Of a stretch of 64,000 nt of DNA, positions 1 through 64,000 are shown one piece after another. A program made the position numbers and the translations under genes. The DNA comes from Nemertoderma westbladi (taxonomy: Eukaryota > Animalia > Xenacoelomorpha), in NCBI GenBank assembly GCA_032718475.1, contig JAUCBJ010007457.1, forward strand, positions 27,705-91,704, written 5' to 3'. Each line of letters begins with the position of its first letter. Within the stretch, counting starts at the first letter, position 1. The notes under the pieces were generated by a model that was given only the letters and a program-made list of their open reading frames with translations, made no database searches and was not told where the DNA came from.

Positions 1-3000
1 AGTTCCATTATTACCCCTCAGTAAACCATTACTATCTATAACAATACTATTTCCTTCAGTGTCATTCAAAACTCCATTTGTATCAAAGAAAATGTTATCA
101 CCATTACTATCTTTAGTTATTTGTCCTGAAATCCCAATAAAATAGGATCCTGCATTTAAACTAAGATTATTATTATGTGCATCTTTTAAAGGAGAACCAC
201 GATCATTTATGATGCCATTCCTGTTGCATTGTAGTTTATGTCCTTCAGCATTATGCAGTCGGCCCTGAGAATCAATTATTACAGGCCGGCCATCAGAACT
301 CTTTAAACAATTGTTTTGCGAATTATATACCACACTTTCAAGAGTCTGCAGCCCTAAAGCAACAGCATTGCCATTAGGGTCTGTTAAAAGAGTCCCATCT
401 GGTTTCCTTAATTTACCATCTGGTGTCCTTTCCAAGGGCTCCCCATTTGAAGAGAATATCTGACCATCTTCTCTAACAACCACAGGTTTCCCATCTGAAC
501 CTACAACAGGATTACCATTACCATCAGTTAGTTCTTTAAAAGGAGAAACACCCGTTCTTGATTTTCTGCCCTTTGGATCAACTAACTTTACATCTGGTGC
601 TAATGTCATTGGATCACCCTTATTATTCTTGACATGCCCATCACCTCCAACAGTTACGGGTTTCCCATCAGGGCCTAAGATTGGTTTCCCATCACAGGAG
701 TACAATTTATTTCCACGACCAAGAGTTGCTGGTTTTCCATCAGGACCTAGAATAGGTTTCCCATTTTCATCTATAATTTCTCCTTTAGGATTTACTTTTA
801 GTGGTTTTCCATCTGAATCATATATTTGACCATTTGGAGCTAATGTCAATGGTCTGCCTTTCTCATCAACTAGTGGTTCTCCATTTGGATTGTAAAGCTG
901 AGTTCCAGGACCAAGTACAATAGGATTACCTTCTGCATCTAATACAGGACTTCCATCTGGATTCAACAACTTTCCATTAGGGTCTTTATTCAATTTATTT
1001 CCATTTGCATCGAATAAGTCTCCATTATCTCCAACAAGTATTGGATTTCCAGAATTATCTAAAATAGGGTTTTTATCTGAACCAATAAGAGGTTTCATAG
1101 TGTTTACTTTGGCAGGAGAGCCATCTGGATTAGTAATGGGATCACCGTTTGTATCAATCAATGTGCCATCTTTAGAAACTGCTACTGGTGATCCATCACT
1201 GTCAACAAGTTGTCCATTGTTATTCAATGATAATGGATGTCCTTTTTCATCAACAATTGGCTTGCCTTCAGGGCTATAAAGCAAGCTATCAGGACCTAAT
1301 GATATAGGCATACCTTCACTATCAACTAAGGGTTTACCATCTGGACCAAATAATTCACCATTCGAACCAATGCGTACTGGGTTACCATCAGCATCTTTTA
1401 ACTGACCATTTGGAGATAACATCAATGGTTTCCCATCAGGTCCAAGTATCGGTTCTCCATTTGAATTATATACCATGCTATCTGGTATTCCTGGGTCTAA
1501 AGCAACATCATTGCCATGAGGGTCTTTTAAAATGCTCCCATCTGGTTTCCTTAATTTACCATCTGGTGTCCTTTCCAAGGGCTCCCCATTTGAAGCGAAT
1601 ATCTGACCATCTTCTCTAACAACCACAGGTTTCCCATCCGAACCTACAACAGGATTGCCATTCTCATCAGTTAGTTCTTTAAAAGGAGAAACACCTGTTC
1701 TTGATTTTCTGCCCTTTGGATCAACTAACTTTCCATCTGGTGCTAATGTCATTGGATCACCCTTATTATTCTTTACACGCCCATCACCTCCAACAGTTAC
1801 AAGTTTCCCATCAGGGCCTAAGATTGGTTTCCCATCAGAGGAGTACAATTTATTTCCACGACCAAGAGTTGCTGGTTTTCCATCAGGACCTAGAATATGT
1901 TTCCCATTTTCATCGGTAATTTCTCCTTTAGGATTTACTTTTAGTGGTTTCCCATCTGAATCATATATTTGACCATTTGGAGCTAATGTCAATGGTCTGC
2001 CTTTCTCATCAACTAGTGGTTCTCCATTCGGATTGTAAAGCTGAGTTCCAGGACCAAGTACAATAGGATTACCTTCTGCATCTAATACAGGACTTCCATC
2101 TGGATTCAACAACTTTCCATTAGGGTCTTTATTCAATTTATTACCATTTGTATCGAATAAGTCTCCATTATCTCCAACAAGTATTGGATTTCCAGAGTTA
2201 TCTAAAATAGGGTTTTTATCCGAACCAATAAGAGGTTTCATAGTGTTTACTTTGGCAGGAGAGCCATCTGGATTAGTAATGGGATCACCGTTTGTATCAA
2301 TCAATGTGCCATCTTTAGAAACTGCTACTGGTGATCCATCACTGTCAACAAGTTGTCCATTGTTATTCAATGATATTGGATGTCCTTTTTCATCAACAAT
2401 TGGCTTGCCTTCAGGGCTATAAAGCAAGCTATCAGGACCTAATGATATAGGCATACCTTCACTATCAACTAAGGGTTTACCATCTGGACCAAATAATTCA
2501 CCATTGGAACCAATGCGTACTGGGTTACCATCAGCATCTTTTAACTGACCACTTGGAGATAACATCAATGGTTTCCCATCAGGTCCAAGTATCGGTTCTC
2601 CATTTGAATTATATACCATGCTATCTGGTATTCCTGGGTCTAAAGCAACATCATTGCCATGAGGGTCTTTTAAAATGCTCCCATCTGGTTTCCTTAATTT
2701 ACCATCTGGTGTCCTTTCCAAGGGCTCCCCATTTGAAGAGAATATCTGTCCATCTTCTCTAACAACCACAGGTTTCCCATCCGAACCTACAACAGGATTG
2801 CCATTCTCATCAGTTAGTTCTTTAAAAGGAGAAACACCTGTTCTTGATTTTCTGCCCTTTGGATCAACTAACTTTCCATCTGGTGCTAATGTCATTGGAT
2901 CACCCTTATTATTCTTGACATGCCCATCACCTCCAACAGTTATGGGTTTCCCATCAGGGCCTAAGATTGGTTTCCCATCACAGGAGTACAATTTATTTCC

Positions 3001-6000
3001 ACGACCAAGAGTTGCTGGTTTTCCATCAGGACCTAGAATATGTTTCCCATTTTCATCGATAATTTCTCCTTTAGGATTTACTTTTAGTGGTTTTCCATCT
3101 GAATCATATATTTGACCATTTGGAGCTAATGTCAATGGTCTGCCTTTCTCATCAACTAGTGGTTCTCCATTTGGATTGTAAAGCTGAGTTCCAGGACCAA
3201 GTACAATAGGATTACCTTCTGCATCTAATACAGGACTTCCATCTGGATTCAACAACTTTCCATTAGGGTCTTTATTCAATTTATTACCATTTGTATCAAA
3301 TAAGTCTCCATTATCTCCAACAAGTATTGGATTTCCAGAGTTATCTAAAATAGTGTTTTTATCCGAACCAATAAGAGGTTTCATAGTGTTTACTTTGGCA
3401 GGAGAGCCATCTGGATTAGTAATGGGATCACCGTTTGTATCAATCAATGTGCCATCTTTAGAAACTGCTACTGGTGATCCATCACTGTCAACAAGTTGTC
3501 CATTGTTATTCAATGATAATGGATGTCCTTTTTCATCAACAATTGGCTTACCATCAGGGCTATAAAGCAAGCTATCAGGACCTAATGATATAGGCATCCC
3601 TTCACTATCAACTAAGGGTTTACCATCTGGACCAAATAATTCACCATTGGAACCAATGCGTACTGGGTTACCATCAGCATCTTTTAACTGACCATTTGGA
3701 GATAACATCAATGGTTTCCCATCAGGTCCAAGTATCGGTTCTCCATTTGAATTATATACCATGCTATCTGGTATTCCTGGGTCTAAAGCAACATCATTGC
3801 CATGAGGGTCTTTTAAAATGCTCCCATCTGGTTTCCTTAATTTACCATCTGGTGTCCTTTCCAAGGGCTCCCCATTTGAAGAGAATATCTGACCATCTTC
3901 TCTAACAACCACAGGTTTCCCATCCGAACCTACAACAGGATTGCCATTCTCATCAGTTAGTTCTTTAAAAGGAGAAACACCTGTTCTTGATTTTCTGCCC
4001 TTTGGATCAACTAACTTTCCATCTGGTGCTAATGTCATTGGATCACCCTTATTATTCTTGACATGCCCATCACCTCCAACAGTTACGGGTTTCCCATCAG
4101 GGCCTAAGATTGGTTTCCCATCACAGGAGTACAATTTATTTCCACGACCAAGAGTTGCTGGTTTTCCATCAGGACCTAGAATAGGTTTCCCATTTTCATC
4201 GATAATTTCTCCTTTAGGATTTACTTTTAGCGGTTTCCCATCTGAATCATATATTTGACCGTTTGGAGCTAATGTCAATGGTCTGCCTTTCTCATCAACT
4301 AGTGGTTCTCCATTCGGATTGTAAAGCTGAGTTCCAGGACCAAGTACAATAGGATTACCTTCTGCATCTAATACAGGACTTCCATCTGGATTCAACAACT
4401 TTCCATTGGGGTCTTTATCAAGTTGATTTCCTTGAGAGTCACAAACAACCCCATCATCTGAAATAAATAGCGGTTTTCCATCTTGCCCAATGACGGGTGT
4501 ACCATTAGCATCAAGCAGAATAGCAGGTTTGTTTTCATTATCACTGTAAGGCACTGAAGAATCCATTCGTGGGTCATTAGAACTCAATGTTGCTGGCATT
4601 CCATCTGCTTGAGTCAGTCTCCTACCATCTGGGGTCATCAGCTCGCCATTTGGTGCCAAACTAATGTTTGAACCATCACTGTCCATTATTTGCCCATCCG
4701 GATTGATTGTTAGAACATCACCATTTGGGTTTTTAATAGGTTGACCATCGCTACCCAGTAAAGTATTGCCAGGTGGCAATTTTAATGGCTTTCCATCTTT
4801 TCCCAATATTGGTTTCCCATTGGACCCAATTATTTCCCCACCCGGCCCTATACTAACAGGTTTCATATCTGGTCCAATTATTTGACCATTGGGAGACATT
4901 ATTATGTTTTGACCCTTAGCATCAAGCAATGGTTGCCCATCTGGACCATAAACGTTTCTGCCTGGAATACTTTTCAAAGGAGCACCATTGGTTCCAGATG
5001 CTGCATTCCCATTATCATCTAAAATTAACCCAGTTTCTGGATCTCTCTTCAATATATTACCAGCTTCAGACATTAATGTTCCATCTTCCTTGAGAACTAT
5101 GGGTGAACCATCAGGTGCCAGGAGTGGCGTACCATCATCTGTGCATAATGTACCATCTGGTCGAACTGTAAGAGGTTTTCTATCAGGGCCATAGAGGGGC
5201 TGGCCTTGGTTGTCAAGTAGATTACCTTTTCTATCCTTACCAAAAGAGCCCTGTCTAGGTCTGCCTGGTTCAACTGGCTGTAAAATATCGCCGTTGCCAT
5301 TGACAATAGGTATTCCATCCGAATCGACTAGCTGACCATTAGGACCATGTTGTAGAGGTTCACCATCACCATCAAGAATTTCCCCATCTGGTGAAACTGA
5401 AAGTGGTTTACCATTTGATCCAATTAATGGAACTCCATCAGGCCCAAAGAGATGACAATCTTTACCAAGAATTAATGGGTCTCCCTCAGGGTTTAACAGA
5501 GGCGATCCATCTTCATACAGGAGTTCACCATCAGGCCCGATATGAATAGGTACTCCATTTGCATCATGCAGCTTACCATCTGATCCTATTGTAATGGGAT
5601 CAAAATTGCTATCAACAAGAGGAGAACCATCTGGACCAAACAAAGTATTTTGTGGTGACATTCCATGTGGAATACCTGATGGACCAGAAAGGGGTTGTCC
5701 ATCAGGTCCAACCAACTGCCCATTCCGCAATACATCCACAGGTGAACCATCACCTTGTTTAATCCGCCCATCTTTCCCAACACATAATGGTTGCCCATCA
5801 TTGCCATGTATCGGCTGTCCGTCAGGCCCATATATCCCACAATCTGGTCCCAAACTGATTGGCTTTCCATCTGGCCCCTTAATTGGCTTCCCAACATAGT
5901 CAGTAATCTCGCCATTTGGTCTGATCATTACTGGATGTCCATCTGGTCCTATAATTCTACCATCGGGAGTGATTGTTAATGGTTTACCATCGGGACCTAA

Positions 6001-6704
6001 TATCGGTTTACCATCTGGGCTGTAAAGTTTCGCCAATGGGGCAGTCGATAGAGGTTTCCCATTAACATCTAGTATTGGTTTACCATTTGCACCATATAAA
6101 TCACCTCCAGGACCAACATGTATTGGAGACCCATCTGAGTTGGTTAACTGTCCATCTGGATTTACTCTCAATGGGTTACCTGTAGAATCAACTAAAGGTT
6201 TCCCATCTGGTCCACTTAACCCACAATTAGGTCCAATACTAAGAGGGTGTCCATCTCTACCCACCAAAGGTTGTCCTTCATCATTCAGTAAAGCTCCAGA
6301 TGGGTCGACTTTAATTGGTTTACCATTGGCTTGTCGCAGTTGGCCATCTGGCCCTAATATGATTGGCTGTCCATTCTCATCTAGAAGGGGGTATCCATTA
6401 GGCCCGGTGACTACTCCAGTAGACCCTTGTTTGAGCGGGTCCCCCTCTGCATTGACCAACTGTTTCCCGGATGCATCAACCAGACCCCCATCAGGTCCAA
6501 CATACACTGGGTTCCCTTCATCATCTACAAGCCCTCCATCTGGGGCCTGCAGTATAAACTTCCCATCTGGTGTCTGTAATGGCTTCCCATCCTTCCCCAA
6601 TAGGGGATGGGTCCCAGGCCCCTTTCCCTTTGACCTAGCAGACTCCCTACGACTCATTTTCCTTAAAACAGACTCTTTTCGCTTTTTATCCACTTCAGAA
6701 GCAC
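1..6704 (-). CDS. Giant GPDG/DG/NG-repeat coding exon (at least 2,234 codons, open at the window edge); probably filamin exon 7
   Basis: Acceptor aattccatag at 6705, phase-compatible with the exon 6 donor. Reads GASEVDKKRKESVLRKMSRRESARSKGKGPGTHPLLGKDGKPLQTPDGK...GPDGKP... I saw no stop in this frame down to position 1. It is absent from the ORF track because the stop lies outside the window. The link to filamin is inferred from position, strand and phase. Confidence 0.85.
393..4418 (-). repeat. Coding tandem repeat, 1143-bp (381-aa) unit, about 3.5 near-identical copies
   Basis: Same sequence recurs at a 1143-bp offset, e.g. shadow ORFs at 1410, 2553 and 3696, and stops at 829, 1972, 3115 and 4258. 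Copies differ only by scattered substitutions with no frameshift. Confidence 0.95.
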
Positions 6705-7221
6705 CTATGGAATTCATATATTTATCAAGCACCAATGTATAAATAAGGTTATGGTATATCAAATTATTCTTAATATTAATAATCGTAGCTATGAGATGCA
6801 ATATCGACGACAATTAATCAAAATAATTACTTAAGATTTTTACTTACTTAATTTGACCTACTGAGTAATACTAGATGCAAGACATAATATTTGTGTACTA
6901 AGACATTATAACTATAGACTATAATAATTAAGATTATGAATAGTCAGACAAGGTTTCTATTATATTAGTTGTAATAATATCTGAGTAAACCGAATGTTTA
7001 AATTTATTATGTATATAATTTTAATATATCGACTAAACATTAACAAAATTAGGTTTTGCATAGTCTATGAGGGTCCTTGTCTCAGGGAAATCATTTTGAA
7101 ATGGAATTCAAAAATATAAATATATGATTGAATGACGTCTGACTTAGATATCATTAACAATAGAATTCTTGCGATCCTCTTGTAGAAACATGAATTATCC
7201 ATACCGAATAGGGCTACCTAC

Positions 7222-7422
7222 CTGGCGATATTCTAACAGAATATGGACTTTTTGGAATATTATCCCCGCCAAATGTAATCCCGATATTTCTAATACCAGA
7301 TGTTGTTGGTACGTAACGACATTCGTATATGTCTCCGTGGACTTTATTGAGTTTCATACGAGTTGTTTCAGATGAACCATCTTCATCAACAATATTCACT
7401 TCAACATGACCATTACCGGCAT
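7222..7422 (-). CDS. FLN: Filamin, coding exon 6 (second half of Ig repeat 2)
   Basis: Acceptor ttattcacag; DAGNGHVEVNIVDEDG...IYECRYVPTTSGIRNIGITFGGDNIPKSPYSVRISP fits the filamin repeat C-terminal pattern Y-x-P...F-G-G...I-P-x-S-P-Y; donor G|GTAGGT; 201 nt, phase 1-1. Confidence 0.92.
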
Positions 7423-7696
7423 CTGTGAATAATTAAACAAATTGAACCGAGTGAACCGAGCACCGAGCACCTCTACTTAGTAAAAAAAATACAAACGAGT
7501 CGTTAAATATTATTTAACCAATATTTTAGTAAACTATGTTACATTGTTAAAAATAGTAATCACTGGTAATAATACATGTTAAATTAATATTGGAATATGA
7601 CTGAATAAATTATTCTTTGTCCAAAAAATAACAATAAATATATCCCACAACCATTATCAGAGAGAATAGAATGTCACAAACGATGATATGATTGTA

Positions 7697-10600
7697 ACAA
7701 AATCAGCTACTCCCTCAACCAAAGTACCAGCTACACCCACAACCAAAGTACCAGCTACACCCACAACCAAAGTACCAGCTACACCCTCAACCAAAGTATC
7801 AGCTACACCATCAACCAAAGTACCTGCTACACTATCAACCAAAGTACCAGCTACACCGTCAACCAAAGTACCAGCTACACCCTCAACCAAAGTACCAGCT
7901 ACACCATCAACCAAAGTACCAGCTACACCCTCAACCAAAGTACCTGCTACACTATCAACCAAAGTACCAGCTACACCGTCAACCAAAGTACCAGCTACAC
8001 CCTCAACCAAAGTATCAGCTACACCATCAACCAAAGTACCTGCTACACTATCAACCAAAGTACCAGCTACACCGTCAACCAAAGTACCAGCTACACCCTC
8101 AACCAAAGTACCAGCTACACCATCAACCAAAGTACCAGCTACACCATCAACCAAAGTACCTGCTACACTATCAACCAAAGTACCAGCTACACCGTCAACC
8201 AAAGTACCAGCTACACCCTCAACCAAAGTACCAGCTACACCATCAACCAAAGTACCAGCTACACCATCAACCAAAGTACCTGCTACACTATCAACCAAAG
8301 TACCAGCTACACCGTCAACCAAAGTACCAGCTACACCCTCAACCAAAGTACCAGCTACACCCTCAACCAAAGTACCAGCTACACCCTCAACCAAAGTACC
8401 AGCTACACCCTCAACCAAAGTACCAGCTACACCCTCAACCAAAGTACCAGCTACACCCTCAACCAAAGTACCAGCTACACCCTCAACCAAAGTACCAGCT
8501 ACACCCTCAACCAAAGTATCAGCTACACCCTCAACCAAAGTACCAGCTACACCATCAACCAAAGTACCAGCTACACCCTCAACCAAAGTACCAGCTACAC
8601 CCTCAACCAAAGTACCAGCTACACCCTCAACCAAAGTACCAGCTACACCCTCAACCAAAGTACCAGCTACACCCTCAACCAAAGTACCAGCTACACTCTC
8701 AACCAAAGTACCAACTACACCCTCAACCAAAGTACCAGCTACACCTTTCAAACAAAGTGCCAGCTACACCATCAACCAAAGTACCAGCTACACCCTCAAC
8801 CAAAGTACCAGCTACACCCTCAACCAAAGTACCAGCTACACCCTCAACCAAAGTACCAGCTACACTCTCAATCAAAGTACCAACTACACCCTCAACCAAA
8901 GTACCAGCTACACACTCAAACAAAATACCAGCTACACCCTCAAACAAAATACCAGCTACACTCTCAACCAAAGTACCAGCTACACCCTCAACCAAAGTAC
9001 CTGCTACACCATCAACCAAAGTACGAGCTACACCATCAACCAAAGTACCAGCTACACCATCAACCAAAGTACCAGCTACACCATCAACCAAAGTACCAGC
9101 TACACCATCAACCAAAGTACCAGCTACACCATCAACCAAAGTACCAGCTACACCATCAACCAAAGTACCAGCTACACCCTCAACCAAAGTACCAGCTACA
9201 CCATCAACCAAAGTACCAGCTACACCATCAACCAAAGTACCAGCTACACCCTCAACCAAAGTACCAGCTACACCCTCAACCAAAGTACCAGCTACACCAT
9301 CAACCAAAGTACCAGCTACACCCTCAACCAAAGTACCAGCTACACCCTCAACCAAAGTACCAGCTACACCCTCAACCAAAGTACCAGCTACACTCTCAAT
9401 CAAAGTACCAACTACACCCTCAACCAAAGTACCAGCTACACACTCAAACAAAGTACCAGCTACACCATCAACCAAAGTACCAGCTACACCATCAACCAAA
9501 GTACCAGCTACACCCTCAACCAAAGTACCAGCTACACCCTCAACCAAAGTACCAGCTACACCATCAACCATAGTACCAGCTACACCATCAACCAAAGTAC
9601 CAGCTACACCCTCAACCAAAGTACCAGCTACACCCTCAAACAAAATACCAGCTACACTCTCAACCAAAGTACCAGCTACACCCTCAACCAAAGTACCTGC
9701 TACACCATCAACCAAAGTACCAGCTACACCATCAACCAAAGTACCAGCTACACCCTCAACCAAAGTACCAGCTACACCATCAACCAAAGTACCAGCTACA
9801 CCATCAACCAAAGTACCAGCTACACCCTCAACCAAAGTACCAGCTACACCATCAACCAAAGTACCAGCTACACCATCAACCAAAGTACCAGCTACACCCT
9901 CAACCAAAGTACCAGCTACACCCTCAACCAAAGTACCAGCTACACCATCAACCAAAGTACCAGCTACACCATCAACCAAAGTACCAGCTACACCATCAAC
10001 CAAAGTACCAGCTACACCCTCAACCAAAGTACCAGCTACACCCTCAACCAAAGTACCAGCTACACCCTCAACCAAAGTACCAGCTACACTCTCAATCAAA
10101 GTACCAACTACACCCTCAACCAAAGTACCAGCTACACACTCAAACAAAATACCAGCTACACCCTCAAACAAAATACCAGCTACACTCTCAACCAAAGTAC
10201 CAGCTACACCCTCAACCAAAGTACCAGCTACACCTTCAACCAAAGTACCAGCTACACCCTCAAACAAAATACCAGCTACACTCTCAACCAAAGTACCAGC
10301 TACACCCTCAACCAAAGTACCAGCTACACCCTCAACCAAAGTACCAGCTACACCCTCAACCAAAGTACCAGCTACACTCTCAATCAAAGTACCAACTACA
10401 CCCTCAACCAAAGTACCAGCTACACACTCAAACAAAATACCAGCTACACCCTCAAACAAAATACCAGCTACACTCTCAACCAAAGTACCAGCTACACCCT
10501 CAACCAAAGTACCTGCTACACCCCCAACCAAAGTACCAGCTACACTCTCAACCAAAGTACAAGCTACACCCCCAACCAAAGTACCAGCTACACCCTCAAC

Positions 10601-13600
10601 CAAAGTACCAGCTACACCCCCAACCAAAGTACAAGCTACACCCTCAACCAAAGTACCTGCTACACCATCAACCAAAGTACCTGCTACACCATCAACCAAA
10701 GTACCAGCTACACCATCAACCGAAGTATCAGCTACACCATCAACCAAAGTATCAGCTACTCCCTCAACCAAAGTACCAGCTACACCATCAACCAAAGTAC
10801 CAGCTACACCCTCAACCAAAGTACCAGCTACACCATCAAACAAAGTACCAGCTACACCCTCAACCAAAGTACCAGCTACACCCTCAACCAAAGTATCAGC
10901 TACACCCTCAACCAAAGTACCAGCTACACCCTCAACCAAAGTACCAGCTACACCGTCAACCAAAGTACCAGCTACACTCTCAACCAAAGTACCAGCTACA
11001 CCGTCAACCAAAGTACCAGCTACACTCTCAACCAAAGTACCAGCTACACCGTCAACCAAAGTACCAGCTACACTCTCAACCAAAGTACCAGCTACACTCT
11101 CAACCAAAGTACCTGCTACACCATCAACCAAAGTACCAGCTACACCATCAACCAAAGTACCAGCTACACCATCAACCAAAGTACCAGCTACACCGTCAAC
11201 CAAAGTACCAGCTACACTCTCAACCAAAGTACCAGCTACACCGTCAACCAAAGTACCAGCTACACTCTCAACCAAAGTACCAGCTACACTCTCAACCAAA
11301 GTACCTGCTACACCATCAACCAAAGTACCAGCTACACCATCAACCAAAGTACCAGCTACACTCTCAACCAAAGTACCAGCTACACCGTCAACCAAAGTAC
11401 CAGCTACACTCTCAACCAAAGTACCAGCTACACTCTCAACCAAAGTACCTGCTACACCATCAACCAAAGTACCAGCTACACCATCAACCAAAGTACCAGC
11501 TACACCATCAACCAAAGTACCTGCTACACCATCAACCAAAGTACCTGCTACACCATCAACCAAAGTACCAGCTACACCATCAACCAAAGTACCAGCTACA
11601 CCCCCAACCAAAGTACCAGCTACACCATCAAACAAAGTACCAGCTACACCCTCAACCAAAGTACCAGCTACACCCTCAACCAAAGTATCAGCTACACCCT
11701 CAACCAAAGTACCAGCTACACCCTCAACCAAAGTACCAGCTACACCCTCAACCAAAGTACCAGCTACACCCTCAACCAAAGTACCAGCTACACCATCAAC
11801 CAAAGTACCAGCTACACCATCAACCAAAGTACCAGCTACACCCTCAACCAAAGTATCAGCTACACCCCCAACCAAAGTACCAGCTACACCCTCAACCAAA
11901 GTACCAGCTACACCCTCAACCAAAGTATCAGCTACACCCTCAACCAAAGTACCAGCTACACCATCAACCAAAGTACCAGCTACACCATCAACCAAAGTAC
12001 CAGCTACACCATCAACCAAAGTACCAGCTACACCCCCAACCGAAGTACCAGCTACACCCTCAACCAAAGTACAAGTTACACCCCCAACCAAAGTACCAGC
12101 TACACCCTCAACCAAAGTACCAGCTACACCCCCAACCAAAGTACAAGCTACACCCTCAACCAAAGTACCAGCTACACCATCAACCAAAGTACCAGCTACA
12201 CCCTCAACCAAAGTACCAGCTACACCCTCAACCAAAGTACCAGCTACACCCTCAACCAAAGTACCAGCTACACCATCAACCATAGTACCAGCTACACCCT
12301 CAACCAAAGTACCAGCTACACCATCAACCATAGTACCAGCTACACCCTCAACCAAAGTACCTGCTACACCATCAACCAAAGTACGAGCTACACCATCAAC
12401 CAAAGTACCAGCTACACCATCAACCAAAGTACCAGCTACACCATCAACCAAAGTACCAGCTACACCATCAACCAAAGTACCAGCTACACCATCAACCAAA
12501 GTACCAGCTACACCATCAACCAAAGTACCAGCTACACCCTCAACCAAAGTACCAGCTACACCATCAACCAAAGTACCAGCTACACCATCAACCAAAGTAC
12601 CAGCTACACCCTCAACCAAAGTACCAGCTACACCCTCAACCAAAGTACCAGCTACACCATCAACCAAAGTACCAGCTACACCCTCAACCAAAGTACCAGC
12701 TACACCCTCAACCAAAGTACCAGCTACACCCTCAACCAAAGTACCAGCTACACTCTCAATCAAAGTACCAACTACACCCTCAACCAAAGTACCAGCTACA
12801 CACTCAAACAAAGTACCAGCTACACCATCAACCAAAGTACCAGCTACACCATCAACCAAAGTACCAGCTACACCCTCAACCAAAGTACCAGCTACACCCT
12901 CAACCAAAGTACCAGCTACACCATCAACCATAGTACCAGCTACACCATCAACCAAAGTACCAGCTACACCCTCAACCAAAGTACCAGCTACACCCTCAAA
13001 CAAAATACCAGCTACACTCTCAACCAAAGTACCAGCTACACCCTCAACCAAAGTACCTGCTACACCATCAACCAAAGTACCAGCTACACCATCAACCAAA
13101 GTACCAGCTACACCCTCAACCAAAGTACCAGCTACACCATCAACCAAAGTACCAGCTACACCATCAACCAAAGTACCAGCTACACCCTCAACCAAAGTAC
13201 CAGCTACACCATCAACCAAAGTACCAGCTACACCATCAACCAAAGTACCAGCTACACCCTCAACCAAAGTACCAGCTACACCCTCAACCAAAGTACCAGC
13301 TACACCATCAACCAAAGTACCAGCTACACCATCAACCAAAGTACCAGCTACACCATCAACCAAAGTACCAGCTACACCCTCAACCAAAGTACCAGCTACA
13401 CCCTCAACCAAAGTACCAGCTACACCCTCAACCAAAGTACCAGCTACACTCTCAATCAAAGTACCAACTACACCCTCAACCAAAGTACCAGCTACACACT
13501 CAAACAAAATACCAGCTACACCCTCAAACAAAATACCAGCTACACTCTCAACCAAAGTACCAGCTACACCCTCAACCAAAGTACCAGCTACACCTTCAAC

Positions 13601-16600
13601 CAAAGTACCAGCTACACCCTCAAACAAAATACCAGCTACACTCTCAACCAAAGTACCAGCTACACCCTCAACCAAAGTACCAGCTACACCCTCAACCAAA
13701 GTACCAGCTACACCCTCAACCAAAGTACCAGCTACACTCTCAATCAAAGTACCAACTACACCCTCAACCAAAGTACCAGCTACACACTCAAACAAAATAC
13801 CAGCTACACCCTCAAACAAAATACCAGCTACACTCTCAACCAAAGTACCAGCTACACCCTCAACCAAAGTACCTGCTACACCCCCAACCAAAGTACCAGC
13901 TACACTCTCAACCAAAGTACAAGCTACACCCCCAACCAAAGTACCAGCTACACCCTCAACCAAAGTACCAGCTACACCCCCAACCAAAGTACAAGCTACA
14001 CCCTCAACCAAAGTACCTGCTACACCATCAACCAAAGTACCTGCTACACCATCAACCAAAGTACCAGCTACACCATCAACCGAAGTATCAGCTACACCAT
14101 CAACCAAAGTATCAGCTACTCCCTCAACCAAAGTACCAGCTACACCATCAACCAAAGTACCAGCTACACCCTCAACCAAAGTACCAGCTACACCATCAAA
14201 CAAAGTACCAGCTACACCCTCAACCAAAGTACCAGCTACACCCTCAACCAAAGTATCAGCTACACCCTCAACCAAAGTACCAGCTACACCCTCAACCAAA
14301 GTACCAGCTACACCGTCAACCAAAGTACCAGCTACACTCTCAACCAAAGTACCAGCTACACCGTCAACCAAAGTACCAGCTACACTCTCAACCAAAGTAC
14401 CAGCTACACCGTCAACCAAAGTACCAGCTACACTCTCAACCAAAGTACCAGCTACACTCTCAACCAAAGTACCTGCTACACCATCAACCAAAGTACCAGC
14501 TACACCATCAACCAAAGTACCAGCTACACCATCAACCAAAGTACCAGCTACACCGTCAACCAAAGTACCAGCTACACTCTCAACCAAAGTACCAGCTACA
14601 CCGTCAACCAAAGTACCAGCTACACTCTCAACCAAAGTACCAGCTACACTCTCAACCAAAGTACCTGCTACACCATCAACCAAAGTACCAGCTACACCAT
14701 CAACCAAAGTACCAGCTACACTCTCAACCAAAGTACCAGCTACACCGTCAACCAAAGTACCAGCTACACTCTCAACCAAAGTACCAGCTACACTCTCAAC
14801 CAAAGTACCTGCTACACCATCAACCAAAGTACCAGCTACACCATCAACCAAAGTACCAGCTACACCCTCAACCAAAGTACCAGCTACACCCTCAACCAAA
14901 GTACCAGCTACACCATCAACCAAAGTACCAGCTACACCATCAACCAAAGTACCAGCTACACCCTCAACCAAAGTATCAGCTACACCCCCAACCAAAGTAC
15001 CAGCTACACCCTCAACCAAAGTACCAGCTACACCCTCAACCAAAGTATCAGCTACACCCTCAACCAAAGTACCAGCTACACCATCAACCAAAGTACCAGC
15101 TACACCATCAACCAAAGTACCAGCTACACCATCAACCAAAGTACCAGCTACACCCCCAACCGAAGTACCAGCTACACCCTCAACCAAAGTACAAGTTACA
15201 CCCCCAACCAAAGTACCAGCTACACCCTCAACCAAAGTACCAGCTACACCCCCAACCAAAGTACAAGCTACACCCTCAACCAAAGTACCAGCTACACCAT
15301 CAACCAAAGTACCAGCTACACCCTCAACCAAAGTACCAGCTACACCCTCAACCAAAGTACAAGCTACACCCCCAACCAAAGTACCAGCTACACCCTCAAC
15401 CAAAGTACCAGCTACACCCCCAACCAAAGTACAAGCTACACCCTCAACCAAAGTACCTGCTACACCATCAACCAAAGTACCTGCTACACCATCAACCAAA
15501 GTACCAGCTACACCATCAACCAAAGTACCAGCTACACCATCAACCAAAGTACCAGCTACACCCTCAACCAAAGTACCTGCTACACCATCAACCAAAGTAC
15601 CAGCTACACCATCAACCAAAGTACCAGCTACACCCCCAACCAAAGTACAAGCTACACCCCCAACCAAAGTACCAGCTACACCATCAACCAAAGTACCAGC
15701 TACACCCTCAACCAAAGTACCAGCTACACCCTCAACCAAATTCCAAAGTACAAGCTACACTCTCAACCAAAGTACCTGCTACACCATCAACCAAAGTACC
15801 AGCTACACCATCAAACAAAGTACCAGCTACACCCTCAACCAAAGTACCAGCTACACCCTCAACCAAAGTACAAGCTACACTCTCAACCAAAGTACCTGCT
15901 ACACCCCCAACCAAAGTACAAGCTACACCCCCAACCGAAGTACCAGCTACACCCTCAACCAAAGTACCAGCTACACCCCCAACCAAAGTACAAGCTACAC
16001 CCTCAACCAAAGTACCTGCTACACCATCAACCAAAGTACCAGCTACACTCTAAACCAATGTACCAGCTACACTCCAAACCAATGTACCAGCTACACTCTC
16101 AACCAAAGTCCCAGCTACACCCCCAACCAAAGTACCAGCTACACCCTCAAACATAATACCAGCTACACCCTCAACCAAAGTATCAGCTACACCCCCAACC
16201 AAAGTACAAGCTACACCCTCAACCAAAGTACCAGCTACACCATCAACCAAAGTACCAGCTACACCCCCAACCAAAGTACCAGCTACACCCTCAACCAAAG
16301 TACCAGCTACACCCCCAACCAAAGTACAAGCTACACCCTCAACCAAAGTACCTGCTACACCATCAACCAAAGTACCTGCTACACCATCAACCAAAGTACC
16401 AGCTACACCATCAACCAAAGTACCAGCTACACCATCAACCAAAGTACCAGCTACACCCTCAACCAAAGTACCTGCTACACCATCAACCAAAGTACCTGCT
16501 ACACCATCAACCAAAGTACCAGCTACACCATCAACCAAAGTACCAGCTACACCATCAACCAAAGTACCAGCTACACCATCAACCAAAGTACCAGCTACAC

Positions 16601-19600
16601 CCTCAACCAAAGTACCAGCTACACCATCAACCAAAGTACCAGCTACACCCTCAACCAAAGTACCAGCTACACCCTCAACCAAAGTATCAGCTACACCCTC
16701 AACCAAAGTACCAGCTACACCCTCAACCAAAGTACCAGCTACACCCTCAACCAAAGTACCAGCTACACCCTCAACCAAAGTACCAGCTACACCATCAACC
16801 AAAGTACCAGCTACACCATCAACCAAAGTACCAGCTACACCCTCAACCAAAGTATCAGCTACACCCCCAACCAAAGTACCAGCTACACCCTCAACCAAAG
16901 TACCAGCTACACCATCAACCAAAGTACCTGCTACACCATCAACCAAAGTACCAGCTACACCATCAACCAAAGTACCAGCTACACCATCAACCAAAGTACC
17001 AGCTACACCCTCAACCAAAGTATCAGCTACACCCCCAACCAAAGTACCAGCTACACCCTCAACCAAAGTACCAGCTACACCCTCAACCAAAGTACAAGCT
17101 ACACCCTCAACCAAAGTATCAGCTACACCCTCAACCAAAGTACCAGCTACACCCTCAACCAAAGTACCAGCTACACCCTCAACCAAAGTACCTGCTACAC
17201 CCCCAACCAAAGTACAAGCTACACCCCCAACCGAAGTACCAGCTACACCCTCAACCAAAGTACCTGCTACACCATCAACCAAAGTACCAGCTACACCATC
17301 AACCAAAGTACCAGCTACACCCTCAACCAAAGTACCAGCTACACCCCCAACCAAAGTACAAGCTACACCCCCAACCGAAGTACCAGCTACACCCTCAACC
17401 AAAGTACCTGCTACACCATCAACCAAAGTACCAGCTACACCATCAACCAAAGTACCAGCTACACCATCAACCAAAGTACCAGCTACACCATCAAACAAAG
17501 TACCAGCTACACCATCAACCAAAGTACCAGCTACACCCTCAACCAAAGTACCAGCTACACCCCCAACCAAAGTACCAGCTACACCATCAACCAAAGTACC
17601 AGCTACACCCTCAACCAAAGTACCAGCTACACCCTCAACCAAAGTACAAGCTACACCCTCAACCAAAGTACCAGCTACACCCTCAACCAAAGTATCAGCT
17701 ACACCATCAACCAAAGTACCAGCTACACCCTCAACCAAAGTATCAGCTACACCCCCAACCGAAGTACCAGCTACACCCTCAACCAAAGTACCTGCTACAC
17801 CATCAACCAAAGTACCAGCTACACCATCAACCAAAGTACCAGCTACACCATCAACCAAAGTACCAGCTACACCATCAAACAAAGTACCAGCTACACCATC
17901 AACCAAAGTACCAGCTACACCCTCAACCAAAGTACCAGCTACACCCTCAACCAAAGTACCAGCTACACCCTCAACCAAAGTACCAGCTACACCCTCAACC
18001 AAAGTACCAGCTACACCCTCAACCAAAGTACCAGCTACACCCTCAACCAAAGTACCAGCTACACCATCAACCAAAGTACCAGCTACACCATCAACCAAAG
18101 TACCAGCTACACCCTCAACCAAAGTATCAGCTACACCCCCAACCAAAGTACCAGCTACACCCTCAACCAAAGTACCAGCTACACCATCAACCAAAGTACC
18201 TGCTACACCATCAACCAAAGTACCAGCTACACCATCAACCAAAGTACCAGCTACACCATCAACCAAAGTACCAGCTACACCCTCAACCAAAGTACCAGCT
18301 ACACCCTCAACCAAAGTACCAGCTACACCCTCAACCAAAGTACCAGCTACACCCTCAACCAAAGTACCAGCTACACCCTCAACCAAAGTACCAGCTACAC
18401 CCTCAACCAAAGTACCAGCTACACCCTCAACCAAAGTACCAGCTACACCCTCAACCAAAGTACCAGCTACACCCTCAACCAAAGTACAAGCTACACCCTC
18501 AACCAAAGTACCAGCTACACCCTCAACCAAAGTACCTGCTACACCATCAACCAAAGTACCAGCTACACCATCAACCAAAGTACCAGCTACACCCTCAACC
18601 AAAGTACCAGCTACACCCCCAACCAAAGTACAAGCTACACCCCCAACCGAAGTACCAGCTACACCCTCAACCAAAGTACCTGCTACACCATCAACCAAAG
18701 TACCAGCTACACCATCAACCAAAGTACCAGCTACACCATCAACCAAAGTACCAGCTACACCATCAAACAAAGTACCAGCTACACCATCAACCAAAGTACC
18801 AGCTACACCCTCAACCAAAGTACCAGCTACACCCCCAACCAAAGTACAAGCTACACTCTCAACCAAAGTACCTGCTACACCATCAACCAAAGTACCAGCT
18901 ACACCATCAACCAAAGTACCAGCTACACCCTCAACCAAAGTACCAGCTACACCCTCAACCAAAGTACCAGCTACACCCTCAACCAAAGTACCAGCTACAC
19001 CCTCAACCAAAGTACCAGCTACACCCTCAACCAAAGTACCAGCTACACCCTCAACCAAAGTACCAGCTACACCCTCAACCAAAGTACCAGCTACACCCTC
19101 AACCAAAGTACCAGCTACACCATCAACCAAAGTACCAGCTACACCTCAACCAAAGTACCAGCTACACCCTCAACCAAAGTACCAGCTACACCATCAACCA
19201 AAGTACCAGCTACACCCTCAACCAAAGTACCAGCTACACCCTCAACCAAAGTACCAGCTACACCCTCAACCAAAGTACCAGCTACACCCTCAACCAAAGT
19301 ACCAGCTACACCCTCAACCAAAGTACCAGCTACACCCTCAACCAAAGTACCAGCTACACCCTCAACCAAAGTACCAGCTACACCCTCAACCAAAGTACCA
19401 GCTACACCCTCAACCAAAGTACCAGCTACACCTTCAACCAAAGTACCAGCTACACCCTCAACCAAAGTACCAGCTACACCCTCAACCAAAGTACCAGCTA
19501 CACCATCAACCAAAGTATCAGCTACACCCTCAACCAAAGTACCAGCTACACTCTCAACCAAAGTACCAGCTACATCATCAACCAAAGTACCAGCTACACC

Positions 19601-22600
19601 CTCAACCAAAGTACCAGCTACACCCTCAACCAAAGTACCAGCTACACCCTCAACCAAAGTACCAGCTACACCCTCAACCAAAGTACCAGCTACACCCTCA
19701 ACCAAAGTACCAGCTACACCCTCAACCAAAGTACCAGCTACACCCTCAACCAAAGTCCAAAGTACAAGCTACACTCTCAACCAAAGTACCTGCTACACCA
19801 TCAACCAAAGTACCAGCTACACCATCAAACAAAGTACCAGCTACACCCTCAACCAAAGTACCAGCTACACCCTCAACCAAAGTACCAGCTACACCCTCAA
19901 CCAAAGTATCAGCTACACCCTCAACCAAAGTACCAGCTACACCCTCAAACAAAGTACCAGCTAAACCATCAACAAAAGTACCAGCTACACTCTCAACCAA
20001 AGTACCAGCTACACTCTCAACCAAAGTACCAGCTACACCCTCAACCAAAGTACCAGCTACACCCTCAACCAAAGTACCAGCTACACCCTCAACCAAAGTA
20101 CCAGCTACACCCTCAACCAAAGTCCAAAGTACAAGCTACACTCTCAACCAAAGTACCTGCTACACCATCAACCAAAGTACCAGCTACACCATCAAACAAA
20201 GTACCAGCTACACCCTCAACCAAAGTACCAGCTACACCATCAAACAAAGTACCAGCTACACCCTCAACCAAAGTACCAGCTACACCCTCAACCAAAGTAC
20301 CAGCTACACCCCCAACCAAAGTACAAGCTACACTCTCAACCAAAGTACCTGCTACACCATCAACCAAAGTACCAGCTACACCCTCAACCAAAGTACCAGC
20401 TACACCCTCAACCAAAGTATCAGCTACACCCTCAACCAAAGTACCAGCTACACCCTCAACCAAACTACCAGCTACACCCTCAACCAAAGTACCAGCTACA
20501 CCCTCAACCAAAGTACCAGCTACACCCTCAACCAAAGTATCAGCTACACCCTCAACCAAAGTACCAGCTACACCATCAACCAAAGTACCAGCTACACCAT
20601 CAACCAAAGTACCAGCTACACCCTCAACCAAAGTACCAGCTACACCCTCAACCAAAGTCCAAAGTACAAGCTACACTCTCAACCAAAGTACCTGCTACAC
20701 CCTCAACCAAAGTACCAGCTACACCATCAAACAAAGTACCAGCTACACCCTCAACCAAAGTACCAGCTACACCCTCAACCAAAGTACAAGCTACACCCCC
20801 AACCGAAGTACCAGCTACACCCTCAACCAAAGTACCTGCTACACCATCAACCAAAGTACCAGCTACACCATCAACCAAAGTACCAGCTACACCATCAACC
20901 AAAGTACCAGCTACACCATCAAACAAAGTACCAGCTACACCATCAACCAAAGTACCAGCTACACCCTCAACCAAAGTACCAGCTACACCCCCAACCAAAG
21001 TACAAGCTACACTCTCAACCAAAGTACCTGCTACACCATCAACCAAAGTACCAGCTACACCATCAACCAAAGTACCAGCTACACCCTCAACCAAAGTACC
21101 AGCTACACCCTCAACCAAAGTACCAGCTACACCCTCAACCAAAGTACCAGCTACACCCTCAACCAAAGTATCAGCTACACCCTCAACCAAAGTACCAGCT
21201 ACAACCTCAACCAAACTACCAGCTACACCCTCAACCAAAGTACCAGCTACACCTTCAACCAAAGTACCAGCTACACCCTCAACCAAAGTACCAGCTACAC
21301 CCTCAACCAAAGTACCAGCTACACCATCAACCAAAGTATCAGCTACACCCTCAACCAAAGTACCAGCTACACTCTCAACCAAAGTACCAGCTACATCATC
21401 AACCAAAGTACCAGCTACACCCTCAACCAAAGTACCAGCTACACCCTCAACCAAAGTACCAGCTACACCCTCAACCAAAGTACCAGCTACACCCTCAACC
21501 AAAGTACCAGCTACACCCTCAACCAAAGTACCAGCTACACCCTCAACCAAAGTACCAGCTACACCCTCAACCAAAGTCCAAAGTACAAGCTACACTCTCA
21601 ACCAAAGTACCTGCTACACCATCAACCAAAGTACCAGCTACACCATCAAACAAAGTACCAGCTACACCCTCAACCAAAGTACCAGCTACACCCTCAACCA
21701 AAGTACCAGCTACACCCTCAACCAAAGTATCAGCTACACCCTCAACCAAAGTACCAGCTACACCCTCAAACAAAGTACCAGCTAAACCATCAACAAAAGT
21801 ACCAGCTACACTCTCAACCAAAGTACCAGCTACACTCTCAACCAAAGTACCAGCTACACCCTCAACCAAAGTACCAGCTACACCCTCAACCAAAGTACCA
21901 GCTACACCCTCAACCAAAGTACCAGCTACACCCTCAACCAAAGTCCAAAGTACAAGCTACACTCTCAACCAAAGTACCTGCTACACCATCAACCAAAGTA
22001 CCAGCTACACCATCAAACAAAGTACCAGCTACACCCTCAACCAAAGTACCAGCTACACCATCAAACAAAGTACCAGCTACACCCTCAACCAAAGTACCAG
22101 CTACACCCTCAACCAAAGTACCAGCTACACCCCCAACCAAAGTACAAGCTACACTCTCAACCAAAGTACCTGCTACACCATCAACCAAAGTACCAGCTAC
22201 ACCCTCAACCAAAGTACCAGCTACACCCTCAACCAAAGTATCAGCTACACCCTCAACCAAAGTACCAGCTACACCCTCAACCAAACTACCAGCTACACCC
22301 TCAACCAAAGTACCAGCTACACCCTCAACCAAAGTACCAGCTACACCCTCAACCAAAGTATCAGCTACACCCTCAACCAAAGTACCAGCTACACCATCAA
22401 CCAAAGTACCAGCTACACCATCAACCAAAGTACCAGCTACACCCTCAACCAAAGTACCAGCTACACCCTCAACCAAAGTCCAAAGTACAAGCTACACTCT
22501 CAACCAAAGTACCTGCTACACCCTCAACCAAAGTACCAGCTACACCATCAAACAAAGTACCAGCTACACCCTCAACCAAAGTACCAGCTACACCCTCAAC

Positions 22601-25600
22601 CAAAGTACAAGCTACACCCCCAACCGAAGTACCAGCTACACCCTCAACCAAAGTACCTGCTACACCATCAACCAAAGTACCAGCTACACCATCAACCAAA
22701 GTACCAGCTACACCATCAACCAAAGTACCAGCTACACCATCAAACAAAGTACCAGCTACACCATCAACCAAAGTACCAGCTACACCCTCAACCAAAGTAC
22801 CAGCTACACCCCCAACCAAAGTACAAGCTACACTCTCAACCAAAGTACCTGCTACACCATCAACCAAAGTACCAGCTACACCATCAACCAAAGTACCAGC
22901 TACACCCTCAACCAAAGTACCAGCTACACCCTCAACCAAAGTACCAGCTACACCCTCAACCAAAGTACCAGCTACACCCTCAACCAAAGTATCAGCTACA
23001 CCCTCAACCAAAGTACCAGCTACAACCTCAACCAAACTACCAGCTACACCCTCAACCAAAGTACCAGCTACACCCTCAACCAAAGTACCAGCTACACCCT
23101 CAACCAAAGTCCAAAGTACAAGCTACACTCTCAACCAAAGTACCTGCTACACCATCAACCAAAGTACCAGCTACACCATCAAACAAAGTACCAGCTACAC
23201 CCTCAACCAAAGTACCAGCTACACCCTCAACCAAAGTACCAGCTACACCCTCAACCAAAGTATCAGCTACACCCTCAACCAAAGTACCAGCTACACCCTC
23301 AAACAAAGTACCAGCTACACCATCAACAAAAGTACCAGCTACACTCTCAACCAAAGTACCAGCTACACCCTCAACCAAAGTACCAGCTACACCCTCAACC
23401 AAAGTACCAGCTACACCCTCAACCAAAGTACCAGCTACACCCTCAACCAAAGTCCAAAGTACAAGCTACACTCTCAACCAAAGTACCTGCTACACCATCA
23501 ACCAAAGTACCAGCTACACCATCAAACAAAGTACCAGCTACACCCTCAACCAAAGTACCAGCTACACCATCAAACAAAGTACCAGCTACACCCTCAACCA
23601 AAGTACCAGCTACACCCTCAACCAAAGTACCAGCTACACCCCCAACCAAAGTACAAGCTACACTCTCAACCAAAGTACCTGCTACACCATCAACCAAAGT
23701 ACCAGCTACACCATCAACCAAAGTACCAGCTACACCCTCAACCAAAGTACCAGCTACACCCTCAACCAAAGTACCAGCTACACCCTCAACCAAAGTACCA
23801 GCTACACCCTCAACCAAAGTATCAGCTACACCCTCAACCAAAGTACCAGCTACACCCTCAACCAAACTACCAGCTACACCCTCAACCAAAGTACCAGCTA
23901 CACCCTCAACCAAAGTACCAGCTACACCCTCAACCAAAGTCCAAAGTACAAGCTACACTCTCAACCAAAGTACCTGCTACACCATCAACCAAAGTACCAG
24001 CTACACCATCAAACAAAGTACCAGCTACACCCTCAACCAAAGTACCAGCTACACCCTCAAACAAAATACCAGCTACACTCTCAACCAAAGTACCAGCTAC
24101 ACCCTCAACCAAAGTACCTGCTACACCATCAACCAAAGTACCAGCTACACCCTCAACCAAAGTACCAGCTACACCCTCAACCAAAGTACCAGCTACACCC
24201 TCAACCAAAGTACCAGCTACACTATCAACCAAAGTACCAGCTACACCCTCAACCGAAGTACCAGCTACACCCTCAACCAAAGTACCAGCTACAACCTCAA
24301 CCAAAGTACCAGCTACACCCTCAACCAAAGTATCAGCTACACCCTCAACCAAAGTACCAGCTACACCCTCAAACAAAGTACCACCTACACCATCAACAAA
24401 AGTACCAGCTACACTCTCAACCAAAGTACCAGCTACACTCTCAACCAAAGTACCAGCTACACCCTCAACCAAAGTACCAGCTACACCCTCAACCAAAGTA
24501 CCAGCTACACCCTCAACCAAAGTACCAGCTACACCCTCAACCAAAGTCCAAAGTACAAGCTACACTCTCAACCAAAGTACCTGCTACACCATCAACCAAA
24601 GTACCAGTTACACCATCAAACAAAGTACCAGCTACACCCTCAACCAAAGTACCAGCTACACCCTCAACCAAAGTATCAGCTACACCCTCAACCAAAGTAC
24701 CAGCTACACCCTCAAACAAAGTACCAGCTACACCATCAACAAAAGTACCAGCTACACTCTCAACCAAAGTACCAGCTACACTCTCAACCAAAGTACCAGC
24801 TACACCCTCAACCAAAGTACCAGCTACACCCTCAACCAAAGTACCAGCTACACCCTCAACCAAAGTCCAAAGTACAAGCTACACTCTCAACCAAAGTACC
24901 TGCTACACCATCAACCAAAGTACCAGTTACACCATCAAACAAAGTACCAGCTACACCCTCAACCAAAGTACCAGCTACACCCTCAACCAAAGTATCAGCT
25001 ACACCCTCAACCAAAGTACCAGCTACACCCTCAAACAAAGTACCAGCTACACCATCAACAAAAGTACCAGCTACACTCTCAACCAAAGTACCAGCTACAC
25101 TCTCAACCAAAGTACCAGCTACACCCTCAACCAAAGTACCAGCTACACCATCAACCAAAGTACCAGCTACACCCTCAACCAAAGTCCAAAGTACAAGCTA
25201 CACTCTCAACCAAAGTACCTGCTACACCATCAACCAAAGTACCAGCTACACCATCAAACAAAGTACCAGCTACACCCTCAACCAAAGTACCAGCTACACC
25301 CTCAACCAAAGTATCAGCTACACCCTCAACCAAAGTACCAGCTACACCCTCAACCAAAGTACCAGCTACACCATCAACAAAAGTACCAGCTACACTCTCA
25401 ACCAAAGTACCAGCTACACTCTCAACCAAAGTACCAGCTACACCCTCAACCAAAACACCAGCTACACCCTCAAACAAAATACCAGCTACGCTCTCAACCA
25501 AAGTACCAGCTACACCCTCAACCAAAGTATCAGCTACACCCTCAACCAAAGTACCAGCTACACCCTCAACCAAAGTACCAGCTACACCATCAACAAAAGT

Positions 25601-26424
25601 ACCAGCTACACTCTCAACCAAAGTACCAGCTACACTCTCAACCAAAGTACCAGCTACACCCTCAAACAAAGTACCAGCTACACCCTCAACCAAAGTATCA
25701 GCTACACCCTCAACCAAAGTACCAGCTACACCCTCAACCAAAGTACCAGCTACACCCTCAACCAAAGTATCAGCTACACCCTCAACCAAAGTACCAGCTA
25801 CACCCTCAACCAAAGTACAAGCTACACTCTCAACCAAAGTACCAGCTACACCCTCAACCAAAGTATCACCTACACCCTCAACCAAAGTACCAGCTACACC
25901 CTCAACCAAAGTACCAGCTACACCCTCAACCAAAGTACCAGCTACACCCTCAACCAAAGTACCAGCTACACCCTCAACCAAAGTCCAAAGTACAAGCTAC
26001 ACTCTCAACCAAAGTACCTGCTACACCATCAACCAAAGTACCAGCTACACCATCAAACAAAGTACCAGCTACACCCTCAACCAAAGTACCAGCTACACCC
26101 TCAACCAAAGTACCAGCTACACCCTCAACCAAAGTATCAGCTACTCCCTCAACCAAAGTACCAGCTACACCCTCAACCAAAGTACCAGCTACATCATCAA
26201 CAAAAGTACCAGCTACACTCTCAACCAAAGTACCAGCTACACCCTCAACCAAAGTACCAGCTACACCCTCAACCAAAGTACCAGCTACATCATCAACAAA
26301 AGTACCAGCTACACACTCAACCAAAGTACCAGCTACATCCTCAACCAAAGTACCAGCTACACCATCAACCAAAGTATCAGCTACACCCTCAACCAAATAT
26401 CAGCTACACTCTCAACCAAAGTAC
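7697..26424. repeat. 24-bp minisatellite/satellite array (ACCAAAGTACCAGCTACACCCTCA)n, about 780 units, in filamin intron 5
   Basis: Direct inspection. 18.7 kb of head-to-tail units with recurrent variants (ccatca, ctctca, ccccca, cctgct, tcagct, caagct) and occasional indels. Confidence 0.98.
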
Positions 26425-27086
26425 GACGTACTTTGGACAGAAATATAAGTATTGAACATGAATATAAATTGAGTAGGCATGTATGTAACATGTAACTTTT
26501 TGAAACTTACCCGAATAACTCAGGTGTTTGTTACCTGTTGGGAAGGACTTAATTGTTTTGTAAATTTATACATGGAGAGTATACAATATTGATTGGCTAA
26601 CTATACAATAAAATTGTTAATTAAACAATATTAATTAACCATTAATTAATATAATCTTCATTACTAATCTCAATTGAAATATTATTAATGTTGTCGTTAT
26701 TTGGTGCGGACAACTTGACTTGCGCACTTGATTTATAATCTATATAAATAAGATTACATTTCGTTGCGAAATAAATTGCGAGCGCAGCGAGGATTTAAAT
26801 CAATACGAGAACTGTGATATTTGCCTTGAATATAATAACTATAATTATGATATGTAATTTTCAATATCATGATATGGATTACTTAAAGATCCTCAGTGAA
26901 CGTGAAACACCGAAGGCAACACGAAGTTACACTTATCTTGGCAGTTACCTGTCAGACATGGGGGTGGAACACGCAATAACTATCTAAACCTTGGTTAGCC
27001 CATCACCCAGGAAACCCATCAATGTAATAGAACAAAAAATTATTTATTCTAGAATACTCGCTGAGGGTTCGAACCCAGGAACTTAC

Positions 27087-27327
27087 CGGTGGCGACAATC
27101 TCGAAGTATGTTGGGTCATTGACCTTCAACCCGGTGGGTTCCAGACCCGGTCCTCTCGCGATCACCTTGCTCGCGTCCCCCGGCGCGTCCGATATGTTCA
27201 CTGTGTAGGGACTCTTGGTCGTCTCTTCCTTAGCGAAACTCACGCTGACCAGATGAGGACCAGCGGTTTGGGATAGATAAGTAACGCTGTAAGTTTTGTT
27301 GCGGTCGTTATTAAACTCAACTTTAGC
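27087..27327 (-). CDS. FLN: Filamin, coding exon 5 (end of Ig repeat 1, start of repeat 2)
   Basis: Acceptor tttatatttag; AKVEFNNDRNKTYSVTYLSQTAGPHLVSVSFAKEETTKSPYTVNISDAPGDASKVIARGPGLEPTGLKVNDPTYFEIVAT; donor G|GTAAGT; 241 nt, ends in phase 1. Confidence 0.93.
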
Positions 27328-27507
27328 CTAAATATAAACGCGATTTATTTAGTGTAAAAGTAAACGCCTAAACCTCTATAATCATACTATTACGTAGGTA
27401 TTCATTAATATATAAAGATAATGTTCGAGTGTTTGGTTAAATAATAAGAATATGGTTACCGAATAGAGTTGTAAGCTATCGGTAGAGTTTATTTAGTTGT
27501 TACTAAC

Positions 27508-27645
27508 CCCGATCTCTTTCCCATTGGGGTCCTTAACCGAAACGACGACTTCGCCGTTACCTGCACTGAATGTCTCCACAGTGAACCGAGAGGGCTGGCC
27601 AACCGCGCAACCTTCTGGTTCAACACCCGGCCCATAGACCCTCAC
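27508..27645 (-). CDS. FLN: Filamin, coding exon 4 (first half of Ig-like repeat 1)
   Basis: Acceptor gtgttctttag; VRVYGPGVEPEGCAVGQPSRFTVETFSAGNGEVVVSVKDPNGKEIG with the YGPG motif; donor GGG|GTTAGT; 138 nt. Confidence 0.93.
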
Positions 27646-27661
27646 CTAAAGAACACGTTGC

Positions 27662-27886
27662 ATAGTTACTGAGTAGGTTGTTTAGTTACTCTGAGTACGT
27701 TGCTTAGTTACTGAGAAGGTTGTTTAGTTACTGAGTAGGTTGCTTAGTTACTGAGTAGGTTGTTTAGTTACTCTGAGTACGTTGCTTAGTTACTGAGTAG
27801 GTTACTTAGTTACTGAGAAGGTTGTTTAGTTACTGAGTAGGTTGCTTAGTTACTGAGTAGGTTGCTTAGTTACTGAGAAGGTTGAT
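27662..27886. repeat. 20-bp minisatellite (TTAGTTACTGAGTAGGTTGY)n, about 11 units, in intron 3
   Basis: Direct inspection; some units have a 2-bp ct insertion. It ends about 15 nt from the exon 4 acceptor. Confidence 0.9.
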
Positions 27887-27890
27887 TAGA

Positions 27891-28085
27891 AAACCTTATC
27901 GATAACTTATTGATTACCAAACTTATCGATAACTTATTGATTACCAAACTTATCAATAACTTATTGATTACTAAACTTATCGATAACTTATTGATTACCA
28001 AACTTATCGATAACTTATTGATTACCAAACTTATCGATAACTTATTGATTACAAAACTTATCGATAACTTATTGAACTTATTATT
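27891..28085. repeat. 27-bp minisatellite (AAACTTATCGATAACTTATTGATTACC)n, about 7 units
   Basis: Direct inspection. Each unit has the palindrome TTATCGATAA; the array abuts the 20-bp array. Confidence 0.9.
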
Positions 28086-28277
28086 AACTTATTTTCTAAT
28101 TAATATTTGGTTTAATATTTATGAGATTAAATAGTTGAAAAAAATTGAATTTTAATGGCACAAAAACGTTGCAATTACCATTCCGTGTCATCAGAAAATG
28201 ACACTGTATTACGGTTCATGGTGTATATATATATGACAACTACCCCCCCCCCCCCCCCCGGTCGCAGTTTCACTCAC

Positions 28278-28406
28278 CTTTGATGGATTTGTTCTGGGTC
28301 TCAGTGGAGCCCCAGGTCGCAGTTTCGCATGGGGGAATTGACTCAGATACGTCATCATGGAGAGATCATCGACTTTTGGGTTAGTCATGTCTTCCGGTGA
28401 TATTAA
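28278..28406 (-). CDS. FLN: Filamin, coding exon 3 (end of CH2)
   Basis: Acceptor tttattttcag; [43 protein letters not shown]; donor AAG|GTGAGT; 129 nt, phase 0-0. Confidence 0.95.
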
Positions 28407-28536
28407 CTGAAAATAAATAGCATTGTAATCGGAATAAATTAAATCTAAGTAGCAACTGGTTAGTTACGGATAGCTATTGGTTCACTGACACTAAGTAAAG
28501 CAATCCTGAGATATTAAACAACTCACCCATAACCGG

Positions 28537-30076
28537 TGAAACACTCACTTTTCCTACACCAACCCGTGGAACACTCAACCATTCCTACACCAACCTGTGA
28601 ACACTCAACCATTCCTACACCAACCTATGAACACTCAGCCATTCCTACACCAACCTGTGAACACTCAACCATTCCTACACCAACCTGTGGAACACTCAAC
28701 CAGTCCTACACCAACCTGTGAACACTCAACCATTCCTACACCAACCTGTGGAACACTCAGCCATTCCTACACCAACCTGTGGAACACTCAACCATTCCTA
28801 CACCAACCTGTGGAAACTCAGCCATTCCTTCACCAACCTGTGAACACTCAACCATTCCTACACCAACCTGTGAACACTCAACCATTCCTACACCAACCTG
28901 TGGAAACTCAGCCATTCCTTCACCAACCTGTGAACACTCAACAATTCCTACACCAACCTGTGAAAACTCAACCATTCCTACACCAACCTGTGGAAACTCA
29001 GCCATTCCTTCACCAACCTGTGAACACTCAACCATTCCTACACCAACCTGTGAACACTCAACCATTCCTACACCAACCTGTGGAACACTCAACCATTCCT
29101 ACACCAACCTGTGGAAACTCAGCCATTCCTTCACCAACCTGTGAACACTCAACCATTCCTACACCAACCTGTGAACACTCAACCATTCCTACACCAACCT
29201 GTGGAAACTCAGCCATTCCTTCACCAACCTGTGAACACTCAACCATTCCTACACCAACCTGTGAACACTCAACCATTCCTACACCAACCTGTGGAAACTC
29301 AGCCATTCCTTCACCAACCTGTGAACACTCAACCATTCCTACACCAACCTGTGAACACTCAACCATTCCTACACCAACCTGTGGAACACTCAACCATTCC
29401 TACACCAACCTGTGAAAACTCAACCATTCCTACACCAACCTGTGGAACACTCAGCCATTCCTACTCCAACCTGTGGAAACTCAGCCATTCCTACACCAAC
29501 CTGTGGAACACTCAACCATTCCTACACCAACCTGTGGAACACTCAACCATTCCTACACCAACCTGTGGAAACTCAGCCATTCCTTCACCAACCTGTGAAC
29601 ACTCAACCATTCCTACACCAACCTGTGAACACTCAACCATTCCTACACCAACCTGTGGAACACTCAACCATCCCTACACCAACCTGTGGAACACTCAACC
29701 ATTCCTACACCAACCTGTGAAAACTCAACCATTCCTACACCAACCTGTGGAACACTCAACCATTCCTACACCAACCTGTGAACACTCAACCATTCCTACA
29801 CCAAACTGTGGAACACTCAGCCATTCCTACACCAACATGTGGAACACTCAACCATTCCTACATCAACCTGTGGAACCTGTCAACCATTCCTACATCAACC
29901 TGTGGAACACTCAATCATTCCTACACCAAACTGTGGAACACTCAACCATTCCTACACCAACCTGTGGAACACTCAACCCTTCCTACACCAACCTGTGGAA
30001 CACTCAACCATTCCTACACTAACCTGTTGAACACTCAACCATTCCTACACCAACCTGTGGAACACTCAGCCATTCC
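28537..30076. repeat. 30/31-bp minisatellite, about 50 units, whose unit contains the exon 2 3' end and 5' splice site
   Basis: Plus-strand unit GAACACTCAACCATTCCTACACCAACCTGT(G). Sense strand AGGAATGGYTGAGTGTTC(C)ACAG|GTTGGTGT is the exon 2/intron 2 junction. Contains a 90-bp higher-order unit and a 301-bp duplication. Confidence 0.95.
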
Positions 30077-30419
30077 TCGGCTAGTTGCATGGCTTCCTCG
30101 GCGTTCCGGAATGGTTCCTTGGGGTCCCATTTGTCCCAATCGGGACAGAGTCCCGGCGCCAACGCGTCGACAAGGGAACCGATTGTTTTACCGTCGTTCC
30201 AATCACTCGTAAAGTTACCGATCGCCCGGTCGGGTACTTTGCTTTGTACCCATGCCAACAGCCGTTGTTTGGGAGTCAGTGTAGACCCTTTATCCTTATT
30301 GGTACGTGTTACATCGTCATCTCCATCGTACATAGGCATTGAGATTGAGTAATGTAATATCAATGTCCAAATTAAACCAAGAATTAGTTTCACTTTGCCT
30401 TCAACAATATCTGTACTAT
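30055..30419 (-). CDS. FLN: Filamin, coding exon 2 (end of CH1, linker, most of CH2)
   Basis: Acceptor ttgcgttacag at 30420; G+AT completes Asp. [29 protein letters not shown]...[15 protein letters not shown]...[31 protein letters not shown]...[13 protein letters not shown]. Donor CAG|GTTGGT at 30055/30054; 365 nt, ends in phase 0. Confidence 0.95.
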
Positions 30420-31324
30420 CTGTAACGCAATACATAAAAATAAATTAGTTTTATTTTGTCTTTTCTCAGTTTTAGTTTGACCCCACCCGCGGTTGCACCG
30501 TATGGGATTTGGAAATACACCATTTCCAAACCCCATTCTATATCAGCAAGCGAATTGACTGGAGTGCGTTGGGTATGTGAGTGGGCGTGAAGACAAAAAA
30601 GCGAATTGGAGTGCTGCAGATTAGCAGGAATAATACGTAATAATAATGACTTTTTTTTCCTAATTTATTATTTTTAATATTATTCTCAAATTTTTTATTA
30701 ATTACCTTGATAGAAACACGCCGGTACAATAATTATTCTGACTGAAATGTTGTGAAATCAAATGAAATCGGATAAATTTGTTTTGCTTTTAGGGTCATTT
30801 TAGTTTCGTATGATAATAATTTGATATGATCAAAATCAGGAATTGAGCAGGAATAAATACACAATAATGCAACAATTAGCGCACCAGAGAGCAAATGTAG
30901 AATATTATAAGAATTGAAAGCAATATATTTGAATTGGATTCAGCACATTCCCATATGGATAAATTTCACTACTCAAGGTTTACTAATTCATGGAAAATGT
31001 CTGGCGAGTATTTCCTTTCACCGTCACTCTTCTTCGTTAAAAAATTACCCATTTCGATAAAAAAAAAACAATAATTAAGAACCACAGCACTTAAAATGCA
31101 AGTAATGTCTCTCCACATAACATATGCCAATATCAATATGTATATATATTTTATTTTACCGGTTTGATTTTATACCGCAACTGACTTATATCGGTGCATT
31201 GGTGCCTTTACTGTTCTTACCGCCACGTTATCTATTTTCTATTCGTTCATTTGGTTCACAACTATCGCCTGACCAGTTATACCTTGCTGTTGCTATGTAT
31301 ATTTTTATTATGGCCCTACCATTT

Positions 31325-31380
31325 TAATTATAGCCACCGGAGGCGCTAGTCCGGTAATGAAATGAAATGAAATGAAAATG
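31325..31380 (+). repeat. (GAAAT)n microsatellite, possibly the 3' tail of a non-LTR retroposon remnant
   Basis: ccaccggaggcgctagtccgg followed by taatgaaatgaaatgaaatgaaaatg. The retroposon interpretation is inference only. Confidence 0.3.
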
Positions 31381-31438
31381 CCATATACCGAGACCATTCA
31401 GGCCAACCAACATTCCCACAATTTGAATTCACAGTTGA

Positions 31439-32650
31439 AACGTGCCGACATCGCAGGGGGTTTGTAAGTGGTGTATTCCCAAACCCCATACGGTCTCAGC
31501 TCTACAGTTCCTTAACGTGCCGACATCGCAGGGGGTTTGTAAGTGGTGTATTCCCAAACCCCATACGGTCTCAGCTCTACAGTTCCTTAACGTGCCGACA
31601 TCGCAAGGGGTTTGTAAGTGGTGTATTCCCAAACCCCATACGGTCTCAGCTCTACAGTTCCTTAACGTGCCGACATCGCAGGGGGTTTGTAAGTGGTGTA
31701 TTCCCAAACCCCATACGGTCTCAGCTCTACAGTTCCTTAACGTGCCGACATCGCAGGGGGTTTGTAAGTGGTGTATTCCCAAACCCCATACGGTCTCAGC
31801 TCTGAGTTCATTAACGTGCCGACATCGCAGGGGGTTTGGTTTGTAAGTGGTGTATTCCCAAACCCCATACGGTCTCAGCTCTACAGTTCCTTAACATGCC
31901 GACATCGCAGGGGGTTTGTAAGTGGTGTATTCCCAAACCCCATACGGTCTCAGCTCTACAGTTCCTTAACGTGCCGACATCGCAGGGGGTTTGTAAGTAG
32001 TGTATTCCCAAACCCCATACGGTCTCAGCTCTACAGTTCCTTAACGTGCCGACATCGCAGGGGGTTTGTAAGTGGTGTATTCCCAAACCCCATACGGTCT
32101 CAGCTCTGAGTTCCTTAACGTGCCGACATCGCAGGGGGTTTGGTTTGTAAGTGGTGTATTCCCAAACCCCATACGGTCTCAGCTCTACAGTTCCTTAACG
32201 TGCCGACATCGCAGGGGGTTTGTAAGTGGTGTATTCCCAAACCCCATACGGTCTCAGCTCTACAGTTCCTTAACGTGCCGACATCGCAGGGGGTTTGTAA
32301 GTGGTGTATTCCCAAACCCCATACGGTCTCAGCTCTACAGTTCCTTAACGTGTCGACATCGCAGGGGGTTTGTAAGTGGTGTATTCCCAAACCCCATACG
32401 GTCTCAGCTCTACAGTTCCTTAACGTGCCGACATCGCAGGGGGTTTGTAAGTGGTGTATTCCCAAACCCCATACGGTCTCAGCTCTACAGTTCCTTAACG
32501 TGTCGACATCGCAGGGGGTTGGGTTGTAAGTGGTGTATTCCCAAACCCCATACGGTCTCAGCTCTACAGTTCCTTAACGTGCCGACATCGCAGGGGGTTT
32601 GTAAATGGTGTATTCCCAAACCCCATACGGTCTCAGCTCTACAGTTCCTT
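31439..32650. repeat. 75-bp minisatellite, about 16 units, in intron 1
   Basis: Unit AACGTGCCGACATCGCAGGGGGTTTGTAAGTGGTGTATTCCCAAACCCCATACGGTCTCAGCTCTACAGTTCCTT with an internal inverted repeat GGGGTTTG...CAAACCCC. Confidence 0.95.
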
Positions 32651-33329
32651 ATAAACTGCTAGTCTTTGATTGGTCCGCGATTCTGGTTGAATTACATTGC
32701 CAGTGTAGAGACTGTATGGGGGTTGGCCCCCTTCCCTACCTATCGGTGTTTCATATATTATAAGTTGATTTGGCGATATGAGATTAAGACAAAGTGAACA
32801 AACAATAAATAATTTCAAGGAATCTGAGACAATGGGAATCCAGACCTTAATAGAATAATTCATTGTATTCGTTGCCAAGTTATTTCATTAGCGGATGGGA
32901 GAACTGAATACAAGGGAATATTAGACTGGTAAGTGGGGGAGACAGTATTATCGACTGAAAGTAATATAGAATAGCTCCTCGTGCAAAATAAATTAGTTTA
33001 ATCTGTGGCAATAAAACGGCTAATGAGAAGTAATCCTGACATGAGTGTCAGACTGTGTGTCAGAGACAGTGTGACCACGAATTCACACACATGCATGGTT
33101 GGTCAGCTAATAATTCGAATGCTTTAATTCTAGGCCAAAGGTATTTAAGTTCTTCCAAATAAAACTTCACTGTAGATGAGATATTACCTAGCCAGGGCTG
33201 CAGGTCAGAAAGAACACAACCTTCCCTAAATGAGAAAGAACCCAGCATTCCATAGCTGATAAATAATACAAAATTAATGACCTTCTGAAAAAACAACGCA
33301 ACATTCGTTTCCTATCTAAGAAAGAACCC

Positions 33330-36300
33330 AACATTCACTAGCTGAAAAATAACGTAACTTTCACTAGCTGAGAAAGAACGTAACTTTCACTAGCTGAGAA
33401 AGAACGTAACTTTCACTAGCTGAGAAAGAACGTAACTTTCACTAGCTGAGAAAGAACGTAACTTTCACTAGCTGAGAAAGAACGTAACTTTCACTAGCTG
33501 AGAAAGAACGTAACTTTCACTAGCTGAGAAAGAACGTAACTTTCACTAGCTGAGAAAGAACGTAACTTTCACTAGCTGAGAAAGAACGTAACTTTCACTA
33601 GCTGAGAAAGAACGTAACTTTCACTAGCTGAGAAAGAACGCATCTTTCACTAGCTGAGAAAGAACGTAACTTTCACTAGCTGAGAAAGAACGTAACTTTC
33701 ACTAGCTGAGAAAGAACGTAACTTTCACTAGCTGAGAAAGAACGTAACTTTCACTAGCTGAGAAAGAACGTAACTTTCACTAGCTGAGAAAGAACTAACT
33801 TTCTCTAGCTGAGAAAGAACGTAACTTTCTTTAGCTGAGAAAGAACGTAACTTTCACTAGCTGAGAAAGAACGTAACTTTCACTAGCTGAGAAAGAACGT
33901 AACTTTCACTAGCTGAGAAAGAACGTAACTTTCTTTAGCTGAGAAAGAACGTAACTTTCACTAGCTGAGAAAGAACGTAACTTTCACTAGCTGAGAAAGA
34001 ACGTAACTTTCACTAGCTGAGAAAGAACGTAACTTTCACTAGCTGAGAAAGAACGTAACTTTCACTAGCTGAGAAAGAACGTAACTTTCACTAGCTGAGA
34101 AAGAACGTAACTTTCATTAGCTGAGAAAGAAAGTAACTTTCACTAGCTGAGAAAGAACGTAACTTTCCCTAGCTGAGAAAGAAAGTAACTTTCACTAGCT
34201 GAGAAAGAACACAACATTCACTAGCTGAGAAAGAACGTAACTTTCACTAGCTGAGAAAGAACGTAACTTTCCCTAGGTGAGAAAGAACGTAACTTTCACT
34301 AGCTGAGAAAGAACGTAACTTTCTCTAGCTGAGAAAGAACGTAACTTTCACTAGCTGAGAAAGAACTAACTTTCTCTAGCTGAGAAAGAACGCAACTTTC
34401 ACTAGCTGAGAAAGAACTAACTTTCTCTAGCTGAGAAAGAACGCAACTTTCACTAGCTGAGAAAGAACGTAACTTTCCCTAGCTGAGAAAGAACGTAACT
34501 TTCACTAGCTGAGAAAGAACGTAACTTTCACTAGCTGAGAAAGAACGTAACTTTCTTTAGCTGAGAAAGAACGTAACTTTCACTAGCTGAGAAAGAACGT
34601 AACTTTCACTAGCTGAGAAAGAACGTAACTTTCACTAGCTGAGAAAGAACGTAACTTTCTTTAGCTGAGAAAGAACGTAACTTTCACTAGCTGAGAAAGA
34701 ACGTAACTTTCACTTGCTGAGAAAGAACGTAACTTTCACTAGCTGAGAAAGAACTAACTTTCTCTAGTTGAGAAAGAACGCAACTTTCACTAGCTGAGAA
34801 AGAACTAACTTTCTCTAGCTGAGAAAGAACGCAACTTTCACTAGCTGAGAAAGAACGTAACTTTCCCTAGCTGAGAAAGAACGTAACTTTCACTAGCTGA
34901 GAAAGAACGTAACTTTCACTAGCTGAGAAAGAACGTAACTTTCTTTAGCTGAGAAAGAACGTAACTTTCACTAGCTGAGAAAGAACGTAACTTTCTCTAG
35001 CTGAGAAAGAACGTAACTTTCACTAGCTGAGAAAGAACGTAACTTTCACTAGCTGAGAAAGAACGTAACTTTCTTTAGCTGAGAAAGAACGTAACTTTCA
35101 CTAGCTGAGAAAGAACGTAACTTTCTCTAGCTGAGAAAGAACGTAACTTTCATTAGCTGAGAAAGAACGTAACTTTCACTAGCTGAGAAAGAACGTAACT
35201 TTCACTAGCTGAGAAATAACGTAACTTTCTCTAGCTGAGAAAGAACGTAACTTTCATTAGCTGAGAAAGAACGTAACTTTCACTAGCTGAGAAAGAACGT
35301 AACTTTCATTAGCTGAGAAAGAACGTAACTTTCACTAGCTGAGAAAGAACGTAACTTTCTTTAGCTGAGAAAGAACGTAACTTTCACTAGCTGAGAAAGA
35401 ACGTAACTTTCTCTAGCTGAGAAAGAACGTAACTTTCATTAGCTGAGAAAGAACGTAACTTTCACTAGCTGAGAAAGAACGTAACTTTCACTAGCTGAGA
35501 AAGAACGTAACTTTCTTTAGCTGAGAAAGAACGTAACTTTCACTAGCTGAGAAAGAACGTAACTTTCTCTAGCTGAGAAAGAACGTAACTTTCACTAGCT
35601 GAGAAAGAACGTAACTTTCACTAGCTGAGAAAGAACGTAACTTTCTTTAGCTGAGAAAGAACGTAACTTTCACTAGCTGAGAAAGAACGTAACTTTCCCT
35701 AGCTGAGAAAGAACGTAACTTTCACTAGCTGAGAAAGAACGTAACTTTCACTAGCTGAGAAAGAACGTAACTTTCCCTAGCTGAGAAAGAACGTAACTTT
35801 CACTAGCTGAGAAAGAACGTAACTTTCACTAGCTGAGAAAGAACGTAACTTTCTTTAGCTGAGAAAGAACGTAACTTTCACTAGCTGAGAAAGAACGTAA
35901 CTTTCTCTAGCTGAGAAAGAACGTAACTTTCATTAGCTGAGAAAGAACGTAACTTTCACTAGCTGAGAAAGAACGTAACTTTCACTAGCTGAGAAAGAAC
36001 GTAACTTTCACTAGCTGAGAAAGAACGTAACTTTCACTAGCTGAGAAAGAACGTAACTTTCACTAGCTGAGAAAGAACGTAACTTTCCCTAGCTGAGAAA
36101 GAACGTAACTTTCCCTAGCTGAGAAAGAACGTAACTTTCACTAGCTGAGAAAGAACGTAACTTTCACTAGCTGAGAAAGAACGTAACTTTCTTTAGCTGA
36201 GAAAGAACGTAACTTTCACTAGCTGAGAAAGAACGTAACTTTCACTAGCTGAGAAAGAACGTAACTTTCCCTAGCTGAGAAAGAACGTAACTTTCACTAG

Positions 36301-39300
36301 CTGAGAAAGAACACAGCATTCACTAGCTGAGAAAGAACGTAACTTTCACTAGCTGAGAAATAACGTAACTTTCACTAGCTGAGAAAGAACGTAACTTTCA
36401 CTAGCTGAGAAAGAACGTAACTTTCCCTAGCTGAGAAAGAACGTAACTTTCACTAGCTGAGAAAGAACGTAACTTTCCCTAGCTGAGAAAGAACGTAACT
36501 TTCACTAGCTGAGAAAGAACGTAACTTTCACTAGCTGAGAAAGAACGTAACTTTCCCTAGCTGAGAAAGAACGTAACTTTCACTAGCTGAGAAAGAACGT
36601 AACTTTCACTAGCTGAGAAAGAACGTAACTTTCACTAGCTGAGAAAGAACGTAACTTTCCCTAGCTGAGAAAGAACGTAACTTTCACTAGCTGAGAAAGA
36701 ACACAACATTCACTAGCTGAGAAAGAACGTAACTTTCACTAGCTGAGAAAGAACACAACATTCACTAGCTGAGAAAGAACGTAACTTTCACTAGCTGAGA
36801 AAGAACGTAACTTTCACTAGCTGAGAAATAACGTAACTTTCACTAGCTGAGAAAGAACGTAACTTTCACTAGCTGAGAAAGAACACAACATTCACTAGCT
36901 GAGAAAGAACGTAACTTTCACTAGCTGAGAAAGAACGTAACTTTCACTAGCTGAGAAAGAACGTAACTTTCACTAGCTGAGAAAGAACTAACTTTCTCTA
37001 GCTGAGAAAGAACGCAACTTTCACTAGCTGAGAAAGAACGTAACTTTCCCTAGCTGAGAAAGAACGTAACTTTCACTAGCTGAGAAAGAACGTAACTTTC
37101 ACTAGCTGAGAAAGAACGTAACTTTCACTAGCTGAGAAAGAACGTAACTTTCACTAGCTGAGAAAGAACGTAACTTTCACTAGCTGAGAAAGAACACAAC
37201 ATTCACTAGCTGAGAAAGAACGTAACTTTCACTAGCTGAGAAAGAACGTAACTTTCACTAGCTGAGAAAGAACGTAACTTTCACTAGCTGAGAAAGAACT
37301 AACTTTCTCTAGCTGAGAAAGAACGCAACTTTCACTAGCTGAGAAAGAACGTAACTTTCCCTAGCTGAGAAAGAACGTAACTTTCACTAGCTGAGAAAGA
37401 ACGTAACTTTCACTAGCTGAGAAAGAACGTAACTTTCTTTAGCTGAGAAAGAACGTAACTTTCACTAGCTGAGAAAGAACGTAACTTTCACTAGCTGAGA
37501 AAGAACGTAACTTTCCCTAGCTGAGAAAGAACGTAACTTTCACTAGCTGAGAAAGAACACAACATTCACTAGCTGAGAAAGAACGTAACTTTCACTAGCT
37601 GAGAAAGAACGTAACTTTCACTAGCTGAGAAAGAACACAACATTCACTAGCTGAGAAAGAACGTAACTTTCACTAGCTGAGAAAGAACACAACATTCACT
37701 AGCTGAGAAAGAACGTAACTTTCACTAGCTGAGAAAGAACGTAACTTTCACTAGCTGAGAAATAACGTAACTTTCACTAGCTGAGAAAGAACGTAACTTT
37801 CACTAGCTGAGAAAGAACACAACATTCACTAGCTGAGAAAGAACGTAACTTTCACTAGCTGAGAAAGAACGTAACTTTCACTAGCTGAGAAAGAACGTAA
37901 CTTTCACTAGCTGAGAAAGAACGTAACTTTCCCTAGCTGAGAAAGAACGTAACTTTCACTAGCTGAGAAAGAACGTAACTTTCACTAGCTGAGAAAGAAC
38001 GTAACTTTCACTAGCTGAGAAAGAAAGTAACTTTCACTAGCTGAGAAAGAACACAACATTCACTAGCTGAGAAAGAACGTAACTTTCACTTGCTGAGAAA
38101 GAACGTAACATTCACCAGCTGAGAAAGAACGTAACTTTCACTAGCTGAGAAAGAACGTAACTTTCACTAGCTGAGAAAGAACACAACATTCACTAGCTGA
38201 GAAAGAACGTAACTTTCACTTGCTGAGAAAGAACGTAACATTCACCAGCTGAGAAAGAACGTAACTTTCACTAGCTGAGAAAGAACGTAACTGTCACTAG
38301 CTGAGAAAGAACGTAACTTTCACTAGCTGAGAAAGAACACAACATTCACTAGCTGAGAAAGAACGTAACTTTCACTAGCTGAGAAAGAACACAACATTCA
38401 CTAGCTGAGAAAGAACGTAACTTTCACCAGCTGAGAAAGAACGTAACTTTCACTAGCTGAGAAAGAACGTAACTTTCACTAGCTGAGAAAGAACTAACTT
38501 TCTCTAGCTGAGAAAGAACGTAACTATCACTTGCTGAGAAAGAACGTAACTTTCACTAGCTGAGAAAGAACACAACATTCACTAGCTGAGAAAGAACGTA
38601 ACTTTCACTTGCTGAGAAAGAACGTAACTTTCACTAGCTGAGAAAGAACTAACTTTCTCTAGCTGAGAAAGAACGTAACTTTCACTAGCTGAGAAAGAAC
38701 GTAACTTTCACTAGCTGAGAAAGAACACAACATTCACTAGCTGAGAAAGAACGTAACTTTCACTAGCTGAGAAAGAACGTAACTTTCACTAGCTGAGAAA
38801 GAACGTAACTTTCACTTGCTGAGAAAGAACGTAACATTCACCAGCTGAGAAAGAACGTAACTTTCACTAGCTGAGAAAGAACGTAACTTTCCCTAGCTGA
38901 GAAAGAACGTAACTTTCACTAGCTGAGAAAGAACTAACTTTCTCTAGCTGAGAAAGAACGTAACTTTCACTAGCTGAGAAAGAACGTAACTTTCACTAGC
39001 TGAGAAAGAACGTAACTTTCACTAGCTGAGAAAGAACGTAACTTTCACTAGCTGAGAAAGAACGTAACTTTCATTAGCTGAGAAAGAAAGTAACTTTCAC
39101 TAGCTGAGAAAGAACGTAACTTTCCCTAGCTGAGAAAGAACGTAACTTTCACTAGCTGAGAAAGAACACAACATTCACTAGCTGAGAAAGAACGTAACTT
39201 TCACTAGCTGAGAAAGAACGTAACTTTCCCTAGCTGAGAAAGAACGTAACTTTCACTAGCTGAGAAAGAACGTAACTTTCACTAGCTGAGAAAGAACGTA

Positions 39301-42300
39301 ACTTTCCCTAGCTGAGAAAGAACGTAACTTTCACTAGCTGAGAAAGAACTAACTTTCACTAGCTGAGAAAGAACGTAACTTTCACTAGCTGAGAAAGAAC
39401 ACAACATTCACTAGCTGAGAAAGAACGTAACTTTCACTAGCTGAGAAAGAACGTAACTTTCCCTAGCTGAGAAAGAACGTAACTTTCACTAGCTGAGAAA
39501 GAACGTAACTTTCACTAGCTGAGAAAGAACGTAACTTTCCCTAGCTGAGAAAGAACGTAACTTTCACTAGCTGAGAAAGAACTAACTTTCACTAGCTGAG
39601 AAAGAACTAACTTTCACTAGCTGAGAAAGAACGTAACTTTCACTAGCTGAGAAAGAACGTAACTTTCACTAGCTGAGAAAGAACGTAACTTTCACTAGCT
39701 GAGAAAGAACGTAACTTTCCCTAGCTGAGAAAGAACGTAACTTTCACTAGCTGAGAAAGAACTAACTTTCACTAGCTGAGAAAGAACGTAACTTTCACTA
39801 GCTGAGAAAGAACGTAACTTTCTCTAGCTGAGAAAGAACGTAACTTTCACTAGCTGAGAAAGAACGTAACTTTCACTAGCTGAGAAAGAACGTAACTTTC
39901 ACTAGCTGAGAAAGAACGTAACTTTCCCTAGCTGAGAAAGAACGTAACTTTCCCTAGCTGAGAAAGAACGTAACTTTCACTAGCTGAGAAAGAACGTAAC
40001 TTTCACTAGCTGAGAAAGAACGTAACTTTCACTAGCTGAGAAAGAACGTAACTTTCACTAGCTGAGAAAGAACGTAACTTTCACTAGCTGAGAAAGAACT
40101 AACTTTCTCTAGCTGAGAAAGAACGTAACTTTCACTAGCTGAGAAAGAACGTAACTTTCACTAGCTGAGAAAGAACGTAACTTTCACTAGCTGAGAAAGA
40201 ACGTAACTTTCACTAGCTGAGAAAGAACGTAACTTTCACTAGCTGAGAAAGAACACAACATTCACTAGCTGAGAAAGAACGTAACTTTCACTAGCTGAGA
40301 AAGAACACAACATTCACTAGCTGAGAAAGAACGTAACTTTCACTAGCTGAGAAAGAACGTAACTTTCACTAGCTGAGAAATAACGTAACTTTCACTAGCT
40401 GAGAAAGAACGTAACTTTCACTAGCTGAGAAAGAACACAACATTCACTAGCTGAGAAAGAACGTAACTTTCACTAGCTGAGAAAGAACGTAACTTTCACT
40501 AGCTGAGAAAGAACGTAACTTTCACTAGCTGAGAAAGAACGTAACTTTCCCTAGCTGAGAAAGAACGTAACTTTCACTAGCTGAGAAAGAACGTAACTTT
40601 CACTAGCTGAGAAAGAACGTAACTTTCACTAGCTGAGAAAGAAAGTAACTTTCACTAGCTGAGAAAGAACACAACATTCACTAGCTGAGAAAGAACGTAA
40701 CTTTCACTTGCTGAGAAAGAACGTAACATTCACCAGCTGAGAAAGAACGTAACTTTCACTAGCTGAGAAAGAACGTAACTTTCACTAGCTGAGAAAGAAC
40801 ACAACATTCACTAGCTGAGAAAGAACGTAACTTTCACTTGCTGAGAAAGAACGTAACATTCACCAGCTGAGAAAGAACGTAACTTTCACTAGCTGAGAAA
40901 GAACGTAACTGTCACTAGCTGAGAAAGAACGTAACTTTCACTAGCTGAGAAAGAACACAACATTCACTAGCTGAGAAAGAACGTAACTTTCACTAGCTGA
41001 GAAAGAACACAACATTCACTAGCTGAGAAAGAACGTAACTTTCACCAGCTGAGAAAGAACGTAACTTTCACTAGCTGAGAAAGAACGTAACTTTCACTAG
41101 CTGAGAAAGAACTAACTTTCTCTAGCTGAGAAAGAACGTAACTATCACTTGCTGAGAAAGAACGTAACTTTCACTAGCTGAGAAAGAACACAACATTCAC
41201 TAGCTGAGAAAGAACGTAACTTTCACTTGCTGAGAAAGAACGTAACTTTCACTAGCTGAGAAAGAACTAACTTTCTCTAGCTGAGAAAGAACGTAACTTT
41301 CACTAGCTGAGAAAGAACGTAACTTTCACTAGCTGAGAAAGAACACAACATTCACTAGCTGAGAAAGAACGTAACTTTCACTAGCTGAGAAAGAACGTAA
41401 CTTTCACTAGCTGAGAAAGAACGTAACTTTCACTTGCTGAGAAAGAACGTAACATTCACCAGCTGAGAAAGAACGTAACTTTCACTAGCTGAGAAAGAAC
41501 GTAACTTTCCCTAGCTGAGAAAGAACGTAACTTTCACTAGCTGAGAAAGAACTAACTTTCTCTAGCTGAGAAAGAACGTAACTTTCACTAGCTGAGAAAG
41601 AACGTAACTTTCACTAGCTGAGAAAGAACGTAACTTTCACTAGCTGAGAAAGAACGTAACTTTCACTAGCTGAGAAAGAACGTAACTTTCATTAGCTGAG
41701 AAAGAAAGTAACTTTCACTAGCTGAGAAAGAACGTAACTTTCCCTAGCTGAGAAAGAACGTAACTTTCACTAGCTGAGAAAGAACACAACATTCACTAGC
41801 TGAGAAAGAACGTAACTTTCACTAGCTGAGAAAGAACGTAACTTTCCCTAGCTGAGAAAGAACGTAACTTTCACTAGCTGAGAAAGAACGTAACTTTCAC
41901 TAGCTGAGAAAGAACGTAACTTTCCCTAGCTGAGAAAGAACGTAACTTTCACTAGCTGAGAAAGAACTAACTTTCACTAGCTGAGAAAGAACGTAACTTT
42001 CACTAGCTGAGAAAGAACACAACATTCACTAGCTGAGAAAGAACGTAACTTTCACTAGCTGAGAAAGAACGTAACTTTCCCTAGCTGAGAAAGAACGTAA
42101 CTTTCACTAGCTGAGAAAGAACGTAACTTTCACTAGCTGAGAAAGAACGTAACTTTCCCTAGCTGAGAAAGAACGTAACTTTCACTAGCTGAGAAAGAAC
42201 TAACTTTCACTAGCTGAGAAAGAACTAACTTTCACTAGCTGAGAAAGAACGTAACTTTCACTAGCTGAGAAAGAACGTAACTTTCACTAGCTGAGAAAGA

Positions 42301-45300
42301 ACGTAACTTTCACTAGCTGAGAAAGAACGTAACTTTCCCTAGCTGAGAAAGAACGTAACTTTCACTAGCTGAGAAAGAACTAACTTTCACTAGCTGAGAA
42401 AGAACGTAACTTTCACTAGCTGAGAAAGAACGTAACTTTCTCTAGCTGAGAAAGAACGTAACTTTCACTAGCTGAGAAAGAACGTAACTTTCACTAGCTG
42501 AGAAAGAACGTAACTTTCACTAGCTGAGAAAGAACGTAACTTTCCCTAGCTGAGAAAGAACGTAACTTTCCCTAGCTGAGAAAGAACGTAACTTTCACTA
42601 GCTGAGAAAGAACGTAACTTTCACTAGCTGAGAAAGAACGTAACTTTCACTAGCTGAGAAAGAACGTAACTTTCACTAGCTGAGAAAGAACGTAACTTTC
42701 ACTAGCTGAGAAAGAACTAACTTTCTCTAGCTGAGAAAGAACGTAACTTTCACTAGCTGAGAAAGAACGTAACTTTCACTAGCTGAGAAAGAACGTAACT
42801 TTCACTAGCTGAGAAAGAACGTAACTTTCACTAGCTGAGAAAGAACGTAACTTTCACTAGCTGAGAAAGAACGTAACTTTCACTAGCTGAGAAAGAACGT
42901 AACTTTCACTAGCTGAGAAAGAACGTAACTTTCACTAGCTGAGAAAGAACGTAACTTTCACTAGCTGAGAAAGAACGTAACTTTCACTAGCTGAGAAAGA
43001 ACGTAACTTTCACTAGCTGAGAAAGAACTAACTTTCTCTAGCTGAGAAAGAACGTAACTTTCACTAGCTGAGAAAGAACGTAACTTTCACTAGCTGAGAA
43101 AGAACGTAACTTTCACTAGCTGAGAAAGAACGTAACTTTCACTTGCTGAGAAAGAACGTAACATTCACCAGCTGAGAAAGAACGTAACTTTCACTAGCTG
43201 AGAAAGAACGTAACTTTCCCTAGCTGAGAAAGAACGTAACTTTCACTAGCTGAGAAAGAACTAACTTTCTCTAGCTGAGAAAGAACGTAACTTTCACTAG
43301 CTGAGAAAGAACGTAACTTTCACTAGCTGAGAAAGAACACAACATTCACTAGCTGAGAAAGAACACAACATTCACTAGCTGAGAAAGAACGTAACTTTCA
43401 CTTGCTGAGAAAGAACGTAACATTCACCAGCTGAGAAAGAACGTAACTTTCACTAGCTGAGAAAGAACGTAACTTTCCCTAGCTGAGAAAGAACGTAACT
43501 TTCACTAGCTGAGAAAGAACTAACTTTCTCTAGCTGAGAAAGAACGTAACTTTCACTAGCTGAGAAAGAACGTAACTTTCACTAGCTGAGAAAGAACACA
43601 ACATTCACTAGCTGAGAAAGAACGTAACTTTCACTAGCTGAGAAAGAACGTAACTTTCACTAGCTGAGAAAGAAAGTAACTTTCACTAGCTGAGAAAGAA
43701 CGTAACTTTCACTAGCTGAGAAAGAACTAACTTTCTCTAGCTGAGAAAGAACGTAACTTTCACTAGCTGAGAAAGAACGTAACTTTCACTAGCTGAGAAA
43801 GAACACAACATTCACTAGCTGAGAAAGAACGTAACTTTCACTAGCTGAGAAAGAACTAACTTTCTCTAGCTGAGAAAGAACGTAACTTTCACTAGCTGAG
43901 AAAGAACGTAACTTTCACTAGCTGAGAAAGAACGTAACTTTCACTAGCTGAGAAAGAACTAACATTCACTAGCTGAGAAAGAACACAACATTCACTAGCT
44001 GAGAAAGAACGTAACTTTCACTAGCTGAGAAAGAACACACCATTCACTAGCTGAGAAAGAACGTAACATTCACTTGCTGAGAAAGAACGTAACATTCACC
44101 AGCTGAGAAAGAACGTAACTTTCACTAGCTGAGAAAGAACGTAACTTTCACTAGCTGAGAAAGAACTAACATTCACTAGCTGAGAAAGAACACAACATTC
44201 ACTAGCTGAGAAAGAACGTAACTTTCACTAGCTGAGAAAGAACACAACATTCACTAGCTGAGAAAGAACGTAACATTCACTTGCTGAGAAAGAACGTAAC
44301 ATTCACCAGCTGAGAAAGAACGTAACTTTCACTAGCTGAGAAACAACGTAACTTTCACTAGCTGAGAAAGAACGTAACTTTCACTAGCTGAGAAAGAAAG
44401 TAACTTTCACTAGCTGAGAAAGAACGTAACTTTCACTAGCTGAGAAAGAACGTAACTTTCACTAGCTGAGAAAGAACGTAACTTTCACTAGCTGAGAAAG
44501 AACGTAACTTTCACTAGCTGAGAAAGAACGTAACTTTCACTAGCTGAGAAAGAACGTAACTTTCACTAGCTGAGAAAGAACTAACATTCACTAGCTGAGA
44601 AAGAACACAACATTCACTAGCTGAGAAAGAACGTAACTTTCACTAGCTGAGAAAGAACACAACATTCACTAGCTGAGAAAGAACGTAACATTCACTTGCT
44701 GAGAAAGAACGTAACATTCACCAGCTGAGAAAGAACGTAACTTTCACTAGCTGAGAAAGAACGTAACTTTCACTAGCTGAGAAAGAACGTAACTTTCACT
44801 AGCTGAGAAAGAACGTAACTTTCACTAGCTGAGAAAGAACACAACATTCACTAGCTGAGAAAGAACGTAACTTTCACTAGCTGAGAAAGAACGTAACTTT
44901 CACTAGCTGAGAAACAACGTAACTTTCACTAGCTGAGAAAGAACACAACATTCACTAGCTGAGAAAGAACGTAACTTTCACTAGCTGAGAAAGAACGTAA
45001 CTTTCACTAGCTGAGAAAGAACGTAACTTTCACTAGCTGAGAAAGAACGTAACTTTCACTAGCTGAGAAAGAACACAACATTCACTAGCTGAGAAAGAAC
45101 GTAACTTTCACTAGCTGAGAAAGAACTAACTTTCTCTAGCTGAGAAAGAACGTAACTTTCACTAGCTGAGAAAGAACGTAACTTTCACTAGCTGAGAAAG
45201 AACACAACATTCACTAGCTGAGAAAGAACGTAACTTTCACTTGCTGAGAAAGAAAGTAACTTTCACTAGCTGAGAAAGAACGTAACTTTCACTAGCTGAG

Positions 45301-46021
45301 AAAGAACTAACTTTCACTAGCTGAGAAAGAACTAACTTTCTCTAGCTGAGAAAGAACGTAACTTTCACTAGCTGAGAAAGAACGTAACTTTCACTAGCTG
45401 AGAAAGAACTAACATTCACTAGCTGAGAAAGAACACAACATTCACTAGCTGAGAAAGAACGTAACTTTCACTAGCTGAGAAAGAACACAACATTCACTAG
45501 CTGAGAAAGAACGTAACTTTCACTAGCTGAGAAAGAACGTAACTTTCACTAGCTGAGAAAGAACACAACATTCACTAGCTGAGAAAGAACGTAACTTTCA
45601 CTAGCTGAGAAAGAACGTAACTTTCACTAGCTGAGAAAGAACGTAACATTCACTAGCTGAGAAAGAACACAACATTCACTAGCTGAGAAAGAACGTAACT
45701 TTCACTAGCTGAGAAAGAACGTAACTTTCACTAGCTGAGAAAGAACGTAACATTCACTAGCTGAGAAAGAACGTAACTTTCACTAGCTGAGAAAGAACGT
45801 AACTTTCACTAGCTGAGAAAGAACGTAACTTTCATTAGCTCAGAAAGAACGTAACTTTCCCTAGCTGAGAAAGAACGTAACTTTCACTAGCTGAGAAAGA
45901 ACGTAACTTTCACTAGCTGAGAAACAACGTAACATTCACTAGCTGAGAAAGAACGTAACTTTCACTAGCTGAGAAAGAACGTAACTTTCCCTAGCTGAGA
46001 AAGAACGTAACTTTCACTAGC
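33330..46021. repeat. 26-bp satellite (CTAGCTGAGAAAGAACGTAACTTTCA)n, left part
   Basis: Direct inspection, about 490 units. Degenerate precursor-like units at about 33205-33330. Confidence 0.98.
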
Positions 46022-46847
46022 TGTAAGTGTCAAATCTGTTGCCTTCGTAATTGTTAATTAATTGTGGACCTAATTATTTTTGTGACACGCAAATAGCGGA
46101 TAGTACTGACATCCAGACTGGACCGGTGTCAAAAAGATGGAAACTTCTGATTTTAGATTTAGGACTAAGACCGGTTTGCCGGCACTAGAAGGAAAATTTA
46201 GGGTAATACTGACTGTCAGACTTCGAAATGTTGTAGATTGTTGTATATCGAATTCTAAATTATAATGATTATAAAAAACTGTTTATTATTATTAACCGTG
46301 TTTGATGCCGATATAGATATATGACAGAACCCACCTTTTGCCACAGTTTGGTGAGTGAAAACCCTGCAATATTATTGAGGTTGTTATTGATATATTATGA
46401 TACATTTATTAAGACCGGTACTATAGAAGGTAGGCTCTATAACGTTTGACATGTGTTTATTTGATACAGTTCTCATACGGTATTTAATTTATTCACATTG
46501 CTGTACTGATTGTAGTAAGGAAGTACCGGTATGATTATATTTTTGATTGTCATTATTTTTTTAGATAACCGCACTTCGCACTCCGCACTTCGCATTTTGT
46601 ACACCCTAACGCAATGAAATATGAAAGGATGCCCTGATACCGGTATATGACAATGTTTATGATATAATTATATGATAATGAAGCGAAATAAATAGACGAC
46701 CAGAGATAATTTGATAATAGATAATGTGCGCGTTTATTCATACTGTGGTAACCTATTTTTATGAATTTCACCCTAATTAATAGATCTACTAGAATTGACA
46801 TTCGATCTAACAGTGAATAGAAAGACCTCTGAAGCCTGACCCCTTCA
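46022..46847 (+). repeat. 5' LTR (826 bp)
   Basis: tgtaagtgtc...gaccccttca; matches 53155-53980 at offset 7133 with one mismatch seen (46793 A versus 53926 G). Confidence 0.97.
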
Positions 46848-47124
46848 ACGTTATCAAACTGTGATATAAGAATTGTAATTCGGGGGAGTGAATAACCTTT
46901 GAATAATTTGGGCCGATTGCCCTACTAAATTTGGAAATTCCCCAAATTTGGAAGATTTGTTAGCTTTGGGCTGATGTCCAAATTGGGTACTACTTACATT
47001 GATATGCTTGGACCGATTGTCCAAATCTGGAAGATTTCTTTTTACTAATTTGGACCGAATGTCCATATTTGGAACTTTCAGTTAGAATTTTGGACCAATG
47101 TCCTAATTTGATATACTTGTGATA

Positions 47125-50100
47125 ATGTCTGGAATAGGAAATATTGCATCATTAAAAAAGTCCCGAAATGGTTATTTAGCCAATCTAACAAGAGCCTATA
47201 ATGAGGCAAAGAGATTAATGCAAGCTAATGCCGATTATGATCGTGTGAGGCTTGCGATCAAGACAATTGATGAAGTTTATGAGCGTTTTTGTTATGCGCA
47301 TGATTCTTATGTGTCAGCATTGGAAACTACTGCTGATATAGATGAAGCGAAAAAATATTTATTTAGCGTTAAACAAACAAAGAATGAGTTTCATGAAATT
47401 TATTTGAAATGGAAACTAGATAATTTTGGTGATGCAGATACAGATGTTGATGATATTTTGCCGAAACATTCTGTTAGCCAAGTGGGGTGTCAATCTACAG
47501 TGCTTAGTGATTTGGACAGAGCAAAGGCAGATGAGGATATTGCAGCTTACGAATTAGAACAAATTAAATTTAAACATGAATTGAGAGCTAGAAAGGCAAA
47601 ATTAGTAGAAGAAGAAGAACAGCTGGAAGCCAAAATGAAATGTGAGAAAGCTGCTATCAAAAGGCGATCTCTTGAGAGGTCAGAAGGGAAGCTTTCTAGA
47701 GCAAGCAGCGTTAAGCATAGACCAGGAAACAGTGTAGCAAATGTTATGGATCAATCATATAACAATAGAATGCCGACACGTGTGATTAACAATGCAGAAC
47801 AACTATCCGATTATCCATCACGATTGGATCCAAATGTACCATCCTGGACCCCACTACATGGTAACCAGCACTCTGAAGAAGGCATACAGTCTTATGGCGA
47901 ATTATTCAAGACAATGGCAAACATTATGACATTGCCACAGCCTGAGGTCGTACCATTTGCAGGCGACCCATCAGAATATTGGCAGTTCATGAGATCCTTT
48001 GAGGAACATATAGAGAGTAAAGCTCTAACAGATTCAGCCAAACTTAATTACCTTATTCACTATTGCCAAGGCAAGGCAAGAAAACTTATTAAAGACTATC
48101 CAATTCTAATTCCATCAGAAGGTTTTATACAGGCTAAACATACACTGTATGAACGATTCGGTCAACCTTATACGATAGCCCGAGCTCATATTGACCGTGT
48201 TACCAAGGGCAATCCATTGAGACCCAATGATCGACAAGGTCTCCTAGATTATGCTGACCAACTTAATTCATCCCAAATGGTATTATCCTCAATGGGTTAT
48301 CTAGCTGATATTAATGCAGTTGATAATTTGAGGCATATTGTAGAAAGACTTCCTCACTATATGAAATGTAAATGGCTTGAGAAGGCAAATAATATTCGTA
48401 AGACTAATCGGAGTCCCAATATTAACGACATTATATTATTTGTTAAAAACATTGCTCATGCAGTTAATGATGCTGAGTTTGGGACAATCTTAGATTCTAA
48501 AGATACTGGTGCTGCTAATGCTAATATAAAGAAAACCTTTGACTTCCGTAGTAATAGACCAGGAGATAAGACAAGGTCATTTCCTAGGACTACATCATTA
48601 GCAACATCTAGAGACATTCCGCAAAACTCCAATGATAGCTATGCCAGTAGAAATAGTTGTCATATATGTTTCCAGAATCATACACTTGATAGATGTTTTC
48701 AGTTTAGAGGGAAATCCAATAAAGAAAGGATCAATTTCTTGAGAAGAAGAGGTATATGTGATAATTGTTTTGACCGAGGTCACATTGCGTTGAATTGCCC
48801 TAAGAACCATAATTGTGAACGATGTGCAAGTAATCATAAGCATCATACACTTATGCATCCTTCAGATGAAGTTGATGATTCAAAGCAAAGGGTTGGATCC
48901 TCGACCTTTTCTAACCAAGGTTATTCAACACCAAAAACTACAAAACCAGCTGTTGAGAACATGAGAGAGGTACAATCAAAGGAAGAATCTATTTCAAGAA
49001 GGACCCATACACATCTTGCAAACACACTTCAACATTCTAAGGTTTGTCTTCCTATCATCCCAGTTCGAATTAGTAATCCCAGTAATGATATATATGTTGA
49101 TGTATATGCCTTGCTTGATGATGGATCTGATTCTTCATTTTGTACAAAAAGGGTTGCAGATATTCTAGGTATTTGTAGAAATGAAGAAAATTATTCCTTA
49201 ACAACTTTGAATTGTGAGAATGTAATGAAAAGAGGAGCAGTGGTTGAACTCATGGTAGCTCAGATTGATTCTATCGATGATACAAGTATTATTCACCTAC
49301 CAGAAGTTGTCACAACTGATAAATTACCCATCTCTCCTGATAAGATTCCTACGATGGCTGATATAACCAACTGGCCACATTTATCGAATATACATTTGAA
49401 TGAGTTGCAGGATAAAGAGGTTCATTTGCTCATTGGCTTAGATGTACCTGAAGCACTATGGACGGAAGAAGAACTCTATGGAGGTAAAAAGGAACCATTT
49501 GCTATAAAAACACCCTTTGGGTGGACACTGCGTGGTCCTGTAACCCACAAACGAATGAAACAACTTGATAAGTCAAAGAATATGTATTTATGTCACTATG
49601 ACAATTCTCCTAGGAATTCGAATGATTATAATTTAGAACTCCTAGTTAATAAATTTTGGGAATTAGAATCTTCTGGAATTTATTCTGACACATCAACCAC
49701 TATGTCTCTGAATGACAAGCGAGCCTTGAGTATTATGCAAGATTCTATTAAACTAGTGAATAATAACTACGTTTTAGCACTTCCATGGAAGTGTAACCCA
49801 CCTTCTTTAGAAAATAATATATCTATGGCAACAATGAGATTAAATAGCTTAAAGAGGAGGTTGATGAAAGATTCCGAGCTACATAACAAGTACACAGAAA
49901 TTATAGAAATGTATGAGGAAAAGGAATACGCAGAAAAAGTGCCTATTGAGGAACTGACAGATCCCTCATTAAAAGGCAAGATTTGGTACTTGGTGCATCA
50001 CCCAGTGTTTCACCCAAAGAAGCCAGGAAAAGTCAGAATAGTTTTTGACTGCTCTGCAAAATATAAAGATTGTTCATTAAATGATAAGTTGTTCCAAGGT

Positions 50101-52992
50101 CCTGATCTTACACAACCTCTTGCTGGTGTCTTGATGAGGTTCAGGCACCACGAGGTAGCTTGTATGGCGGATATAGAAGCCATGTTCCACCGTATAAAGG
50201 TTAAGAAAGAGGATTGTAATGTATTGCGATTTTTATGGTGGCCAAGTGGAAATCTTGATGAAAACCCTATAGCATATAGAATGCTCGTGCACATTTTTGG
50301 AGCTATCTCGTCTTCAAGCTGTGCAAACTTCGCACTGCAAAAGACAGCAGAAGATAATCAATATGACTTTGATGAAGAGACTAGAAATACTGTGAAAAGG
50401 AACTTTTATGTTGATGACCTCCTTAAGTCATATAAATCTGCACCTTGTGCTATAAAACAGTATTCTGAATTGACTCAGATGTTAAAGAAAGGAGGTTTCC
50501 GATTGACAAAATGGATTTGCAATAACCCAGATGTTGTTTCTGCTATTCCGAATGAAGAGCTTGCAACATCAATCAAGGATCTCGATTTGGACGGATGGCC
50601 CACTGAGAGAGCACTTGGTGTAATATGGAATGTCGGGAAAGATATATTTACATTTAATGTATCACCTAAGGTGAAACCAACAACCAGACGAGGAATCTTG
50701 TCTATCATGAGTAGTGTCTATGATCCTCTTGGGTTTGTGGCACCTTATACATTTAATGCAAAACTCATATTGCAAGACCTTTGCAAAGCCGAAGTTGGTT
50801 GGGATGATATTATAGATAACGATATTTCATCCAGATGGGAGCAATGGCTCCATGAACTTACATTTCTATCAAAGCTAACTATCAGAAGATGCTTTTCACC
50901 ACATTTTCAAGACATTGTTCGAGTCGAAATGCATCATTTTTCTGATGCTTCTTCTCTGGGATATGGAATGGTATCCTATATTAGATTTGGTGGTGGAAGT
51001 GGTGACATTTATTGTGCCTTTATTATGGGGAAATCCCGATGTTTACCAAAAAAAGGGTTGACTATCCCTAGAGCCGAATTATCTGCTGCTGCTTTAGCAG
51101 TGAAAGTAAACATATTTATTCTGAAAGAAATCGATATTGTGTTTGATAAAATATTGTATTGGACTGATTCCACATTTGTTATTAAGGTAATATTGTCTCA
51201 GGATAAACGTTTTAAAGTGTTTGAGGCAAATAGACTTGCTATTATTCATGATGGATCGTCCGCTGATCAATGGAAATATGTACCTTCGAGTTACAACCCT
51301 GCTGATGATGTATCACGTGGTTTACATGCAGAATGTCTTCAAGATAGTAAATGGTTAAACGGCCCTGATTTCCTTTGGAGGCCCCCTGAAGAATGGCCAT
51401 CCTGTGTAAATATAACTGACACCAGCGAAATTGATGACTGCACCATTGGAAGTGAGATAAAGACTTCGTATGCTGTAAATCAAATAAAGCATACAAACAT
51501 TCTAGATAGATTAATTGAAGCTAACTCATCATTGTATTCGTTAAAGAAAAGGGTGTCATGGTTACTTCGTTTCAAGATGTATATGATATGGAGATATTCT
51601 AGAGATAAAAAGATCAAGCCAATAATTGGTGAATTGACAACTGCCGAAATGGCAGATGCTGAATACTTATTAATTATACATGTGCAAAATACACATTTTG
51701 CTGAAGAGATTGCTACCTTGAAATATAACCAGAATATTAAGAAGAGAAGTAATCTATATAAACTTGGCCCAATATATGAAGATGGCGTATTACGAGTTGG
51801 TGGTCGGCTACATGATGCACCTCTTGATTATGGAAATAGACATCCATATATATTACCACTTGGTAAATTCTCAGAATTGATAATTATTGAGCACCATACT
51901 AATAGTTCACATTCTGGGCTGAACTATGTGTTAGCGTCACTGCGTTCCAAATACTGGATATTGAAAGCCAGACCCTTTGTGAAGAAAATCCTAAGGAGTT
52001 GCTGCCATTGCTTACGATGGCGGACTACTCATCTATTGAAACAACGAATGGCAGATTTGCCAATAGACAGAGTGACCCCCAACCAACCACCTTTCTCTGA
52101 AGTTGGATTAGATATATTTGGACCCATAATGGTCAAGGTTAGACGAAGTCTAGAGAAGCGATATGGCTGTCTTTTTACATGCCTTGCAATGAGAGCTTGT
52201 CATATTGAAATTGTTCCTTCTCTAGATACGAAAGCGTTTATCAATGCATTGTTTCGCTTTATCAGTCGAAGAGGAAAACCTAAGCTCATTAGGTCAGATA
52301 ATGGATCGAATTTTGTTAGAGGAGAATATGAGATCCGAGAAGCCATCAATAACTGGAATCATCACCATATCACTGATAAATTATTACAGCAAAACATAGA
52401 ATGGAAACGGAATCCCCCAAAGGCGAGTCATATGGGTGGCGTTTGGGAAAGGGTAATTAGAACAGCCCGAACTATATTGAAAAGTTTGCTACGTGAACAA
52501 ATTGTGAATGACGATACATTGTTTACCCTTATGGCCATAACTGAGTCAATAATAAATGGAAGGCCATTGACAACAAATAGCGATGATCCAAATGATGATG
52601 CAGTGATTACACCAAACCATTTATTGTTATTGAGACCCTGCAACTATTTACCAATCGATGTCTTTACGAAATCTGATATCAACTATCCAAGAAGAGGTTG
52701 GAGACAAGCCCAATACCTCGCCGACCGATTTTGGCAACGATGGGTCAAGGAATATTTACCACTACTTCAAGAACGGCAGAAGTGGTTCCATAAACTGACT
52801 AATTTGAAAGTCAACGATGTGGTTCTCTTACTCGATGAAAGATATCCTAGAGGTCAATGGCCTTTAGGTCGCGTGATTGAAACCTTTAAAGGTCGTGACA
52901 ACAATGTTCGATCTGTGAAAGTTCAGACAAAGAAGAATATCTTAAAACGCGGGATCTCGGAGTTGTGCTTATTGGAGTCTTCTTGTATTTGA
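47125..52992 (+). CDS. BEL/Pao gag-pol polyprotein (about 1,955 aa)
   Basis: Gag region FAGDPSEYWQF; three Cys/His knuckles (CHICFQNHTLDRC, CDNCFDRGHIALNC, CERC...HHTLMH); protease ALLDDGS; RT YLVHHPV, RIVFDCS, ADIEAMF, FYVDD; RNase H HHFSDAS, TIPRAELSAA, WTDS, NPADDVSRG; integrase HHCC plus LDIFGP, SDNG, GGVWER; C-terminal WVKEYL. Domain order PR-RT-RH-IN. First ATG is 47125; the ORF track starts at GTG 47119. Confidence 0.97.
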   Translation: MSGIGNIASLKKSRNGYLANLTRAYNEAKRLMQANADYDRVRLAIKTIDEVYERFCYAHDSYVSALETTADIDEAKKYLFSVKQTKNEFHEIYLKWKLDNFGDADTDVDDILPKHSVSQVGCQSTVLSDLDRAKADEDIAAYELEQIKFKHELRARKAKLVEEEEQLEAKMKCEKAAIKRRSLERSEGKLSRASSVKHRPGNSVANVMDQSYNNRMPTRVINNAEQLSDYPSRLDPNVPSWTPLHGNQHSEEGIQSYGELFKTMANIMTLPQPEVVPFAGDPSEYWQFMRSFEEHIESKALTDSAKLNYLIHYCQGKARKLIKDYPILIPSEGFIQAKHTLYERFGQPYTIARAHIDRVTKGNPLRPNDRQGLLDYADQLNSSQMVLSSMGYLADINAVDNLRHIVERLPHYMKCKWLEKANNIRKTNRSPNINDIILFVKNIAHAVNDAEFGTILDSKDTGAANANIKKTFDFRSNRPGDKTRSFPRTTSLATSRDIPQNSNDSYASRNSCHICFQNHTLDRCFQFRGKSNKERINFLRRRGICDNCFDRGHIALNCPKNHNCERCASNHKHHTLMHPSDEVDDSKQRVGSSTFSNQGYSTPKTTKPAVENMREVQSKEESISRRTHTHLANTLQHSKVCLPIIPVRISNPSNDIYVDVYALLDDGSDSSFCTKRVADILGICRNEENYSLTTLNCENVMKRGAVVELMVAQIDSIDDTSIIHLPEVVTTDKLPISPDKIPTMADITNWPHLSNIHLNELQDKEVHLLIGLDVPEALWTEEELYGGKKEPFAIKTPFGWTLRGPVTHKRMKQLDKSKNMYLCHYDNSPRNSNDYNLELLVNKFWELESSGIYSDTSTTMSLNDKRALSIMQDSIKLVNNNYVLALPWKCNPPSLENNISMATMRLNSLKRRLMKDSELHNKYTEIIEMYEEKEYAEKVPIEELTDPSLKGKIWYLVHHPVFHPKKPGKVRIVFDCSAKYKDCSLNDKLFQGPDLTQPLAGVLMRFRHHEVACMADIEAMFHRIKVKKEDCNVLRFLWWPSGNLDENPIAYRMLVHIFGAISSSSCANFALQKTAEDNQYDFDEETRNTVKRNFYVDDLLKSYKSAPCAIKQYSELTQMLKKGGFRLTKWICNNPDVVSAIPNEELATSIKDLDLDGWPTERALGVIWNVGKDIFTFNVSPKVKPTTRRGILSIMSSVYDPLGFVAPYTFNAKLILQDLCKAEVGWDDIIDNDISSRWEQWLHELTFLSKLTIRRCFSPHFQDIVRVEMHHFSDASSLGYGMVSYIRFGGGSGDIYCAFIMGKSRCLPKKGLTIPRAELSAAALAVKVNIFILKEIDIVFDKILYWTDSTFVIKVILSQDKRFKVFEANRLAIIHDGSSADQWKYVPSSYNPADDVSRGLHAECLQDSKWLNGPDFLWRPPEEWPSCVNITDTSEIDDCTIGSEIKTSYAVNQIKHTNILDRLIEANSSLYSLKKRVSWLLRFKMYMIWRYSRDKKIKPIIGELTTAEMADAEYLLIIHVQNTHFAEEIATLKYNQNIKKRSNLYKLGPIYEDGVLRVGGRLHDAPLDYGNRHPYILPLGKFSELIIIEHHTNSSHSGLNYVLASLRSKYWILKARPFVKKILRSCCHCLRWRTTHLLKQRMADLPIDRVTPNQPPFSEVGLDIFGPIMVKVRRSLEKRYGCLFTCLAMRACHIEIVPSLDTKAFINALFRFISRRGKPKLIRSDNGSNFVRGEYEIREAINNWNHHHITDKLLQQNIEWKRNPPKASHMGGVWERVIRTARTILKSLLREQIVNDDTLFTLMAITESIINGRPLTTNSDDPNDDAVITPNHLLLLRPCNYLPIDVFTKSDINYPRRGWRQAQYLADRFWQRWVKEYLPLLQERQKWFHKLTNLKVNDVVLLLDERYPRGQWPLGRVIETFKGRDNNVRSVKVQTKKNILKRGISELCLLESSCI

Positions 52993-53154
52993 TTGAAATA
53001 AATAAATAGATATTTTATAACATTCTGTATCAAAATAATTGATTCTTTATTGCTATGTGTTGTTGAACTGATTTACAATTAATGTCGTAAATTTATTTGA
53101 CACATGAGTTATAATTTAGATAAATGCCCTGTGAAGCATTGATCGGGGTGGTGA

Positions 53155-53980
53155 TGTAAGTGTCAAATCTGTTGCCTTCGTAATTGTTAATTAATTGTGG
53201 ACCTAATTATTTTTGTGACACGCAAATAGCGGATAGTACTGACATCCAGACTGGACCGGTGTCAAAAAGATGGAAACTTCTGATTTTAGATTTAGGACTA
53301 AGACCGGTTTGCCGGCACTAGAAGGAAAATTTAGGGTAATACTGACTGTCAGACTTCGAAATGTTGTAGATTGTTGTATATCGAATTCTAAATTATAATG
53401 ATTATAAAAAACTGTTTATTATTATTAACCGTGTTTGATGCCGATATAGATATATGACAGAACCCACCTTTTGCCACAGTTTGGTGAGTGAAAACCCTGC
53501 AATATTATTGAGGTTGTTATTGATATATTATGATACATTTATTAAGACCGGTACTATAGAAGGTAGGCTCTATAACGTTTGACATGTGTTTATTTGATAC
53601 AGTTCTCATACGGTATTTAATTTATTCACATTGCTGTACTGATTGTAGTAAGGAAGTACCGGTATGATTATATTTTTGATTGTCATTATTTTTTTAGATA
53701 ACCGCACTTCGCACTCCGCACTTCGCATTTTGTACACCCTAACGCAATGAAATATGAAAGGATGCCCTGATACCGGTATATGACAATGTTTATGATATAA
53801 TTATATGATAATGAAGCGAAATAAATAGACGACCAGAGATAATTTGATAATAGATAATGTGCGCGTTTATTCATACTGTGGTAACCTATTTTTATGAATT
53901 TCACCCTAATTAATAGATCTACTAGGATTGACATTCGATCTAACAGTGAATAGAAAGACCTCTGAAGCCTGACCCCTTCA
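53155..53980 (+). repeat. 3' LTR (826 bp)
   Basis: Direct repeat of 46022-46847. Confidence 0.97.
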
Positions 53981-56861
53981 CTAGCTGAGAAACAACGTAA
54001 CTTTCACTAGCTGAGAAAGAACGTAACTTTCACTAGCTGAGAAAGAACGTAACTTTCACTAGCTGAGAAAGAACGTAACTTTCCCTAGCTGAGAAAGAAC
54101 GTAACTTTCACTAGCTGAGAAACAACGTAACTTTCACTAGCTGAGAAAGAACACAACATTCACTAGCTGAGAAAGAACGTAACTTTCACTAGCTGAGAAA
54201 GAACGTAACTTTCCCTAGCTGAGAAAGAACGTAACTTTCACTAGCTGAGAAAGAACGTAACTTTCACTAGCTGAGAAAGAACGTAACTTTCACTAGCTGA
54301 GAAAGAACGTAACTTTCACTAGCTGAGAAAGAACACAACATTCACTAGCTGAGAAAGAACGTAACTTTCACTAGCTGAGAAAGAACGTAACTTTCACTAG
54401 CTGAGAAAGAACGTAACTTTCACTAGCTGAGAAAGAACGTAACTTTCACTAGCTGAGAAAGAACGTAACTTTCACTAGCTGAGAAAGAACGTAACTTTCA
54501 CTAGCTGAGAAAGAACGTAACTTTCACTAGCTGAGAAAGAACGTAACTTTCACTAGCTGAGAAAGAACACAACATTCACTAGCTGAGAAAGAACGTAACT
54601 TTCACTAGCTGAGAAAGAACACAACATTCACTAGCTGAGAAAGAACGTAACTTTCACTAGCTGAGAAAGAACGTAACTTTCACTAGCTGAGAAAGAACGT
54701 AACTTTCACTAGCTGAGAAAGAACACAACATTCACTAGCTGAGAAAGAACGTAACTTTCACTAGCTGAGAAAGAACGTAACTTTCACTAGCTGAGAAACA
54801 ACGTAACTTTCACTAGCTGAGAAAGAACACAACATTCACTAGCTGAGAAAGAACGTAACTTTCACTAGCTGAGAAAGAACGTAACTTTCCCTAGCTGAGA
54901 AAGAACGTAACTTTCACTAGCTGAGAAAGAACGTAACTTTCACTAGCTGAGAAAGAACACAACATTCACTAGCTGAGAAAGAACGTAACTTTCACTAGCT
55001 GAGAAAGAAGGTAACTTTCCCTAGCTGAGAAAGAACGTAACTTTCACTAGCTGAGAAAGAACGTAACTTTCACTAGCTGAGAAACAACGTAACTTTCACT
55101 AGCTGAGAAAGAACGTAACTTTCACTAGCTGAGAAAGAACGTAACTTTCACTAGCTGAGAAAGAAAGTAACTTTCACTAGCTGAGAAAGAACTAACATTC
55201 ACTAGCTGAGAAAGAACACAACATTCACTAGCTGAGAAAGAACGTAACTTTCACTAGCTGAGAAAGAAGGTAACTTTCCCTAGCTGAGAAAGAACGTAAC
55301 TTTCCCTAGCTGAGAAAGAACGTAACTTTCACTAGCTGAGAAACAACGTAACTTTCACTAGCTGAGAAAGAACGTAACTTTCACTAGCTGAGAAAGAACG
55401 TAACTTTCACTAGCTGAGAAAGAACGTAACTTTCACTAGCTGAGAAAGAACGTAACTTTCACTAGCTGAGAAACAACGTAACTTTCACTAGCTGAGAAAG
55501 AACACAACATTCACTAGCTGAGAAAGAACGTAACTTTCACTAGCTGAGAAAGAACGTAACTTTCCCTAGCTGAGAAAGAACGTAACTTTCACTAGCTGAG
55601 AAAGAACGTAACTTTCACTAGCTGAGAAAGAACGTAACTTTCACTAGCTGAGAAACAACGTAACTTTCACTAGCTGAGAAAGAACGTAACTTTCACTAGC
55701 TGAGAAAGAACGTAACTTTCACTAGCTGAGAAAGAAAGTAACTTTCACTAGCTGAGAAAGAACTAACATTCACTAGCTGAGAAAGAACACAACATTCACT
55801 AGCTGAGAAAGAACGTAACTTTCACTAGCTGAGAAAGAACGTAACTTTCCCTAGCTGAGAAAGAACGTAACTTTCACTAGCTGAGAAACAACGTAACTTT
55901 CACTAGCTGAGAAAGAACACAACATTCACTAGCTGAGAAAGAACGTAACTTTCACTAGCTGAGAAAGAACGTAACTTTCCCTAGCTGAGAAAGAACGTAA
56001 CTTTCACTAGCTGAGAAAGAACGTAACTTTCACTAGCTGAGAAACAACGTAACTTTCACTAGCTGAGAAAGAACGTAACTTTCACTAGCTGAGAAAGAAC
56101 GTAACTTTCACTAGCTGAGAAAGAACTAACATTCACTAGCTGAGAAAGAACACAACATTCACTAGCTGAGAAAGAACGTAACTTTCACTAGCTGAGAAAG
56201 AACACAACATTCACTAGCTGAGAAAGAACGTAACTTTCACTAGCTGAGAAAGAACGTAACTTTCACTAGCCGAGAAAGAACGTAACTTTCACTAGCTGAG
56301 AAAGAACACAACTTTCACTAGCTGAGAAAGAACGTAACTTTCACTAGCTGAGAAAGAACTAACTTTCTCTAGCTGAGAAAGAACGTAACTTTCACTAGCT
56401 GAGAAAGAACTAACATTCACTAGCTGAGAAAGAACACAACTTTCACTAGCTGAGAAAGAACGTAACTTTCACTAGCTGAGAAAGAACGTAACTTTCACTA
56501 GCTGAGAAAGAACGTAACTTTCACTAGCTGAGAAAGAACTAACTTTCTCTAGCTGAGAAAGAACGTAACTTTCACTAGCTGAGAAAGAACGTAACTTTCA
56601 CTAGCTGAGAAAGAACGTAACTTTCACTAGCTGAGAAAGAACTAACATTCACTAGCTGAGAAAGAACACAACTTTCACTAGCTGAGAAAGAACGTAACTT
56701 TCACTAGCTGAGAAAGAACGTAACTTTCACTAGCTGAGAAAGAACGTAACTTTCACTAGCTGAGAAAGAACTAACTTTCTCTAGCTGAGAAAGAACGTAA
56801 CTTTCACTAGCTGAGAAAGAACGTAACTTTCACTAGCTGAGAAAGAACGTAACTTTCACTA
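53981..56861. repeat. 26-bp satellite, right part (about 110 units)
   Basis: Same unit and register resume directly after the 3' LTR. Confidence 0.98.
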
Positions 56862-57484
56862 TTTGCACACTAAGAACCACCTTAATGGCCCTTTACTTAT
56901 ACACTGAACGGTAAACGGTAACCATGGCTACCGTTTTATCTGTGCTAGGCTTCTTCTATTTGCACAGTGCGATTCCTCGCCCTGTGATTGGTTAAATGCT
57001 TAAATTGGATTCATTATTGGTTTACCAGTATTTAAAGCTGAGTTTATATAACATAATTGTTGTAGATGATTTTTATGACTAACGGTATATTATTTAGTTC
57101 CCCGGCAAGTACCACTCCTCAAAGTGGCTACTATTTCTTACCAGTTTATTTATCACGGTTTATCTATCAATATTGCAACTACTGTAACATTAAAATATAC
57201 ACTTTTATTGTTCTAAGCATTATTAACTCTTGTTTTATTGGTACTAACTGAAACTGCGTATAAAGACAATGTATACACTAACGAACTAATAATCCCTTTG
57301 TAGAAGTTGACACTTCCCGCAACACTTAATAAAGGAGCCCGGATTACACCCGGAAATGTGTATATATACAAGCCAATAAAAGTACCAAATAAATATTTAA
57401 TATTAATTAATATAATAAATATAAAAAATTTATATTTAAATAAAGCCAAATAAAGCCGATAATATTCCATGGCAATCAACTCAC

Positions 57485-57842
57485 CGATATTAACGATCTT
57501 CACATTCTCCCGTTCTAGAAACTTCATCGCCGTCGAAACATTCTCTAGTTTCATCTGTCTGAACGTCGGCCGTTTGTTATAACGTCCGACATCTTTACCC
57601 GACAGAACTTCCAGCAGATTCAATAGAATCAAGCCGTCCTGTAGGCCCTGGTCGAGATCATAGATGCGTTTATTGATACCCTTGAGGTGTTCGTTGCACC
57701 ATCGCGTGAAGGTGTTCCGTTGGATACGCTTCCACGCCGCGTCTTCCGATAATTCGCGTTCAGCCGCCATTAGTCTCTCTTCATCGTATTCTTCCTCGCT
57801 ATCACTGGCATCCCTTTCCACTGTCGCCGGACTAATATCCAT
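57485..57842 (-). CDS. FLN: Filamin, coding exon 1 (N-terminus and most of calponin-homology domain CH1)
   Basis: ATG at 57842-57840; MDISPATVE...[28 protein letters not shown]...[22 protein letters not shown]...[29 protein letters not shown] matches the filamin CH1 signature. Donor G|GTGAGT at 57485/57484 (phase 1). An acceptor ttttcttggcag just upstream (exon starts 57859) implies an unseen upstream exon. Confidence 0.95.
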
Positions 57843-58648
57843 TGTTAACGAACGTTTCTCTGCCAAGAAAATAACATAGTTAGCCAAGCAAACCCACCCG
57901 TATTACTTGATTGTATAATAAACTACTGGCAAAGCCTTTCATTGGTGCCAAAGCAATGTAGACGTTAACAGGCAGTGAATATATTACATCCCATAATACT
58001 CATATCACTGATTGTTAAACAAGAACATTTATATATGGAAATGTAATATAATTACACCGCGTAAACAAATATCTTAGCATCATTAACTATCAACTCAGTC
58101 CCCCCAACTAATTACAAATACAGAGCCGTAGATCCGTTACATAGATGTCCATATAATTACACTACAGAATAATAAATGACATATCTATGAACCAGCAACC
58201 TTGTTCTATTCCCAGTGCGGTGCCTTTAAGTTGATATGGTCTATGGAGCTTAACTTACCAACGCAATAGTAACAATTATATAATCTGTGAGCAATATGAA
58301 GCGGTTATACCGGCACCGGTACAAATTAATCATGATATATGAGTGTCATTGCGGTGGTAGCCGGTACGCGGTTACAAAACACATTGTTCCACCGGTCGAA
58401 AGCGTACAGGTATGTTGTGATTGTCAAAATGTGTGCCCGAGGGAGAATAACGGTCTCAGGGTGAACTGATATAATTAATTCCTAGACATATTATTATTTT
58501 ATCTGAGCTTGCAGGTGTTACTGTCGTTAGTGTACTTAGAATCTCAAAGGATACCAGTACCGGTACCAGCAGATATAATAGGTATGCTTTAGGTGCAATA
58601 TACTGATTCCCAGCCAATTCTGCAACAGGACAGCTGTTGTTTATATTG

Positions 58649-58661
58649 GTTGCCTAGCAAC
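58649..58661. promoter_or_regulatory. Candidate RFX X-box (GTTGCCTAGCAAC)
   Basis: Matches the GTNRCC-N(0-3)-RGYAAC consensus; about 0.8 kb upstream of the first coding exon; E-box CAGCTG at 58631-58636. Motif match only. Confidence 0.4.
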
Positions 58662-59039
58662 GCATAACGCATAAGCATACAAAGATAAAGAAAGAATCAA
58701 CATTCAAATTAACACCGAACTGATTCCGGAAATTATTTTCAAAAATATTTAAACAAATATCTTATTAGAATCTCAAGTTTTCGGAAAACTCTTTAAATTT
58801 CGAAATAAAATATCGAAATTATAATTAACCTTTTGTTTTTTTAAGAAGAAAATCTCATAATTAAGTTAAGATAAGGCGAATACAATTTTCTAACACAACA
58901 TTACATTACAGAGAAAACGGACCATGAGAAGTATACCAGACTATCTGATGTTGCATTTCACTTTGCAGTTTACCCCATGTGAAGATTACCAGGTTTTCAC
59001 TAAAAACCCAGTAAGTTCCCCCTTTCGTGAAAAGGTTGC

Positions 59040-59746
59040 ATTGATTTCACATCTCTCCTGAGTTCGTGGGTTCGATCCCCGCATGGGGGCAAGCCAGGTC
59101 AGTTTTCGTTTCGGCATGTATGCTTTAAAGAGACTAGCCGCTAGCCAGGGCGCATCTCTGCTTGTATCCTTAATTGGTACCGGTAGATAAATGAGTACCG
59201 GTGTACAAGGCTGAGATAACTCCGTCTTGAAATGACTCCTCAGTCGTCTCAGCATAGTCTGAGAACACTCCTCAGTTATCTCAGCCTAGGCTGAGAACAC
59301 TCCCCAGTTATCTCAGCTGAGAATACTCCCCTTAGGCTGAGATGAGTTCCCTAATTGAGTTATAACTCATATCCGTACCTGTGTTATTTTCGTATATTGC
59401 AAAAATAAAACTAACCTATGTTATTGAGGTATCGTTTATTGTTTTGGTTAGAAAAGCCCACCACTGTAACCTACTCCTTTCCGTTAATTAGGAAATCTAG
59501 AGAGAAAACTATGGAGTGTTCTCAGCCTAGGCTGAGAAGACTGGGGAGTCATATTTGGTGGGGAGTGTTCTCAGCCTAGGCTGAGAACACTGGGGAGTCA
59601 TATTTGGTGGGGAGATATCTCAGCCTATTACACCGGTACTGCAGTTTCCTCTGACTCTGGGGAGTATAGATCTGGGGGGACGAGTCGTCAGAGTTTGTGC
59701 GTAATCCCTGGCCTAACGACCGAATAAAACTTTACTTATTTTACTT
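59040..59746 (+). mobile_element. tRNA-derived SINE-like element interrupted by a MITE
   Basis: Pol III B-box GGTTCGATCCC at 59069-59079; taaatgagta|ctg body motif split by the insertion; 3' aataaa and a (tttac)-like tail at 59723-59746. I could not identify an A-box or the 5' end. Confidence 0.55.
59198..59636. mobile_element. MITE, 439 bp, with about 26-bp terminal inverted repeats and TA flanks
   Basis: Left CCGGTGTACAAGGCTGAGATAACTCC versus reverse complement of right CCGGTGTAATAGGCTGAGATATCTCC. TA at 59196-59197 and 59637-59638. Repeated subterminal CTCAGCCTAGGCTGAG palindromes; no ORF. Confidence 0.8.
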
Positions 59747-60486
59747 GGGCTGAATCTAACCAAAACAATAAACAAATTAGTATCTACACAGGTTATAAGA
59801 TAGAAAGAAATAAACGCTATAAAACACTTAATAAGAGGAGATTGAAAAAAATACATAAAAAGAAAAAGAACAGTGAAAACATGGTATTCTTCACATGGAC
59901 GAGAAAACGAACCGAAAAGAAACGCATTGCGTTAACTCGATGTGATTCGGGAGAATACGAACCTCGCATTGTGTTAACTCGATGTGATTCGGCTTCAAAC
60001 ACACTCCATGACCGTGGTAGTCTACGCAAACGAGTGCCACGGCCAGTCATAATCAATTTGTCTTACAATGCCATTATCGCAACAAACATTGTTCCATCAT
60101 TATAATGCAATAAAACACTGACAGTTTACTATTTTGTTTACTCATAATGTAAATCCATGTTTATTGTTATTAATTTACATATAAAGAAGTGAAAATCAAC
60201 CTCACTTATATTAAACTGCCATAAATTAGCAACGAATTATCTCTAAACAGATAAATGTCCGTATTGTATCAAAGGTTAACTGTTTAATCGTAATATTATC
60301 GTTACCATAAGACCTTGGAGCAATGAATGAATGAATGCCCATCACCCTCTAAATAATGGTTGTATCATGTTTGATACACTAGATACTTACCGAAGTTCAC
60401 CCTTTAATGCCCTTACCAAGGTGTACTAAATAAAGTCATTGGTCCCTACACACACACACACACCCCTTAGAGCACACACCCCTTAC

Positions 60487-60891
60487 GGTGGGGTGCAATC
60501 TTCGCCCGCGTACATCCTTCGCCCGCGCCCAATCTTCGCCCGCGTACAACATTCGCCCGGGGAAACCTTCGCCCGAAAGGCAATCTTCGCCCGCGAGCAA
60601 CCTTCGCCCAATAAGATTTGTATTAGTAGGCCTACCCATTATAGTAAGAAATTGAGGGAAAGAGGTTACAGAGGCGGCTTTTTCTAACCAAAACAGTAAA
60701 CGATGGTATTAATAATTGAGGGAAAGGAGCAGGTTACAGAGACGGCTTTTTCTTACCAAAACAATAATTGTTTATTGGGCGAAGTTTGCCTGCGGGCAAA
60801 GGTTTCCGCCGGGCGGTAGTTGCTCATTTTGAGGGGAAAGATTGGACGCGGACGAAGCTTCCACGCGGGCGAAGTTTGCCTCGTACCCCCC
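60487..60891. mobile_element. Foldback/MITE-like element with modular CTTCGCCCG subterminal repeats
   Basis: About 7 CTTCGCCC(G) motifs on the left (60500-60610) and diverged inverted (C)GGGCGAAG motifs on the right (60775-60880); ends GGGGT...ACCCC. Boundaries are approximate. Confidence 0.6.
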
Positions 60892-61749
60892 TTACTAGTT
60901 AACCGAAGTCTCGAACTGTTTATCTCTTGTCTGTCTTATGGCAACAAATGTCGCAACTCAGTTTATTTACTATGTGACTCGGGGTGGGTTATTTATGGTT
61001 TTATGCGGCGTATTTCTACAGGCGAGTAGTCCTACAAATATTTGATTTATTCGGTTGATTTTGGGGGGTGCATTTATGTATTATATTTAATGCTATTAAT
61101 TAATAAGATATTTGTTGTTCTTTTATACCTAAAATATATATTTTTTATAAAGTACCGTACCGATACCGGTATCTAATTTATATTTATGGGTGCCGATATA
61201 ATGTTCATGCTAAGTAGGTTATTGCTGGATAGCTTAAGGGGGGAGGGGGGAGGGTGTACGTACACACAACCCCCAAAAAACATTTTTTTAATGGCTGTTA
61301 ACTACGGGTAAATGTTAGTTAATATTGCTATTTTGTCAAGGTCAACCGCTGTCTATGGAAGGCCAAATACCCACTACACTAATATTTGAAAATTTATTGC
61401 CACCCCCTACCGGCTGGCGGCGGAATTAAAGATTTCACTGAAAATGCTACTAGTCCCACAATCTTGTCCAAATTTCTTGTAGCCAACGTTTGGACTCGAT
61501 TATCGATTGTTGAAAAGTTATCTTATATAATTTTTAATTACCCATTTTACCTTTATTTTAATCAATTAATTAATTTAATTAATTTTCATATTATTATTAA
61601 AATTTGTTCTTTACACAAAATGAACCATTATCTTGGAAATTCCATAAGATAACTTTTAAAGAGCTGCTAAAGCTCATTCGAATGATGCAAAAATGAAGAA
61701 AATTGGTTGAAAAATGGCGGAGTAGTAGTAATTTGAAAATGATAATCAT

Positions 61750-61908
61750 TTCTGGCACGAAGGAAGCACACCCAGACACCACCGGGTTATCTGGCACGAA
61801 GGAAGCACAACCCAGACACCACCGGGTTATCTGGCACGAAGGAAGCACAACCCAGACACCACCGGGTTATCTGGTACGAAGGAAGCACACCCAGACACCA
61901 CCGGGTTA
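61750..61908. repeat. 39/40-bp tandem repeat, 4 units
   Basis: TCTGGCACGAAGGAAGCACA(A)CCCAGACACCACCGGGTTA repeated four times. Confidence 0.9.
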
Positions 61909-62114
61909 AAAATTTTCATTACGTAGGTTTTCAGGGTCGCTGACATCATTTCCGATGTCAGTTCTAATGTTTGGTGGAATTTTCTCTGTCTGTCTATCTC
62001 TCGGTTGTCTTTATGTTTTACAATTTGACGAGAGTAACAGTTATAGACAGACAGTAGACACCCCTGGTGATTGATAGATGATGTTGTATGGTACCGTATA
62101 TGTAGTAATACTAT

Positions 62115-62974
62115 GAGTGTGGTATAAGGTCGGCCGCCGTACACTACTGCAGTAGGAGTGTGGTCTAAGGTCGGCCGCCGTACACTACTGCAGTAGGAGT
62201 GTGGTCTAAGGACGGCCGCCGTACACTACTGCAGTAGGAGTGTGGTCTAAGGTCGGCCGCCGTACACTACTGCAGTAGGAGTGTGGTCTAAGGTCGGCCG
62301 CCGTACACTACTGCAGTAGGAGTGTGGTCTAAGGTCGGCCGCCGTACACTACTGCAGTAGGAGTGTGGTCTAAGGTCGGCCGCCGTACACTACTGCAGTA
62401 GGAGTGTGGTCTAAGGTCGGCCGCCGTACACTACTGCAGTAGGAGTGTGGTCTAAGGTCGGCCGCCGTACACTACTGCAGTAGGAGTGTGGTCTAAGGTC
62501 GGCCGCCGTACACTACTGCAGTAGGAGTGTGGTCTAAGGTCGGCCGCCGTACACTACTGCAGTAGGAGTGTGGTCTAAGGTCGGCCGCCGTACACTACTG
62601 CAGTAGGAGTGTGGTCTAAGGTCGGCCGCCGTACACTACTGCAGTAGGAGTGTGGTCTAAGGACGGCCGCCGTACACTACTGCAGTAGGAGTGTGGTCTA
62701 AGGTCGGCCGCCGTACACTACTGCAGTAGGAGTGTGGTCTAAGGTCGGTCGCCGTACACTACTGCAGTAGGAGTGTGGTCTAAGGTCGGCCGCCGTACAC
62801 TACTGCAGTAGGAGTGTGGTCTAAGGTCGGCCGCCGTACACTACTGCAGTAGGAGTGTGGTCTAAGGTCGGCCGCCGTACACTACTGCAGTAGGAGTGTG
62901 GTCTAAGGTCGGCCGCCGTACACTACTGCAGTAGGAGTGTGGTCTAAGGTCGGCCGCCGTACACTACTGCAGTA
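62115..62974. repeat. 41-bp minisatellite, about 21 units
   Basis: Unit GAGTGTGGTCTAAGGTCGGCCGCCGTACACTACTGCAGTAG, nearly invariant, contains the palindrome CTACTGCAGTAG. Confidence 0.95.
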
Positions 62975-63366
62975 GATACAAGATGCAGAGATATTTGCCA
63001 ACATGGATAGCTTTGTTGACGTTATTTATTTACAGTATATTTTTTTTCCACATATCATTTAATTTTCAATGGATGGCAGTGATTTTGCAGTTAAATACGT
63101 TCACTTACCTTTTATCCAAGAGAGAAATGTAATGAAGAATCTCGATGAATTATCATAAGCGAGTAGACCTAGGCAGCTAGGTAACTATCGTCAGACAGAC
63201 AGAAGGCCTATGATAACTGTATAATAATAGACACCCAAATACGGTAGGTTCTGTAACTCTATTTCTATGTTCTACTCCTAAAACTATGTGAATTAATCGT
63301 TTTCCAACGGGTGAGTACAAAACAAAGACCAAAGACTACTGTAAAGACCTGTACAAAACACATGTG

Positions 63367-63626
63367 TAACTTTCGTTTATTATTTTGGTTCCCCCAGCAC
63401 GCCTCTGTAACCTGCTCCTTTACTAACCTGCTCAGTTAAATGGCAATGGGACCTAACGCTCTTTGGGCAATTGGGACCTAACGCCCTTTGGGACTTTACC
63501 TCTTTGTTTTGTATTTTGTACAGGTCCAAAAAAGCGTTAGGTCCCATTGCCATTTAAAGGAGCAGGTTAGTAAAGGAGCAGGTTACAGAGGCGTGTTGGG
63601 GGGACCAAAACAGTAAACGAAAGTTA
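63367..63626. mobile_element. Palindromic MITE-like element (about 260 bp)
   Basis: Arms of about 100 bp: taactttcgttta...gcctctgtaacctgctcctttactaacctgctc...aaatggcaatgggacctaacgct versus agcgttaggtcccattgccattt...gagcaggttagtaaaggagcaggttacagaggc...taaacgaaagtta. Flanked by acatgt on both sides. Confidence 0.75.
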
Positions 63627-64000
63627 ACATGTTACAAGATTATGCAGGTTTGTCACCCGTGTTCCCACCCCTAGAATCCAGATATTATATTCTACAAATT
63701 TATTGTGTTTCAAATACTTATGCAACTTTTATACACCAACTGAAATTTGAAATTGAACCAGCATATTCAAAACTGTCATCGGTATATTAGAATCTGTCAA
63801 AAAAATAAAACAGGTTGCGTTAGAAAAAAACATAGTGTCTAGCCTATGGAGACATAATGAAGAGCAGCTAGGAAATGCATTTCTTTTTCAAATACCTATT
63901 CTATTCTATTTCATTTAGACCTACATTAAGTTAATAATGAATTTATTTTCCAATATTAAATCGAATAATTAAATCACGCTGGAAGCTTTGTGAGTAACTG

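Follow-up and report, generated by a model that had tools for sequence, protein, structure and literature searches.

Filamin is an actin cross-linker whose geometry sets actin filament spacing and force sensing; teaching usually presents this geometry as a head followed by Ig rods with short hinges. In canonical filamins (human FLNA, FLNB and FLNC, Drosophila Cheerio and C. elegans FLN-1), CH1-CH2 runs directly into Ig1 and Ig2, and the isoforms described in the available portions of the sources vary in Ig number or hinges. Those portions present multiple filamin isoforms, arising by splicing and internal starts, as normal, with Cheerio isoforms of up to 240-260 kD (PMC7714767, PMC3143143, PMC5521747). 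The short C. elegans isoforms FLN-1B and FLN-2B keep the actin-binding domain and lack the C-terminal repeats (PMC3143143), and worm and fly isoforms without the actin-binding domain are likewise known from the accessible text (PMC3143143, PMC5521747). C. elegans FLN-2 (FLN-2A, 3,747 aa) and Drosophila Jitterbug are large filamins, like the one presented here, in which long stretches of low homology separate Ig repeats and which have exons that are usually skipped; unlike here, the accessible part of the source describes no GPDG-type repeat in them (PMC3143143).

The present gene lies in what we call the window, that is, the whole 64,000-nucleotide stretch of Nemertoderma westbladi DNA that was analysed. 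It begins, as canonical filamins do, with CH1-CH2 and, immediately behind it, Ig1 and Ig2, but a giant coding exon (exon 7), encoding a non-Ig repeat block of at least 231 kDa, then follows in phase (Table 1). This arrangement, proposed in an earlier note on this DNA, is upheld by Pfam and by the GT-AG joins. Such a block behind the head would roughly double filamin, to near or above 480 kDa if an ordinary filamin of ~250 kDa is roughly summed with exon 7, and its inclusion would show one splice choice changing filamin reach. A literature search covering titles and the starts of abstracts (few subscription papers) returned no description of a giant or GPDG-insert filamin.

Table 1. Features of the filamin gene in the window (positions of the window; minus sign, minus strand).
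Feature	Positions	Strand	Evidence
Filamin exon 1 (start codon and CH1)	57485..57842	-	Pfam CH E 4.8e-14; GT donor, phase 1
Filamin exon 2 (CH1 end and CH2)	30055..30419	-	Pfam CH E 3.6e-16; AG/GT
Filamin exon 3 (CH2 end and linker)	28278..28406	-	AG/GT; 58-81% identity with top-ranked filamin matches
Filamin exon 4 (Ig repeat 1, first half)	27508..27645	-	Pfam Filamin E 1e-7
Filamin exon 5 (Ig1 end, Ig2 start)	27087..27327	-	Pfam Filamin E 1.6e-14
Filamin exon 6 (remaining Ig2, closes at phase-1 donor)	7222..7422	-	Pfam Filamin E 5.7e-9
GT-AG intron, phase 1, 517 nt	6705..7221	-	Splice-site reading
Exon 7, the giant exon (2,234 codons or more; about 231 kDa), still open where the window ends	1..6704	-	
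Exon 7 opening: basic 32-residue linker with KRKES, RRES and in-frame ATG 6657	6607..6704	-	Sequence
Older, diverged repeats in 64-aa B-A-B-B-A units (A module, 8 aa; B module, 16 aa)	4432..6606	-	
Recently amplified tandem block of 1,143 nt (381 aa, six units), 3.57 copies	353..4431	-	
Further repeat units, more diverged and poor in proline, that continue past the window edge	1..352	-	Sequence

The filamin head and its predicted join to exon 7

By sequence, this is an ordinary head of the FLNA/cheerio type. The Pfam CH matches on exons 1 and 2 place a tandem CH1-CH2 actin-binding domain at the N-terminus, which aligns contiguously with human FLNA 25-283 and is followed by two filamin Ig repeats (Pfam PF00630, exons 4-6), the alignment partner of exon 6 being human FLNA 411-474. 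Identity amounts to 59% with a Limulus filamin-A-like protein across 448 aa, and to at most 69% with animal filamins when exon 2 is searched. In a filamin tree of 43 rows, which holds no named echinoderm, cnidarian or xenacoelomorph, the protein forms a long branch (0.63) grouped with chordates.

Joined through GT-AG introns, the six filamin exons (CH1, CH2, Ig1, Ig2) and exon 7 yield 2,712 codons without a stop. The splice-site reading bears out the earlier claim of a phase-1 donor at 7222 and a phase-1 acceptor 517 nt away: the Ig2 exon donor reads CCAG/GTAGGT, the exon 7 acceptor reads TTCCATAG/GT, both are in phase 1, and the upstream junction of the candidate cassette is an in-frame phase-1 GT-AG join. 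The pyrimidine share of this acceptor (0.50) is the lowest among the six acceptors (range 0.50-0.68). Long plus-strand frames at 7.7-26.4 kb derive from a 24-bp minisatellite whose unit is stop-free on the plus strand.

Reading frame, repeat grammar and selection in exon 7

The stop-to-stop minus-strand frame runs from 6813 to 1 (2,271 codons), and between the AG acceptor at 6705/6704 and the window edge its 2,234 codons contain no stop, as had been claimed, whereas the remaining two minus frames over the exon carry 160 and 283. When the first 760 codons were base-shuffled 1,000 times, the longest open stretch was 169 codons. The GPDG-type modules that had been noticed are indeed abundant (PDG 55, GPDG 26, DGKP 33, [DN]xxG 113), and G+P+D+N make up 46% of residues, with a net charge of -91, 1.0% Phe, 1.3% Tyr and no Trp. 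The KRKES and RRES motifs of the opening linker are kinase-A-like sites. Neither a signal peptide or hydrophobic leader nor any hydrophobic segment (max KD19 0.78) was found in exon 7, and the lack of the latter fits a cytoplasmic protein.

In the older, diverged region the modules tile 92% of the sequence as compared with 38% (max 46%) in 30 shuffles, and the top lag in self-comparison is 64. A 64-residue grammar with exact 7/8/9-residue spacing and fixed hydrophobic positions persists in units that are only 39% identical. The 381-aa (1,143-nt) unit recognized earlier proved real, its 3.57 copies being about 92-100% identical in amino acids per 50-residue block. The four recent copies differ by 21 silent and 22 replacement variants, giving an omega of 0.32-0.43 (binomial p 0.0002-0.005), and among 15 older 64-aa units the codon-position identities are 0.48/0.69/0.36, with four-fold sites at chance (0.30 vs 0.31) and silent sites saturated. 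Exon 7 is protein under purifying selection, and this selection and the codon-position evidence rule out its reading as a satellite artefact.

A probable optional exon and its competitors

We consider it on balance probable that exon 7 is an optional in-phase exon after Ig2 that makes a giant filamin with a folded bead spacer. We infer that it is both an insert and an alternative exon: it would be spliced into the mRNA behind Ig2, a phase-1 donor past the window would return it to Ig3, and an ordinary filamin isoform would skip it. The Ig2-Ig3 junction is variable among other filamin models, which lends the optional-cassette reading indirect support. Among 64 filamins that could be parsed out of 120, Ig2 joins Ig3 directly in 54 and inserts occur in five, namely in plaice, gecko, Macrostomum, Taenia and Schistosoma bovis (41, 64, 64, 96 and 139 aa), with insert-free counterparts, e.g. 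Macrostomum P0289 and S. mattheei P0318. These inserts (gene models P0294, P0306, P0280, P0246 and P0329) sit at the same junction as exon 7; however, they are of low complexity and mostly Pro- or Gln-rich rather than GPDG-bearing, whereas exon 7 has an ordered grammar over 2,234 aa or more. An exon 7-type repeat after Ig2 occurs in none of the 120 filamins listed (the search covered 213-2,000 aa). Human FLNA may have a phase-1 intron, with its neuronal poison exon, at this very junction. The poison exon itself is confirmed, without its position, in the available part of PMC13542418.

The window ends inside exon 7, and the end of the exon and any Ig3 exon lie beyond it. With nothing visible downstream, and with the last ~120 residues more diverged and proline-poor, exon 7 could instead be spliced to Ig2 as an alternative last exon, or a truncated paralogue could end with it. 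This would yield CH1-CH2-Ig1-Ig2 with a giant repeat tail and no dimerisation repeat, that is, an actin-anchored tether or scaffold and not a cross-linker, and the headed short isoforms FLN-1B and FLN-2B, as the accessible text has them (PMC3143143), offer a precedent. We nevertheless regard this as unlikely, since Ig3 follows the 41-139-aa inserts at the same junction in other filamins, Ig repeats resume past similar repeats in two other gene calls (P0055 and P0068, see below) and the head is of the ordinary type.

As to the nature of the spacer, the earlier note had suggested beta-hairpins, with which the structure prediction agrees. An alignment-based AlphaFold model of the repeats (mean pLDDT 77.8; five models 73.7-77.8) contains beta-bridges only and no helix, with low confidence at linker 117-126, and predicts folded beta-hairpins that we read as ~60-residue beads, about 35 in exon 7. 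Since its pTM is only 0.42, the model leaves the overall shape (rod or cluster) unfixed; a single-sequence model was weak (pLDDT 57.6). Searches with these models gave TM values of 0.19 or less (Foldseek, single-sequence model) and 0.17 or less (alignment model). VIA-align found no match at Z of 5 or above among 48,161 chains (best 3.1, rmsd 2.4, 53 aligned) or among 976 chains (best 3.5, rmsd 3.3, 62 aligned). Its weak matches occupy model blocks 1-60, 61-123 and 189-248, which suits the bead reading, and its beta-trefoil rows are too weak for fold assignment.

The Pfam matches on exon 7 (Bflower, Tox-GHH2 and others) are repeat-summing artefacts, no stretch passing alone; PF21784, for example, reaches a summed score of 96 bits with 0 such stretches. 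The [DNEQ]xxG hairpin-tip motif of the beta-flower (PF21784/PF21785) is present, as the 113 [DN]xxG counted above attest. The beta-flower, as described in the available part of PMC10584680, is a symmetric barrel of 8-12 strands that is closed, has an aromatic network and often surrounds a helix; the exon 7 model has short bridges without a helix, and the aromatics of the protein are the 1.0% Phe and 1.3% Tyr given above. An ESM Atlas search gave no usable match. A metagenome scan left two loci from 412 candidate stretches: in L001 a short match (37%) sits within a long frame that is otherwise unrelated, and L002 shows the same match.

In titin PEVK-type springs, P, E, V and K dominate the composition and there is no fixed fold. 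The earlier idea of a titin-like elastic element is not supported in this sense, given that P+E+V+K account for only 28% of exon 7 residues and that the model is folded, which lowers its membership in that class but not a spring-like role. A spacer that is largely unstructured or reversibly unfolding, like PEVK or an extended ribbon, is a further competitor, to which the G+P+D+N content, the strong negative charge and the lack of a fold match at Z 5 lend some weight. So does the closest solved-structure sequence match, chain S of 7ZCU (E 2.3e-6; not among the VIA-align matches listed). This is the LH2 gamma subunit, which forms an extended ribbon without regular secondary structure according to the accessible text (PMC9618040). 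Against it stand the exact spacing, the 64-residue grammar with fixed hydrophobic positions in units so diverged, the model's pLDDT of 78 and the non-PEVK composition, and we hold it to be quite improbable.

Least likely of all is that exon 7 opens, or forms the body of, its own transcript on the same strand, whether from a nested gene or as an isoform with an internal promoter and no actin-binding head. This would start at the ATG that does lie, as noted earlier, in frame at 6657, 16 codons into exon 7, or at an unseen first exon in an upstream intron: the weak acceptor and the headless worm and fly isoforms in the accessible text (PMC3143143, PMC5521747) would suit it, but exon 7 lies only 517 nt from the filamin donor, in matching phase and with the frame open across the junction, and has no signal peptide for a DIG-1-like matrix protein. 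Such a transcript and the optional exon can coexist.

If exon 7 is indeed an optional exon, a string of ~35 or more predicted ~60-residue all-beta beads with looser linkers would sit between the actin-binding head and the remaining Ig rod, where it might conceivably act as a length-tunable spacer. It would let the actin-binding heads of the filamin dimer reach much further apart, or put them further from the membrane- and partner-binding C-terminal repeats, perhaps in a strongly strained tissue, for instance muscle or the sites where it attaches. The addition of whole blocks of 64 or 381 residues would tune the length of the spacer.

DG-turn repeats in other proteins

Repeats of this general kind occur elsewhere, with no CH domain among 211 repeat-bearing matches when exon 1 and 2 queries were used. 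Bacterial TrbI/DotG-like secretion proteins (e.g. P0088; PF03743) share the 16-residue module spacing and B-A-B arrays of exon 7, and the Rhodopseudomonas LH2 gamma subunit shares the spacing, in cellular settings other than that of filamin. For the TrbI/DotG-like proteins, similarity in the order of the modules lies at the borderline (328 vs max 332), and common descent is only a possibility.

Nematode DIG-1/mesocentin (P0001) matches the exon 7 repeat with an E of 2.8e-22 and an HHalign probability of 98.4, and its centre likewise consists of thousands of residues of GPDG/DG-turn modules. The alignment score of 337 exceeds those of residue-shuffled (88 +/- 11) and reversed (114) controls but not that of module-shuffled ones (351 +/- 21). 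Of the DIG-1 likeness raised earlier, then, only the shared short module stands, with common descent a possibility; homology beyond the module is not supported, since the score is no lower when the modules are put in random order. DIG-1 is, moreover, a matrix protein with Ig, FN3, VWA and EGF domains and a 145/73 period, as opposed to 64/128 in exon 7, and its secreted Ig/FN3 N-terminus has no equivalent here, where CH and filamin Ig domains lie upstream and exon 7 lacks a leader. It keeps neurons and glia intact under strain, and the available parts of the sources assign no known function to its central region (PMC8544517, PMC11151937).

We tentatively raise, as a rather doubtful proposition, a wider reading in which a portable beta-hairpin bead repeat has repeatedly lengthened linker proteins of the animal cytoskeleton (filamin, in three lineages or more, as well as protein 4.1 and a plakin), exon 7 is an amplification-tuned, titin-style ruler and the DIG-1 centre is the same module. 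The bead repeat possibly grew in filamin from filamin's own C-D 'GPDG' turn. Were this wider reading true, the 64-residue bead would for the first time give a tractable model of the structure and mechanics of all such repeats. The exon 7 repeat is unusually regular, such that a single piece of 64 or 128 residues lends itself to expression, structure determination and pulling, which would also test the roles of the functionally unexplained DIG-1 and snail protein 4.1 repeats.

Cytoskeletal linker domains and 500-2,000 aa of DG-turn modules likewise share one chain in the unverified filamin-domain gene calls P0055 and P0068 and in the Physella acuta protein 4.1-like XP_059167298.1 (named 'mesocentin-like'). 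The last carries ~1,100 aa of DG-turn repeats, within which its RefSeq isoforms differ. P0055 and P0068 combine filamin repeats and similar long repeats in one called protein, with Ig repeats resuming afterwards, and each scores above every one of 30 shuffles of the module order (575 vs max 531; 276 vs max 242). Unlike the filamin described here, however, neither gene call shows a CH domain, and the insertion sites in all three proteins differ from that of exon 7: in P0068 the repeats lie ahead of the C-terminal half of a filamin of arthropod type (58.5% to Limulus 1358-1751), and in P0055, where likeness of the Ig repeats to other filamins is only 26-30%, they apparently lie inside an Ig repeat. 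The period of the P0055 repeats, 67/134, is close to the 64/128 of exon 7.

Gene structure and its surroundings

To judge by its sequence, the head of the gene is that of an ordinary filamin: it is 59% identical to a Limulus filamin-A-like protein over 448 residues, and in a tree of 43 rows (using 42 of the 120 matches listed, from a search that covered proteins of 213-2,000 residues) it forms a long branch outside both protostome groups. The gene showed every filamin feature that could be examined, and a DIG-1 identity was rejected in its favour. GT-AG borders all six introns, and the seven joined pieces encode 2,712 residues without a stop. Recomputation bore out the earlier note's account of a stop-free frame behind phase-1 junctions: the intron between exons 6 and 7 measures 517 nt with phase 1 on both sides, and from its acceptor exon 7 continues for 2,234 codons with no stop. 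The other two minus frames over exon 7 hold 160 and 283 stops, and the longest open run in 1,000 shuffles was 169 codons, in a control on the exon's first 760 codons. Since exon 7 runs off the window, that it is an insert is something we infer rather than see.

Coordinates of features within the window
Feature	Position	Strand	Content
Filamin exon 1	57842-57485	-	Pfam CH domain
Filamin exon 2	30419-30055	-	Pfam CH domain
Filamin exon 3	28406-28278	-	GT-AG-bounded coding exon
Filamin exon 4	27645-27508	-	Pfam filamin repeat
Filamin exon 5	27327-27087	-	Pfam filamin repeat
Filamin exon 6	7422-7222	-	Pfam filamin repeat
Exon 6 donor read-through	7008-7222	-	stop after two codons
Poly(A)-like hexamers	7025 and 7008		behind exon 6 donor
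Stop-free frame	6813 to window edge	-
AG acceptor of exon 7	6705/6704	-
Recent block copies	353-4431		3.57 copies of 1,143 nt
24-bp minisatellite	7704-26424		about 776 copies
30-bp satellite	28531-30077		about 51 copies
26-bp satellite	33308-46023 and 53977-56861
Pao/BEL LTR retrotransposon	46022-53980	+	intact-looking; filamin intron 1
Pao/BEL open frame	47107-52989		1,961 codons

Read-through at the exon 6 donor could permit a short isoform consisting of the head and two Ig repeats; hexamers such as those found there are common in AT-rich introns. Exons 6 and 7 are more AT-rich (38% and 38-47% GC) than exons 1-5 (47-58%), and GC3 is 0.23 in exon 7 against 0.49 in exons 1-6. The single frame of the Pao/BEL element encodes A17 peptidase, reverse transcriptase and integrase domains, and its insertion into the 26-bp satellite, with 826-bp terminal repeats that are 99.9% identical, marks it as very recent. 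The 30-bp satellite, whose unit combines the last part of exon 2 with the splice donor that follows it, extends into intron 2. The 24-bp minisatellite fills the intron that splits Ig2; as its unit contains no plus-strand stop, it yields open frames there as long as 4,088 codons, whose translations are mucin-like and which are read as non-coding rather than as genes.

Module grammar and selection

Exon 7 opens with a basic linker of 32 residues and is tiled thereafter by module A (8 residues, P-h-h-x-x-D/N-G-x) and module B (16 residues, P-h-x-h-x-P-D/N-G-x-h-x-x-x-D-G-x), which together account for 91% of the exon; in its unique part they reach 92%, as against 38% in 30 shuffles. They combine as B-A-B-B-A into a 64-residue unit (the top lag is 64); units often pair into lobes of ~128 residues with short linkers, and six make a 381-residue block. 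Within the window the exon comprises about 34 units (231 kDa), has no Trp and a net charge of -91, and contains no hydrophobic segment.

Among the recent block copies, 21 variants are silent and 22 replacement, where neutrality predicts 23-29% silent (omega 0.32-0.43, p 0.0002-0.005; gene conversion among copies could blur omega). In 15 older units compared in register, codon-position identity is 48/69/36%, and where the residue is conserved, four-fold sites agree no more often than chance (0.30 vs 0.31). Exon 7 is real protein-coding sequence, and omega together with the codon-position pattern indicates an old repeat, constrained at the protein level and lately lengthened through block duplication. 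The evidence of selection rules out a satellite, though the window holds many true ones.

Relatives of the repeat

Repeat searches gave 1, 86 and 209 matches (the best 150 of the 209 listed), including nematode DIG-1, bacterial TrbI/DotG-like proteins, a Physella protein 4.1 (FERM to C-terminal domain) misnamed mesocentin-like, and the database protein P0089, plakin-like by eye. Filamin repeats occur in two of the 211 repeat-bearing proteins compared, the unnamed P0055 and P0068 (with six and four Pfam stretches, respectively), and a CH match in none of the 211. When module order was shuffled (30 shuffles per protein), DIG-1 scored 337 vs 351 +/- 21, protein 4.1 358 vs 354 +/- 16 and P0089 530 vs 524 +/- 8; scores equal to the shuffled ones mean that these three have only the short module in common, and it could have independent origins. 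The likeness to DIG-1 suggested earlier thus extends to the module and stops short of its order. P0055 (575) and P0068 (276) exceed every shuffle (maxima 531 and 242), which at the level of sequence shows a common module order, not proof of descent, and bacterial P0088 (328, maximum 332) and Varroa P0071 (363, maximum 369) are borderline.

Similar repeats are already present, unnamed, in other linker proteins. In the Physella acuta proteins P0007 and P0332-P0334 (RefSeq 'mesocentin-like' isoforms of a protein 4.1/coracle-type protein), a FERM-adjacent region and the C-terminal domain are separated by DG-turn repeats of about 1,100 aa in all. P0088 and many similar TrbI/DotG-like proteins (1,500-2,900 aa) have B-A-B DG-turn arrays in their middle, possibly as long periplasmic spacers. 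Filamin Ig repeats themselves hold an h-x-G-P-D-G-like turn (of 123 matches, 73 are placed 45-49 residues ahead of the repeat end; 16 of 120 filamins have an exact GPDG), and the P0055 repeats apparently lie within an Ig repeat, adjoining that turn; one may speculate that the repeat grew out of it.

Proposed architecture and its alternatives

We lean towards exon 7 as an optional exon which, when spliced in, would give a giant filamin with a folded-bead spacer. Given the splicing, skipping, tissue and return to Ig3 that we presume, the bead string would space the actin-binding head from the partner-binding, dimerising C-terminal rod. Among the 64 of 120 listed filamins parsed at Ig2-Ig3, Ig3 lies at the standard distance in 54; five have inserts of 41, 64, 64, 96 and 139 residues (plaice, gecko, Macrostomum, Taenia, Schistosoma bovis), and five, at distances of 121-151, are apparent parsing misses (two inspected). 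The gene models of the five insert-bearing filamins contain no exon 7-type repeat, and there are counterparts without an insert, among them a second Macrostomum lignano model. Gene models thus show this junction varying among both vertebrates and flatworms, in favour of a cassette; human FLNA presumably has a phase-1 intron there, for which the literature searched gave no confirmation. A terminal tail without dimerisation would suit an exon that is open at the window edge, and is unlikely beside this variability.

An unstructured spring is more doubtful still. By sequence, the LH2 gamma subunit is the solved chain nearest to exon 7 (E 2.3e-6); its repeats adopt an extended ribbon (PMC9618040), and this match leaves room for an extended form of exon 7. 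By composition exon 7 is no PEVK spring, and this also speaks against the titin-like elastic element, in that sense, of the earlier note. For a beta-flower (PF21784/PF21785) the signs are mixed: exon 7 has 113 [DN]xxG motifs, but its predicted model shows short bridges and no helix. AlphaFold, applied to 248 residues with a self-alignment of 10 rows, predicts only short beta-strands and bridges (mean pLDDT 77.8, the linker at low confidence); at pTM 0.42 the overall shape is not fixed by the model. The suggested beta-hairpins therefore agree with prediction as regards strands, and beads are what we infer beyond it: weak fold matches come in ~60-residue blocks, and there may be one bead per 64-residue unit. 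That exon 7 belongs to a separate or internally started transcript is improbable, its frame being open across a junction with exon 6 that is matched in phase.

Exon 7 is a real feature, and in the literature searched (mainly the main text of non-subscription papers) we found no description of a canonical filamin in which Ig2 is followed by an ordered repeat of thousands of residues. PMC8544517 describes the GPDG-type central region of DIG-1 as of unknown function. Size variation among filamins is already known: FLN-2 and Jitterbug, both large filamins, have skipped exons and long stretches of non-Ig sequence (PMC3143143), and Cheerio isoforms span 90 to 260 kD (PMC5521747). The RefSeq isoforms of the Physella protein 4.1, which differ by up to 278 residues in the repeat region, offer a parallel for length tuning by splicing.
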